DNA of 64,000 bases, taken from assembly GCA_002269645.1 (NCBI GenBank), contig NIVC01001520.1, forward strand, positions 124,001-188,000, written 5' to 3'. Within the stretch, counting starts at the first letter, position 1, and every line of letters starts with the position of its first letter. Under the pieces are notes generated by a model. It was given only the letters and a program-made list of their open reading frames with translations, was not told where the DNA came from and ran no database searches. This document shows, piece by piece, positions 1-64,000 of the stretch. The position numbers were made by a program, and so were the translations under genes. Source of the stretch: Macrostomum lignano (Eukaryota).

Positions 1-2448
1 TATGGTACTTCCATCACTGGTCCTTTCTAATTTTAAAGAACTACCAATTACAAAGTGCTTAAACATTTCTTTGTTAATAAACATGTGTTGGTCTAGAGTT
101 AAACATGTGGTTATTGTTAAACTAAATAAAATAGTTATTTTTGCATCGAAAATTTGAATGATTTAATAAAAACTTTTAGAAAATAATGATTTGCAATATA
201 TCAACATGCTACATTTGTGATTTGCAAAAAAAGATTTGGAGGCCAATTTTCTAATGTTGATTCTGACTGTTTAGAAGTATATATAGAGATAATTTTTGGT
301 CAATAGGTATGTCAATATGTAGAATGTAGGTATGTAGAATATTTCAGCTAACTTAGTTTATGTGGGTCATTCTTGTAGCTTTACAAATGCTTTTACTACA
401 GCACTTATAGTAGTATAAGCATACTTTTATACTGCTAACTCATTTAGAATCAAAGATAATCTTCTAGCAGCCTTTAAAATAACAGTTAATAATTAAGAAA
501 AAGGTTAGGATAGCTACCAGTATAGTAAATGGCTACAATTTGATAGATAGACAAATGCATAAGACATTAAATAATTTGATTAATGCCTTTTACAATAGAA
601 AATTATAAGTATAGCCTCAAAGGAGAAGAGTAAACAGTCATAAAACATTCTTAGAATATATGCACTTGTCCTGTACAAACATTGAAATTAAGAAATACCC
701 TCCAAAAATTTCCTACAAATCATAAGTATAGCATTATAATATAGCCCTATTGCTAGTGGCCCTTATTAGAAAACTTGCAAGGAATTGTTAAGCAATGATT
801 TTAATTCTTTAAATTCTCTTGTTTTTATATTAGTTAGATTTAACAAAAAAATTTATAAACACAAATCAAATAAAGAACAAAATGAGAAGGCAGCTGTTAT
901 TTGTTTGGTTACTGGATGAATAGCAATGTGGTTATTTGTCTAGTTATTGGATAATGACCATGCTTTCCTATTCATCCGGTTAATACTAGACAAATAGGCA
1001 TTTTGTTATTTGTACGGTTAAATTGATAATGCTAAAATATCTATTTCACAGAAACTACAAGGGTAAATATTCCTAGACTACAGACTTCTTACTCATATCT
1101 TGATTATTATGTTGTTATACACCAATATTGCGTGTGTCTTATATACCAAATTATGCCAAATCAAATACATTGCTTTGTTTACACTACTGATACAAAAAAA
1201 TAATCAGTATATGAGAAAGGTCTTTTCTTATATACTGATTAATATTTTCTTAATTAGGCCTAGTCTAGTCGACAAATAACAATTGCCAAATGAGAATAGG
1301 CCTACTTATTAATCATAGAAAATTTAATTGAATGCCATTTTTAGGGCTGCAAAGTTAAGTGTATAGTGCATCAAAGCCTGAAGATATTGCCTATCTTCAG
1401 CTAAAAAAATGTTCATTATTATATTATATTGGATTTGCATTTTACACGTAGGCCTACTTTTTATGCTAAAACTTACTTATTTTATAACTTACTTCTGCTA
1501 AAACTTACTAAACTTAAGGCCTACTTACTTAAAAAGCCTATATTTTTGGGTGCCATATTTTTTTAAAAAGCCATTTCTATAAAAAATATAACATTGTTTG
1601 ATATGCTCATGGTTATGGCTATTATCCTGACCTAATAATAAATGAAAGCCACATAAATATTTTTAAAGTTTTTTTCTTTATCTATGAATTATTTTTGCTT
1701 TTCTTTCTAGTTTATAATATATTGTTTTTATTTATTCTTTGTAATAAAAGTTATTCATTTGGCAAATGATTTGCAAAAAACTATTCTTTATAAGTTTATA
1801 CAAATTTGCTTTTTATAGGCCTAGGCCAAAAAAATATTATTTATTAAAGGTGAACTTTACTTGCATGATTTTCTTACATAGATCTCTGCAATTTATGCCC
1901 CGGACTCGGACTATAAATTGCATTTTTTATCTTAGGCCTAGGCCTATGCTCAAAAAATACTAGGGCCTAAGATTAAGAAACCTTAGTCCTTATCTCAGTA
2001 GGCCTAAGGCTAGCTCGTAATTTAACCACATTACGAGCCGGAATAACGGTCGGAATATTCCGAGTTGGACAAAGTTTAAGAGATCCCAATCTTAACTTAA
2101 TATTATACACAGTAGTTACAAACAAATCAGGAATCCATGCAATCGATTTCTAGGTGCAGACTTTTGTCTATGATAGTTTAAAAGTAGGAGCCCGAGGATT
2201 TGGGATTTTGGCTTCAACTTAATAACGATGTTACGCTTGTATTGCCTTATCTTTTGCTTTGGGGCTCAGCATGCACTCAAGGCCATGAAGCCTGTGGAAA
2301 CTAAGTCTTTAAAATTAAATTCCACTCGACTTAAGATAACGTCGCAACGACGTAAAACCTGCAAAGCAATCATGGCTATGCTACGTACAGACAGTTTGTC
2401 TTTCTCATCAAGTGTAGAAGACTAGTACAGTAGTAGTACAGCATTTCC

Positions 2449-3426
2449 TTGTCTTCCTCAACTTTCTCGTCAAAGGTCTATGTGAGGAGCATATCACAAG
2501 GAAAACCATGGACAACGTACCTGATTCGCCGATACGCAAGGATTACCAGAGAAAAAAGATATCTTATCTTCTCAACTTGTCAGCATGGTAATGCAGCGTG
2601 GCTGGAGGAGATTTCTAGAATGTTGGATGTCAAGAGAACATCTGTGTACAACATTTGGGAACAATGTATTCAGTATGGAAAACGGTACGCGCTATCAAGG
2701 AGATGAGCAAGACATCATTGACTGACTAAAGGAGCACTAGCTTGCTCGTGAAGTTAAATGCGAACCCTATGGCGGCCTCTGTCAAAATGCGAGAAACTCG
2801 CAATTCCGGCAGATTAAAAACATTGAAGTCTCGACAAGTTTCTCGAACACTTAGACAAATTTTCACTACGAAACTTCTGTCTAGAGACGCTGGCGTTCTA
2901 GCTGAAGCTCGAAATTCTCTTGACGTCAAGCAAGAGTTGAGTTAGCTAATTTGGACGGTAAATTGGCCAAATGCGACTCACTTTGGTCCATCTGGATGAG
3001 ACTGCATCTAGACTCGGCGCAGTAAAGGAGGAGTCATGCAGCTGCGCGGAGCTAGAGTGAGATGCACCGTGCACACCCAGGTAAGTCCATCACTGAATCT
3101 TATCATTAGCCGCATTCGCCTTCGATGAACCTATAGGCTATACTATAGTCTCGATGCTATACTATTAACACGCAAAGAGTCCAGGAATTTGTGAGCACGC
3201 GCTGTGTGAGCATGGCAGGTTGCTGCAAATATGCATGGAAGAGAATCAGTCGTGCGTCGTTTTGCTGGATGGTTCTCGTGAGAATTGCAACTATACATAT
3301 AGTAGTGTAGGTGCCCAACTAGTCGTTGGTTGCATTAGCATTTGCCTCCTTATTACATGTATACTCGCCTTTCCTAAACCCTGTCAACTGGCCCACAGTG
3401 CCTTCAAACGGTCAAGAGGCAGCTAG
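2449..3426 (+). mobile_element. Decayed IS630/Tc1-mariner-like DDE transposase relic
   Basis: HTH-like N-terminus (EEISRMLDVKRTSVYNIW), second HTH-like piece (NPMAASVKMRE...VSRTLRQ..RNSLDVK), LVHLDET (first catalytic D, near 2985-3005), CVVLLD, and the family motif LPPY|SPFLNPV split by a tacatgta insertion at 3354-3361. Many stops and frameshifts; TIRs not found. Confidence 0.7.
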
Positions 3427-3925
3427 CTGTCCAGTCCAGAAGTGCAGCGAGAATTTGCATCTCCACTTCCTGAGGGTTGACTGCAGTTGAATGGAGGCTG
3501 ATGATCCCTTATTTAGATGCGAAGAAATGCAATGGATGACGTGTCTCAAATAAGTACATGTACATGTATAGGTACAGTACATGTGGCTCCCTCCACTTTA
3601 TCCCGCGCTATCTCGCCAAATATAGACATCCACGCTCTATCCGAGTTTTGCTGTCCTAATCACGCGAATCGAATCACGCGATGATTACTGTTTGAAAAAC
3701 ATTTTGTTAATTATAACCCCGGCTGTGATGTTTCTCTTGCCCGATAGCGCATAAATGTTTCATTGCCAGTAAGAAAATTGTCAGAATTGACTGCATGCCC
3801 CGTGTCTTAACTGGATTTCTAATCAGTGAATTTTGTTTTATAAATGGTCGCAGTTTAAACTATATAGACAGAAAAATTCTATACTGCAGGTCTGCATATG
3901 CTAAGTCAGAAAATGGGCATCTAAA

Positions 3926-4129
3926 CAAGGACAACTTAATTAATCAGGACGGAAGTCTGGCAACAATAGAAGCTGCATAATATATTACATCTTGTACTAA
4001 ATTGCCATCTCAATTCAAGTAGGCTTGGCCTACAATGGGGCCTACAATGCTTTTAAACGAGCGAGCCTCATATACTTTTCTATCATGAATCGTGTGGGAC
4101 TCCCATCCTAAGTGATTAAGTTGTCCTTG
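3926..4129. mobile_element. hAT-type MITE (204 bp)
   Basis: 15-bp TIR caaggacaacttaat / attaagttgtccttg; 8-bp flanking direct repeat catctaaa/catctata (1 mismatch). Confidence 0.65.
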
Positions 4130-4731
4130 CATCTATAAGGTTAAAAGCCCATAGAATAACGATTGGTTGGGCCATAGACGACACACTAAAATTTCTGACT
4201 AAGAAATCCCGACGGAGAGACAGGCAAAACTGGAATTTGGCACCTTTTGCATGCCTAAACAATCATACGAGAGATCCTATACTGAAAGCATCATGAAAAC
4301 ACTTAACGCGACGCTTTTAATACTTTAAAGTGTACGGTAGTCGGTACATGTATGTATATACATGTTAGTACGTACATGCAGGATATCAAACAAAGGCACA
4401 CATTTACAGAGTTTAAATTAACTTTGGACAAAAATACAGTATACGCACATCAGGTTACGTTTTAGGAACTTGAGATCGCTTGATATAAGCGACGTCTCTT
4501 TTTTGCATGCGGATATGATTAGTTCTCTTTGTGTAGCTAGAATAAATAAACTATCCATTCATATTGGACTTTGATTGACTTTGGCTTGCTGTCAGCAGTT
4601 CGTCTGCTCGGTGGTCTGATTCCTGACGTCCGCGATCGAGGACTTGCGGTGTTCTGCATTGGGTATGCCTGAGATTACCCAACCTTCTGTGAGGACAGAT
4701 CCTTGCAGTCCGAGGCCAGCTATACCTAATT

Positions 4732-7700
4732 ATTTGCACCTTGGTGCAAAGTAAATGCCGCTACCTCCAAGTGGTCAGGGCGGTGAGCCGCGCTTAACTG
4801 CTGCGGCGGCCAACAGCAGCAGGACCAATCGAGGGCAGCGGAGCGAGCGTCGGCGTGTTGAGCGTCGCCGTGAGCGAAATCGGCGCGGTCGGCGACGTGG
4901 TGCTGCTGTGCTGGCCCATACGGATCTTCTGGGTGGCGCCAGGACCGAGAGGCTCATCTACATGTACATCGAGGCCCAGCCGTACCCAGGGCACGTTTCG
5001 GGTCGGGACGCTGAACTGCGGCACGCTCAAGGCCGCCTGGCGGAGAGGAGCTCTGGCAAAACTAGCGCACGACCTAAGCTGTGACGTCATCGCACTGCAG
5101 GGGGTGTCTATCAAGGCTGATCCGGGGCTTCACTGTGAGGATCTGGGCGCCGGATGGACCCTCTACTACACATCGGCGGACCAACGAGGCCGTGGAGGAG
5201 TTGGAGCGCTGGTCGGACTGAGGCTGTAGCCTTAGGCTGAGGCTGTAGACGAGCTGTCGCTGCGTCTCTCTGTCCCCTCGGCTGCTCCGGGTCGACGTTC
5301 GGCTTCGCGGCCGGAACGCTCGTCTGTTCTGCGCGTACGCGCCTCCTGCCACCCGACCTGACGAGGCTCAAGAATTCTTTGAGCAGCTCTCGGTACAGGT
5401 GGAGGCAACGGCGCAGCGTGACACAGTGATAATCCTCGGAGACCTGAACGCGGTTTTGCGTAGGTCCGAGTGGTCACTGTACGTCACACCACGTGAGAAC
5501 GGCAACACAGGAGCGCTGGAGGCTTCCTAGAGAGGCAGGACATGGTGTTGGCCAACACCCGCTTCCGCAAGCCCCCTGGCAGGCTCGCGACCTTCGTGGG
5601 CTGCAAGCGGAGGCGGAGGAATGCGCGCGGCCGGAACGCAACACGGAGGCAGGCACAGCTCTATCATGTGCTGGTACGCTTCCACGAGCGCTGCCGCGTC
5701 GTCAATTGCCGCGCCATCATGCCGCTGGCTCTGCGGTCTGATCATCGACTCCTCGTCTGCGACCTTCTTCTTCGCGATCCGCTTTACCGTCCGCCAAAGC
5801 GGCCACTACCGCGCGCTCAGGGACGCCAACACGCACAGCCGCTTTGCTAGCGCTTTCATCACTGCGCTCGGCGGCAAGCGTGGAGGTGCCGATTACGCGG
5901 AGGTGTGCGCTGCAGTTCGAGCCGCCGCGGAACAAGTAGTCCGGCTGATGCGACCGGCCCAGAAGGAGCAGCCGGTATGGCAAGACGACCCCGCGATTCG
6001 GCTAGCGAGGGAAGAGCTAGAGAGACTCTGTTTGAGCAGGCGACCAACACGCGAGGCAGAGGAGGCCTTGGCGGCTGTCTATCTGCAGCGCCAGCAGGCT
6101 GCTGTTGATTACGCCATACGGGCCGTCTCTGCCGCTGGGCCCGATGCCAGAGGCCGTGTGGCCTGGTTGGCTATCAATGCTCGGTGCATTCCTCTAAACC
6201 TGGCAGGCGACTCTGCGGACGAGCGCAGGAACGAGCTGCGTGAGTTATTCGCTGCCATTGTCAACGCGCCGCCACCGCCGCTGCCAGACAGTCTGACGCT
6301 GCCACCGGAGATGCCGTTGCCGGCAGAGGAGAGCTTCAGCCTAGCACCAGTCAGCACAGCCGACGTTGTGAGGCTCGCCCAACAGTCACCGGGCAGGAAA
6401 GCGCTGGGTCCGGACGAGGTGCCGATAGAGGCGCTGCGCATCCACTGTGTGGCCAGTGAGGTCGCCAGAGTGATGAATCGCGTGCTCTTCGGTGAGGAGG
6501 CACCCAACGAATGGACCACGGCGGACATCGTCGCAGTTCCTAAGAAGCCGGGCACCACGAGGCTTGAAGAGCATCGAGGTATCTGCCTTCAGTCCTGCGC
6601 TGCGAAGCTGTTCAACGGGATGCTGTTATCGCGGTTTCAGCCGGGGTTGGATCCGTACCTGCGTCCTGAGCAGAACGGGTTCCGGCCCCATTGCGGCACA
6701 GTGACGCAGATCCTGGCTCTTCGGTGAGTTATCGAGAAAGCACGGATACGCCAGTCGATCCTGATTGTTATCTTCATAGATTTCAAGAAGGCATTCGACT
6801 CGGTCGTCAGGTCTGTGCTCCCAAAGGTGCTCCGTGCGTACAACGTGTCAGAGCAGCTGATTTCCGCCATCATGGCAATGTACCGTGAGACGAAAGCTGC
6901 TGTTGCAACACCGGACGGCCTATCGGACTTCTTTGAGACATCCTCCGGGGTGCTTCAGGGAGATACGCTTGCGCCGTTCCTGTTCGTTCTGGTGCTTGAC
7001 TGGGTGCTGCAGACCGCTCTTTCTACCAACGACGACGGCTTTCTGTTGCGGCGACGCGTGAGTCGACGTCAACTGGAGAGGCGACTCAGCGTGCTTGGCT
7101 ACGCCGACGACCTAGCCCTGCTGTCCTCAACTGTCAAGGGCGCCCAGCGACAACTGGACAAGCTAGTTGCTGTTGCGGCGAGTGTCGGCCGTCGTGCTGG
7201 GCACCGTCGTGCTCTGCGTGCCGGGCGACATCGAGGCTGTAATTTTATTCCGAGGCGCTGATGGACAGGCGACAGAGCTTCCGCGTTGTCAGCAGTTCGT
7301 CTACCTCGGCGGTCTGGTTCCCGGCGTCCACGAGGATCTGCGGCGTCGCCGCGGGCTTGCCTGGGCTGTCCGAGGCCTTAGCTGACCGCCAGAGGGCGGC
7401 GTTGGTCGAGACCGTCCTGCTGTACAACGCCGAGACATGGACGCTGACCGAGTCGCTCGAGCAGCAAGTTGACGCGGTGCACGCTGGCCTGCTGCGCGCC
7501 GCCTTCAAGATCGGCTACGAGCGAGGGACCAACGCGGCTTTGTATCGCCGCGCCGGCCTGGTCCGTCCAAGCGACCTGTTGCGCCGTCGGCGACTCCAGC
7601 TGGCAGGCCACATCATCCGCGCCGAGTCGTACTGCCCAGATCCGATGCAGGAGGTGCTGCTGCTAACGCTGCAGGCACCCTACTGGCGGGGGCAGGCGCG

Positions 7701-7836
7701 CACTGGGCGTTTCGTCGACTGCCTGCTGGCTGACGCCGGCTCCCCGGATTCGGCCGGCGGCGTGGCGTTCATTCGCGACCTGGCCTTGAAGCGCGCCTGT
7801 GACGCTAAATGCGTATTCTGTTGTTCTGTTGTTTTT
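4732..7836 (+). mobile_element. Non-LTR retrotransposon (RTE-like LINE), APE endonuclease + RT, inactivated by stops/frameshifts
   Basis: APE motifs FRVGTLNCGTL, DVIALQ, IILGDLNA, SDHRLL; RT motifs KALGPDEVP, PEQNGFRP, IDFKKAFDSV, GVLQGDTLAPFLF, YADDL; T-rich simple 3' tail; tatacctaatt at 4721-4731 and 7837-7847 as candidate TSD. Confidence 0.9.
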
Positions 7837-8211
7837 TATACCTAATTGTTGTTCTATAGGCGGCGATCGAGACGGTCTTTACAGCTAACTGCTTTACAGC
7901 GCCGAGACTTGGACGCTAATCGGACAGGTTAAACGTGGCGTACGCGTATTCTATTCGTATTCGGATGTCACAGTTTGTCCTTCAATAGTCTGATTGGGCA
8001 GTAGCTCGTACTCTTTGATAATAAAAGCCAGAAATCTACGTCAATTGCAATACTTGGTAGGGAGCGGCTATTATTTTGATACTACAAACTAGTGAGCATG
8101 CACTCCAAATCAATATTGCAAGCATCTAATGTTGTAATTTTTCGCAAGTGTAATTTTTAAGCTATAGTCCAGTTAAACAACCAATTTAAAGTCAGAAACT
8201 GAAGCCGTGCA

Positions 8212-8709
8212 TCAGCCGGGCCGGCAAAACCCCGCATCTAAAAGAATCAACTCGTAGCGAAAGAAATCTCTTTGAACTATTGTCAGGCCTAGTTTGGCCT
8301 CGAACATTTCGCTGTAATTATCATCCACCTTGAAGCCGGTGACCATATTAAAGATGATCTCACTGCCACCTAGCACGTAGAACTCTTGGCTGCTAGAGAA
8401 CCCTTTGACCCAGCCGCCGTGCACGTGATAATGAGAATTTTTAATGCAGTTCCTGCGGATCATGTCCCAGGAACCTGAGTAGAATATTTCATTAAAGCAT
8501 ATTCTAAGATGATATTCGTTCCATGATTCTTCTTTTATCCAGAGGCGTTGATGCACGACATTCAACCTGCTGCTGCGGTTGCAGCTTCTTATTACGCTAG
8601 AATCGCTCAAGCCGTCGTTCAAGCTGCCTCCGATGCACACTGACACGCAGCAAACAATGCAGCTGGTCGCACAGAGCCATGGCCGGATTCGTCCCAGAGA
8701 CTTGGTTTC
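8212..8709 (-). CDS. Small secreted protein, family paralog A (main coding exon; start exon not identified)
   Basis: Phase-0 acceptor ttctcgggcag|GAA at 8709; hydrophobic leader (WLCATSCIVCCVSVCIGG); FNEIFYSGSWDMIRR, GGWVK and YEL..LDAGFC motifs align with paralogs B and C; stop at 8212-8214. Confidence 0.7.
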   Translation of the reverse strand, partial: ETKSLGRIRPWLCATSCIVCCVSVCIGGSLNDGLSDSSVIRSCNRSSRLNVVHQRLWIKEESWNEYHLRICFNEIFYSGSWDMIRRNCIKNSHYHVHGGWVKGFSSSQEFYVLGGSEIIFNMVTGFKVDDNYSEMFEAKLGLTIVQRDFFRYELILLDAGFCRPG

Positions 8710-8806
8710 CTGCCCGAGAAAGCGTAATGGGGCGGACAGAGAATACAACTTGCCTAATAAATAATATGCTGCGTTCTGTAGTCTTAGTTGTCGCGACCAA
8801 GGACTG

Positions 8807-8942
8807 CTCAAGTAGGACGGAAAACTACGTTTCTTGGAAAACTTTAGGAGGCAGATTTCACCGAGAAAAACGCACTCAAGTAGGACGGAAAACTACGTTT
8901 CTTGGAAAACTTTAGGAGGCAGATTTCACCGAGAAAAACGCA
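8807..8942. repeat. 68-bp tandem duplication (2 copies)
   Basis: ctcaagtaggacggaaaactacg...gagaaaaacgca at 8807 and 8875. Confidence 0.9.
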
Positions 8943-9823
8943 TTACGAAGAAGGGAAATTTTTTTTCGTAACAAAATTGTTACTTTTGATAGAATGGAGG
9001 CCTTGTGTTCAACCTTTAATATGTTTTGCCTTTCTTATGGCTCTATTGATATTCATTCAGATTTTTGTCTAAAAATTATAAAATTTTTAGTTTTTTTGAG
9101 TCTAAAAAGTCTAAAAAAACTTTTGACTAAAATCATAAGGAATAGCACAAATCGACTCATTGTTGGTTTTATGAATCAATTTTATCATTCTTAGCAACTA
9201 ATGACTGTAACAAAATGTATATCAGAATGCTAAAATAGATCCCTAAAGTCAATGAGTCGAGTTTCGACATTTTTATTATTTTTAGGCATTGAGGGCGTGC
9301 TATCCATGGTAAATAATTGACAAGGACTACTAAAGTAAAGGGACTCTCAAACCAATTGTAACAATGAATTAAAGGCCCAAAAGCAACGACAACAACACCC
9401 CCTGGGATTTACTCCCAGCCTGCTGTGTAACCAGCAGGCCCTATCCGGCGCCGCGTCTTTGTCGCGGGGGGGAGGCAACGCCCGTTCTTCGGGCGGCGAA
9501 GAGCGCCGGGAATCGGTCACCGCTCCTGGCTCAGGGGCGGTGAGTGTGGCTCTGTCCGGCCCTCTGTGCTCAGCCTTTGTCGCTGGCTCTGTCAGCGGTA
9601 GGGGTTTGGTACCTGGTCCGGTTATTTCGAGCTCGGTCCGCAGTCAACAACAACGGCAACAACAATGGATGAATAATAGGCGGTTTACTGTTTATTTTGA
9701 AATACTCATCAATACACTTATTCAAAAGTTTGCAAATTGTGCCCGTGAAGCTTAAAGTATCGCTTATGAATTCGTGATAAGTCGGTTATAGCAATAGAAT
9801 TATTACAAGCGATCTTCATCGCC

Positions 9824-10982
9824 TTACCAGGGCGACAGGCTTGTAAAATTCATGCACCAGGAGTCCAGCACAGCCGTGTACTCGTACTCAAGCGGCCCCA
9901 ATGAGAAGATATTTTTGTCAAGCCTCAGATGGCCTGCCATGTTGCCCTGGCTGCCGAGATCATCGTATTCAACGTGAAACTCGCTGCCATCCACCACCCG
10001 GTACTCCGTGCTGTCAACCAGAATGTCAATATGCCCGAATCGCTCACAGCTGCGGCTGCCGTCCAGTCGACGCCAGCGAATCATATCCGTTGAGCCGAGC
10101 CTGAAGAACTCCTTGAATGCCACAGCCGCACTGACGCCACCCCACCAGGGGTTGAGCACCGAGACGCGCTGGTTGGCCAGCTTCCACAGCCGTCGACCGT
10201 CGCAGATGGTCACAGCGGCCAACTGTTTCGGACTGTTGTCGCCGGCATTGGCCAAGACTGCCCAGCTGATGACCAAGTGCAGGCTGCAGATGGACCCGAT
10301 GCTGCAGGCCAGGCGTCGCTGGCGGCAATCGAGTATCGAATGTTTATTTATGCACTTTTATGGGGAGGTGTCAGCGCGTTTTTTGAGCATTTTTTTTTGG
10401 GGGGGGGGTCAACTTAAAAGACGTCGAATAGAAACGTGGAGACATCGCATCGGGGTCTCTTCCATTCTGAAATTCTTCTTCTTCCATTCTGAAGTTAGCA
10501 CAGATGCATTCCCATCTCCTGACACCCTGTTAGCACAGATGCATTCCCATCTCCTGACACCCTGTTAGCACAGATGCATTCCCATCTCCTGACACCCTGT
10601 TAGCACAGATGCATTCCCATCTCCTGACACCCTGTTAGCACAGATGCATTCCCATCTCCTGACACCCTGTTAGCACAGGTGCATTCCCATCTCCTGACAC
10701 TCTGTTAGCACAGGTGCATTCCCATCTCCTGACACCCTGTTAGCACAAGTGTATCTCCATCTCCTGAAACCCTGTTAGCACAGGTGCATTCCCATCTCCT
10801 GACACCCTGTTAGCACAGATGCATTCCCATCTCCTGACACCCTGTTAGCACAGGTGTATCCCCATCTCCTGACACCCTGTTAGCACAGGTGTATCCCCAT
10901 CTCCTGACACCCTGTTAGCACAGGTGTATCTCCATCTCCCTGGCATTCGTGAGACGCAGTCAACAACCAAGCTGCTTACCAT
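9824..10982 (-). CDS. Small secreted protein, family paralog B; exons 10982-10980 (ATG only) and 10318-9824
   Basis: ATG|gtaagc donor at 10979; in-frame acceptor gccgccag|CGA at 10318; gives MRRLACSIGSICSLHLVISWAVLANA (signal-peptide-like) followed by the domain shared with A and C. Confidence 0.8.
10493..10940. repeat. 35-bp minisatellite (~12-13 copies) in the paralog B intron
   Basis: Unit ttagcacagatgcattcccatctcctgacaccctg. Confidence 0.95.
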
Positions 10983-11186
10983 GCAGAGGCTTCGAGTATC
11001 CGAGCACGAAGACGAGCTGTTGTGTTGATAATCGATATGATCGTTCCAGTTGAAAAAACTTGAACGAGAGAATTGAACAAGAGTGCAGAATTTTATGAAC
11101 TTTTCGCTTAGTTTGCTGCTACGTGTATACAGAGTATTTTATTATATAAGTCTACTTGAGCCATAGAGAGGTAACTAATGTTCAAC

Positions 11187-11223
11187 CAAGGACAACTTGA
11201 TAACAGTTATCAAGTTGTCCTTG
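11187..11223. mobile_element. 37-bp hAT-type element consisting only of two TIRs
   Basis: Perfect 18-bp inverted repeat caaggacaacttgataac-a-gttatcaagttgtccttg; perfect 8-bp TSD tgttcaac (11179-11186, 11224-11231); ends match the MITE at 3926-4129. Confidence 0.8.
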
Positions 11224-11909
11224 TGTTCAACTTAAAGCGTAAGTAAAAGTTTATAGTTCATAGCCATCCATTCGGAATATGGTAAATAATTATTTAATTA
11301 GCTAAATGTATTAATCCTAGTTATTACATTAAGTTAATCCCACAAGATACACCCAGAATGCCCAATCAGCTCGCTTATCTGAGTCGCGATGCAACAGTAC
11401 TCGTATGGAACGCAACAGTATTGCGGCGGCAGCCGATGGGAAATAGCAAATGATTGAAGACAAGATCGATCCAAAAAGTAATGAGTTGAAGGAATATATG
11501 AGAGTATTGAACTCGGCGAGCCGGCGTTTTAGAGCAAGGAGTTTTTTGTCCTTGTTGGCAACTCAATGATATGCACGATCGATGTCATTACTACAGAAGT
11601 ATCTAAACTAACATTTGGACACGTCTATAGAAATGCACTTCAGCTCTACTCACAAATCGCTTCACCCCAGGAGTAGCATGTCATGAATATATTTTTTGCC
11701 ACAGGTTTTTTATGCAGAGGGGTCGATTCAGCATTCTGGTGTATTCTGTGGTTAATACTGATTAATAAATCTGGTTAACGCTATACTGATATGTAATGTA
11801 CTAATAGATGTTAGGCTGTTAAAATGTGCAATTCGAGAAATTTAATGTATCTTATGTAGGCCTTGGAGATTCTAGATAGACATTCTCCTCGTTTCAGTTC
11901 GTTATTGAA

Positions 11910-11999
11910 ACGTATCCCACGAATGCAAGGAGCGGAGAATATTGACTAGATTCGCGGAGATTATGAGTATTCTCCGCTCCCTGTATTCGCGGGACACGT
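11910..11999. repeat. Foldback / small MITE-like inverted repeat (32-bp arms)
   Basis: 11910-11941 vs reverse complement of 11968-11999: 28/32 identical. Confidence 0.7.
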
Positions 12000-12531
12000 T
12001 TTGTCTATGGTAGAAGAAAGTGTTCAATCAACCTCACTCTGGCTCAAGGCGTTAATTTTATTGCCTATGGCAGCAGAGGTTACTTAGTGAGAATCTCCGC
12101 CAGAAAAAGCACTAGCGATATAGACAAGGAGTACAGGCAAAGTGGGATACATTTCGACAAACAGCTCGGCTGCTTTAACGGGGGCACATCTTCAACTTCA
12201 AAGCGGCTATATTCTAAACAAGATAACAGAGCAGGTGACAGAACCAACCGAATTGTTGCTGTTGATGTTGTTCCGAACAAACTAAATGCACTGTTGCGCA
12301 ATCCAACGAATTTACCAGAAGGTCGTGGGGTACTCCAATTAACTTCCGCAGGTGTCTGTAACGACAATTTGAAAGCAGCACCATGACGCAACGATAAGGC
12401 ACGTGGTGACAAAGCCGACCGAACTTAGTATATAACAAGTTGTGTCAGGCAGGATAGATAACTACTGTATCAAACCAGTTGTCTTGTGCTCTGTACTGCA
12501 TTTCTCTCAACTTTGAAATCTATCCAGCATC

Positions 12532-14444
12532 ATGGTAAGTTGATTTTATTCAACTTGAACTAAGAAATTGTTCCTGAATTGAATTAAGAATAACCTAAAT
12601 TCACAATATTAGTAATGATATCAACTTCTGAACTTTCTAATTTTGTAAATAAAACAAGAGGTATGTCTTTAAAGGCATATTACGAGTAGATTTTTGGACG
12701 GTGAGCTATTGAAATTGAGCGGTAGAGAAATCATGAAATGCAGTTCACACAACGAGCTGTCTATGGCCAAAACCCAATTAAACAGCCCGTAAATTGCGGT
12801 CAGTTAAAGCAAGGAGTTCCATAATTAGCTGTCGTATTATGAAACTCTTTGGTTAAATCTTTTAACTGCCAAAAATGTATAAACAACAAAAATAGTCTAT
12901 GGTAGCTTCGCCTCCAACTCCTCTTCCCGTCACTCTCAGTCTGTAGCTTAGGTAAAATAGTCTATGGTAGCTTCGCCTCCAACTCCTCTTCCCGTCACTC
13001 TCAGTCTGTAGCTTAGGTAAAATAGTCTATGGTAGCTTCGCCTCCAACTCCTCTTCCCGTCACTCTCAGTCTGTAGCTTAGGTAAAATAGTCTATGGTAG
13101 CTTCGCCTCCACCTCCTCTTCCCGTCACTCTCAGTCTGTAGCTTAGGTAAAATAGTCTATGGTAGCTTCGCCTCCAACTCCTCTTCCCGTCACTCTCAGT
13201 CTGTAGCTTAGGTAAAATAGTCTATGGTAGCTTCGCCTCCAACTCCTCTTCCCGTCACTCTCAGTCTGTAGCTTAGGTAAAATAGTCTATGGTAGCTTCG
13301 CCTCCACCTCCTCTTCCCGTCACTCTCAGTCTGTAGCTTAGGTAAAATAGTCTATGGTAGCTTCGCCTCCAACTCCTCTTCCCGTCACTCTCAGTCTGTA
13401 GCTTAGGTAAAATAGTCTATGGTAGCTTCGCCTCCAACTCCTCTTCCCGTCACTCTCAGTCTGTAGCTTAGGTAAAATAGTCTATGGTAGCTTCGCCTCC
13501 AACTCCTCTTCCCGTCACTCTCAGTCTGTAGCTTAGGTAAAATAGTCTATGGTAGCTTCGCCTCCAACTCCTCTTCCCGTCACTCTCAGTCTGTAGCTTA
13601 GGTAAAATAGTCTATGGTAGCTTCGCCTCCAACTCCTCTTCCCGTCACTCTCAGTCTGTAGCTTAGGTAAAATAGTCTATGGTAGCTTCGCCTCCAACTC
13701 CTCTTCCCGTCACTCTCAGTCTGTAGCTTAGGTAAAATAGTCTATGGTAGCTTCGCCTCCACCTCCTCTTCCCGTCACTCTCAGTCTGTAGCTTAGGTAA
13801 AATAGTCTATGGTAGCTTCGCCTCCACCTCCTCGTCCCCTCACTCTCAATCTGTAGCTTAGGCAAAATAGTCTATGGTAAAATATCATTGATACCCATTC
13901 TTTGCGTGCTTAGATTACTATTATGAGATGAAACCCTATTGATACTACTGAAATAGTACTAAGCCTACGCCTGCATTTTGACAATCCGTAGGCTAAAACC
14001 AACCTCGTACTGGTGCTTCTGGTCGCCTGCCTTCACCTGTGCCTGGTCAGCTCCGCCTCTGCGATCGAATGCAAACAAAACTGGTGGTGGCTCTCCAATC
14101 AGAGCGTCAAAGTCCTTGACCCGTCCAGAGTTGGCGACATTAAAGTGTCCCTGACTTTCAACGAGGTGTACTGGTCGGGCAGCTGGCACCTGGTCCGCTC
14201 GACCAAGCTGAAGCGCAGCAAGTCCACCTGGCAGCGCGGCTGGGTAGAGATCCTGTCCGACACCGCGCACTACAAGGTTATCCAAGACAGCCAGTTCCAA
14301 GTGAAGAAAACCGAGAATGGCATCCTAAAGAGGCAAAAACGCAAGCTGGAAGGCCGCATCCGACTGGGCAAGAATGTCATCGAGGAGCGAGGATTGCGGT
14401 ACGAGTACACCGCTAGGCCGGGTGGGCCCTGCAGGTCCAACTAG
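12532..14444 (+). CDS. Small secreted basic protein, family paralog C; exons 12532-12534 (ATG only) and 13992-14444
   Basis: catcATG|gtaagt donor at 12535; acceptor ccgtag|GCT at 13992; MAKTNLVLVLLVACLHLCLVSSASA signal-peptide-like leader; intact ORF with Cys near both ends of the mature domain. Confidence 0.85.
12891..13880. repeat. 65-bp minisatellite (~15 copies) in the paralog C intron
   Basis: Unit aatagtctatggtagcttcgcctccaactcctcttcccgtcactctcagtctgtagcttaggtaa. Confidence 0.95.
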
Positions 14445-14596
14445 TAGGGGCTGGTCCTGACTGCACTGACTAATGATGAACTTGATTCTGCAGTGCTGAC
14501 AATTTTTATCCACTGAGCCAATAAGTTTATTATGCTTGTCAAAATAATTAAGTACTACTGTCAGAATTTCTTAATTGCCGGTAACCATAATGATGT

Positions 14597-15410
14597 AAGC
14601 CGTCTGACCCGTTTTGATTGCCTGTCTCCCTCTCTGAACCCGTTTTGATTGCCTGTCTCCCTCTCTGAACCCGTTTTGATTGCCTGCCTCCCCCTCTGAC
14701 CCGTTTTGATTGCCTGTCTCCCCCCTTGACCCGTTTTGATTGCCTGTCTCCTTCTCTGAACCCGTTTTGATTGCCTGTCTCCCCCTCTGACCCGTTTAAT
14801 TGCCTGTAAGCCTCTCTGACCCGTTTTGATTGCTTGTCTCCCCCTTGACCCGTTTTGATTGCCTGTCTCCCCCCTTGACCCGTTTTGATTGCCTGTCTCC
14901 CCCCTTGACCCGTTTTGATTGCCTGTCTCCCCCCTTGACCCGTTTTGATTGCCTGTCTCCCCCCTTGACCCGTTTTGATTGCCTGTCTCCTTCTCTGAAC
15001 CCGTTTTGATTGCCTGTCTCCCCCTCTGACCCGTTTAATTGCCTGTAAGCCTCTCTGACCCGTTTTGATTGCTTGTCTCCCCTTGACCCGTTTTGATTGC
15101 CTGTCTCCCCCCTTGACCCGTTTTGATTGCCTGTCTCCCCCCTTGACCCGTTTTGATTGCCTGTCTCCCCCCTTGACCCGTTTTGATTGCCTGTCTCCCC
15201 CCTTGACCCGTTTTGATTGCCTGTCTCCCCCCTTGACCCGTTTTGATTGCCTGTCTCCCCCCTTGACCCGTTTTGATTGCCTGTCTCCTTCTCTGAACCC
15301 GTTTTGATTGCCTGTCTCCCCCTCTGACCCGTTTTGATTGGCTGTCTGCCTCTCTGACCCGTTTTGATTGCCTGTCTCCCTCTCTGACCCGTTTTGATTG
15401 CCTGTCTCCC
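14597..15410. repeat. ~30-bp minisatellite
   Basis: Unit gacccgttttgattgcctgtctcccccctt; explains the spurious repetitive ORFs at 14548-15607. Confidence 0.95.
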
Positions 15411-15794
15411 TCAGCTCTCCTAGCACTTTCAGCGGTATGGGAATGGCAGGATACTGAAAGCACACACAGGAAAAGTATCACAGGAAAGGCATAAAGTAAA
15501 AATTTAAATCGATCACAAATTAGTAGAAAAGTTTTGCTGCTTTCCGGTGACGATCTGAACAAAAGCTTCTTTAATTTAGGCTTTTTATAGGTAAAAAGCG
15601 ACAACACTTTTTGTCAGCGTCCGGTTCGTCTTCCGCTGTCAGCAACTTTACTTTTTGCTGAAGAAATTTCAGAGACTGCTTCATCCTTCTTACACAGTGT
15701 AGGGTGCAGTCTTTCAGGAAGGTAAGATTGCAAACAAAATTTTTTGAAATTCAGCCACGTTTCTTCTCAATCAAGGCATCGTTTCAGTCTCTTA

Positions 15795-16562
15795 AGGCAA
15801 CTGACACAGTCTCTCAATGAAGGGAACTGACACAGTCTCTCAATGAAGGGAACTGACACAGTCTCTCAATGAAGGCAACTGACAGTCTCTCAATGAAGGG
15901 AACTGACAAAGTCTATCAATGAAGGGAACTGACACAGTCTCTCAATGAAGGCAACTGACAGTCTCTCAATGAAGGGAACTGACAAAGTCTATCAATGAAG
16001 GGAACTGACACAGTCTCTCAATGAAGGCAACTGACAGTCTCTTAATGAAGGGAACTGACAGTCTCTTAATGAAGGGAACTGACAGTCTCTTAATAAAGGG
16101 AATTAACACAGTCTATCAATGAAGGGAACTGACACAGTCTCTCAATGAAGGGAACTGACACAGTCTCTCAATGAAGGCAACTGACACAGTATCTCAATGA
16201 AGGCAACTGACACAGTCTCTCAATGAAGGGAACTGACACAGTCTCTCAATGAAGGCAACTGACACAGTATCTCAATGAAGGCAACTGACACAGTCTCTCA
16301 ATGAAGGGAACTGACACAGTATCTCAATGAAGGGAACTGACACAGTCTCTCAATGAAGGGAACTAACAGTCTCTCAATGAAGGGAACTGACACAGTCTCT
16401 CAATGAAGGGAACTAACAGTCTCTCAATGAAGGGAACTAACAGTCTCTCAATGAAGGGAACTGACACAGTCTCTCAATGAAGGGAACTAACAGTCTCTCA
16501 ATGAAGGGAACTAACAGTCTCTCAATGAAGGGAACTAACAGTCTCTCAATGAAGGGAACTGT
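15795..16562. repeat. 24-26-bp minisatellite
   Basis: Unit ctctcaatgaagggaactgacacagt. Confidence 0.95.
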
Positions 16563-17321
16563 TTCTCTGTGAAGTTCTAGACCCAGAGCGAAATTGTCAA
16601 TTAATCAACAATAAACGGAATAAAACACATTGTCGTCTGTCTAACAAAGGAGACGGTTTTAAAATCAACGAAAGTTTTTTTTATTTAAAAAAACCTTGTC
16701 AAGTCAAAACCGTTCTGGCGTCGCAAACTGGAGTGCCAAAAAGGAAGTTGAGAACTCTGAAGTTCAGACAAAGTTCAGAAATGTTTTGCAAGGAAATGCA
16801 AAAACACATTCGATGTTAAAACTGCCCCGTATCGGAGACTGGAAAGCAATAATTAAACATACGGAATTATGCCATAAAAGCGATTGAAGCACTCGTTGGG
16901 GAGGCAAAAGAGAAAGAATTTTTTTAAATAAACTACATGTAGGTTTTAGTTTTTTGCAGTTGCTATTGTTAATTTATTAAAGTTTGTTAATGCCACAGCA
17001 ATGCCACAGAAATTCCCCTTTCCATGAACCTTGACACTTCAACAATTCTCCCCATGAATCGCATCATTTCAGCGATCCCCCCATGAGTCCTACATCTAAG
17101 CAACTCACCCCGTGTGCACAGCATTTTAGCCATTACGCCCCATAAGCCTTGACATCTAAGCAATTGTCCCATGAGCCGTTTATGGTTGACAGGGCTATAC
17201 TTTTATGGTTGAATCCTGCTCTACCCAGTTGAGCGTCAGAATTTCATCAATACCCTATATCTCCTACGAGCCTTGGCCTCTTGGCAATTTCCCTTGAATC
17301 TTTTACGGTTGACATGACGCT

Positions 17322-18030
17322 TCTTTTTTGGTCATTTCATGGCTTCTTTTTTGGTCATTTCATGGCTTCTTTTTTGGTCATTTCATGGCTTCTTTTTTGG
17401 TCATTTCATGGCTTCTTTTTTGGTCATTTCATGGCTTCTTTTTTGGTCATTTCATGGCTTCTTTTTTGGTCATTTCATGGCTTCTTTTTTGGTCATTTCA
17501 TGGCTTCTTTTGTGGTCATTTCATGGCTTCTTTTATGGTCATTTCATGGCTTCTTTTATGGTCATTTCATGGCTTCTTTTATGGTCATTACATGGCTTCT
17601 TTTATGGACTTTCATGGCTTCCTTTATGACATGACGATTCTCTTATGTTTGACATGACGCTTCTTTATTGTTGACATGACGCTTCTTTATTGTTGACATG
17701 ACGCTTCTTTATTGTTGACATGACGCTTCTTTATTGTTGACATGACGCTTCTTTATTGTTGACATGACGCTTCTTTATTGTTGACATGACGCTTCTTTAT
17801 TGTTGACATGACGCTTCTTTATTGTTGACATGACGCTTCTTTATTGTTGACATGACGCTTCTTTATTGTTGACATGACGCTTCTTTATTGTTGACATGAC
17901 GCTTCTTTATTGTTGACATGACGCTTCTTTATTGTTGACATGACGCTTCTTTATTGTTGACATGACGCTTCTTTATTGTTGACATGACGCTTCTTTATTG
18001 TTGACATGACGCTTTTTTTAGAGTTGACAT
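17322..18030. repeat. Adjacent 23-bp (ggtcatttcatggcttctttttt) and 22-bp (gttgacatgacgcttctttatt) minisatellites
   Basis: Direct tandem units visible; the 23-bp array ends near 17625, the 22-bp array spans about 17640-18030. Confidence 0.95.
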
Positions 18031-18372
18031 GATGCATCGTTATGTTGCATACTGCGTTTTAGCTTCTACAAATAGTTGATATATTGCAACCAGGATTTTT
18101 GGCACCAATGAATCCTTCCCATGCTCCAAGGCCCAACAATAATTAGTATTTATTGAAAAACCCCAACGAAGGATAAGGGTTGCTGAGTCAGTCGATCCAT
18201 ACCTTAATCGTTCACGCTCAAGCGTTTCCCTCACACAATAGAGATTCTATCATTTATTTCCATCAGTTACTTAATAGAAGTTGTGATACGAGCTACAGCC
18301 AGCAGGAAGAGGTTATCAAGCGCGTTGGAGCATTAAAAGCAAAGTCGTCGGAGTTTCCACTGGGTCGGTTCG

Positions 18373-18450
18373 TTGCTACACAGATACAGTGCTGGTAGGA
18401 ATACGAGCTAATGCAGCAAATTGCTACACAGATACAGTGCTGGTAGGAAT
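18373..18450. repeat. 48-bp satellite, left remnant flanking the DIRS-like element
   Basis: Same unit as the 22006-22665 array (gctacacagatacagtgctggtaggaatacgagctaatgcagcaaatt). Confidence 0.9.
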
Positions 18451-21400
18451 GCTGGTAGGAGCCGCAGATCTTCCGGCTGCGCCTTGGCCCGGCCGAAGTA
18501 GCGCAGCAGAAACAGCAGCATGTGGCGGGGATGCGTCAGGCAGCGCGACAGCGGGTCGCTCAGCAGCTGCCAGGACCCCGGCATATGGTGAGCTCGAAAC
18601 TGAAAGTCGTGCCTCAGCGCTGCCAGAGTGGCCGTTTTTGAGCAGGGTCATGACGATCGGGTTGCTGGAGGCACCGCGGTTGATGGTGCCGACCGCCGCG
18701 CTGCTGTCGACGTAGCAGGCCACCTTGCCGCCGGCCAGCTGCTCCTGGAACAGAATGATGCCGAGCAGCGGCAGTACCGTCTCCTTGGCGTTGATGTGCT
18801 CGCTCAGGAAGATGCCACCGGCGTCACTGCAGAAGTCGACGAGGCGGAACTCGCGCTGGCCATCAGAGGTGCTCAGGATCATGCCACCGGCACTGACGCA
18901 GGCGTCCGTCTCGACCGCTGCCAGCACTCGTGCACGCCGCCACAGCTTGTCGGTCGGGAACACTGGGATTGCATGCTGCCAGAACTGCAACTGGGCCAGT
19001 AGCTCGCCGCGCACCGGTACTCGATGATGCTGCTCAGGAATAGCGATGGTTATCTCCAGGAGCGCGCGAAGCAGGGCCTTTGCAGGTTTGGCCACTTTGC
19101 AGAACCAGTTCAGTTTGCCGACTAGGTGCTGAAGGCGACGTTTTTGCAGGCTCTTCGAGTTGGCGCAGTCCTGGAGAAGTTCTCGAAGGCCGTCCATCTT
19201 CTTGGCGGGCAGTGACAGCAGGCCAGTCAATGTGTCGATCTGCACACCCAGGAAAGTGACCGAAGTGGCTGGGCTCTGCGTCTTGGCCCAGTTGATCTCA
19301 AAGCCGAGGCGCTGCAGTGTGGCCAGCAGAAAATTGTGCAGCTGCAGGCAGACTTCGTAGCCCTAGGCAGCTATGCAGAAATCGTCGAGGTATGCGATGA
19401 CGACGAATTTGGACAGATGCGAGAATTGCCTGTACATAAAGCGCTTGACAGCTTGCGTTAGGCGGTGGAAAATGTTGACTGATGCCGCCGCACCGAATGG
19501 GAGTCGCGTGTCAACCAGATAAGTGGGCTGACCGTCCAGCTCGAACGTCCACCGGAGCCCCGTCGCCTTATAGCAGTCTGGGTGCACCTGAACACTTCGG
19601 TAGGCGTGGCGTAGGTCGACCTTGCTGATGAACCAGCTTGGTGCCAGCTGCCTGGTGAGATCCTCGACATTGGCAAACTTCATCTTCTGGCGGGGCTTGT
19701 ACAGATCGTTGAGGCTGTTGCCCTGTGGCGCGGACGCGTCGTGAATCAGGCGGATGGCGCCGTCTGCCTTCGGGACGGCGCCCAGTGGGCTGATGATGGT
19801 CGGCCTGGCGATGCCCAAGTCAGTTGCGCTGATGTACCGGCCAGCCACGACCTCCTCTCTGATCTGCAGCTCAACGGCATTCCGATTTGCCTCGCAGCGG
19901 GCGGATGCATGATTTTCGAGCTGGGATTCGCTGGTCGGAGCCGCGTCGGTGATGCGAAAGCCATCGCGAATTCCCGCGATCAGAAACTCCGCGTCCGAGT
20001 CTCCGAGCAGGACTGGTGTCCAAGCAGCAGTTAACAGCGGCCAACGTTTTCGGAGTGCAGCCACCGGGCCGGCAACAGGGCCGGCAGCAGCGCCGGCAGC
20101 AGGACCGGCAGCAGGGCCGGCAGCGGGGCCGGCGGCAGGGCCGGCGGCAGGGCCAGCGGCTGGGCCGGCAGCAGGACCGGCGGCAGGGCCGGCGGCTGGG
20201 CCGGCAGCAGGACCGGCGGCAGGGCCGGCGGCTGGGCCGGCAGCAGGGCCGGCAGCAGGGCCGGCGGCTGGGCCGGCAGCAGGGCCGGCAGCAGGACCGG
20301 CAGCAGGGCCGGCAGCAGGACCGGCAGCAGGGCCGGCAGCAGGGCCGGCAGCAGGGCCGGCAGCAGGGCCGGCAGCAGGGCCGGCAGCAGGACTGGCAGC
20401 AGGGCCGGCAGCAGGACCGGCGGCAGGGCCGGCAGCAGGGCCGGCAGCAGGACCGGCAGCAGGAACGGCAGCAGGGCCGGCAGCAGGACCGGCAGCAGGA
20501 ACGGCAGCAGGACCGGCGGCAGGAACGGCAGCAGGGCCGGCAGCAGGACCGGCAGCAGGAACGGCAGCAGGACCGGCGGCAGGGCCGGCAGCAGGACCGG
20601 CAGCAGGGCCGGCAGCAGGACCGGCGGCAGGGCCGGCAGCAGGGCCGGCAGCAGGACCGGCAGCAGGAACGGCAGCAGGGCCGGCAGCAGGACCGGCAGC
20701 AGGAACGGCAGCAGGGCCGGCAGCAGGGCGAGTGGCATGGCGAGCGGCAGGGCGAGCGGCAGGGCGAGCGGCAGGGCGAGTGGCAGGTCGAGCGGCAAGG
20801 CGAGTGGCAGGGCGAGCGGCAGGGCCAGTGGCAGTGCGAGCAGCTGTCTCGCATGGAATTAAAATTTTGGACTGTCTATCAGACGCCGTCCGCTTAGGGC
20901 TAAAACTGGTGCCGCCGCGACCCGCCTCTTTGCTCAGTTTTTTGATTCGGCAGCCACCGAGCTGTGTTGCAGCTTTGAGTGGCTCCCTTCGCAGATGCGG
21001 CAGATGTGGGCGAAATTGCAGGTGTGTCTGTGACAGCCTTTGTTGCTATTGAACAAGCCGCAGATGACCTGTCCAGCGGATGACAGCTGGCCCCTGCTAC
21101 GGTGACCCTGGACTCCTTGACCGACCGCGACTGGGCCAGCAGCTCGCAGGTTTTTGGGCGCCGTCATATGCTTGATGATGAGGTTCAGATCGGGGCTGTC
21201 CCAGTCGCGCTGTCGCGAGTGCTGCTGCAGCCTCATGTCCTGGTCGTACTGGAGCACCACCTTCCAGTCGTAGCCAGCGTCGAGCAGCTCGCCGATGTGG
21301 ATGTTAAAGTTGAGGTAGGCGTTCAGACTCTTGCAGTCGGGCTGTCCATCCGTACCGGGCGCCACCAGCTGGCCGGTCTCCAGCAGTCGCTGCATGATCC

Positions 21401-22005
21401 GCGCGTTGGCAGCCACCCACTGGCCGAAGTTGACTCCGGACAGGCTCGGCGTTGCGCCCTTCAGAGTCAGGCGACCACGTTCCTGTGTCAGCCATCCTCC
21501 CGACTGCTGCCTCTCGTCCAGAAATTCCGGGATGAGCAGCGCTGATGGGGCCGCTGGGCTCCGGCCGAATCAAACCTCGGTTGTCGGCTCTGGTCCCCGA
21601 ACAGGCTGGCGTAGATGTCCGGCCCTCCTCTGGCCAGCGGGGGCGATGCGGCGCCACTGCGGATCGACTGCACTTCATCCCGCAACTGGGCCTCAGCCTT
21701 CTGCAGTTTAAGCAGCTCGATCCTCTTCTGAGTCTGCCGAATCTGCGCTTCTGTGGCCTCCTCCGCTGGCGCAGCCCGGCGCACGTCATCCTCGTCCTGG
21801 TCGTCGTCACCGTCGTCATTGCCAAAATTACGCCGACTCAGCGGCCGCGACGCGTGACTAAATAGCACAGAGCGGGGGGAGGCTGCCCTAAGCCCTGCAC
21901 GCACGCAGAGCACCAGCACCCCACCAACCCACCAAAGCGAGGCCGGGCCGGCGCGGGGGGGTTTAAAACCAGTTAGAGTCAGATACCTGCCTCAAACTGA
22001 CGTAA
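18451..22005 (-). mobile_element. DIRS1-like retrotransposon, truncated after RNase H (no tyrosine recombinase seen)
   Basis: gag-like ORFs (21919-20934; W+.VLQYDQDMR..QH, Cys/His-rich end); RT (ISPLGAVPK, IRLIHDAS, KVDLRHAY, RLPFGAA, YLDDF) with one in-frame TAG at 19365-19363; RNase H (VETDAC, HINAKE, YVDSSAAV..INRG, then after a frameshift near 18640 FRAHHMPG..SDPLSR). Confidence 0.85.
20065..20830. repeat. 12-bp GC-rich repeat (gggccggcagca) inside the DIRS-like element
   Basis: Frame-preserving array; long ORFs stay open across it on both strands. Confidence 0.95.
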
Positions 22006-22665
22006 CAGTGCTGGTAGGGATACGAGCTAATGCAGCAAATTGCTACACAGATACAGTGCTGGTAGGAATACGAGCTAATGCAGCAAATTGCTACACAGAT
22101 ACAGTGCTGGTAGGGAATACGAGCTAATGCAGCAAACTGCTACACAGATACAGTGCTGGTAGGAATACGAGCTAATGCAGCAAATTGCTACACAGATACA
22201 GTGCTGGTAGGAATACGAGCTAATGCAGCAAACTGCTACACAGATACAGTGCTGGTAGGAATACGAGCTAATGCAGCAAACTGCTACACAGATACAGTGC
22301 TGGTAGGAATACGAGCTAATGCAGCAAACTGCTACACAGATACAGTGCTGGTAGGAATACGAGCTAATGCAGCAAACTGCTACACAGATACAGTGCTGGT
22401 AGGAATACGAGCTAATGCAGCAAACTGCTACACAGATACAGTGCTGGTAGGAATACGAGCTAATGCAGCAAACTGCTACACAGATACAGTGCTGGTAGGA
22501 ATACGAGCTAATGCAGTAAACTGCTACACAGATACAGTGCTGGTAGGAATACGAGCTAATGCAGCAAACTGCTACACAGATACAGTGCTGGTAGGAATAC
22601 GAGCTAATGCAGCAAACTGCTACACAGATACAGTGCTGGAAGGAATACGAGCTAATGCAGCAAAT
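22006..22665. repeat. 48-bp minisatellite (~14 copies)
   Basis: 16-aa periodicity in ORF 22153-22794. Confidence 0.95.
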
Positions 22666-23054
22666 AGTTTAGAATGCATTCTTCAGAACAGGAGCCTCGT
22701 AGAAAAGCAGATATGTTTAAAAATAGCAATGCAGGCACTGAGACGGTACACTTACCGTCCCCCTACAAATATACCTGATACCTTTCTCGTATGAACTCTG
22801 CTTTAGCTAACTCGATATACTAAGCCCGATCGCTCTGAATTGCTGCAGCAGAGACTATCAAATGCAGTGATGCCTGACCCGAGGAAGTGACAGTTTTATC
22901 ACCTGGCTTAGTCGGCAAAAAACAATGTGAGACATTTGCATTGACACCAAATGCATACAGAATTTGTTCCTTTTTTGTCATTGGTATAAAAATTTTAATT
23001 GCACATTTTGGAGCCGTACGACAGATGACAGATTGACAATGAGGCTTTTTATGG

Positions 23055-23370
23055 TTGACATGACATTTATTTATGGTTGACATGACGTTTCTTTATGGTT
23101 GACATGACGTTTCTTTATGGTTGACATGACGTTTCTTTATGGTTGATATGACGTTTCTTTATGGTTGACATGACGTTTCTTTATGGTTGACATGACGTTT
23201 CTTTATGGTTGACATGACGTTTCTGTATGGTTGACATGACGTTTCTTTATGGTTGACATGACGTTTCTTTATGGTTGACATGACGTTTCTGTATGGTTGA
23301 CATGACGTTTCTTTATGGTTGACATGACGTTTCTTTATGGTTGACATGACGTTTCTTTATGGTTGACATG
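23055..23370. repeat. 22-bp minisatellite (ggttgacatgacgtttctttat)
   Basis: Same family as the 17640-18030 array. Confidence 0.95.
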
Positions 23371-24176
23371 GCAATTTTTTTAACGCAATATAAGTCAAGT
23401 CTGAGTTGCAATGCAGTCTTGTGCTTATGCTGCCAGTGTTTTATAGTGACGCAATTCAAGTCAAAGTCAAAATCCAGCCAATCAACTGATGATGAAAGGC
23501 CAGTTGTGATGCGATATTTATCAGAATCAGAGTTCAGTCAATCATCAGGTTTTTTGCTTTGCAAAAATGCATGGTTTTTTCGAATACGTATTTAATCCCC
23601 TTAGTATTAAGCAATTTCTTTTCCCCGACACATGTACCGTCACTGAAAATTTCTGATCTAGCGGTGCAAGCTTGGCATCTGCAAGATACCTAGACACAAC
23701 AATTTTTTCTAAATAATGATGGAGAAAGAAAGGAATTGGAAGTGCCAAGTAAACGCCGCTCATAAGTTCTAAGGCATCAAAGGTTTCGCTTTTACAAGCT
23801 TGAAATTTCATGCCTCTTAGTCTTGTTGCTGACAAAACACTTATGTAATTATTTCCGCATATATTTACGTTTAACTGTCAAAAATTAGTTAAACAGTGAC
23901 TTAGAAAACAGAAAAAATTCACATGCACAAGATAACAATCAAGATTTTCAGAAAATAAATTTACCTTTTGAGTCCTTACCTTCTTGAGTAGTTAGATAGC
24001 TAGCTTGTATTACTAGATTGGCTAACAGACTCACAGACCAACAAGCTACCAGACTCACAGCGTATCAAACCAACAAGCTACAAGCTGCAACAAGCTGCAA
24101 TAAACAGACAGGCTACCAGACTCCCAGTGCAATAAACAGACAGGCTACCAGACTCCCAGTGCAATAAACAGACAGG

Positions 24177-24800
24177 CTACCAGAACTTGCCTTCAACGCT
24201 ATACCAGAGCTTCCAGTCGGCCGCGGCCTCAAAATTCCTGACGCCCAGGTACTGAGTTCCAGCCAGTCCGCTGCTGTCAGCGAATTCCGCTTCGGCCAAC
24301 GAGCTCCCATTGGCGCCGTCCAGTCGCTGCAGCAGGAAGCCGGCGGTTGCCAGGTTAACAGTCAGCTGAAAGTAGGTGTAACTGGTGGCAGTCAGCTGGA
24401 AGCCGGGTTTCGAGCTGCTCCACAGGGTGTCCATCGGCATCCGCAGTCGCTGCAGCTTGGACTGGCTGTTCCCATCGATGCCCAGCTGCAATTCGTAGGC
24501 GAATTTAAACGCGCTGACGCCGCTGCTGCCGTGAAAGAAGCCGACAACGGCTGTGGAAGCGGCCCGAACGCCGAATTGAATGACCAGGAGCTGCTGAAAG
24601 CCCGGGGCTGACGGAGATGGCGGGCTCAGCTGACGGCAGTTGGCGGAGTACTGACTCATCACCTGCATTACGTTGATTGGCGACTGCGCGGCCTCCAGGT
24701 AGCCGGCAGAGCTCCACACTGGGCAGGCTGGAGGAGGTGACAATGGATTGTACGGGTATTGCCTATATTGACAGACAGACAGACACTTAGACAGACAGAA

Positions 24801-24842
<42 letters not shown>

Positions 24843-24856
24843 ACAGACAGACAGAA

Positions 24857-24922
<66 letters not shown>

Positions 24923-25030
24923 ACAGACAGGCAGATAGACAGACAGGCATACAGAGACAGACAGACAGACAGATAGACAGACAGGCAGACACTAAGACAG
25001 ACAGAAAGGCAGGCAGGCAGGCAGGCAGGC

Positions 25031-25065
<35 letters not shown>

Positions 25066-25487
25066 TAGACAGAGACAGACAGACAGACAGACAGACAGGC
25101 AGACAGAGACAGACCGACAGAGATAGACAGACAGGCAGACAGAGACAGACAGACAGACAGAGACAGACAGACACTAACTAAGAAGACAGGCAGACAGACA
25201 GACAGACACTAACTAAGAAGACAGGCAGACAGACAGACAGGCACTAGTAAGAAGATAGGCAGAAAGGCAGACAGACGGACAAAAAACAGCTGAGTTCGAT
25301 AATACGAGCGCACGATAAAGATTTTACCAGTTACATGTAGCTGTCACAGGTAATGTTAATACCTTAATTAGAATGTAATTGGATGCAGAATAGAATAAAG
25401 AAAGATCATTTTTTAATTACCTGGTAATGCCGCTGAGAAATACGTTACCATGACAACTACTGCTAGCAGTGCTCTTTGGTGCTGCAT
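24177..25487 (-). CDS. Secreted protein with a FAMeT-like (Methyltransf_FA, PF12248-type) domain; exons 25487-25421 and 24727-~24180; 3' end uncertain
   Basis: Exon 1 MQHQRALLAVVVMVTYFSAALP + G|gtaatt; phase-matched acceptor cctcctccag|CC; domain pattern IQFGVRAASTAVVG..YELQLGIDGNSQSKLQR..YLGVRNFEAAADWKL. Confidence 0.65.
24770..25270. repeat. (GACA)n/(GGCA)n microsatellite in the FAMeT-like gene intron
   Basis: Direct inspection. Confidence 0.95.
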
Positions 25488-25837
25488 TCGTGCTAGCTTT
25501 GCTCGCAGGTTTATCAAATTTCACTTGGCAAATTGTCCTAATTGTTGCTTGGTAATTCAGAGTCGAAAGCTTGACTATGTTCTTAGAAAATATACCGCAT
25601 AGTATATATACTTAATAATAGCAATGCATAGTTTACAGTGGAAGCGAAATACCCCACCTGCAAGAGCCAATCAGGAACCAAACAACAGATCATTGTATAC
25701 GATTCAATCTAATCCCGGATTTGCGGCTCCTACTGCGTAGGCGTTGTAGTAGTAGTACAGACAGATAGACAGACAGATAGAAAGACAGACAGACAGATGG
25801 ACAGACAGATAGAAAGACAGACAGACATTAGCTAGGC

Positions 25838-25839
25838 TA

Positions 25840-25908
<69 letters not shown>

Positions 25909-25978
25909 CAGTAGTAGCAGTAGTTGTAGTAGCAGTAGTAGTAGTAGTAGCAGTAGTAGCAGTAGTAGTAGTAGCAGC

Positions 25979-26055
<77 letters not shown>

Positions 26056-26291
26056 CAGTAGTAGCAGTAGTTGTAGTAGCAGTAGTAGTAGTAGTAGCAG
26101 TAGTAGCAGTAGTAGTAGTAGTAGTAGCAGCAGTAGTAGTAGTAGTAGTAGTAGTAGCAGTAGTAGTAGTAGTAGTAGCAGCAGTAGTAGTAGTAGTAGT
26201 AGTAGTAGCAGTAGTAGCAGTAGTAGTAGTAGTAGTAGCAGCAGTAGCAGTAGTAGCAGCAGTAGTAGTAGTAGTAGTAGTAGTAGTAGTC
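25838..26291. repeat. (GTA)n/(GCA) trinucleotide microsatellite
   Basis: Direct inspection; source of the poly-Thr ORF. Confidence 0.95.
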
Positions 26292-27029
26292 AAAGAACGA
26301 AGATGCGTTGAAAAAAGGCTTTAAATTTAATTAAACTGTCAACCCAGCAGCACACAGCGAGCTGAGCAATGCTGCAGGTTGAAGCCATTACGAAAAGTGG
26401 CCCTCAGTGCAATTGGCATTTATTTAAAAAATAGAAAAAATAAGGTTTAATAGCTGATAAGGTTTAGAAAATAGATCAGTCAATTAGAACATTAAAAATC
26501 GACCCCCCCAGCGGAGATGAAAAATGCTTCCGTGTCGTCGCGGCTGAACACAATAATAATTTGTAGAAATTGTTTGCCACACAACAACACGAGTATTAAC
26601 TCGAATTGGAGTACTGGGCTGTTAAAAGAGTAGCACCGAGCGTAAAAAACAGTTTAAACGTCTCACTAAGCGGTACGAGATTAGGAATAAAAGCTGGTTA
26701 TATAATAACTTACTAAAATGCGATTATTTGGTACATGTAGGGTACCTAAAAATTGCACCTGTGTATTTTGTAGGGTAATAGAAGATAAAAAAATAGCACG
26801 AATTCGAATTGAATTGCCATTGGATTTATAAAATTATTGTCATTATTATTATCTTTATTATGTAAGTAAGCCAATACTATGAGTTAAGTGCAGTTAGCAG
26901 AATAGCACAAACTAGGGACCAGTCGATCCTCTCGATTCCTCTGAGCGTCAGCTGTCTGAAAAAATAGACATTATCAAGTAAAATAACAGAATGACTTTTA
27001 ACAGGCCGATTATCATTTAAGCTAGGGCA

Positions 27030-27200
27030 ATTAGCATATTAGCTAGGGTGATTAGCATATTAGCTAGGGCAATTATCATATTAGCTAGGGCAATTATCAT
27101 ATTAGCTAGGGCAATTATCATATTAGCTAGGGCGATTAGCATTTAAGATAGAGAGATTAGCATATTAGCTAGGGAGATTAGCATATTAGCTAGGGGGACT
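27030..27200. repeat. 21-bp minisatellite
   Basis: Unit ttagctagggcaattatcata. Confidence 0.85.
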
Positions 27201-27312
27201 ATCCCAGTGATAAGAGCAGCTATACCCTTAGGCTTAGGACTGGAATTTGTTGAATTACTACAAAGTCCAAATTCAAGAGGCTGCTACCGTACCGAGCAAT
27301 GATCAGTCGGCC

Positions 27313-40638
<13,326 letters not shown>

Positions 40639-40955
40639 GGCTAATGGTTTAGTCAGTTATTTGTTACAGAAATTTTTGTATTTTATTAGATTTCTTATTG
40701 TTTTACAGAAGCCGCGCGCTCGCAAAATCAAGCTGTGAGGGGAAATGAATACCGATTAGTTGCTAATATACTTAAAATTTGAATTTTCAGATGTTTGCTA
40801 TGCTACTACAATAATACGATAACAGTAGTATAAATAGATTTTTACCCAGCGAAAATCAATTAAACAACAAAATTCGATTAAAAAACCCCGTGAAAAATTA
40901 TCGGATATATTTTAGGATCTTTCCCAACGCCAACTGTTATAGAACTAGCGCCGAA

Positions 40956-40996
<41 letters not shown>

Positions 40997-41146
40997 CTTA
41001 AAGTGTATAAATGAAAAATAGGTGACTTGAGCGTATTAGTACACATGATAAGGAGAACGATAGAAATTTATTTAGCAAAAATGCAGTTTTTTAATTTGAA
41101 AAGCAGGAAGTTTATTAACGCGCTTGCAAATTCAATTGATTAGAAT

Positions 41147-41500
41147 TTAGAAGTCGGTGAGTCGCTGCGTTGGGTAAGTCTGAAATGAAATGAAAAATCA
41201 AGGCCAGTAATGTATGAATTATTAAATGCATTCAAGAAGTGCCTAGGATTGTTTTCTTAACTCACCAAAATGCTCGGCTCCAATGCATAGCCATACTTAA
41301 TCATCTCGATGGACACGTTGGGCCGAACAAAGACTACAGAGCAGTTGTACGGCGGCTGAAATTATTATTAGGGTTAGGGTTGTAAAATATATACTACAAT
41401 ACCGGACCAAGATAAAATGCATCCTTAATACTAGCTAGTAGTAATGTAGTAGTAGTAGTAGTAGCAGTAGTAGTAGTAGTAGAAGTAGTGGTAATAGTAT

Positions 41501-41551
<51 letters not shown>

Positions 41552-41643
41552 AAGTAGTAGTAGTAGTGGTAATAGTAGTAGTAGTAGTAGTAGCAGTAGT
41601 AGTAGTAGTAGAAGTAGTGGTAATAGTATTAGTAGTAGTATTC

Positions 41644-41703
<60 letters not shown>

Positions 41704-41752
41704 GTATTCGTAGTAGTAGTAGAAGTAGTAGTAGTAGTAGTAGAAGTGGTAA

Positions 41753-41845
<93 letters not shown>

Positions 41846-44832
41846 CAGCAGTCTTAAATGTCTCGTACTAGGAATGCCTATGAATCTATTAACAAAGCGT
41901 GTATGCCTTAATGCGTGTCTGCACATTGCTTGCAATAGTTTGTTTACCTCGTCCAGCAAAGTGCGCACAATTTGCACCGCCTTCGGCTCTGAGCTGTTCG
42001 TCATCAAATCGCAGAAAAAATTGCTAGCCGCCTCGCTCCACTGGCCGTTCGCATCCGTCGGCTTCAAACAGTCCAGATAGGCCAACGCCGTCAACTGACT
42101 GCAGGCGTCGGCAAATTGCCGCTTCAGATAATACAGATCCGTTAGGCTGACAATTTCTGAGCCGCTAGGCGGCTCGTCTAACGGCCGGACTCGAACCCGG
42201 CCGGCCCGGGGAGCGCCGTCGAATCCGAGCGCTTGGACGCGGATTAGTCGGCCATTGGCGCCGCCCAGTCTGGCAGCGCACAGCAGACCGCCTGTGGCTG
42301 CGTGACGACGTGAGATCGGCTGCCAATCAGCGCAAGCTTTCATGTCGGCTTGGAGGCGTCGGCGCTGTTCGTCTAGCCGGCTGCTATGCACAGAGAGCAG
42401 CAGGTCGTCTGGGCAAGTGGCCTTCACGCTCACCTGTGAAGGTAGTGTAATACTGTAATATAGTAGCTATTGTACTTGCAGCCATGCACCTACATGTACA
42501 GGGCTATTGAGACACCTAGTAGGGCGGTTAGACAGCGACTCTGGAGTCTGGTAGATTCTAATGAGTCTGGTGGACTCTGATGAGTCTGGTGGATTCTGAT
42601 GAGGCTGGTCGATTCTGAAGAGTCTGGTAGATTCTAATGAGTCTGGTGGACTCTGATGAGTCTGGTGGATTCTGATGAGTCTGGTGGATTCTGAAGAGGC
42701 TAGTGGATTCTGAAGAGGCTAGTGGATTCTGAAGAGTCTGGTGGATTCTGATGAGTTTGGTGGATTCTGAAGAGTCTGGTGGATTCTGATGAGTTTGGTG
42801 GATTCTGAAGAGTCTGGTGGATTCTGATGAGTTTGGTGGATTCTGAAGAGTCTGGTGGATTCTGATGAGTTTGGTGGATTCTGATGAGTCTGGTAGATTC
42901 TTATGAGTTTGGTGGATTCTGAAGAGTCTGGTGGATTCTGATGAGTCTGGTAGATTTTGATGAGTTTGGTGTATTCTGAAGAGTCTGGTGGATTTGTACG
43001 ATATAGAGTAAAAGCAAGTCCAACTTACCCTGACAGTGCCAGTATTCGGATCGGCATATTCCGCTACAGGCAGCGGCTGCAGCTGGCAGCCAATGGGTAC
43101 ACAGTCGGCCGGAATTCCGTTACTACCACTGTCCCCGTCGCCGTACGTAGACCAGGTGTCGCTCCGATCCAATTCGCTAATGCATGTATTGGTCATGGAC
43201 TTCAGACCAACGGACGAGACGTCGCCGCCGCCGCCAGACGATGAAGACGAGGACAAAGGCGGCAGAGGTGGTGAATACAACTGTAGATTTTGCAAAGGTT
43301 GATGCAGCTCTTGAGGAAGCTTCGGTAGCTGCTCGTCTTCGGGCAGTTGCTGCAGTGGCTGCTGCTTGATACAGTTAGCCGGCAATTCGTTGCTGAAAAG
43401 CATAACGCATCGACTGCCGTCAATTTGACTGTCGAGCCTGACATGAACCTAACGTAAACTCATATCCTTAACCATAACGCTACTAACCTAACCTAAACCC
43501 TATAACCTAAAATCTAAAACGTAGATTTCACACACGATTTTTCCCTAAGTAAAACATAAAAACAAAAAATTTATCTAGGTTGATTCATAATAAAAATTCG
43601 TAATAACAACAATATAATTAATTACACCTGCCCTACTGGGCAGTTTTGCAACAGACAGCTCAGCCCTAGCTAATTCAGGGTGAACTGAAGCAATGCAGAG
43701 TTAAGTGTCTTGCTCAAGGACACAAATTGTTCCAAGTGAGTTGAGAATCGAACCCCCGACCTTTCCTGCGTGAGTCCGACGCTCTGACCACTAGGCCACA
43801 ACCCCTAGCCTATGGGTTTAGTTAAGTAAATAAATAAGGTTAAATACATTAAACGGACTCCTAAATAGCTGTAATTGATGACATTGCCATTGAAATGCTT
43901 TGGGAATCAGGATGCAAAAATGGCACTCGGATTTCTGATGAAAAAATCCGCAGATAATTAAATATGACTCACCTAGCAGGCGGTGCTGGTCGCAGGCTGT
44001 CGGCCAACTGTACCAGCGGACAGGCGCCTAATCGAGGCACCAGTCGCAGTCGCTTCTCCGCCTTTACCATCGCGTCGAAGCTGAGAAATCCCAGCTGCCG
44101 ACAGGGCTCGAAGCCGTACTGGGAGCAATAGGCCTCGGATAGCTGATCCAGTGGCGCCGGGCCGTCAGGCCAGTTGGCCACCATATTGACCAGTTTATCG
44201 GAGTTCGGGTCGGTGACGTACAGGCCAGATTTAGCCGGCATCAGCCTGTGGTCGCCATTAGGCGTCTCAATGATGTCAATGACGCCGCAAGATTGCAGGA
44301 ATCGCATAAATGATAGCATAGAATTGCAGGCAAACTGGTCTAGACGCAGTACAAAACCGTAACGTTGAAAATAAAGCCCGCCAAAGTGACCTAAACTGCA
44401 GCCTTCGCCGTTTTTAGCAAAGAATTCTTCAACTAATTTGGCTATACGATTTCGCACCTGTTGCGGACAGCTGGGATTCCGATTGGCCGACTTTTTTTGA
44501 AAGCTAAAGCGACTTTTACCGCCGCGACAGCTTTTATTTTCTGTGTTAATTTTCTCGATAATGCGTTTGGAAGCATGGTTGGGCGGCTGGGTGCTTTTAG
44601 CGCACATGTTGGCGCCCACTCTGTACATCGTCAGAGTGCCTGGCAGTGCAACTCTGATTAGCTCTTCAACGCTGCTAAAACCGTGTTCACGAAATGGCAC
44701 CGGATGACCCATAGTTCTCTCGTAGGCTTCGGCTAACGATTGAAGAGTCACGTGACTGCCCGACTTGGTTGCCAGGACGTGAATAGAAGCTGAAAATACG
44801 CTTTTGATAACTTCAATGCTTGTAGGAGCCAT
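41147..44832 (-). CDS. LOTUS (x3) + extended Tudor protein, TDRD5/TDRD7 (Tejas/Tapas)-like; exons 44832-43973, 43437-43029, 42433-41948, 41355-41266, 41179-41147 (1878 nt)
   Basis: LOTUS-like YERTMGHPVPFREHGFSSVEELI, YFQRYGFVL..CNSMLSFM, YCSQYGFEPCRQLGFLSFDAMV; eTudor pattern (CAARL..LIRVQ..VRVRPLD..LYYLKRQF..AYLDCLKP..WSEAASNFF..NVSIEMIKYGYA); GT-AG phases consistent, total length divisible by 3. Confidence 0.8.
41440..41848. repeat. (GTA)n microsatellite in TDRD5-like intron 3
   Basis: Direct inspection; the poly-Leu/poly-Val ORFs are artefacts. Confidence 0.95.
42540..42990. repeat. 19-bp minisatellite in TDRD5-like intron 2
   Basis: Unit gattctgatgagtctggtg. Confidence 0.95.
43623..43809 (-). 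mobile_element. tRNA-derived SINE, copy 1
   Basis: Minus-strand A box TGGCCTAGTGG (43798-43788) and B box GGTTCGATTC (43754-43745); body gggtgaactgaagcaatgcagagttaagtgtcttgctcaagg shared with copy 2. Confidence 0.75.
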
Positions 44833-47439
44833 CCCAATTGGTTTGTTGGTTCATGAATTGGAATATTGCCATTGTAGTGCCAGATTACAAAGCACAATTA
44901 GGAATAACCTGATGGCAGACAAGGGAATCAAAGATAAGTTCTTTAGCTTAATTTACCCATATGACATATTGCAGCCAAATTAACATGGATCACATACATC
45001 TCTATGAATTGACATAAAGAGGATATGCAAAAAGGTAATAGAAAGCCTAAAAATCAGTCAACAATTAGAGATGGAGTATTAGAGATTAGAGTAATTCCTA
45101 AATTTTAAGAAGTATTGATTTCATAACCATATATGTTTTGTCTAAGAACCTATATATCTATAACTTTCAATAGCAATATCTGTATCTACAATGGAGCTCT
45201 ATATAAATAGTTTTGGTTGCAACTATGTGAAAACAAATTTTGGCTTAACTATAATACTATATAATCTATCTCTATTAGGTCTTATATCACCTTCACCTAA
45301 CAATTATTACTATGACACTAGCAAAAACTCTAGCCATATTGATTTTGCATATATGGGACCATTATATAGAACATTCCAATGATCATGAGATAAATAGGCC
45401 TAGGATAATTGGCAATCTTTCAGATAATAATTACCAAGTAAATTGACTATCACCTTAATAACAGTTTTAAATAAATAAAGTAGAAGCTCTTAAAATAACA
45501 TTACAAATGGTTTCTAGTATTAGCTCTTTTATAAATTAGCACTTTCCCTTGTGGCTTATATGTTATATCAGTTTTGGATAAAATCAATTCAAATATTAAA
45601 ATTGTCCTAAAATGATCATATTTTAAAAATATAATAACTTTGTATATTTCGCATCTGGACTCTATATATTTAGAGAAATAGGGTCACATTGAGCTTTAAA
45701 CCACTTGCACAGATGTCTCAAATGAACTGGCTCTATTGAATAAGACCTCAGCTTTAATTCTACATATAAACATAGGCCTAATACAAAAAACTATAGGTTA
45801 AAAAGTAGAATGTAATATGTATCCCCCTGAATTTTGAAGATAGGCCTAATCATTTCAATATTACTAGTCTATAGTATAGACTCTATAGACTCTATACAAA
45901 TGATTATTAATTGAAAGTATAATAAATATTTTTGTGGAATATTTAATATATACTTGATGCAATACCTAATTATATCTATTAGAATAGAAGAGGTTGAAGC
46001 ATTTTATTTTTAATTGTTTTTAGCAGTTTTGGAACATGATCATTTTTTTCTAAAAGTTTCATAGAAATGATTGCCTTTTAAAACAAATAATATATAGACT
46101 GACTATTTAAATGATATAAATATTATAGGTTATTCTATTAGAATAGAACTAAATTATTAGGATATCAAAAATACTTTTATAAAATAGAGTCAAATTTCAA
46201 TGGTGATTGTCTATTGAAATTGATATATTAAGCAATGATGATCATTTAAAAGAATAGGCCTATTAGACAATTATATAACTATTATTATCAAATCAAAAGT
46301 TAAGACAAAAACTTTTGGCTAAATAATTTGCCTTTGGCAAATCAATTGGCTAGCTATTTTTATTGATATTCATTAATAGTTCAATAGGCCTGCCTAGTAA
46401 ATTTTAATTGCATGTTTTTAAATATAGAGTACTTAAGCATAGCAGCCATGTCTAGTCTATAATATTTATGCTTATAGGCACAGCTATAATCATTGATATA
46501 AAATGTGTGTTCTATAAGGCTCTCTCATAATCAAATGGTGGCTTAGTGGATAAGATGATTGTCTTGTGATTGCATATAGCAAGGTTTGAATCCTAAGTGG
46601 TTGTAGTTTTTTTTTAATTTGAATTTTTTTTAGCAAATAGAAATTTTTGTGTCTTAAACTTTTTAAGTTTTTTAATTAATGACTGACTGACTGACTGACC
46701 ATACATGCGCAACCTTCAAAATTTGGTCATCCATGCAACTTAGTTTTAACAAAAATGCGACATAGTTTTTGGCCAAAAATGCAACTAACATATAAAAAAC
46801 CCTAGCATAAGTAGTGTAAAGCAAAATTAACGCTACTATAGGTAGGGACTTCAATGAGGCAAAATTATCCCGTTCAAAATTGTAAAAATGGCAAAAAGGG
46901 CCTATCTTTCTACACTTATAACTATTAAAAGGAGTAAAGTGTGAAGTAAAGTTAATATACTTTGAAAAGGCAACATTTTTTTCTTTCAAATAAGACCAGC
47001 TTTATTGAAAACCATTGATTTATTACAAAGCTATACTTACTCAAAGTTTTGCTTTCTTTTCAAAAAAAAATGTATGTGTGACGGTTGCAAAAAATGCACA
47101 TGTTTCGGAATTTGAATTTTTCTAAGAAATGCATCATTTTTTACGCAATGAAACGATTGTAATACAAAGGGAATACATTAGAGAACATTTTAAAGACTTT
47201 TCAGCCATATTTGTTATTATGCAAGTAGGAGAAAAACATGTTTTTTTTAGTTTTTATCATTTTACTCACTGAAGCTCCATAGCGCCGCAGTTCTCCCATA
47301 GCTAATCAGACGCCCACATTTGTTAGCTACAAGACGAAAAAAGAATCATGAAAATCGGTTGCTGCGCAATGCTGCGCGAGCAGTTTAAAGTCAGCCATCC
47401 CATTTGTGATCAAAGTAGGTTTTGCCCTTGAATCATTAG

Positions 47440-47887
47440 GGCAATCATGAACTTTCCCGCGTTTAATTATTTTTTATCTTGTTCGTAAATTTCCAGCTTT
47501 GAAGACATTGAAGACATGGCCGGAAGACCTGCCGCACCAACAACTATAGTCGAGCCAGCCGATGTTCTTCCTGCCATTGAGCTGACCGAGTTGGACCTCA
47601 ACCACCGTGAGCTGGCCCTGCTGACGGATGACACAGCAGTCCAGTGGCTGGCACGGCACGGACTTCTGCGGAACAGCATCGACTGCCCGAACTGTGCCAC
47701 CGCAATGTCCTATTCTGGATCTGCCACTACTACCCCTGCTGACTGTGACTCTTTATTAACTAATAATCGTGGTACCTAGTGTTTTTTATGCCCCTGAACT
47801 TTAATAATACTAATTTTCATCACCCCGCACTTAAAGGTTACGAACAAGATAAAAAAATAATTAAACGCGGGAAAGTTCATGATCGCC
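47440..47887 (+). mobile_element. Merlin/IS1016-like internal-deletion derivative nested in the 46700-49764 element
   Basis: ~48-bp TIRs (ggcaatcatgaactttcccgcgtttaatt...cgtaa), 7-bp flanking repeat tcattag, and a transposase N-terminal remnant VQWLARHGLLRNSIDCPNCATAM. Confidence 0.75.
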
Positions 47888-48005
47888 TCATTAGTTTGTC
47901 ATTCGGCTGTTTTTCTACTTGACCATTATGATTATAACCGATGCTTGCATTTTAGGCAGCTTGCACATGCTTTCGTGCATTTCAGAAGCGATCAGGTTTC
48001 GGGGA

Positions 48006-48954
48006 TTAATCGTCATCCTCTAGCATGTTCAGATCACCAGCGTAGAAGTCCGAGTACAGGTTGTACTCGAATCTTTCTCCAGGGAAATTGTCGAACTCGA
48101 CCTCAAACATCCTGGACAGGATGTCCAAGTTCCGAGCCGTCGGCAACTCGCGGATGACGGCGCCCTCTTCCCACTGCTCCCCATCGGCATACAAGAACTT
48201 CACTTCAATTCTTCGTCCAGGCAGCTCTGGGCAGGACTCGAGCGTCCGAACTGTGGTTTCAGGAGCCTCGTCTGCAGCATCGTCATCGTCCTGAATTCTC
48301 CATCCTCGTCCCCTGCCTCTACCGCGTCCTCGGCCACGTCCTCGGCCGCGTCCTCGGCCACATCCTCGGCTGCGTCCTCGGCTGCGTCCTCGCTGAGGCG
48401 CCGGCGGCTGGACCTCACGTGGCTTCAGCTTCTTGGCCACCAGCTCACGGACTCTTGCGCTACATTCTTGGGGCGGCAGAACGTCTCCAGACGCAGAAGT
48501 GGAGGCAGAAGGGACAAGCTCCTGCTCTTGAGCATTCAGGATGTCAAGGAGCTCCCCAGCTGATCCTGAAGCTGAGCTGTGCTGTGCTGCCTGCCTCTCT
48601 CCGAGAAGTGCAGCAGCGTAACCTTGCCTGGTGGCAGCGGAGCCTCTAAAATGTGTTAAATAAATTGCTTAGAATAGATAGCAAAATAGTCCCATGTATT
48701 CGTAGCTTACGCATGGCCTTGTGAAGTCGAAGCTGGGCTTTCACAGCCTGCTCGACGCTGTTGGCCGCGAGGGATGGGATGACCGCATTGTATAAGGGCC
48801 AAGTTGCTTCTGTCTGCTTAGGAGCAATGGCAGCCTCAATGACTCCAACTTCCAGCTGCTGCTGGTTGAGGGCAGCCTGAACAGCCATGCGGCCACCACT
48901 CTTAAACAGATCAAGAGCAGCCCCAATTGTCATGGAAGCTGGTAGGTCAGACAT
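48006..48954 (-). CDS. Transposon-borne gene: N-terminal region of unknown function + RG tract + C-terminal Spindlin/Ssty-like Tudor domain; exons ~48954-48711 and 48645-48006, one -1 frameshift near 48555
   Basis: 65-nt GT-AG intron (48710-48646) splices in phase; GRRIEVKF..DGEQWEEGAVI..FEVEFD..PGERFEYNLYSDFYAGDLNML resembles Spindlin repeat 2; start codon choice uncertain. Confidence 0.65.
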
Positions 48955-50717
48955 GCTGCCAAGTGCTAGGCTGGAAAGTAAACTTAAGGGTAAAGCCAAG
49001 GTATATCAAACAAGACTATGTAAGCTTTTAAAAGCATTATCATTAAGACAGTTACAGTTGTATGTCAGTTGAATTAATTCTGAATGCTGAAAAGTTGTTA
49101 TATCTTATCATTTATATATAAATGCAATATTACTGCAATATTAGGTAGTGGCTATGTCATATGCATTCATGGATTATATGTATTCTTATATCAAAAAGTG
49201 TGCCCAATGAAAAGTCTTTTTTAGCTATAAAAATTTGAAAAAAATGGGAAAAAATAAGACCTCTGGCAACAAAATCCATCAAGAAATAAAAAAATTATAG
49301 CAAATTGATTTTCAAAAGTTACATAATCTCCGAAAAATGATCACAGTGCCCTATGGAAAAAATACATTACGAGCTAGTACAAAAAATGTAGCACAAAATG
49401 TACCATAACTTTTTTAATACCCAACCAATTTTTATAAATGAAATGTCACCATGCTCATAAAGCATGGATCTATATGATGAAGTACAAAAAATGGCCTAAT
49501 TTTTAGTTTTAAAAACCTCACTGAAGTCCCTACTATAGGTAAACGGTAGGAGTAACTATGACTTTACTATGACTATAGTTATAGACTATGACTATGACTA
49601 ATAAGACATAACTATGACTATGTCTTATTAAGTCAAAATGCCTCGTCAGCTACATAGTACTACTACTTTGGTATTTTTTGGGTGGGCACTTTTGCAACTT
49701 CCTTGTTTGGCCGCCAAATTGGTCAGCCAAATCAGCCGACTTGGCCAACTGTTGTGCATGTATGTGACTGACTGACTGACTTTTTTAGTAGCTACATATA
49801 TTATTATTGCAGCTGCACTTTAAAAAAAGATTTTGTGTTATTCTTAAAATTAAAATTAATTTAATTTAAAAAATTCAAATAAAAAACTTTGACTTTTCAA
49901 TTGATTGATCTTTTCATTTGATCAATGATTATATACATGGCATGGCAGCCATGCCCATAAGCTCTAATATTAGAGACATGGCCACCCACCATGTTTTTAA
50001 GTGTAAATCAATTCCATATTCATGACACAACCATCCACTATGTCTCTAAATATGAACCCATTCAATATTAATGACATGGCTACCGTGCAAGTTTCATTGA
50101 CACAGTGGCCATGTCTAATAGTGACTAGGTCTATTTATAGACATAGCAGCCGTGTCTATAATGCAAATACTTATTTGAATTTTTGACACAGCCGCTTTCA
50201 TAAGTAGGCCGTGTTTTATTTGAATTTCTTTCAAGCTTTTAACAAACATTTTTACTTAAAAACATTATTCACGAAAAATCAGCCTAAATATCAGACAACG
50301 GTCGTTTATTCTGTAAAACAAACACACCAACTTAAAAGACAGAGAATTGAAAAAACAAAACAATTATATTTAAATCATACGAAAGTCTCCGTCCCCGCAC
50401 CACCTGACCTGACCTGATCACTCGATTGCAGTCTCACGTCAGAAGCGTGGACGTGTGGCTGTTGAACGTTTGCAGATTTTTGCTGATTTAATTATATGAA
50501 ACTGGCGTTTTCTTAATAAGAAAAGTCCATCTCTTTTATTGCCATTTTTATTCCTTTCTTAAAATGAGAACGCATTAATTGATCATTTTAGTTAGGCCTA
50601 GCATTTCTCGTTTCAGCTTTGTGCCTTGGCTTTAGTTCACAAGTCAAAAGTTTTTTATAGATAAAGAGTTTAAACACTACAAGCAACTTTCTTATTTTAT
50701 CTTTTGAGGAATTCAGA

Positions 50718-53700
50718 ATGGTAAGTTAGGGCCTAAGTTGAAACTGGTAAAGTTTTAAATGGTAAATTAAACTAAATAATCATTCAGTCTAATTATGTTT
50801 ATCATCCTTGTCAGACTATGTTTTATCCATTCTTAGAAATTGAAAGCAAATGAAAGTAATTTAAACGAAAAACTTTGTCCTTAATTACATAAATAAACCA
50901 TCAAAGCTAGTTCACATATGCTTCACTTACGACTATTGCCTAATTATCTTTTCATTGTTAGTGACAACTTTTATAGCAGCTATAAAAATATCTCATTTAA
51001 CTAGCATAATTTATTACGGCAGTTATTGTATGGCTAACTTTAATTATACGAGAAATAGTTTTAAATTGCATAAAAAATTAATTCCAGATGCTATCTATTT
51101 GATTGTTAATCGATGTACATGTAAAACTTTATGCAAGTGATATTATTTGTTTGCAAATTTAAGCACACATATGACTGGGAATTTTTATTGCGTACAAAAA
51201 TGCTGCATTGTATAGTATTTAAGTGAAAAATATATTATTAAGTAGACTTACTGCATGGTCTATTCCCTAACTTGACATATTTTTAAAGACAATTTCTAAA
51301 ATATTTTTAGATTCATTTATGCTACTGTTCAGCAGGCAGGGTAAACTTCGACTACAAAAGTGGTACATCTCTCAGACGGACAAGGCAAAAAAGAAGATCA
51401 CTCGAGATTTGGTCACTCTTATTCTTGCTAGAAAACCAAAGATGTGCTCCTTTTTAGAGTGGAAAGAGTTGAAGATTGTGTATAAAAGGCAAGGACACAC
51501 AATACCACTGTCAGCGTCATTCTCAGATATCGCATATTTAAAAAACTCTTCATGCCATTGGTACTTTTACAGATACGCGAGTCTCTATTTCTGCTGCGCT
51601 ATTGAACAGCAGGACAATGAGCTTCTCTGTCTCGAAGTCATACATCGCTATGTTGAACTTCTTGATAAGTACTTTGGAAGCGTAAGTGCTCGTACTCAAT
51701 GTACTATTCAGAAGTAGATTGACTTTGTGTTTTTTATATACAAACAAAACAGGCTTGATTTAACTTCTACAGGTCTGCGAGCTGGACATTATATTTAACT
51801 TTGAGAAAGCCTACTTTATGCTGGACGAGTTTATACTAGGCGGTGAGGTTCAGGAGACAAGCAAAAAGAACGTGTTGAAGGCCATCGCCGCGCAGGATCT
51901 GTTGCAGGAGGTAAATTCTTAATTATCAAGGATGTTTTTTGTACAGTGCTTGCACTCCAAAAGTGCTTCTTATGTTTGCTTGATTCAATAAATGCTTCTT
52001 GTTTATTTTTAATTAACAACGAATGAGAAACATAGCAAAAATCTAACATGCACATTCATTGCTGTATGCTTATTTTTTGCATTTAACTTTTGCGTTTAGC
52101 TTTGTCCAACTCTGCTGTTTTGACTGTCTCAAATGGAATTCAGGTGTCTCACAAGTGTCTCAGATGTTTAAACAATGTAGATCACACATGGATTTCAGGT
52201 GTCTCATATTCCTGGAATTTTCCTTGCACACACAATAGGAGTTAAGATGTCTTACTTGGCGATTTCAGGTGTCTCACAATGGATTTCAGGTGTCTCACAA
52301 TGGATTTCAGCTGTCTCACATTGGATTTCAGCTGTCTCACAATGGATTTCAGCTGTCTCACAATGGATTTCAGCTGTCTCACAATGGATTTCAGCTGTCT
52401 CACAATGGATTTCAGCTGTCTCACAATGGATTTCAGCTGCCACACAGGGGATTTCAGGTGTCTCAAGATGGATTTAATGTGTCCACAGGGAATTTCAGGT
52501 GTCTTACGATGGATTTCGGGTGTCTCACAATGGATTTCAGGTGCCTCACAATGAATTTCACTGCCAATCCTAATATTCCACATGGTAAATGAAGAATGTG
52601 CTTTTAGAAAGTTCAGTAGTATTTCGCGATTAGTTCAAACTTAGCAGAGAACTGTTAAGAATTAAGCCATTTAGGACACTAAGCCACTAGGACGGAAGCT
52701 AGTAGGACTGTCCTTCCGCGCAACCAAATTCAATTCAATAAGCGACTCAACCGCCCTCCAATAAATCTAGAACGATGCCCTTTTGGAAGCGCTAAAAGAA
52801 TACGGATTGATTTAACCGAGTTGCAAGAACGCCATCATGCGATTCTCTATGCATAAGTCTACTATATAGTACTATATAGAACGAGCGAAAATATTTGCGT
52901 TATCGCAAGCCGAATTATTACTCAGAAATTTGTTTCTTTGTCAGTGTTAGAAGATCCTTGTCTTTGTTATTTCCTGACAGTTCTATATAAACTGTTTGTC
53001 ACTATACTATTAATTATATGGCTGCCAATCCTAAACTGACAAATTCACTTATTTTCAACACGATGCACCGCATTGATGATGTTGATTTTGTACTGTATCC
53101 CACCTTCACGTGCATTCAGCATCAATTTCATTTATATAAGTACTGTCAACTGACTTCTATAAAAAATCTAAACCATTTTGTTAAAACTTTCAGCTATATT
53201 TTGCTAGAATTTTAAGTCCGAATATTGCAGTATTAGCGACTCGTACGAGATTAAACAAATCGAAGATACGACACAGATTTATTTTGAATAATCGGTTTTA
53301 ATGACGTGTTTTTTTGAAAGTTGAATCTAAACAAATTAAACTTTGGTATATCACTTATTATATTATGCTTATAGTTTCTGTCAGATTGACTGTCTCGATC
53401 CAAATGCTCGTAAAATGTGTTTTACCTACCTGCCAATTGCCCTTAAATGTAACTTAATGAGAAATGGAATCTGCACATTCTCGGTCGGGATCTCGCAAGC
53501 TGGTTTCTCAATTTTCAACAGCTTCAATTTTTGAACAAATAGCTGACATTCCTTTTACCCGATTGTACGTGTCTAGGTATTAATAAAAATATTAATGTGT
53601 TTCAATAATCATTATTAGTGGAGTTCAATTACCTAGCAATAAAAGTAACAATATTTGTGTCACCTATTTCTAATCACGCCCGATTGTGTGATCATTTCCA

Positions 53701-54200
53701 TCAATTAAGGAGGAAACGCCGCAGGGATTTATCGAGGATCACGTCTTGGATAATAATCGCAGCCTAGTCAGTAGCTACTATTAGTAGTATATCTTATTTC
53801 CTACTAATAGCGAGTCGCTCATAAAAATTGTCAGAAGTTTTATTTTATTGGTGGTGATGGTTTTTTGTTTTTTGTTACAGAAAACTTCCACAATTTTGCC
53901 ATTTATTGTCGTTGTTGTTGTGGTGGTGGTTTCGCTTGCCTTATTAAATTCTCAGCCAAGTAGTAGCCATGGTTACAAGTTCATCCATTCTATTACCTAG
54001 ATTTTCGTTAAGCTTAGCTAGCTACATTTCATATCGAAATTACCTTGTTGTGTCCATTAATGGATATAGATGTACTGTAATATGAAACTCAATTGGTAAT
54101 AAATATCGATTTCTCATTGATTTTTCAGGACAGCAACGAGCCCAAATCCGTGCTAGAGGACCTGGGATTGGCCAACATTGCTAGCGCTTTGTCTTCTTGA
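50718..54200 (+). CDS. AP1S: AP-1 adaptor complex sigma subunit; exons 50718-50720, 51311-51488, 51573-51681, 51773-51910, 54129-54200
   Basis: [63 protein letters not shown]; GC-AG intron 2; apparent 1-nt T deletion at 51316-51318. Confidence 0.95.
52255..52550. repeat. 21-bp minisatellite in AP1S intron 4
   Basis: Unit gtctcacaatggatttcagct. Confidence 0.95.
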
Positions 54201-57200
54201 GTTCCTCTTTGCGTGGTTGAACTTTTACTTGTTTACAAAAAGTTAAGGCATTGATCGTAGTTTTAACTAAAAAGCCAAAAAATCATTTCGGATCAGTTTG
54301 ATGTATCTACTAGCAAGATATTACTTGTTTAGTAGCATTGCAGTAATAAGAATAAGATTAGGATTCGTATTACAGTATTGTGTAGCTTATTAACAGCTAC
54401 AAGTGTGGAATATAATATTTACACGCTTTTAAGATAGAAGCAATTCAAGCTTGTATAATGAGTCTCTTTCTTAAAACACTCGCTGCAATTTTGGTTGGAA
54501 GTTTAATCTTTTTATATTGATTTCCTGTTGTCGCTAACTGTTATCAGTAGCTCTAGTTTTCATCATATTTTACGCCCTAGTCATCAGTTTTATTTAGCTA
54601 TACATGCTTCCTATCAATAAGATTTATTGGTTGTGTTATCTCTTTTTTAAGGCTTTTAAGCAGCTCTCGCGAATAATACGAGTTACTTACAAAAGTCACG
54701 TTGCAAAATGGGGACTACAAAAAATCTATCGCGTTTTGCGTCTCCAGATGAATTCTTAAGTTCGTTAAATATATGATCCCTTTTTATGGCTTATCTATAG
54801 TGTAGCCCAGTAGAATATTGAATGCATTTTAATCGATATTATTAAGCGTATTTTTCCCATATCTCTACTATCAGTAAAATATCAAATAAAAGTTCTTTAT
54901 GAATAATTTTATACATGTAATATTCTGTAATTTTTACTGTAAGTAAAGTAGCAAGCGCATGCTCTTTATTCTGATTGCCATTCTATCAATAAACGTATAC
55001 GAAATAAAATATTATACTAGCTTGCTCTTCTCTGCTCAACAATGCAGTCTTCCTGATCGATTCTTCCCCTGGTTAATCTCTCTAAGCCTCTCTCTAGTTC
55101 TGATGAGTAGCTTTTTAGACAAATAAAATTACTCAAATTAAATTAATCGCTGGATTTATTTGATTAAAACAAAATTCAGACAGAAAATCTGCCCCATGCT
55201 CTGTTTTAATCGTTGATTTTCCCGTATGAAGAGAATTGTTTTTTGTCTGAGACGAGCCCAGTAGTTACTCGTCGCGTTTAATTGGCTCTTTCAAATTACG
55301 AGTATTAAACTCGATTTGTTTAGCGATTTTATCAGACTTAAGCCAGACGTATGTATGGCTATGTTGTTTCTGGGAATTTTCGTCTCAAGCTTCCAGGTGT
55401 TTCTCTGTAACCATTTTTTACCTCACAATACACGCCCCACTGGTATTATTGTTAAGTTGTTTTCTTTGAGCTGCAAAGAATGATAACAATTGATTTTTGG
55501 ACAATGGTGTCTTAAACAAGCGGAAATTCTTCGAGTTTTAGTTTTATTTAATTCTTTTTTTGCTTGGTTAAATAGCAGCTGTGGAATTATCAATAGAATA
55601 TATTTTATGAGCACACAAGCGCGCCAGTGCTGTAGGCAGGCACGCACTCACGCACACGCTCACACAGGGTGTACAGCGGCCCTGACTGTCTAATCGCCAG
55701 GCATGTACACTCTGTGTGCCATGGGGGTTGGCCTGCTCTGCATAAAATAACTTACCTAGTGTTACCTAGCGGACAGCTTGCTTCTATATATTGAGCCAGC
55801 TGTGTGGTAATCCACCCGTGTGTGTGTCTAGAATCAAATCAACCTGCAATTGCTGCCAAACAGCCGGCAGCCCAGCTCCCTTTCTGCACCGCCCACATCT
55901 CGGCTCCCCAGCTAACCCCGCAATCCGCCCTAGCTTTCTCCTCCTTCTCCCCCCCCCTTTCTGGAGGACTCAAGTAAGGAGTCAATTAATTAATGAGTCT
56001 GGCTGAGTCATCTCGCATGCTTGGGGAGCCAAAGAACTCCTGGGCTCCTGCGGAGGCCGCTTCAGCAGGCCTGAAATAAAGTAAATGAAGCGATGCCCTA
56101 GGTCGGCCGTGAATCATTAATGCAGAATCCACATTGTTACAGCATATAAATGTACTGCAGTGTATATACCGACTATGCGCTTGTTCGGTTAACATATTTT
56201 TGTTTGACTACCATATATGGCTGGGTCTAAATTGTTTTTATACTGCTTTGAGTAACACTTCAAAATTATGGCAAGCCTATGATTGTATATTGAAAATTAT
56301 ATTTCTATCCATAGAGTAATAGTTTTTATTTCGACTAGTCTTGCGCATCACGCTGACCCCTGAGCACGCGGGGTGTACCAGCGGCCCTAATTTTCTCAAA
56401 GTCAGGCATGTAACACACTGCGCCGTTAATAATCATGGATGAGAATCGCACGACAATTTCTGAGCACAATCGCCAAATGTATGTGGCTGCTCACGGAATC
56501 GAACCCTTGGCACACTGCCCGCGATCTCGCTAGTGTATTCCGAAGCAGAATTGGGGCCTTCAAATAATTCCCCATCATCTTGAAATGTTACGCGTCCTTC
56601 TTCTGTATGCTGCAATGAAAAGCAGATGTGTAGCAGAAAAGCACTCAGTTGCTGAGGACACCGCATCATGCAGCATCTCTCGCATCTCCCTGGGAAGTTG
56701 CTAACTCAAAGGGGCGTGCGTGATCATAAATTTGAGTCGGGACTGTCTATCAGCCTCCGCTATGCGCGCGGCGGCATACAGTCTTAGCCACTATATAGCT
56801 ATATCCTTATTTTGGCCGAGTCCAGTCCGCCGGACAGCCAGAAGCTGCGATGATAGAAAAGTCGAGGAAGAAAACTCGGACGGCCAAGACAGAGAAGTCA
56901 TAAATATTCAGCCAAGTAGTGCATTCGCTGCCCCCGCTGCCTGCCCCTTCAATTCCTTTTTCTTCTCCGAGCTCTCACGCCTCTCTCCCCATTTTAATCC
57001 CGCCGATTGCCTCGGCTTTCGTAATCCCGGGGGGTCTCTCGCGGGGCAGGGAGGCCGGGTGGGAGCTGGAGAATGGGAGGGGGAGAGTATTAGGAAATAA
57101 AGTCAAATTCGAAACGACCTCGCTCCGCGCTGTTCCGCCGAACAATCGGCACCTCACATACAGAGAAAATGCCTGCGCCTAATTCTGCTGAAAATAAAAT

Positions 57201-57789
57201 CCCAAACTGCATGAGCGGTTTGCGGGAATTCCTCTCACTCAGCTTTCCCACTCCCTCTTCCCCTCTTGCGGCTCTCACACCCGATCCAACCCAAAAAACT
57301 CGCCCACTTCCCCTCTCCCACAGAAAAAGAAGCAGAAAGATGGCGTTAGAGAGTGAAGAGTCCAAGAAATAGATTTGGCCTGCCGCAGAGAGAGTGGGGA
57401 GAGAAAAGAAATTGGCAAAATACAGAAGACTTCTTCTGAGCCAATACGGCTTAGCGGCCTATGCCCGACGCGCTCGCTGAGCTGACCGAGCGCCCCTCCC
57501 ACTGGCGGCCAGCGCCAGCGCCCGGAGACTCATAAAAGACTCGCCATGCAGGCAGCACTAAGGGCCGGCTGCCAGCGCTCCCCGCCGAGGCTTAATTGGC
57601 TTCTCTGTGAGGGGGGGGGGTTGGGAGGCGGGCAGCCCGCGCTCAGATTCGCCTCAGCTTTCCCTCGTTCCGTCCCATCTCTCCCGAAAATGCCCAACGA
57701 CTAACGGCCCCTACGCTGCAGTTTATAGCTGCTGCATTCATATGGCTCCCCCACTGCAGTAGCCGCTGCCTCCGCTCCCTGCATTGCCC

Positions 57790-57990
57790 CTCTCTCATTC
57801 TCTTTGCTGTCTTTATACCCCAATGGACGCGCACAGTTTTTTGACATCAACTTTGACAAAGCGAGCTTCATTACATCGGCCGCTGCGATAGAACCGATCG
57901 GCATGGAACTGGGAGACGCTGGCAAGTTGAATATGACTATTCCATTGTGCTCCTCATGATAGCTAGGCGCGGCCTTAGCTTTTGTATTCC
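57790..57990 (-). pseudogene. Possible LINE (CR1/L2-type) ORF1 fragment
   Basis: EEHNGIVIFNLPAS..ARPLGYK resembles the N(I/V)VIFNLPE..RLG pattern; no neighbouring RT seen. Confidence 0.25.
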
Positions 57991-58116
57991 TATTTGGACT
58001 GGTTAAAAAGCTCTCAAGAGAAAAAAGTTTAAAACAAGCATTGGTGCAGAACTGCAGGAGATACACAACTGGTGCTCATTTTTAGAGCACAGCAGAAATG
58101 AGTGCGTCTACATCTA

Positions 58117-58499
58117 GTTTTGTAGCAGCACTGAGCTAAGATCGAGTAGTTTTGTAGCAGCACTGAGCTAAGATCGAGTAGTTTTGTAGCAGCACTGAGC
58201 TAAGATCGAGTAGTTTTGTAGCAGCACTGAGCTAAGCTCGAGTAGTTTTGTAGCAGAACTGAGCTAAGATCGAGTAGTTTTGTAGCAGCACTGAGCTAAG
58301 ATCGAGTAGTTTTGTAGCAGCACTGAGCTAAGATCGAGTAGTTTTGTAGCAGCACTGAGCTAAGATCGAGTAGTTTTGTAGCAGCACTGAGCTAAGATCG
58401 AGTAGTTTTGTAGCAGCACTGAGCTAAGATCGAGTAGTTTTGTAGCAGCACTGAGCTAAGATCGAGTAGTTTTGTAGCAGCACTGAGCTAAGATCGAGT
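58117..58499. repeat. 32-bp minisatellite running into an assembly gap
   Basis: Unit agtagttttgtagcagcactgagctaagatcg. Confidence 0.95.
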
Positions 58500-58585
58500 N
58501 NNNNNNNNNNNNNNNNNNNNNNNNNNNNNNNNNNNNNNNNNNNNNNNNNNNNNNNNNNNNNNNNNNNNNNNNNNNNNNNNNNNNN
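58500..58585. other. Assembly gap (N run)
   Basis: 86 Ns between two unrelated satellites. Confidence 1.
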
Positions 58586-59125
58586 TCACACCTGGATCAG
58601 CCGAAATCTCACACCTGGATCAGCCGAAATCTCACACCTGGATTAGCCAAAATCTCACATCTGGATCAGCCGAAATCTCACACCTGGATTAGCCAAAATC
58701 TCACATCTGGATCAGCCGAAATCTCACACCTGTATTAGCCAAAATCTCACATCTGGATCAGCCGAAATCTCACAACTGGGTCAGCAAACCAGCCGAAATC
58801 TCACAACTGGGTTAGCAAACCAGCTGAAACCTCACACCTGGATCAGCCGAAATCTCACACCTGGATTAGCCAAAATCTCACATCTGGATCAGCCGAAATC
58901 TCACAACTGGGTTAGCAAACCAGCCGAAACCTCACAACTGGGTTAGCAAACCAGCCGAAACTCACACCTGTATCATCAAACCAGCCGAAACCTCACACCT
59001 GTATCATCAAAACCAGCCGACACCTCACACCTGTATCATCAAACCAGCCGAAACCTCACACTTGTATCATCAAACGAGCCGAAACCTCACACCTGGATTA
59101 GCAAACGAGCCGAAATTCTCACACC
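58586..59125. repeat. 23-30-bp minisatellite
   Basis: Unit cagccgaaatctcacacctggat and variants. Confidence 0.9.
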
Positions 59126-59997
59126 CTGATAAATGATGCCTCTGAAGTATCAAGCTTCATCAAAAACCATTCCCTAGACCATACGCAGAGCTCTGAAGGG
59201 AAGATGAGAGCTCAGCTATACATATAAGCTTTACAGTTAGCTTATTACTTATTAAACAGCGGCGCAAGTGTGCTGAAGAATATTCCAACAAACCGGCCCC
59301 AAGGCCTGGACATAGAAGATAACCATCCAGAATCCGTCACTACAAGCGTAATATTAGAATTTAATAAATTGTAATGCCCATCGGGCGGACCCAGAACGCG
59401 CTCAGAATGGAATACAGCAAGTGGAATAGCTGATTAAGCCGACACGGTCTCCAGCTGCAGGCGAAGCACAAGTGACAATCGAAATTTCTCACTCTCGAGA
59501 ATGCAGTGAAGCTACAGCATACGCAGCTTCTATTGCGAGAAGGGAATTTTTCTTTTAAGAAGCAGAAATTCATCTGAATATTTGATTACTCCTAGCTAAG
59601 GGGCAGAGAGCCAATTTTTTTATCCTGGACTTTTGGGGCTACTATTGGGTGATTTCTAGTCAAACTACTGCTGTTAATTTGGGTGATCAGTAGTAAATAT
59701 GTGCATAAATACGACACAAACCAAGCCAACGCATTCTATATTTAACTATAAATGAACATACAAAAAGAGCACCACATAGTCAACTGTATAATTTGTTTCC
59801 GAAAAAAATATTACAAGCAATTGGAATTCTGGGAAAGCACAATAGATTTTACTAGAGCTACAAGTAATTTACAATGCATTTAGAATGGGCGGATATAAGC
59901 TGAGTTCAGGCCTGGTGTTGCCTTAGACAGAAAATCAGTACTCAGATGTCTTAAAAATGTTTCATGGTGAGGATGTCTCACAGATTTCAGGGCTGGG

Positions 59998-60780
59998 GTG
60001 TCTCAGACATTGCAGGAATAAGGGAGTCAGACATTGCAGGAATAAGGGAGTCAGACATTGCAGGAATAAGGGTGTCTCAGACATTGCAGGAATAAGGGAG
60101 TCTCAGACATTGCAGGGATAAGGGAGTCTCAGACATTGCAGGGATAAGGGTGTCTCAGACATTGCAGGAATAAGGGAGTCAGACATTGCAGGAATAAGGG
60201 AGTCAGACATTGCAGGAATAAGGGTGTCTCAGACATTGCAGGAATAAGGGAGTCTCAGACATTGCAGGGATAAGGGAGTCTCAGACATTGCAGGGATAAG
60301 GGTGTCTCAGACATTGCAGGGATAAGGGAGTCTCAGACATTGCAGGGATAAGGGTGTCTCAGACATTGCAGGAATAAGGGAGTCTCAGACATTGCAGGAA
60401 TAAGAGAGTCTCAGACATTGCAGGGATAAGGGAGTCTCAGACATTGCAGGGATAAGGGAGTCTCAGACATTGCAGGGATAAGGGTGTCTCAGACATTGCA
60501 GGAATAAGGGAGTCTCAGACATTGCAGGAATAAGAGAGTCTCAGACATTGCAGGGATAAGGGTGTCTCAGACATTGCAGGAATAAGGGAGTCTCAGACAT
60601 TGCAGGGATAAGGGTGTCTCAGACATTGCAGGAATAAGGGAGTCTCAGACATTGCAGGAATAAGAGAGTCTCAGACATTGCAGGGATAAGGGTGTCTCAG
60701 ACATTGCAGGAATAAGGGAGTCTCAGACATTGCAGGAATAAGGGAGTCTCAGACATTGCAGGAATAAGGGAGTCTCAGAC
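59998..60780. repeat. 24-26-bp minisatellite immediately 3' of TUBGCP5
   Basis: Unit tctcagacattgcaggaataagggag. Confidence 0.95.
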
Positions 60781-60805
60781 AGGCAGACCTACAGTGTTCA
60801 CGAGC

Positions 60806-63800
60806 TCAGGCCATGGCGGACACCAGTGGCTCGATGTGCTCAGCCAGGCCAGTCTTGGCGAAGGTGGCAACAAATGCGGCGAAAAACTGCCGGCCAGAGT
60901 CCAGCTTGGCCTGCATGGATTCAACAATGTCTGCTGTGAGCCGGTCGTCCGACCAGCGACGCGAGAACACCACGGCGGAGCGGAACAGGCCAGACATCAT
61001 CTGGCGGACCGGGGAGCCGCCGACGACTTCCCAGCGGTGGCGGCGGCGGCCTCGCCAGTGTCAATCAGGCACACCTGAGCGCATCTGGTGGCGAACTGGT
61101 CGAGAACGGAGCGCAGCTCGTCCGGCCCAGCCTGGCAGGCAGCCAGACGGTCGGGCAGATCGGCCGCAGTAGCCAGACGGTGCGCTGTGACCTGATGAAA
61201 AGCTGTCAGCAGGTGCAGCAGCTGCTGTCGAAGGCTGTACACCTGATAGCGCAGGCCGGAATCGTCGGCGCAGCGAAGGCCGTCAAAGCGGAGACGTTCG
61301 AGCAGCTCCTTGGCGCAGCGAAGCTTCAGCAGCCAGCGGAAGGACTCGGAGTACACCTGCGCATGGCGAGTTACTACTTAAAGTAGAATACTATTTAAAG
61401 CGGCATATGAATGATTTCTAATTGGGAAAAATAGAATAACTAACAGAAATATGCCTGACCGACACTACAAGATGGTCAGGTGTGCAGCGCTGGCACCGTG
61501 GGGGTCACTGCATCCCCCAGAGGGGCGACACCAAACCTCTATTAAGCTGCGTACTAACCGCGGCCAGCTCTACTTAACTTATACAATGCTAGATTATTGA
61601 AGAACCAATAAAAAACCATGCATACCCGCAGCGTAGTCTCCGTAAATACGACGCCAAGTGGCCAAGGCGGTTCGCAATTCAGCTTGAGGCTGTCAATCAA
61701 CAGCAGGCCGCCGGCGGCCGACTCAGAGCCGTGCTCAACGGCGGCGGTGGCAGCTGGTGAAGTCAGCGTCAGCCATACGGAGTTGGCAAACTGGGCCGAG
61801 TGGCAGGCCGGCTGTCCGGCTAGCAGGCAGGCGCGCAGACTGAGATTCAGCGCCAGCTCGTCGCTGGTCGGTTGGCCGACGCGCAGTTCAGCGTAGAGCA
61901 GGTCGCACAGCGGCGTGAGCAGGTCCCGGTCAAGCATTAAGAACAGGCTGTGCGCGAATGCGACAAAGTCCGCTAAGCGAAGCTGCGGCCCGATCAGGGA
62001 CTCAACAGCCAGCCGGTTCACCTGACGGCACCGGTTGCGGATCGCTGATTGGACTAGGCGTTCGACCGAAGCGGATGTCGGCATAGCGTTGCTGTCGGAG
62101 GCCGCCGAGTCGCCGCAGTTTCCAGAAACAGCAGGCGGTGGAAGCAACTGGACGCTGCGCCACAGGAGAGGCGCCTCCATGCGGAGCTGGTCAGCATCCG
62201 TGTGCGGCAGGGCGAGCGGGTAGCTGGGCGGATTTGAGGCGAGGATTGCACTTTTTATGCCTAATCGTAATGCTACTTGTCTAGAGACCGATTCAGAGGT
62301 CAAATCTAGAGACCGATTCAGAGGTCAAATCTAGAGACCGATTCAGAGGTCAAATCTAGAGACCGATTCAGAGGTCAAATCTAGAGACCGATTCAGAGGT
62401 CAAATCTAGAGACCGATTCTGAGGTCAAATCTAGAGACCGATTCTGAGGTCAAATCTAGAGACCGATTCTGAGGTCAAATCTAGAGACCGATTCTAAGGT
62501 CAAGTATAGTTGAATAATAATACACTACACCTGCCCTAATACCCCAACCGACAGCTCAGCCGCAGCTATCGCGCGGCGCATCTGAAGGCTGCGTACGGCT
62601 GTTCAGTCCAAGGACTGGGGGTTCGCCACACACCCTCAATTACCCCAGATAATGCTGGCACCCATTTTACAGCTGGGTGAACTGAAGCAATGCAGAGTTA
62701 AGTTTCTTGCTCTTTCAGTCGTGAGTCCGACGCTTTAACCACTAGGCTACAACCCCTAGCGGCTAATGAGCAAGGCAATACAGATTGGTTGAGGTTAGTC
62801 AAGAGGTAATCGTTATCGCCATCCAGCAACTCACCGATATTCGACCGGCGCCTCAACGGAAAACGACTGCTGACCATCGCGAACGTCAGCAAGCAGCCGG
62901 TGCAGCGGGGCCGCCTCGCCAAGCTGAGTCAAGCTTCGCCAAATTTTAGGCAGATGCCGCCTCTCGCTGACAGCCTTTAACAGGTGGGCGGACATCGCTG
63001 CCGAGGTCAGGTCGGGCAGCAGCGGGCGCAGCAACTGCGGCACGGCCCGATCGACAATCGGCAGCGGAGCCAGCCAGTAGGCCGACTCAGGCGGCGGGTC
63101 GGCGGGCAGCGGCGGCAGGAAGGGCAGGCCGGGCGCTGGTCGGCCGCACAGCAGGCGGTCCAGCTGTTCCAACAGCGGCTGAAGGCACAGACGGAAGGCC
63201 CGCCGAGAAAAGGCGGCGTAGATTGGCGATTCGGTCAAGTCGGCTCGGGCAGCCTGGCGCTCCAGGCAGTCGAGCAGTCGAACTCCGGCTGCCGGATCTT
63301 TGACTGCCGCGTCAGCGTCCGACCAGGCCACTCTGTTGACCAACGCGGCAGCCCCGGCGATAGCGCGTTGCCATGGCAACATGGCCGAGCGCAGGCGCAT
63401 CAGACTTGACTCGGTCTCTAAGCGGAGTAAACCGTTTTGAAATGGCGCCAACAGGTCCGCATGCAGCCGGCCGGCCAGCGCCGACACCGACGGAGACAAA
63501 TCAGCGCCGTTGCTACGCAACAGGCGTTCGGCTAGCAACCGCAGCCTAGCAACGGAGGTGCCCAGATTGGCGAAATCGGCTAGCAGCCGGTCAAAAGCGC
63601 CGTCGGTCAGATGAGGCATGCACCCACGGCCGGAGACCGTAACTGAAGGCGTATTGGCAGTGGAGTCCCAGGTGTACAGCATGGAGTCCCTGGACCCGGA
63701 CAGCATCCAGATTGTCTCCCGGACAGCCTGGTATTGAGTCACTTCAACTCGAGCAGCTCCGGAGATGGCGCCGCCGGCTGGCGTTGATCGAAGAAGCAAC

Positions 63801-64000
63801 TGCTGCCAGTCCAGACGGAGCTGGCCCCAGCGTTCCGCCTGGTGCTCGTTGCCATAGCAATCACCAACGACACCGTTACCTGGGTCTTTCCAGTACTCCG
63901 GCTGCAGGTGTGAGCGCAGATAAGCCTGGTGCCGCTCGGCTTGCATCAGCAATGCCTGCTGTTGCTGCTGTTGTTGCTGCTGCTGCTGCTGCTCCGACGA
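60806..64000 (-). CDS. TUBGCP5: Gamma-tubulin complex component 5 (5'-incomplete); exons >64000-62835, ~62250-61626, 61356-60806 with a frameshift near 61031
   Basis: YLRSHLQPEYW, QAVRETIWMLSG (GCP5-type GRIP1 start), WPLGVVFTETTLRVYSESFRWLLKLRCAK, C-terminal HIEPLVSAM; acceptor of the middle exon uncertain. Confidence 0.8.
62281..62500. repeat. 25-bp minisatellite in a TUBGCP5 intron
   Basis: Unit ctagagaccgattcagaggtcaaat. Confidence 0.95.
62526..62760 (-). mobile_element. tRNA-derived SINE, copy 2 (B-box region deleted)
   Basis: Shares ends (tacacctgccct ... acaacccctagc) and central body with 43623-43809. Confidence 0.7.

What the first reader, a model, noticed from the sequence alone, without database searches (positions are those of the whole stretch)
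8212..14444. Cluster of three divergent paralogous small secreted proteins with no recognisable family
Seen: A, B and C each have a hydrophobic leader and a ~125-aa beta-rich domain bracketed by an N- and a C-terminal Cys, with shared motifs: (W)L.NQ.V, F.E...SGSW.++R (GSTDMIR in B), GW+ (GHI in B), V+.GS/DS.F, G.+RL..N, YE(Y)...C. Divergence is high and charge differs (C very basic, B more acidic); A and B are on the minus strand, C is divergent. I cannot place the domain. Inference: a fast-evolving lineage-specific secreted family (defence, mucus/adhesive or reproductive).
Basis: partly seen in the sequence, partly recalled or inferred. Interest (0 to 1): 0.78.

Follow-up and report, generated by a model that had tools for sequence, protein, structure and literature searches.

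The report
Secreted beta-sandwich protein trio, flatworm
Three neighbouring genes of the flatworm Macrostomum lignano encode small, probably secreted proteins that share a previously undescribed beta-sandwich domain with rare distant relatives in other organisms, and each gene takes its start codon from a tiny upstream exon; what the proteins do is still unknown.

Summary
Three reading frames are significantly similar paralogs: A at 8212-8709 (-), B at 9824-10318 (-) and C at 13992-14444 (+). Each has a hydrophobic leader and a ~125-aa all-beta domain with a Cys at each end. The window is Macrostomum lignano. A and B are NCBI 'hypothetical proteins' Mlig001780g1/g2/g4. C was not found in the protein collections searched.

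No Pfam, NCBIfam, PADLOC or PDB-sequence match exists. The family is not strictly lineage-specific. An exhaustive HMM search of 1.84 billion proteins found a few distant relatives. These are secreted, Cys-bracketed forms in two other unidentified eukaryotes, a well-conserved leaderless, Cys-less ~120-aa form, and one bacterial fusion.

AlphaFold with nine sequences gives a confident nine-strand beta-sandwich (pLDDT 92). Its best PDB matches are C2 domains, but weakly (TM about 0.5), with no profile similarity and no aspartate cluster.

None of the three large exons has its own ATG. A and B share a TATA-driven leader exon that ends exactly in ATG|GTAAG and is spliced to either one. C probably has its own such exon.

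Function is inferred only: extracellular binding modules with diverged loops and charge (pI 5.6, 6.5, 10.2). Moderately interesting: a new domain family and an unusual gene layout.

The parts
8212..8709 (-). Gene A, large terminal exon. It starts right after the acceptor CAG at 8712-8710 and encodes ETKSLGRIRPWLCATSCIVCCVSVCIGG (leader), the beta domain and the stop codon. The full product is M + this exon, 166 aa.
   Evidence: P0122 (PAA53244.1, METKSLG...) and P0131 (leader exon + A). The gene span in L009 runs 10001-12935.
9824..10318 (-). Gene B, large exon. It starts after the acceptor CAG at 10321-10319 and encodes RRLACSIGSICSLHLVISWAVLANA (leader), the domain and the stop codon. The stop codon lies inside a GGTAAGG donor that read-through models use to join B to A.
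   Evidence: P0123 (PAA66926.1) is identical to the window. Fused models P0121, P0129 and P0130.
10980..11111 (-). Leader exon shared by A and B: 5' UTR ending exactly in the start codon (...CTCTGCATG|GTAAGC). The 5' end lies at or beyond 11111.
   Evidence: The 44 N-terminal residues of P0123 and P0131 map here at 100% identity. The donor is shown.
11143..11149 (-). TATA-like element (TATATAA/TTATATA), about 30 nt upstream of the 5' end of the shared leader exon.
   Evidence: Read from the sequence. Its promoter role is inferred.
10319..10979 (-). Intron between the leader exon and B. It holds a 35-bp minisatellite (10494-10939). For the A isoform the intron runs on to 8710.
12429..12534 (+). 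Putative promoter and leader exon of C: TATATAA at 12429-12435, and an exon ending ...CAGCATCATG|GTAAGT at 12534. Predicted only.
   Evidence: This is the only strong ATG|GTAAG donor upstream of C. Sequence. It is 100% conserved in the second genome copy. There is no transcript evidence.
12535..13991 (+). Putative intron of C. It holds a 65-bp minisatellite (12889-13879) and ends in the acceptor TAG at 13989-13991.
13992..14444 (+). Gene C, large exon: AKTNLVLVLLVACLHLCLVSSASA (leader), a 126-aa domain (IEC...PCRSN) and the stop codon. The predicted product is 151 aa. It is absent from the protein collections searched.
   Evidence: It is 100% identical in L009.

Best explanation
This is a small locus of Macrostomum lignano (Mlig001780) with three paralogous genes for small secreted single-domain proteins. 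Each product has a cleavable signal peptide followed by a ~125-aa nine-strand beta-sandwich. The first and last residues of the sandwich are probably tied by a disulfide.

The domain belongs to an undescribed, sparsely distributed family. Its more conserved branch is a leaderless, Cys-less ~120-aa protein. The flatworm branch has been sent into the secretory pathway, stapled by the Cys pair, and has diversified.

The fold is C2-like. The loops that are most conserved in the conserved branch are beta1-2 and beta3-4. By strand alternation they lie at the same end of the sandwich. From textbook knowledge of type II C2 topology, which I did not check here, that is where those domains bind ligand.

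Inferred, not shown: the proteins act outside the cell as binding modules that dock on a surface through these loops. Candidate surfaces are membrane lipid, glycan or another polyanion. The three copies have diverged in those loops and in charge (C pI 10.2, B 5.6, A 6.5), so they probably bind different targets.

Gene layout, shown for A and B and predicted for C: the large exons carry no AUG. A short TATA-driven 5' exon that ends exactly in AUG|GUAAG supplies it. A and B share one such exon and are alternative terminal exons, each encoding a whole protein.
For: Paralogy.

Species and annotation.

Gene structure:
- The leader exon maps at 100% identity.
- It is joined to B in P0123 and to A in P0131 and P0122.
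- The annotated gene span in the second genome copy runs from the ATG exon across B to A.
- Donors fit GT[G/A]AG and the A and B acceptors are CAG, as published for M. lignano cis-splicing (PMC8629364).

Secretion:
- The leaders have a basic n-region, a hydrophobic core and small residues at -3/-1 (ASA|I in C, ANA|G in B).
- The Cys pair is present in all five leader-bearing members (A, B, C, P0124, and P0125 once its exon 1 is added). It is absent from all five leaderless members.

Fold:
- AlphaFold with 9 sequences gives pLDDT 92.4 and pTM 0.84.
- Foldseek best hits are C2 domains: 3w56/3w57 at E 1e-3 and cPLA2 C2. The lower-confidence 3-sequence model also gave mostly C2 domains.
- 3W57 is SmC2P1, a perforin-like C2 domain (PMC10400287).

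Family: outside homologs score E 3.6e-24 down to 3e-5 against 1.84e9 proteins.

Loop conservation.
Against: - No experiment or expression datum was found, so the function is pure inference.
- The C2 resemblance is weak: TM 0.45-0.57, rmsd 5-7 A, E no better than 1e-3.
- There is no profile similarity to C2: Pfam is negative, and hhalign against cPLA2 C2 gives probability 0.07%.
- No aspartate cluster of the kind that binds Ca2+ in classical C2 domains is visible.
- SignalP was not available. The leaders could be membrane anchors.
- C has no transcript or protein record in the collections searched.
- A has lost several family motifs and could be decaying.
- The two genome copies are too alike to show selection: 1-3 synonymous against 2-3 non-synonymous changes, and the flanks near C are also about 99% identical.
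The disulfide and the loop geometry are deduced from strand order only.
Confidence: 0.6

Rival explanations
1. The ORFs are decayed or chance reading frames (pseudogenes) in repeat-rich flatworm DNA, not working genes. On this view the lack of ATG reflects decay.
For: No ORF has an in-frame ATG. A is very divergent and carries extra Cys residues. The locus sits among retroelement fragments and minisatellites. C is not found in the protein collections searched.
Against: All three frames begin in phase 0 directly after an AG acceptor, and an ATG-ending exon with a GTAAG donor lies upstream. Transcript-derived models exist for A and B on three contigs. All three ORFs are intact in a second genome copy. 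The domain folds confidently. It has homologs in other organisms at E down to 4e-24.
Confidence: 0.05
2. The three exons are served by spliced-leader trans-splicing. The 35-nt M. lignano SL ends in AUG and would donate the start codon. B and A would form an operon-like unit resolved by the SL. The cis leader exon would be a minor or artefactual route.
For: The SL is CGGTCTCTTACTGCGAAGACTCAATTTATTGCATG followed by GTAAG (PMC8629364). Spliced to any of the three acceptors it would give exactly the same proteins. About 30% of M. lignano genes are trans-spliced. B-to-A read-through transcripts exist (P0121, P0129, P0130). B and A lie about 1.1 kb apart on one strand.
Against: The annotated models join a genomic exon, not the SL, to both B and A. 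The acceptors GGGCAG (A), CGCCAG (B) and CCGTAG (C) do not fit the published trans-acceptor motif YTNCAG. The published analysis found that trans-spliced genes are mostly conserved or neoblast genes.
Confidence: 0.15
3. The hydrophobic leaders are uncleaved signal anchors, or the proteins stay inside the secretory system (for example in granule or rhabdite content, or in the ER lumen) rather than acting as free extracellular binders.
For: No SignalP run was possible. The leader of A is Cys-rich and has a poor -3/-1 site. The better-conserved relatives are leaderless and so presumably intracellular.
Against: C and B have textbook AxA cleavage sites directly before the first Cys of the domain. 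There is no second hydrophobic segment and no retention motif at the C-terminus. The Cys pair co-occurs with the leader in every case.
Confidence: 0.15
4. They are true, very divergent C2 domains that bind membranes through Ca2+, as the perforin C2 domain and SmC2P1 do.
For: C2 domains are the top Foldseek hits for both models, led by perforin-like SmC2P1 and cPLA2. The conserved loops are beta1-2 and beta3-4. The animal lives in a marine habitat, which would supply Ca2+.
Against: There is no Pfam C2 hit at E <= 10 in 11 family members. hhalign probability is 0.07%. TM is only about 0.5. The loops carry NPxGG and DGHxTxKRGW, not the Asp cluster that coordinates Ca2+ in perforin and SmC2P1.
Confidence: 0.1

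Closest known systems
C2 domains of type II topology (Pfam PF00168; for example SmC2P1 3W56/3W57, cPLA2 C2 1RLW/6IEJ, perforin C2)
   Same: An antiparallel beta-sandwich of about 125 aa. These are the best and most consistent Foldseek hits. The most conserved loops of the family (beta1-2 and beta3-4) lie at one end of the sandwich, where type II C2 domains bind ligand (my own knowledge of C2 topology, not checked here). Perforin-type C2 domains also work outside the cell.
   Different: No sequence or profile similarity. TM is only 0.45-0.57. The model has nine strands, three of them unusually long at 13 residues. There is no Ca2+-binding aspartate cluster. The secreted branch has a terminal disulfide. 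These are free-standing single-domain proteins rather than modules of larger enzymes.
F5/8 type C (discoidin) domain. UniProt's automatic name for one fused B-A model (A0A1I8IDE4) is 'F5/8 type C domain-containing protein'.
   Same: A secreted beta-sandwich bracketed by an N-terminal and a C-terminal Cys that form a disulfide. It has a binding role in other proteins.
   Different: Pfam finds no F5/8 type C match in P0130 or any other member at E <= 1 to 10. No discoidin structure is among the 50 best Foldseek hits. The domain is about 25 residues shorter. The sister isoforms carry unrelated automatic names (DDE Tnp4, protein kinase), so these names look unreliable.
Start-codon donation by the flatworm spliced leader (the M. 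lignano SL ends ...TTGCATG|GTAAG)
   Same: The ORF-bearing exons lack an AUG and receive it from a short upstream exon that ends ...TGCATG|GTAAG (A/B) or ...CATCATG|GTAAG (C). One leader serves two different ORFs.
   Different: Here the leader is encoded in cis, at least 132 nt long, has its own TATA element, and differs in sequence from the SL. The acceptors do not fit the trans-splice motif.
Leaderless ~120-aa members of the same family (P0134, P0138, P0139, P0140) and the bacterial C-terminal fusion (L010)
   Same: They are homologous over the whole domain: the RVxVxNP, GW, V..G(S) and YEY motifs are shared across the family, and the M. lignano copies keep most of them.
   Different: They have no signal peptide and no Cys pair. 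They are much better conserved: 58-77% identity among the four, and 36-43% to the bacterial copy. The bacterial copy follows a Gly/Ala/Trp-rich multi-pass membrane region.

Membership tests
C2 domain (PF00168) | Match to the family profile | tested here: not met
   hmmscan against Pfam at E <= 10 on A, B, C and eight relatives gives no C2 hit.
C2 domain (PF00168) | Eight-strand antiparallel beta-sandwich fold | tested here: inconclusive
   Foldseek puts C2 domains on top for both models, but only at E 1e-3 to 1e-1, TM 0.45-0.57 and rmsd 5-7 A. The model has nine strands.
C2 domain (PF00168) | Cluster of about five Asp residues in the ligand-end loops that bind Ca2+ (classical Ca2+-dependent C2) | tested here: not met
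   By inspection of the alignment with the predicted strands. Loops beta1-2, beta3-4 and beta5-6 read NPxGG / DGHxTxKRGW / xGS in the conserved branch. In C they read DPSRVG / KRSKSTWQRG / QDS.
F5/8 type C / discoidin (PF00754) | Match to the family profile, and discoidin fold | tested here: not met
   No Pfam hit in P0130, P0121, P0129 or any other member. No discoidin domain in the top 50 Foldseek hits.
Classical secreted protein | N-terminal signal peptide with n, h and c regions and small residues at -3/-1 | tested here: met
   By inspection after adding the spliced Met: C is MAKTN-LVLVLLVACLHLCLV-SSASA|IEC; B is MRR-LACSIGSICSLHLVISWAVL-ANA|GDN; A is METKSLGRIRP-WLCATSCIVCCVSVC-IGG|SLN, which is weaker. 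GRAVY 0.9-1.75. No SignalP-type predictor was available.
Classical secreted protein | Protein found outside the cell, with the leader cleaved | not testable with these tools
   Needs proteomics or tagged expression.
The new family itself (M. lignano A/B/C, P0124, P0125, P0127/P0134, P0128, P0138-P0140, L010) | Significant profile match over the whole ~120-aa domain, with the RVxVxNP / GW / YEY motifs | tested here: met
   hmmsearch of 1.84e9 proteins gives P0124 at 3.6e-24, P0125 at 6.6e-7, P0127 at 6.4e-6 and P0128 at 3.1e-5. The second profile search gives 1e-25 to 3e-34 for P0127, P0125 and P0138-P0140. L010 matches by tblastn at 6e-9. Alignment.
SL trans-spliced gene of M. lignano | [quoted passage not shown] | tested here: not met
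   The acceptors are GGGCAG, CGCCAG and CCGTAG, against the published motif. SL-read data could not be consulted.

The most novel reading that the evidence does not exclude
The locus would reveal two undescribed things at once. The first is an ancient but rare beta-sandwich domain family found in a bacterium, a protist transcriptome and animals. It would have a new conserved binding site formed by the loops NPxGG and DGHxTxKRGW. Flatworm-type animals would have moved it into the secretory pathway, stapled it with a terminal disulfide and let it diversify. The second is a 'cis spliced leader': a promoter-proximal exon that contributes nothing but the AUG and is spliced alternatively to two complete, AUG-less ORF cassettes (A or B). 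This copies in cis what the flatworm spliced leader does in trans, and may show how tandem duplicates of SL-type acceptor exons come to share one promoter.
Probability: 0.3. Interest if true: 0.65.

Novelty: new variant of a known kind. Interest (0 to 1): 0.5.

Why it matters
If the reading is right, this is a domain family missing from Pfam and NCBIfam and without a sequence relative of solved structure. AlphaFold folds it confidently. It has both an intracellular-type conserved branch and a secreted, disulfide-stapled, rapidly diverging branch. That gives a clean case for studying how a cytosolic module is recruited to the extracellular space.

For Macrostomum biology, it adds three candidate secreted effectors to a model used for work on adhesion, reproduction and regeneration. 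One of them is not found in the protein collections searched here.

The shared AUG-only leader exon is a compact example of one promoter and start codon serving two whole proteins. It bears on how flatworm genes relate to start-codon donation by the spliced leader. It also warns annotators: ORF finders that require an ATG miss all three genes, and read-through models have produced fused proteins with misleading automatic names.

Tried and rejected
- **Word-indexed protein search with C alone.** No hits, not even a self hit.
- **Library scans.** Pfam on all members, NCBIfam, PADLOC, and a PDB-sequence profile search all found nothing meaningful. The weak Agenet/DUF3471 and ribosomal L21/CD2 hits are noise.
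- **Viral structure library (BFVD).** No match with a sensible TM-score.
- **First AlphaFold run with only the three paralogs.** pLDDT was 63, too weak to use alone.
- **hhalign against cPLA2 C2.** Nothing.
- **Locus scans with the 9- and 7-sequence alignments.** A 4-sequence alignment found one metagenome locus (L010) and nothing in 185,579 prokaryote species genomes. The L010 protein found only its membrane region in an Acaryochloris NACHT protein that lacks the domain.
- **Species identification from the MCM2 exon.** It gave only about 50% identity to many animals and did not name the species. The species came from the cluster look-up instead.
- **Literature.** There is no paper text with Mlig001780 or the six accession numbers. 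There is no mention in the held supplements of four M. lignano expression papers, and a fifth has no supplements held.
- **Selection test between the two genome copies.** Too few differences, and the flanks are equally similar.
- **SL trans-splicing as the main AUG source.** Considered and ranked below cis-splicing.


Full report
**1. What is in the sequence**

The region holds three open reading frames: A (8212-8811, minus strand), B (9824-10276, minus) and C (14013-14444, plus).

- tblastn of each against the whole window finds only the other two. C against B gives E 6e-16, C against A 1e-9, and B against A 3e-4. The next best matches have E > 0.8.
- Alignment gives 22-33% identity with invariant F, E, GS, R, G, V, S, G, L, YE and the two terminal Cys.
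- Mature charge differs as claimed: pI is 6.5 for A, 5.6 for B and 10.2 for C.

**2. Organism and annotation**

An exhaustive HMM search with the three domains against 1.84 billion representative proteins returned eight hits. Seven are credible; P0126, a 471-aa repeat protein that matches only profile positions 11-54 in seven stretches, was set aside as spurious. The three best credible hits are Macrostomum lignano entries.

- P0122 is PAA53244.1, 'hypothetical protein BOX15_Mlig001780g2'.
- P0123 is PAA66926.1 (g1), and P0131 is PAA50997.1 (g4).
- Three UniProt models (P0121, P0129, P0130) fuse B to A.

P0123 is identical to the window's B, including 44 residues of translated 5' UTR. The window is therefore M. 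lignano. C has no counterpart in either protein collection, so it appears unannotated.

The UniProt fused models carry the automatic names 'DDE Tnp4', 'protein kinase' and 'F5/8 type C domain-containing'. Pfam finds none of these domains in them.

The context is ordinary flatworm genome: reverse-transcriptase fragments, MCM2 exons, a LOTUS-domain gene, a GCP5-like gene and many intronic minisatellites.

**3. Gene structure**

None of the three large ORFs has an in-frame ATG. Each frame opens directly after an AG, at 8710 for A, 10319 for B and 13991 for C.

Shown for A and B:
- The N-terminal extension of P0123 and P0131 maps at 100% to 11111-10980 (minus strand). This exon ends ...CTCTGCATG|GTAAGC.
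- In P0123 this exon is joined to B (M-RRLACS...). In P0131 and P0122 it is joined to A (M-ETKSLG...).
- In a second genome copy (L009, NIVC01003110.1) the annotated gene for P0122 runs from the ATG exon across B to the end of A.
- So A and B share one promoter-proximal exon that contributes only the 5' UTR and the AUG. They are alternative terminal exons, and each encodes a complete protein.
- A TATA-like element lies about 30 nt upstream of the exon's 5' end.
- B's stop codon sits inside a GGTAAGG donor. The fused UniProt models use that donor to read through into A in another frame.

Predicted for C:
- The only strong ATG|GTAAG donor upstream is at 12532-12534 (...CAGCATCATG|GTAAGT), about 100 nt after a TATATAA.
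- Splicing it to 13992 gives MAKTNLVLVLLVACLHLCLVSSASA|IEC..., an ideal signal peptide.
- This rests on sequence alone.

Both introns carry a minisatellite.

The layout mirrors the M. lignano spliced leader, which ends ...TTGCATG followed by GTAAG and would give the same proteins (PMC8629364). However, the three acceptors do not fit the published trans-acceptor motif YTNCAG, while donors and acceptors fit the cis motifs. I therefore rank trans-splicing as a possible second route, not the main one.

**4. The protein family**

No library recognises the domain. Pfam at E <= 10 on eleven members, NCBIfam, PADLOC and a PDB-sequence profile search are all negative.

It is nevertheless not confined to M. 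lignano.

- *Secreted branch.* One search found P0124 (E 3.6e-24), an intronless gene on a eukaryotic contig (L012). It has its own ATG, a signal peptide and the Cys pair. One search also found P0125 (E 6.6e-7), on a contig that also carries a Pao-type retrotransposon, suggesting an animal source (L001). The upstream exon of that gene, which I read from the DNA, adds MNTKTVCSFVLVLATTAVVQG|DYVCNGEEWWWLKDQRIK, so it too has a leader and the N-terminal Cys.
- *Leaderless branch.* Searches found ~120-aa proteins without Cys (P0127/P0134, P0128, P0138, P0139, P0140). One is from a marine protist transcriptome project. Others are on AT-rich eukaryotic contigs.
- *Bacterial fusion.* A metagenome scan found the domain as the C-terminal part of a bacterial ORF, after a Gly/Ala/Trp-rich multi-pass membrane region and next to a LexA-type gene (L010). 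The membrane region alone recurs at the end of an Acaryochloris NACHT NTPase that lacks the domain.

- The four leaderless eukaryote proteins with full-length sequence (P0134, P0138-P0140) share 58-77% identity. They are 36-43% identical to the bacterial copy.
- The secreted forms share only 18-42%.
- C is as close to P0124 and P0125 (35%) as to its neighbour B (33%).
- A is the outlier at 22%.

The Cys pair occurs in 5 of 5 leader-bearing members and in 0 of 5 leaderless ones.

**5. Fold**

- With three sequences AlphaFold gave pLDDT 63.
- With nine sequences it gave pLDDT 92.4 and pTM 0.84, with all five models at 88 or above. The model is nine strands and no helix.
- Residue 2 forms a beta bridge and the last strand ends at residue 122.
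- Foldseek against the PDB puts C2 domains first for both models. The hits include 3w56/3w57 (E 1e-3 to 2e-3), cPLA2, PLC and NEDD4-type C2 domains. TM is only 0.45-0.57 and rmsd 5-7 A.
- 3W57 is SmC2P1, the C2 domain structurally closest to that of perforin (PMC10400287).
- hhalign against cPLA2 C2 finds nothing. BFVD gives nothing.

I therefore call the fold C2-like and do not file the family under C2.

**6. How it most likely works**

- *Shown:* three expressed or expressible genes for small proteins with signal-peptide-like leaders and a compact beta-sandwich.
- *Inferred:* they are secreted, stapled by a terminal disulfide, and act as binding modules.

In the conserved branch the best-conserved elements are the beta1-2 loop (NPxGG) and the beta3-4 loop with the following strand (DGHxTxKRG-WRNMFT). 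By strand alternation these lie at the same end of the sandwich. From my own knowledge of type II C2 topology, not checked here, this is the end where such domains bind ligand. There is no Asp cluster, so classical Ca2+ bridging is unlikely.

In the M. lignano copies exactly these loops have diverged. In C they read DPSRVG and KRSKSTWQRG, in B NPWWGG and DGSRSCERFG, and in A EESWNE and KNSHYHVHGG. Net charge ranges from acidic to strongly basic. My best guess is that the three proteins bind different extracellular surfaces. C, with 25 Lys/Arg and exposed Trp, would be suited to anionic membranes or sulfated or acidic glycans. I put about 0.25-0.3 on that specific mechanism and about 0.8 on 'secreted single-domain beta-sandwich of a new family'.

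**7. Selection**

The second genome copy keeps all three ORFs intact: A is 99.2% identical, B 98.6% and C 100%. Flanking non-coding DNA near C is also about 99% identical. The coding differences are 1 synonymous and 2 non-synonymous in A, and 3 and 3 in B. Nothing can be concluded about dN/dS. 'Fast-evolving' rests on paralog divergence and on the loss of motifs that are conserved elsewhere.

**8. Verdict**

Its interpretation is partly right: the proteins are secretory in design and belong to no known family. The family is not lineage-specific, and the proposed roles remain untested.

New findings here are:
- the species and the existing 'hypothetical protein' annotation of A and B;
- C, which I could not find in the protein collections searched;
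- the AUG-only leader exon shared by A and B;
- the wider family with its secreted and leaderless branches;
- a confident C2-like model.

No expression or functional record was found in the literature available.

Noticed in passing
L010 6-1259 (+) (JAAUYH010088552.1) and L011 983-4735 (+) (Acaryochloris sp. MAG, NZ_JANQOP010000164.1): In a bacterial metagenome contig the same beta domain forms the C-terminus of an ORF, cut by the contig end, after a Gly/Ala/Trp-rich multi-pass membrane region. The neighbouring gene has a LexA DNA-binding domain. The membrane region alone matches the tail of a 1250-aa NACHT (STAND) NTPase in Acaryochloris that lacks the domain. The domain may serve as a swappable C-terminal module of such proteins.
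   Followed up: partly
window 9824-9832 (-) and 8620-8709 (-): B's stop codon lies inside a consensus donor (CCCTG|GTAAGG). The public fused models (UniProt A0A1I8JC51, A0A1I8GHZ7, A0A1I8IDE4) splice it to A's acceptor in another frame, and then use a cryptic intron inside A. The 1006-aa model runs on into antisense retroelement sequence. Their automatic names (DDE Tnp4, protein kinase, F5/8 type C) are not reproduced by Pfam.
   Followed up: yes
window 10494-10939 and 12889-13879: The first introns of both the A/B unit and C are each filled by a different minisatellite: 35 bp x 12.7 copies and 65 bp x 15.2 copies. Every 65-bp unit contains ATG|GTAG. Copy number differs in the second genome copy L009.
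   Followed up: partly
window 5621-7845 (+) and 18424-21825 (-): GC-rich (56-69%) retroelement remnants carry RVT_1 reverse-transcriptase fragments. The second one is interrupted by a 12-bp GGGCCGGCAGCA array of about 55 copies. The first lies immediately 3' of gene A and was absorbed in antisense into one public gene model.
   Followed up: partly
window 27313-36203 (-): MCM2 exons (about 50% identical to MCM2 from diverse animals) are separated by introns packed with tandem arrays of 4-, 22-, 33-, 36- and 272-bp units. Several long ORFs in this stretch are just translated repeats.
   Followed up: partly
window 36316-40331: A 4-kb array of a 24-bp unit (166 copies) has extreme GC skew (+0.4 to +0.5). 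It lies between the MCM2 gene and the LOTUS-domain gene.
   Followed up: no
window 41435-44832 (-) and 61554-63952 (-): One gene has an OST-HTH/LOTUS domain (E 3e-19), followed by a possible Tudor-like exon that ends in a Leu-repeat (CTA/TAG array). Another gene is GCP5/Mod21-like (gamma-tubulin complex). These are ordinary neighbours, unrelated to the finding.
   Followed up: partly
L006 1808-2749, 3065-3844, 7844-8809: The contig that carries the leaderless homolog P0138 also holds three paralogous intronless leucine-rich-repeat genes. All begin with MG(S/G)C, a myristoylation-like start. There is also a seven-helix receptor-like gene. The source organism is not identified (Logan SRR28981388).
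   Followed up: no
window 24177-24992 (-): A 271-aa ORF whose C-terminal 190 residues are non-repetitive. It has no Pfam match and was not examined further.
   Followed up: no

What the first reader, a model, noticed from the sequence alone, without database searches (positions are those of the whole stretch)
46700..49764. Microsatellite-inserted TIR transposon carrying a spliced gene for an RG-tract + Spindlin-like methyl-histone reader
Seen: 14-bp TIRs with tgac on both sides inside (GACT)n enclose an intron-containing gene whose C-terminus matches Spindlin Tudor-like repeat 2. Recalled from SPIN1: the aromatic cage F141/W151/Y170/Y177 reads H3K4me3; here the equivalent positions appear to be F/W/F/F, with the following Y, D and GDL retained. 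An (RG)n tract, a typical PRMT substrate, precedes it. No DDE catalytic core is visible. Inference: a non-autonomous element with a chromatin-reading accessory protein that could steer integration or counter silencing.
Basis: partly seen in the sequence, partly recalled or inferred. Interest (0 to 1): 0.8.

Follow-up and report, generated by a model that had tools for sequence, protein, structure and literature searches.

The report
Dead transposon copy with Spindlin-like tail
This flatworm locus is three DNA transposons nested inside one another, and the "gene" is the broken C-terminal stub of one element's own putative transposase, whose family ends in a Spindlin-like methyl-histone reader domain that may steer where the element inserts.

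Summary
The 14-nt inverted repeats (13/14) abut the only two (TGAC)n arrays in the window. There is an (RG)n tract. The C-terminal domain is Spindlin-like: a 7-sequence profile hits SPIN1 repeat 2 (E=2e-8), and an AlphaFold model (pLDDT 85) has Spindlin1-4 as its top 44 Foldseek hits. The cage positions read F/W/F/F.

The gene lies in an inner element (46843-49532) with its own TIR, TAGGGACTYYARTGAG, and a perfect 7-bp target-site duplication (CTATAGG). A second Macrostomum lignano locus has the same TIR and a different perfect 7-bp duplication. The 14-nt TIRs belong to an outer shell of about 366 bp sitting in the microsatellite. A third element of 448 bp is nested inside.

Full-length relatives (about 900-1000 aa, three sources) carry conserved D, D, CxxH and E motifs, an RG-rich linker in two of the three, and the same Spindlin-like C-terminus. 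The window gene is therefore the last two exons of the family's putative transposase, not an accessory gene. Spliced at the conserved 65-nt intron, it stops at residue 117 because of a 1-nt deficit in a G run. The catalytic part matches no Pfam or PDB family, so the superfamily is unresolved. Reader-guided integration is an inference.

The parts
46680..46699 (+). (TGAC)5, left half of the interrupted microsatellite; includes the target-site duplication of the outer element
49765..49781 (+). (TGAC)4.25, right half of the interrupted microsatellite, in the same phase as the left half (so the TSD is 4 or 8 nt)
46700..46713 (+). Left 14-nt TIR of the outer shell element (CATACATGCGCAAC). The outer shell is 46700-46835 plus 49540-49764, about 366 bp with one TSD copy.
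   Evidence: (I21)
49751..49764 (-). Right 14-nt TIR of the outer shell element (reverse complement CATACATGCACAAC)
   Evidence: (I21)
46836..46842 (+). 7-bp target-site duplication CTATAGG of the inner element (left copy)
   Evidence: read directly; compare L001 TSD TCTAAGA
49533..49539 (+). 7-bp target-site duplication CTATAGG of the inner element (right copy)
46843..49532 (-). Inner element, 2690 bp: an internally deleted, non-autonomous copy of the Spindlin-tail transposon family. The gene is on the minus strand.
   Evidence: I6; I7
46843..46858 (+). Inner TIR at the gene's 3' side (TAGGGACTTCAATGAG)
49517..49532 (-). Inner TIR at the gene's 5' side (TAGGGACTTCAGTGAG)
49333..49516 (-). 5' subterminal region. 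Together with the adjoining TIR (window 49333-49532) it is 72% identical to L001 9217-9416.
48711..48954 (-). Penultimate exon remnant. Its last ~25 codons (…SVEQAVKAQLRLHKAM) are homologous to the full-length protein; the first ~58 codons have no homolog.
48646..48710 (-). Conserved 65-nt GT..AG intron, phase 1, at the same position as in the L001 full-length gene
48006..48645 (-). Last exon: linker, RG tract, acidic stretch, Spindlin-like domain, stop codon
48552..48559 (-). CTGGGGAG: a 1-nt deficit in the G run shifts the ancestral frame and gives a stop at codon 118. It is either a real mutation or a homopolymer assembly error.
48303..48392 (-). (RG)n tract, encoded by a 12-nt tandem repeat of 5.9 copies
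   Evidence: (D1)
48021..48230 (-). Single Spindlin-repeat-2-like Tudor barrel (GRRIEVKF…GDLNML)
47440..47887 (.). Third, innermost element of 448 bp, with 49-nt near-perfect TIRs and a 7-bp TSD TCATTAG (47433-47439 / 47888-47894). It carries an 87-aa ORF fragment (47516-47779, plus strand).
   Evidence: (I1, I5)

Best explanation
What it is (shown). The locus is a three-layer nest of cut-and-paste DNA transposons in a Macrostomum lignano-type flatworm genome.

- Layer 1: a shell of about 366 bp with 14-nt TIRs inserted into a (TGAC)n microsatellite.
- Layer 2: a 2690-bp element (46843-49532) with TIR TAGGGACTYYARTGAG inserted into layer 1 and duplicated the 7 bp CTATAGG.
- Layer 3: a 448-bp element with 49-nt TIRs inserted downstream of the gene and duplicated TCATTAG.

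Layer 2 is an internally deleted copy of a family whose full-length members encode a multi-exon protein of about 900-1000 aa. That protein has an N-terminal coiled coil, then a core with invariant (H/M)TDGT(T/S)KK, M(S/T)DR..VN, CG(L/M)H..N, RGNR.Y.IF, AGCRAL, R.LW and N...ER(I/M)F motifs. This is a D, D, CxxH, long insertion, E layout. An RG-rich linker follows in two of the three full-length members, and then one Spindlin-like Tudor barrel. The window copy keeps only the last two exons (about 235 homologous residues) and is frameshifted in the ancestral frame.

How it most likely works (inferred). The full-length protein is the family's transposase. It binds the TAGGGA… ends, excises the element and reinserts it with a 7-bp staggered cut. 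Deleted copies such as this one move only when a full-length copy supplies the enzyme in trans. The C-terminal barrel keeps the SPIN1 repeat-2 cage (F/W/F/F plus Y and D). It probably tethers the transpososome to a methylated histone tail, H3K4me3-like, and so biases insertion towards particular chromatin. The RG tract is a flexible, possibly arginine-methylated, nucleic-acid- or Tudor-binding linker. The truncated product of this copy is most likely not functional.
For: Nesting and ends:
- The motif TAGGGACTYYARTGAG occurs in the window only as the inverted pair 46843/49532.
- In L001 (M. lignano NIVC01003425.1) the same pair flanks the paralogous gene P0002.
- Both pairs are flanked by perfect 7/7 direct repeats, CTATAGG in the window and TCTAAGA in L001.
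- The 200 nt inside the 5' TIR are 72% identical between the two loci.
- The contig carrying the 907-aa relative P0009 (L002) has a related TIR, TAGGGATGCCACTGAG (I7).

The gene is a transposase C-terminus:
- tblastn finds a full-length homologue in L001 at 13850-18107, minus strand.
- P0009, L001-full and L003+P0003 align over their whole length with the listed invariant motifs.
- The repaired window protein, aa 59-293, matches L001-full aa 764-1015 at 41% identity, E=2e-33.
- Intron position and phase are conserved.

Spindlin-like fold:
- Profile versus PDB, E=2e-8 to SPIN1 residues 131-195.
- AF2 pLDDT 84.7.
- Foldseek top 44 hits are all Spindlin1-4, TMq 0.55-0.72 (most 0.66-0.72), best-fitting chains rmsd about 2 A.
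- Cage alignment; cage residues from PMC8213585.

Decay:
- Frameshift in the window copy.
- Frame hops in P0001, seen by comparing.
- Frameshift before the RG tract in L001-full.

Motif class: the C/DxxH motif after the second D is shared by hAT, P, MuDR, Kolobok and Dada (PMC3706591).
Against: - The catalytic identity of the large protein is not demonstrated. There is no Pfam, NCBIfam or PDB sequence match for that part, and the AF2 model of the core failed (pLDDT 40).
- Ends of the full-length L001 copy could not be defined.
- Copy number in the genome could not be measured because no flatworm genome was searchable.
- The outer 14-nt TIR was seen only once.
- The fourth cage position (Y177) varies across the family: F/H/F/Y/F/G/Y/V.
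- Histone binding and targeting are untested.
- The frameshift could be an assembly error. A 67-nt alternative splice keeps a 293-aa ORF open, so expression of a truncated protein is not excluded.
Confidence: 0.75

Rival explanations
1. One reading: one TIR transposon bounded by the 14-nt repeats, targeting (TGAC)n, that carries a captured or accessory chromatin-reader gene.
For: The 14-nt TIRs exactly abut the only two (TGAC)n arrays. The whole unit could in principle be mobilised through its outer ends.
Against: An inner TIR pair with its own perfect 7-bp TSD encloses the gene. The same inner TIR plus gene recurs in L001 without the 14-nt TIR or (TGAC)n; hits there only at 3 mismatches, as expected by chance. 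The gene is collinear with the C-terminus of the family's large protein, so it is not captured cargo.
Confidence: 0.05
2. The truncated protein is made and functions. For example, it could be a catalytically dead competitor or repressor of the family's transposase (as KP or the 66-kDa repressor are for the P element). It could be a decoy for Tudor or PRMT factors of the silencing machinery. Or it could be a host gene in the process of domestication.
For: A 293-aa ORF stays open with a 67-nt GT..AG intron. The Spindlin-like domain and RG tract are intact in this copy. The frameshift lies in a G homopolymer and could be an assembly error. P0001 is 91-97% identical, so amplification was recent.
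Against: With the conserved intron the frame stops at residue 117. Sister copies P0001 and L001-full also carry frame disruptions. No expression data exist. The exact protein is in no database. The first 58 residues have no homologue.
Confidence: 0.13
3. The large P0009-like protein is not a transposase. It would be a host or other mobile-element protein family that happens to lie next to MITE-like repeats, and the Spindlin-like tail would be ordinary host chromatin biology.
For: No recognised transposase domain was found by Pfam, NCBIfam or PDB. The ends of the full-length L001 copy were not found.
Against: Two independent gene fragments lie precisely between homologous TIRs with perfect TSDs. 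A related TIR lies on the P0009 contig from a different organism. The invariant D, D, CxxH and ER.F residues have spacing typical of the C/DxxH transposase group. There are multiple decayed copies per genome.
Confidence: 0.05

Closest known systems
Spindlin-1 (SPIN1) Tudor-like repeat 2, Spin/Ssty family
   Same: Same barrel fold (Foldseek TMq about 0.7). The profile matches residues 131-195. Cage positions F141, W151, Y170 and Y177 are aromatic here (F/W/F/F), and Y179, D184 and GDL are kept (PMC8213585).
   Different: There is one repeat instead of three tandem repeats. It is fused to the C-terminus of a mobile-element protein behind an RG tract. It falls below Pfam PF02513 detection as a single sequence. 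H139 is replaced (V here). The Y177 position is not conserved across the family.
Chromoviruses (Ty3/gypsy LTR retrotransposons with a C-terminal integrase chromodomain)
   Same: A methyl-histone reader barrel at the extreme C-terminus of the integrating enzyme. In chromoviruses it directs integration to marked chromatin (Gao et al. 2008, as cited in PMC6839031).
   Different: Different element class (cut-and-paste TIR element versus LTR retrotransposon). Different reader fold family (Spindlin-like Tudor versus chromodomain). Targeting is not shown here.
RAG1/RAG2 recombinase, derived from Transib/ProtoRAG (own knowledge)
   Same: A transposase-derived DDE machine coupled to an H3K4me3 reader (the RAG2 PHD finger) that links cleavage to active chromatin.
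   Different: TIR/RSS sequences and the 5-bp TSD differ. No homology was detected.
hAT superfamily (Ac, hobo, Tam3, Hermes)
   Same: The TIR starts TAGGGA, and the L002 TIR TAGGGATG equals the start of the Ac TIR (own knowledge). There is a CxxH after the second D, about 310 aa between the second D and the E, and the E lies in an (S/G)ER(I/M)F motif near the C-terminal part of the core, which resembles the hAT dimerisation motif (own knowledge). Introns and Ds-like internal-deletion derivatives are present.
   Different: The TSD is 7 bp, not about 8 (PMC3706591). There is no hit to any hAT Pfam model or to Hermes in PDB. No BED or zinc-finger N-terminus was seen.
P superfamily (P element, Galileo, 1360)
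   Same: Galileo has a 7-bp TSD (PMC4168063). It also has a C/DxxH motif, a large insertion domain and an N-terminal coiled coil (own knowledge).
   Different: No THAP or P-transposase Pfam match. The TIR sequence is unrelated. The TSDs here do not fit the GTANTAC palindrome.

Membership tests
Spin/Ssty (Spindlin) domain family | Tudor-like beta-barrel superimposable on a Spindlin repeat | tested here: met
   AF2 model pLDDT 84.7. Foldseek PDB top 44 hits are all Spindlin1-4, TMq 0.55-0.72 (most 0.66-0.72), best-fitting chains rmsd about 2 A; SGF29 comes next.
Spin/Ssty (Spindlin) domain family | Significant sequence match to the family | tested here: inconclusive
   A 7-sequence profile hits SPIN1 repeat 2 at E=2e-8. 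No single member reaches Pfam PF02513 at E<=1 or 10, and single-sequence phmmer against PDB finds nothing.
Spin/Ssty (Spindlin) domain family | Three tandem repeats forming the Spindlin triple barrel | tested here: not met
   Only one repeat is present in every family member.
Spin/Ssty (Spindlin) domain family | Aromatic cage of repeat 2 (F141, W151, Y170, Y177) plus D184 | tested here: met
   Window copy reads F, W, F, F, D. W and D are invariant in the family. The Y177 position is variable.
Spin/Ssty (Spindlin) domain family | Binding of methyl-lysine or methyl-arginine histone peptides | not testable with these tools
   Needs a peptide array or ITC.
Non-autonomous (internally deleted) TIR DNA transposon | TIRs plus TSD, no catalytic ORF, and a related full-length element encoding the enzyme | tested here: met
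   TIR pair plus perfect 7-bp TSD at two loci. Only the C-terminal ~235 aa are retained. Full-length homologues exist in L001, L002 and L003. That the enzyme is a transposase is inferred.
hAT superfamily | 8-bp TSD | tested here: not met
   7/7 perfect repeats at both loci. The 8th position mismatches in both.
hAT superfamily | TIR beginning YARNG | tested here: met
   TAGGG at all six ends seen. The consensus itself is from own knowledge.
hAT superfamily | hAT catalytic and dimerisation domains recognisable (Pfam Dimer_Tnp_hAT and others; Hermes-like fold) | tested here: not met
   No Pfam or PDB hit. The AF2 core model is unusable. Only motif-level resemblance (CxxH, ER.F).
P superfamily | 7-8-bp TSD | tested here: met
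   7 bp. Galileo has 7 bp (PMC4168063).
P superfamily | THAP DNA-binding domain and P-type transposase domains | tested here: not met
   No Pfam hit in P0009 or L001-full.
C/DxxH group of DDE transposases (hAT, P, MuDR, Kolobok, Dada) | D, then D, then C/DxxH, then E, conserved in order | tested here: inconclusive
   D298, D380, C420/H423 and E690 (P0009 numbering) are invariant in the two or three members that cover them. Catalytic roles are assigned by pattern only (PMC3706591).
Microsatellite-targeting transposon (outer shell) | Repeated independent insertions in the same microsatellite type | not testable with these tools
   Only one copy of the 14-nt TIR pair was seen. No flatworm genome was searchable.

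The most novel reading that the evidence does not exclude
The P0009/L001-type protein would define a so far undescribed lineage, possibly a superfamily, of C/DxxH-type cut-and-paste transposases in flatworms and other aquatic animals. In this reading its C-terminal Spindlin-like barrel reads a histone methyl mark such as H3K4me3 to choose integration sites. Its SmD1/PIWI-like RG tail would be arginine-methylated and engage host Tudor proteins. Spin/Ssty repeats would then be a module exchanged between mobile elements and host chromatin readers.
Probability: 0.2. Interest if true: 0.75.

Novelty: new variant of a known kind. Interest (0 to 1): 0.5.

Why it matters
Reader-domain tethering is a well-known targeting device of LTR retrotransposons and retroviruses. 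It is echoed in RAG2. It is hardly documented for eukaryotic cut-and-paste transposases.

This family fuses a Spindlin-type methyl-histone reader and an RG tail to the enzyme itself. It has defined TIRs and a 7-bp TSD, and it occurs in a flatworm in which transgenesis is established (PMC5730564). That would allow a direct test of chromatin-guided DNA transposition. It would also extend the Spin/Ssty fold beyond host Spindlins.

The locus in the window is an ordinary decayed, nested, non-autonomous copy. Its value is as the pointer to the family.

Tried and rejected
Searches that found nothing:
- Single-sequence Pfam and PDB searches of the window protein and of its halves gave only RG low-complexity hits.
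- The word-indexed homologue search found P0001 only for the window protein. For the profile A3 it found P0004/6/7 only. For P0009 it found nothing new.
- Exact look-ups of P0001 and of the window ORF found nothing on record.
- BLAST of the element against the rest of the window found no other copy.
- A metagenome scan with the full-length alignment found no relatives.
- Profile searches of the catalytic part against PDB (A6, A10), Pfam and NCBIfam found no transposase match.
- ARAGORN and Rfam found nothing in the window.
- Literature searches found no prior report of a transposase with a Spindlin-like domain, within the held library only.

Attempts that failed:
- AF2 of the P0009 core with a 2-row alignment gave pLDDT 40 and was not used for Foldseek.
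- A search for the ends of the full-length L001 copy gave only degenerate TIR-like sequences at 12360 and about 18655-18671, without a matching TSD.

Readings I dropped:
- An earlier parse of the inner ends as a 5-bp TSD with the TIR starting one base earlier. The 7-bp parse gives longer perfect repeats at both loci and a TAG start.
- (TGAC)n as part of the outer TIR. The arrays are direct repeats, not inverted ones.

Full report
**1. Check of the observation**

The region 46400-50100 was read directly.

- The inverted pair CATACATGCGCAAC (46700-46713) and GTTGTGCATGTATG (49751-49764) matches at 13 of 14 positions (I21).
- Its outer edges touch (TGAC)5 at 46680-46699 and (TGAC)4.25 at 49765-49781.
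- These are the only (TGAC)3 runs in the whole 64 kb. None of 100 shuffles gives as many.
- The 14-mer by itself is not rare. A reverse-complement match with at most one mismatch, placed exactly at both array edges, has a chance of about 1.6e-7 (my arithmetic). The arrangement is real.
- The arrays are direct repeats and meet the element in the same phase. They are therefore an interrupted microsatellite that includes a target duplication of 4 or 8 nt. They are not part of the TIR.

**2. The gene model**

On the minus strand there are two open segments: 49005-48649 and 48668-48009.

- A 67-nt GT..AG intron gives an open 293-aa ORF.
- Comparison with relatives shows that the 65-nt intron is the authentic one. 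The full-length paralogue in L001 has an intron at the same codon and in the same phase: …LRLHKCT|K|MVLPKDK… against …LRLHKAM|Q|APLPPGK….
- The residues that follow, in that frame, are the homologous ones (LPPGKVTLLHFSERG…AQLQDQLG against LPAGKAVLLQFSVQG…AQLQEQLL in P0002).
- The break is a 1-nt deficit in a G run at about 48552-48559. Adding one G restores a 294-aa ancestral ORF.
- This copy is therefore frameshifted, or the assembly has a homopolymer error.
- The RG tract is encoded by 5.9 copies of a 12-nt tandem repeat.

**3. The Spindlin claim**

- Single-sequence Pfam and PDB searches see only the RG tract.
- An exhaustive HMMER search with the C-terminal 94 aa found 11 proteins at E<=0.001. 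Seven of them share a domain of about 70 aa.
- A profile of seven members (A3) hits Spindlin-1 residues 131-195, which is repeat 2, at E=2e-8. It also hits Spindlin-3 and -4.
- An AlphaFold model built from that alignment has pLDDT 84.7.
- Its 44 best Foldseek PDB matches are all Spindlin1-4 (TMq 0.55-0.72, most 0.66-0.72; rmsd about 2 A over ~72 columns for the best-fitting chains). SGF29 Tudor comes next.
- In the alignment, SPIN1 F141, W151, Y170, Y177, Y179 and D184 correspond to F, W, F, F, Y and D in the window. The cage residues are as listed in PMC8213585.
- W and D are invariant in the family. The Y177 position is variable.
There is only one repeat, not three.

**4. What element carries the gene**

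The closest proteins are from Macrostomum lignano: P0001 (UniRef A0A1I8FLH2, 91-97% identical) and P0002 (PAA51465.1). The window is therefore from this flatworm or a close relative.

The genomic locus of P0002 is L001 (NIVC01003425.1). There the gene is flanked by the inverted pair TAGGGACTCCAGTGAG (9217-9232) and CTCACTAAAGTCCCTA (12188-12203) (I7, 42).

The window has the same motif as an inverted pair at 46843-46858 and 49517-49532, and nowhere else. These lie inside the 14-nt TIRs.

Both pairs are bordered by perfect 7-bp direct repeats:
- CTATAGG in the window (46836-42 and 49533-39);
- TCTAAGA in L001 (9210-16 and 12204-10).

The 200 nt inside the gene-proximal TIR are 72% identical between the two loci. 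L001 has no copy of the 14-nt TIR and no (TGAC)n.

So the gene-bearing mobile unit is the inner 2690-bp element. The 14-nt TIRs bound a separate shell of about 366 bp into which the inner element jumped.

A third element lies between the gene and the inner 3' end. It spans 47440-47887, has 49-nt near-perfect TIRs, and has a 7-bp TSD, TCATTAG.

**5. What the gene is**

- tblastn with the 907-aa relative P0009 finds a multi-exon full-length homologue in L001 at 13850-18107, minus strand.
- Three members align over their full length at 31-37% identity: P0009 (ENA metagenome contig L002), the L001 gene, and L003+P0003 (JGI metagenome).
- Invariant blocks, in order: (H/M)TDGT(T/S)KK; M(S/T)DR..VN; CG(L/M)H..N; RGNR.Y.IF.N; AGCRAL; R.LW; MN..Y; DHL(E/D)GG.L..LS; N...ER(I/M)F..LD.
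- After these come an RG-rich linker (in two of the three) and the Spindlin-like domain (in all three).
- The repaired window protein, residues 59-293, aligns with residues 764-1015 of the L001 protein (41% identity, E=2e-33). Nothing in the window matches the upstream 760 residues.
- The window gene is therefore the C-terminal stub left by an internal deletion. This is the usual origin of non-autonomous DNA transposons.
- The P0009 contig carries a related TIR, TAGGGATGCCACTGAG, 3.5 kb downstream of the gene. This links the protein family to the TIR family in a second organism.
- Sister copies are also decayed. P0001 hops between the three frames of the window sequence. L001-full has a frameshift just before its RG tract.

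**6. Mechanism**

Shown:
- nested insertions, each with a TSD;
- a family with shared TIRs;
- an element-encoded large protein with a Spindlin-like C-terminus;
- this copy lacks the core and is frameshifted.

Inferred:
- The large protein is the transposase. Its invariant D298, D380, C420xxH423 and E690 (P0009 numbering) follow the order and spacing of the C/DxxH group of DDE transposases (hAT, P, MuDR, Kolobok, Dada; PMC3706591).
- The TAGGG start of the TIR and the ER.F motif resemble hAT (own knowledge).
- The 7-bp TSD fits Galileo of the P superfamily (PMC4168063) better than the ~8 bp of hAT.
- No Pfam, NCBIfam or PDB model matches the core, and the structure prediction of the core failed. 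The superfamily stays open.
- The reader domain most plausibly tethers the transposase to methylated histone tails and biases integration. This is by analogy with chromodomain integrases (Gao et al. 2008, via PMC6839031) and with the RAG2 PHD finger (own knowledge).
- The RG tract resembles the SmD1 tail. It may be a PRMT substrate or a nucleic-acid-binding linker.
- The truncated product of this copy is probably not functional. A repressor or decoy role is the main rival.

**7. Comparison and novelty**

- The fold is Spindlin-like. The protein is not a Spindlin: it has one repeat and a different context.
- The element is an ordinary deletion derivative in an ordinary nest.
- What I could not find described, within the held library only, is a cut-and-paste transposase with a Spindlin-type reader and an RG tail, and with a core that current domain libraries do not recognise.
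- I rate it a new variant of a known kind, that is, reader-tethered mobile elements.

**8. Verdict**

- The family-level lead is moderately interesting, while this particular locus is a dead copy.
- Interest: 0.5.

Noticed in passing
window 47440-47887 (TSD 47433-47439 / 47888-47894): A 448-bp element with 49-nt near-perfect TIRs (GGCAATCATGAAC…) and a 7-bp TSD, TCATTAG. Its 87-aa ORF fragment (47516-47779, plus strand) contains …AVQWLARHGLLRNSIDCPNC…. From memory this resembles the N-terminal zinc-ribbon of IS1595/Merlin-type transposases. Pfam and NCBIfam gave no hit.
   Followed up: partly
L002 6414-6446: Two TIR copies abut head to head as a perfect 33-nt palindrome: CTCAGTGGCATCCCTA c TAGGGATGCCACTGAG. 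This could be two adjacent elements, an alternative-transposition product, or an assembly join. It is unexplained.
   Followed up: no
L001 8784-8802 and 12360-12378: Extra degenerate copies of the 5' TIR plus about 40 nt (TACAGACTCCAGTGAGATT and TAGACTGTCCAGTGAGATT), in the same orientation as the one at 9217. This suggests a cluster of fragments of this family around the full-length gene.
   Followed up: partly
L001 3400-5700: A 766-aa ORF with DUF1258, DUF4218 and a weak Transposase_21 (tnp2) match. This looks like a CACTA/KDZ-like transposase gene next to the locus.
   Followed up: partly
L001 18789-19026 / 20331-20568: A 238-nt inverted repeat, 92% complementary, 1.3 kb apart. This is another TIR or foldback element.
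   Followed up: no
window 55646-55727 vs L001 10772-10857: An 86-nt stretch, 78% identical, is shared between the window and the region just downstream of P0002 in L001. It is probably another dispersed repeat.
   Followed up: no
window 46520-46600: A tRNA-like stretch (…GGTTTGAATCC…, followed by a T run) lies just upstream of the (TGAC)n array. ARAGORN and Rfam are negative. It may be a SINE or tRNA-derived repeat.
   Followed up: partly
window 5621-7845; 18424-20064; 27313-36203; 41435-44832; 51319-51717: Other ORFs, named here from reading the translations only. They look like a non-LTR reverse-transcriptase element, a second RT-bearing element, an MCM2-like gene with introns full of minisatellites, a LOTUS/Tudor-type gene, and an AP-complex sigma subunit exon.
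   Followed up: no
L001 14230-14330 (minus strand): The full-length paralogue changes frame in a C5 run just before its RG tract. As a result, the annotated 940-aa NCBI product ends without the Spindlin-like domain. Both disruptions examined at the sequence level (window G run, L001 C run) lie at homopolymers, which is compatible with long-read assembly errors.
   Followed up: partly
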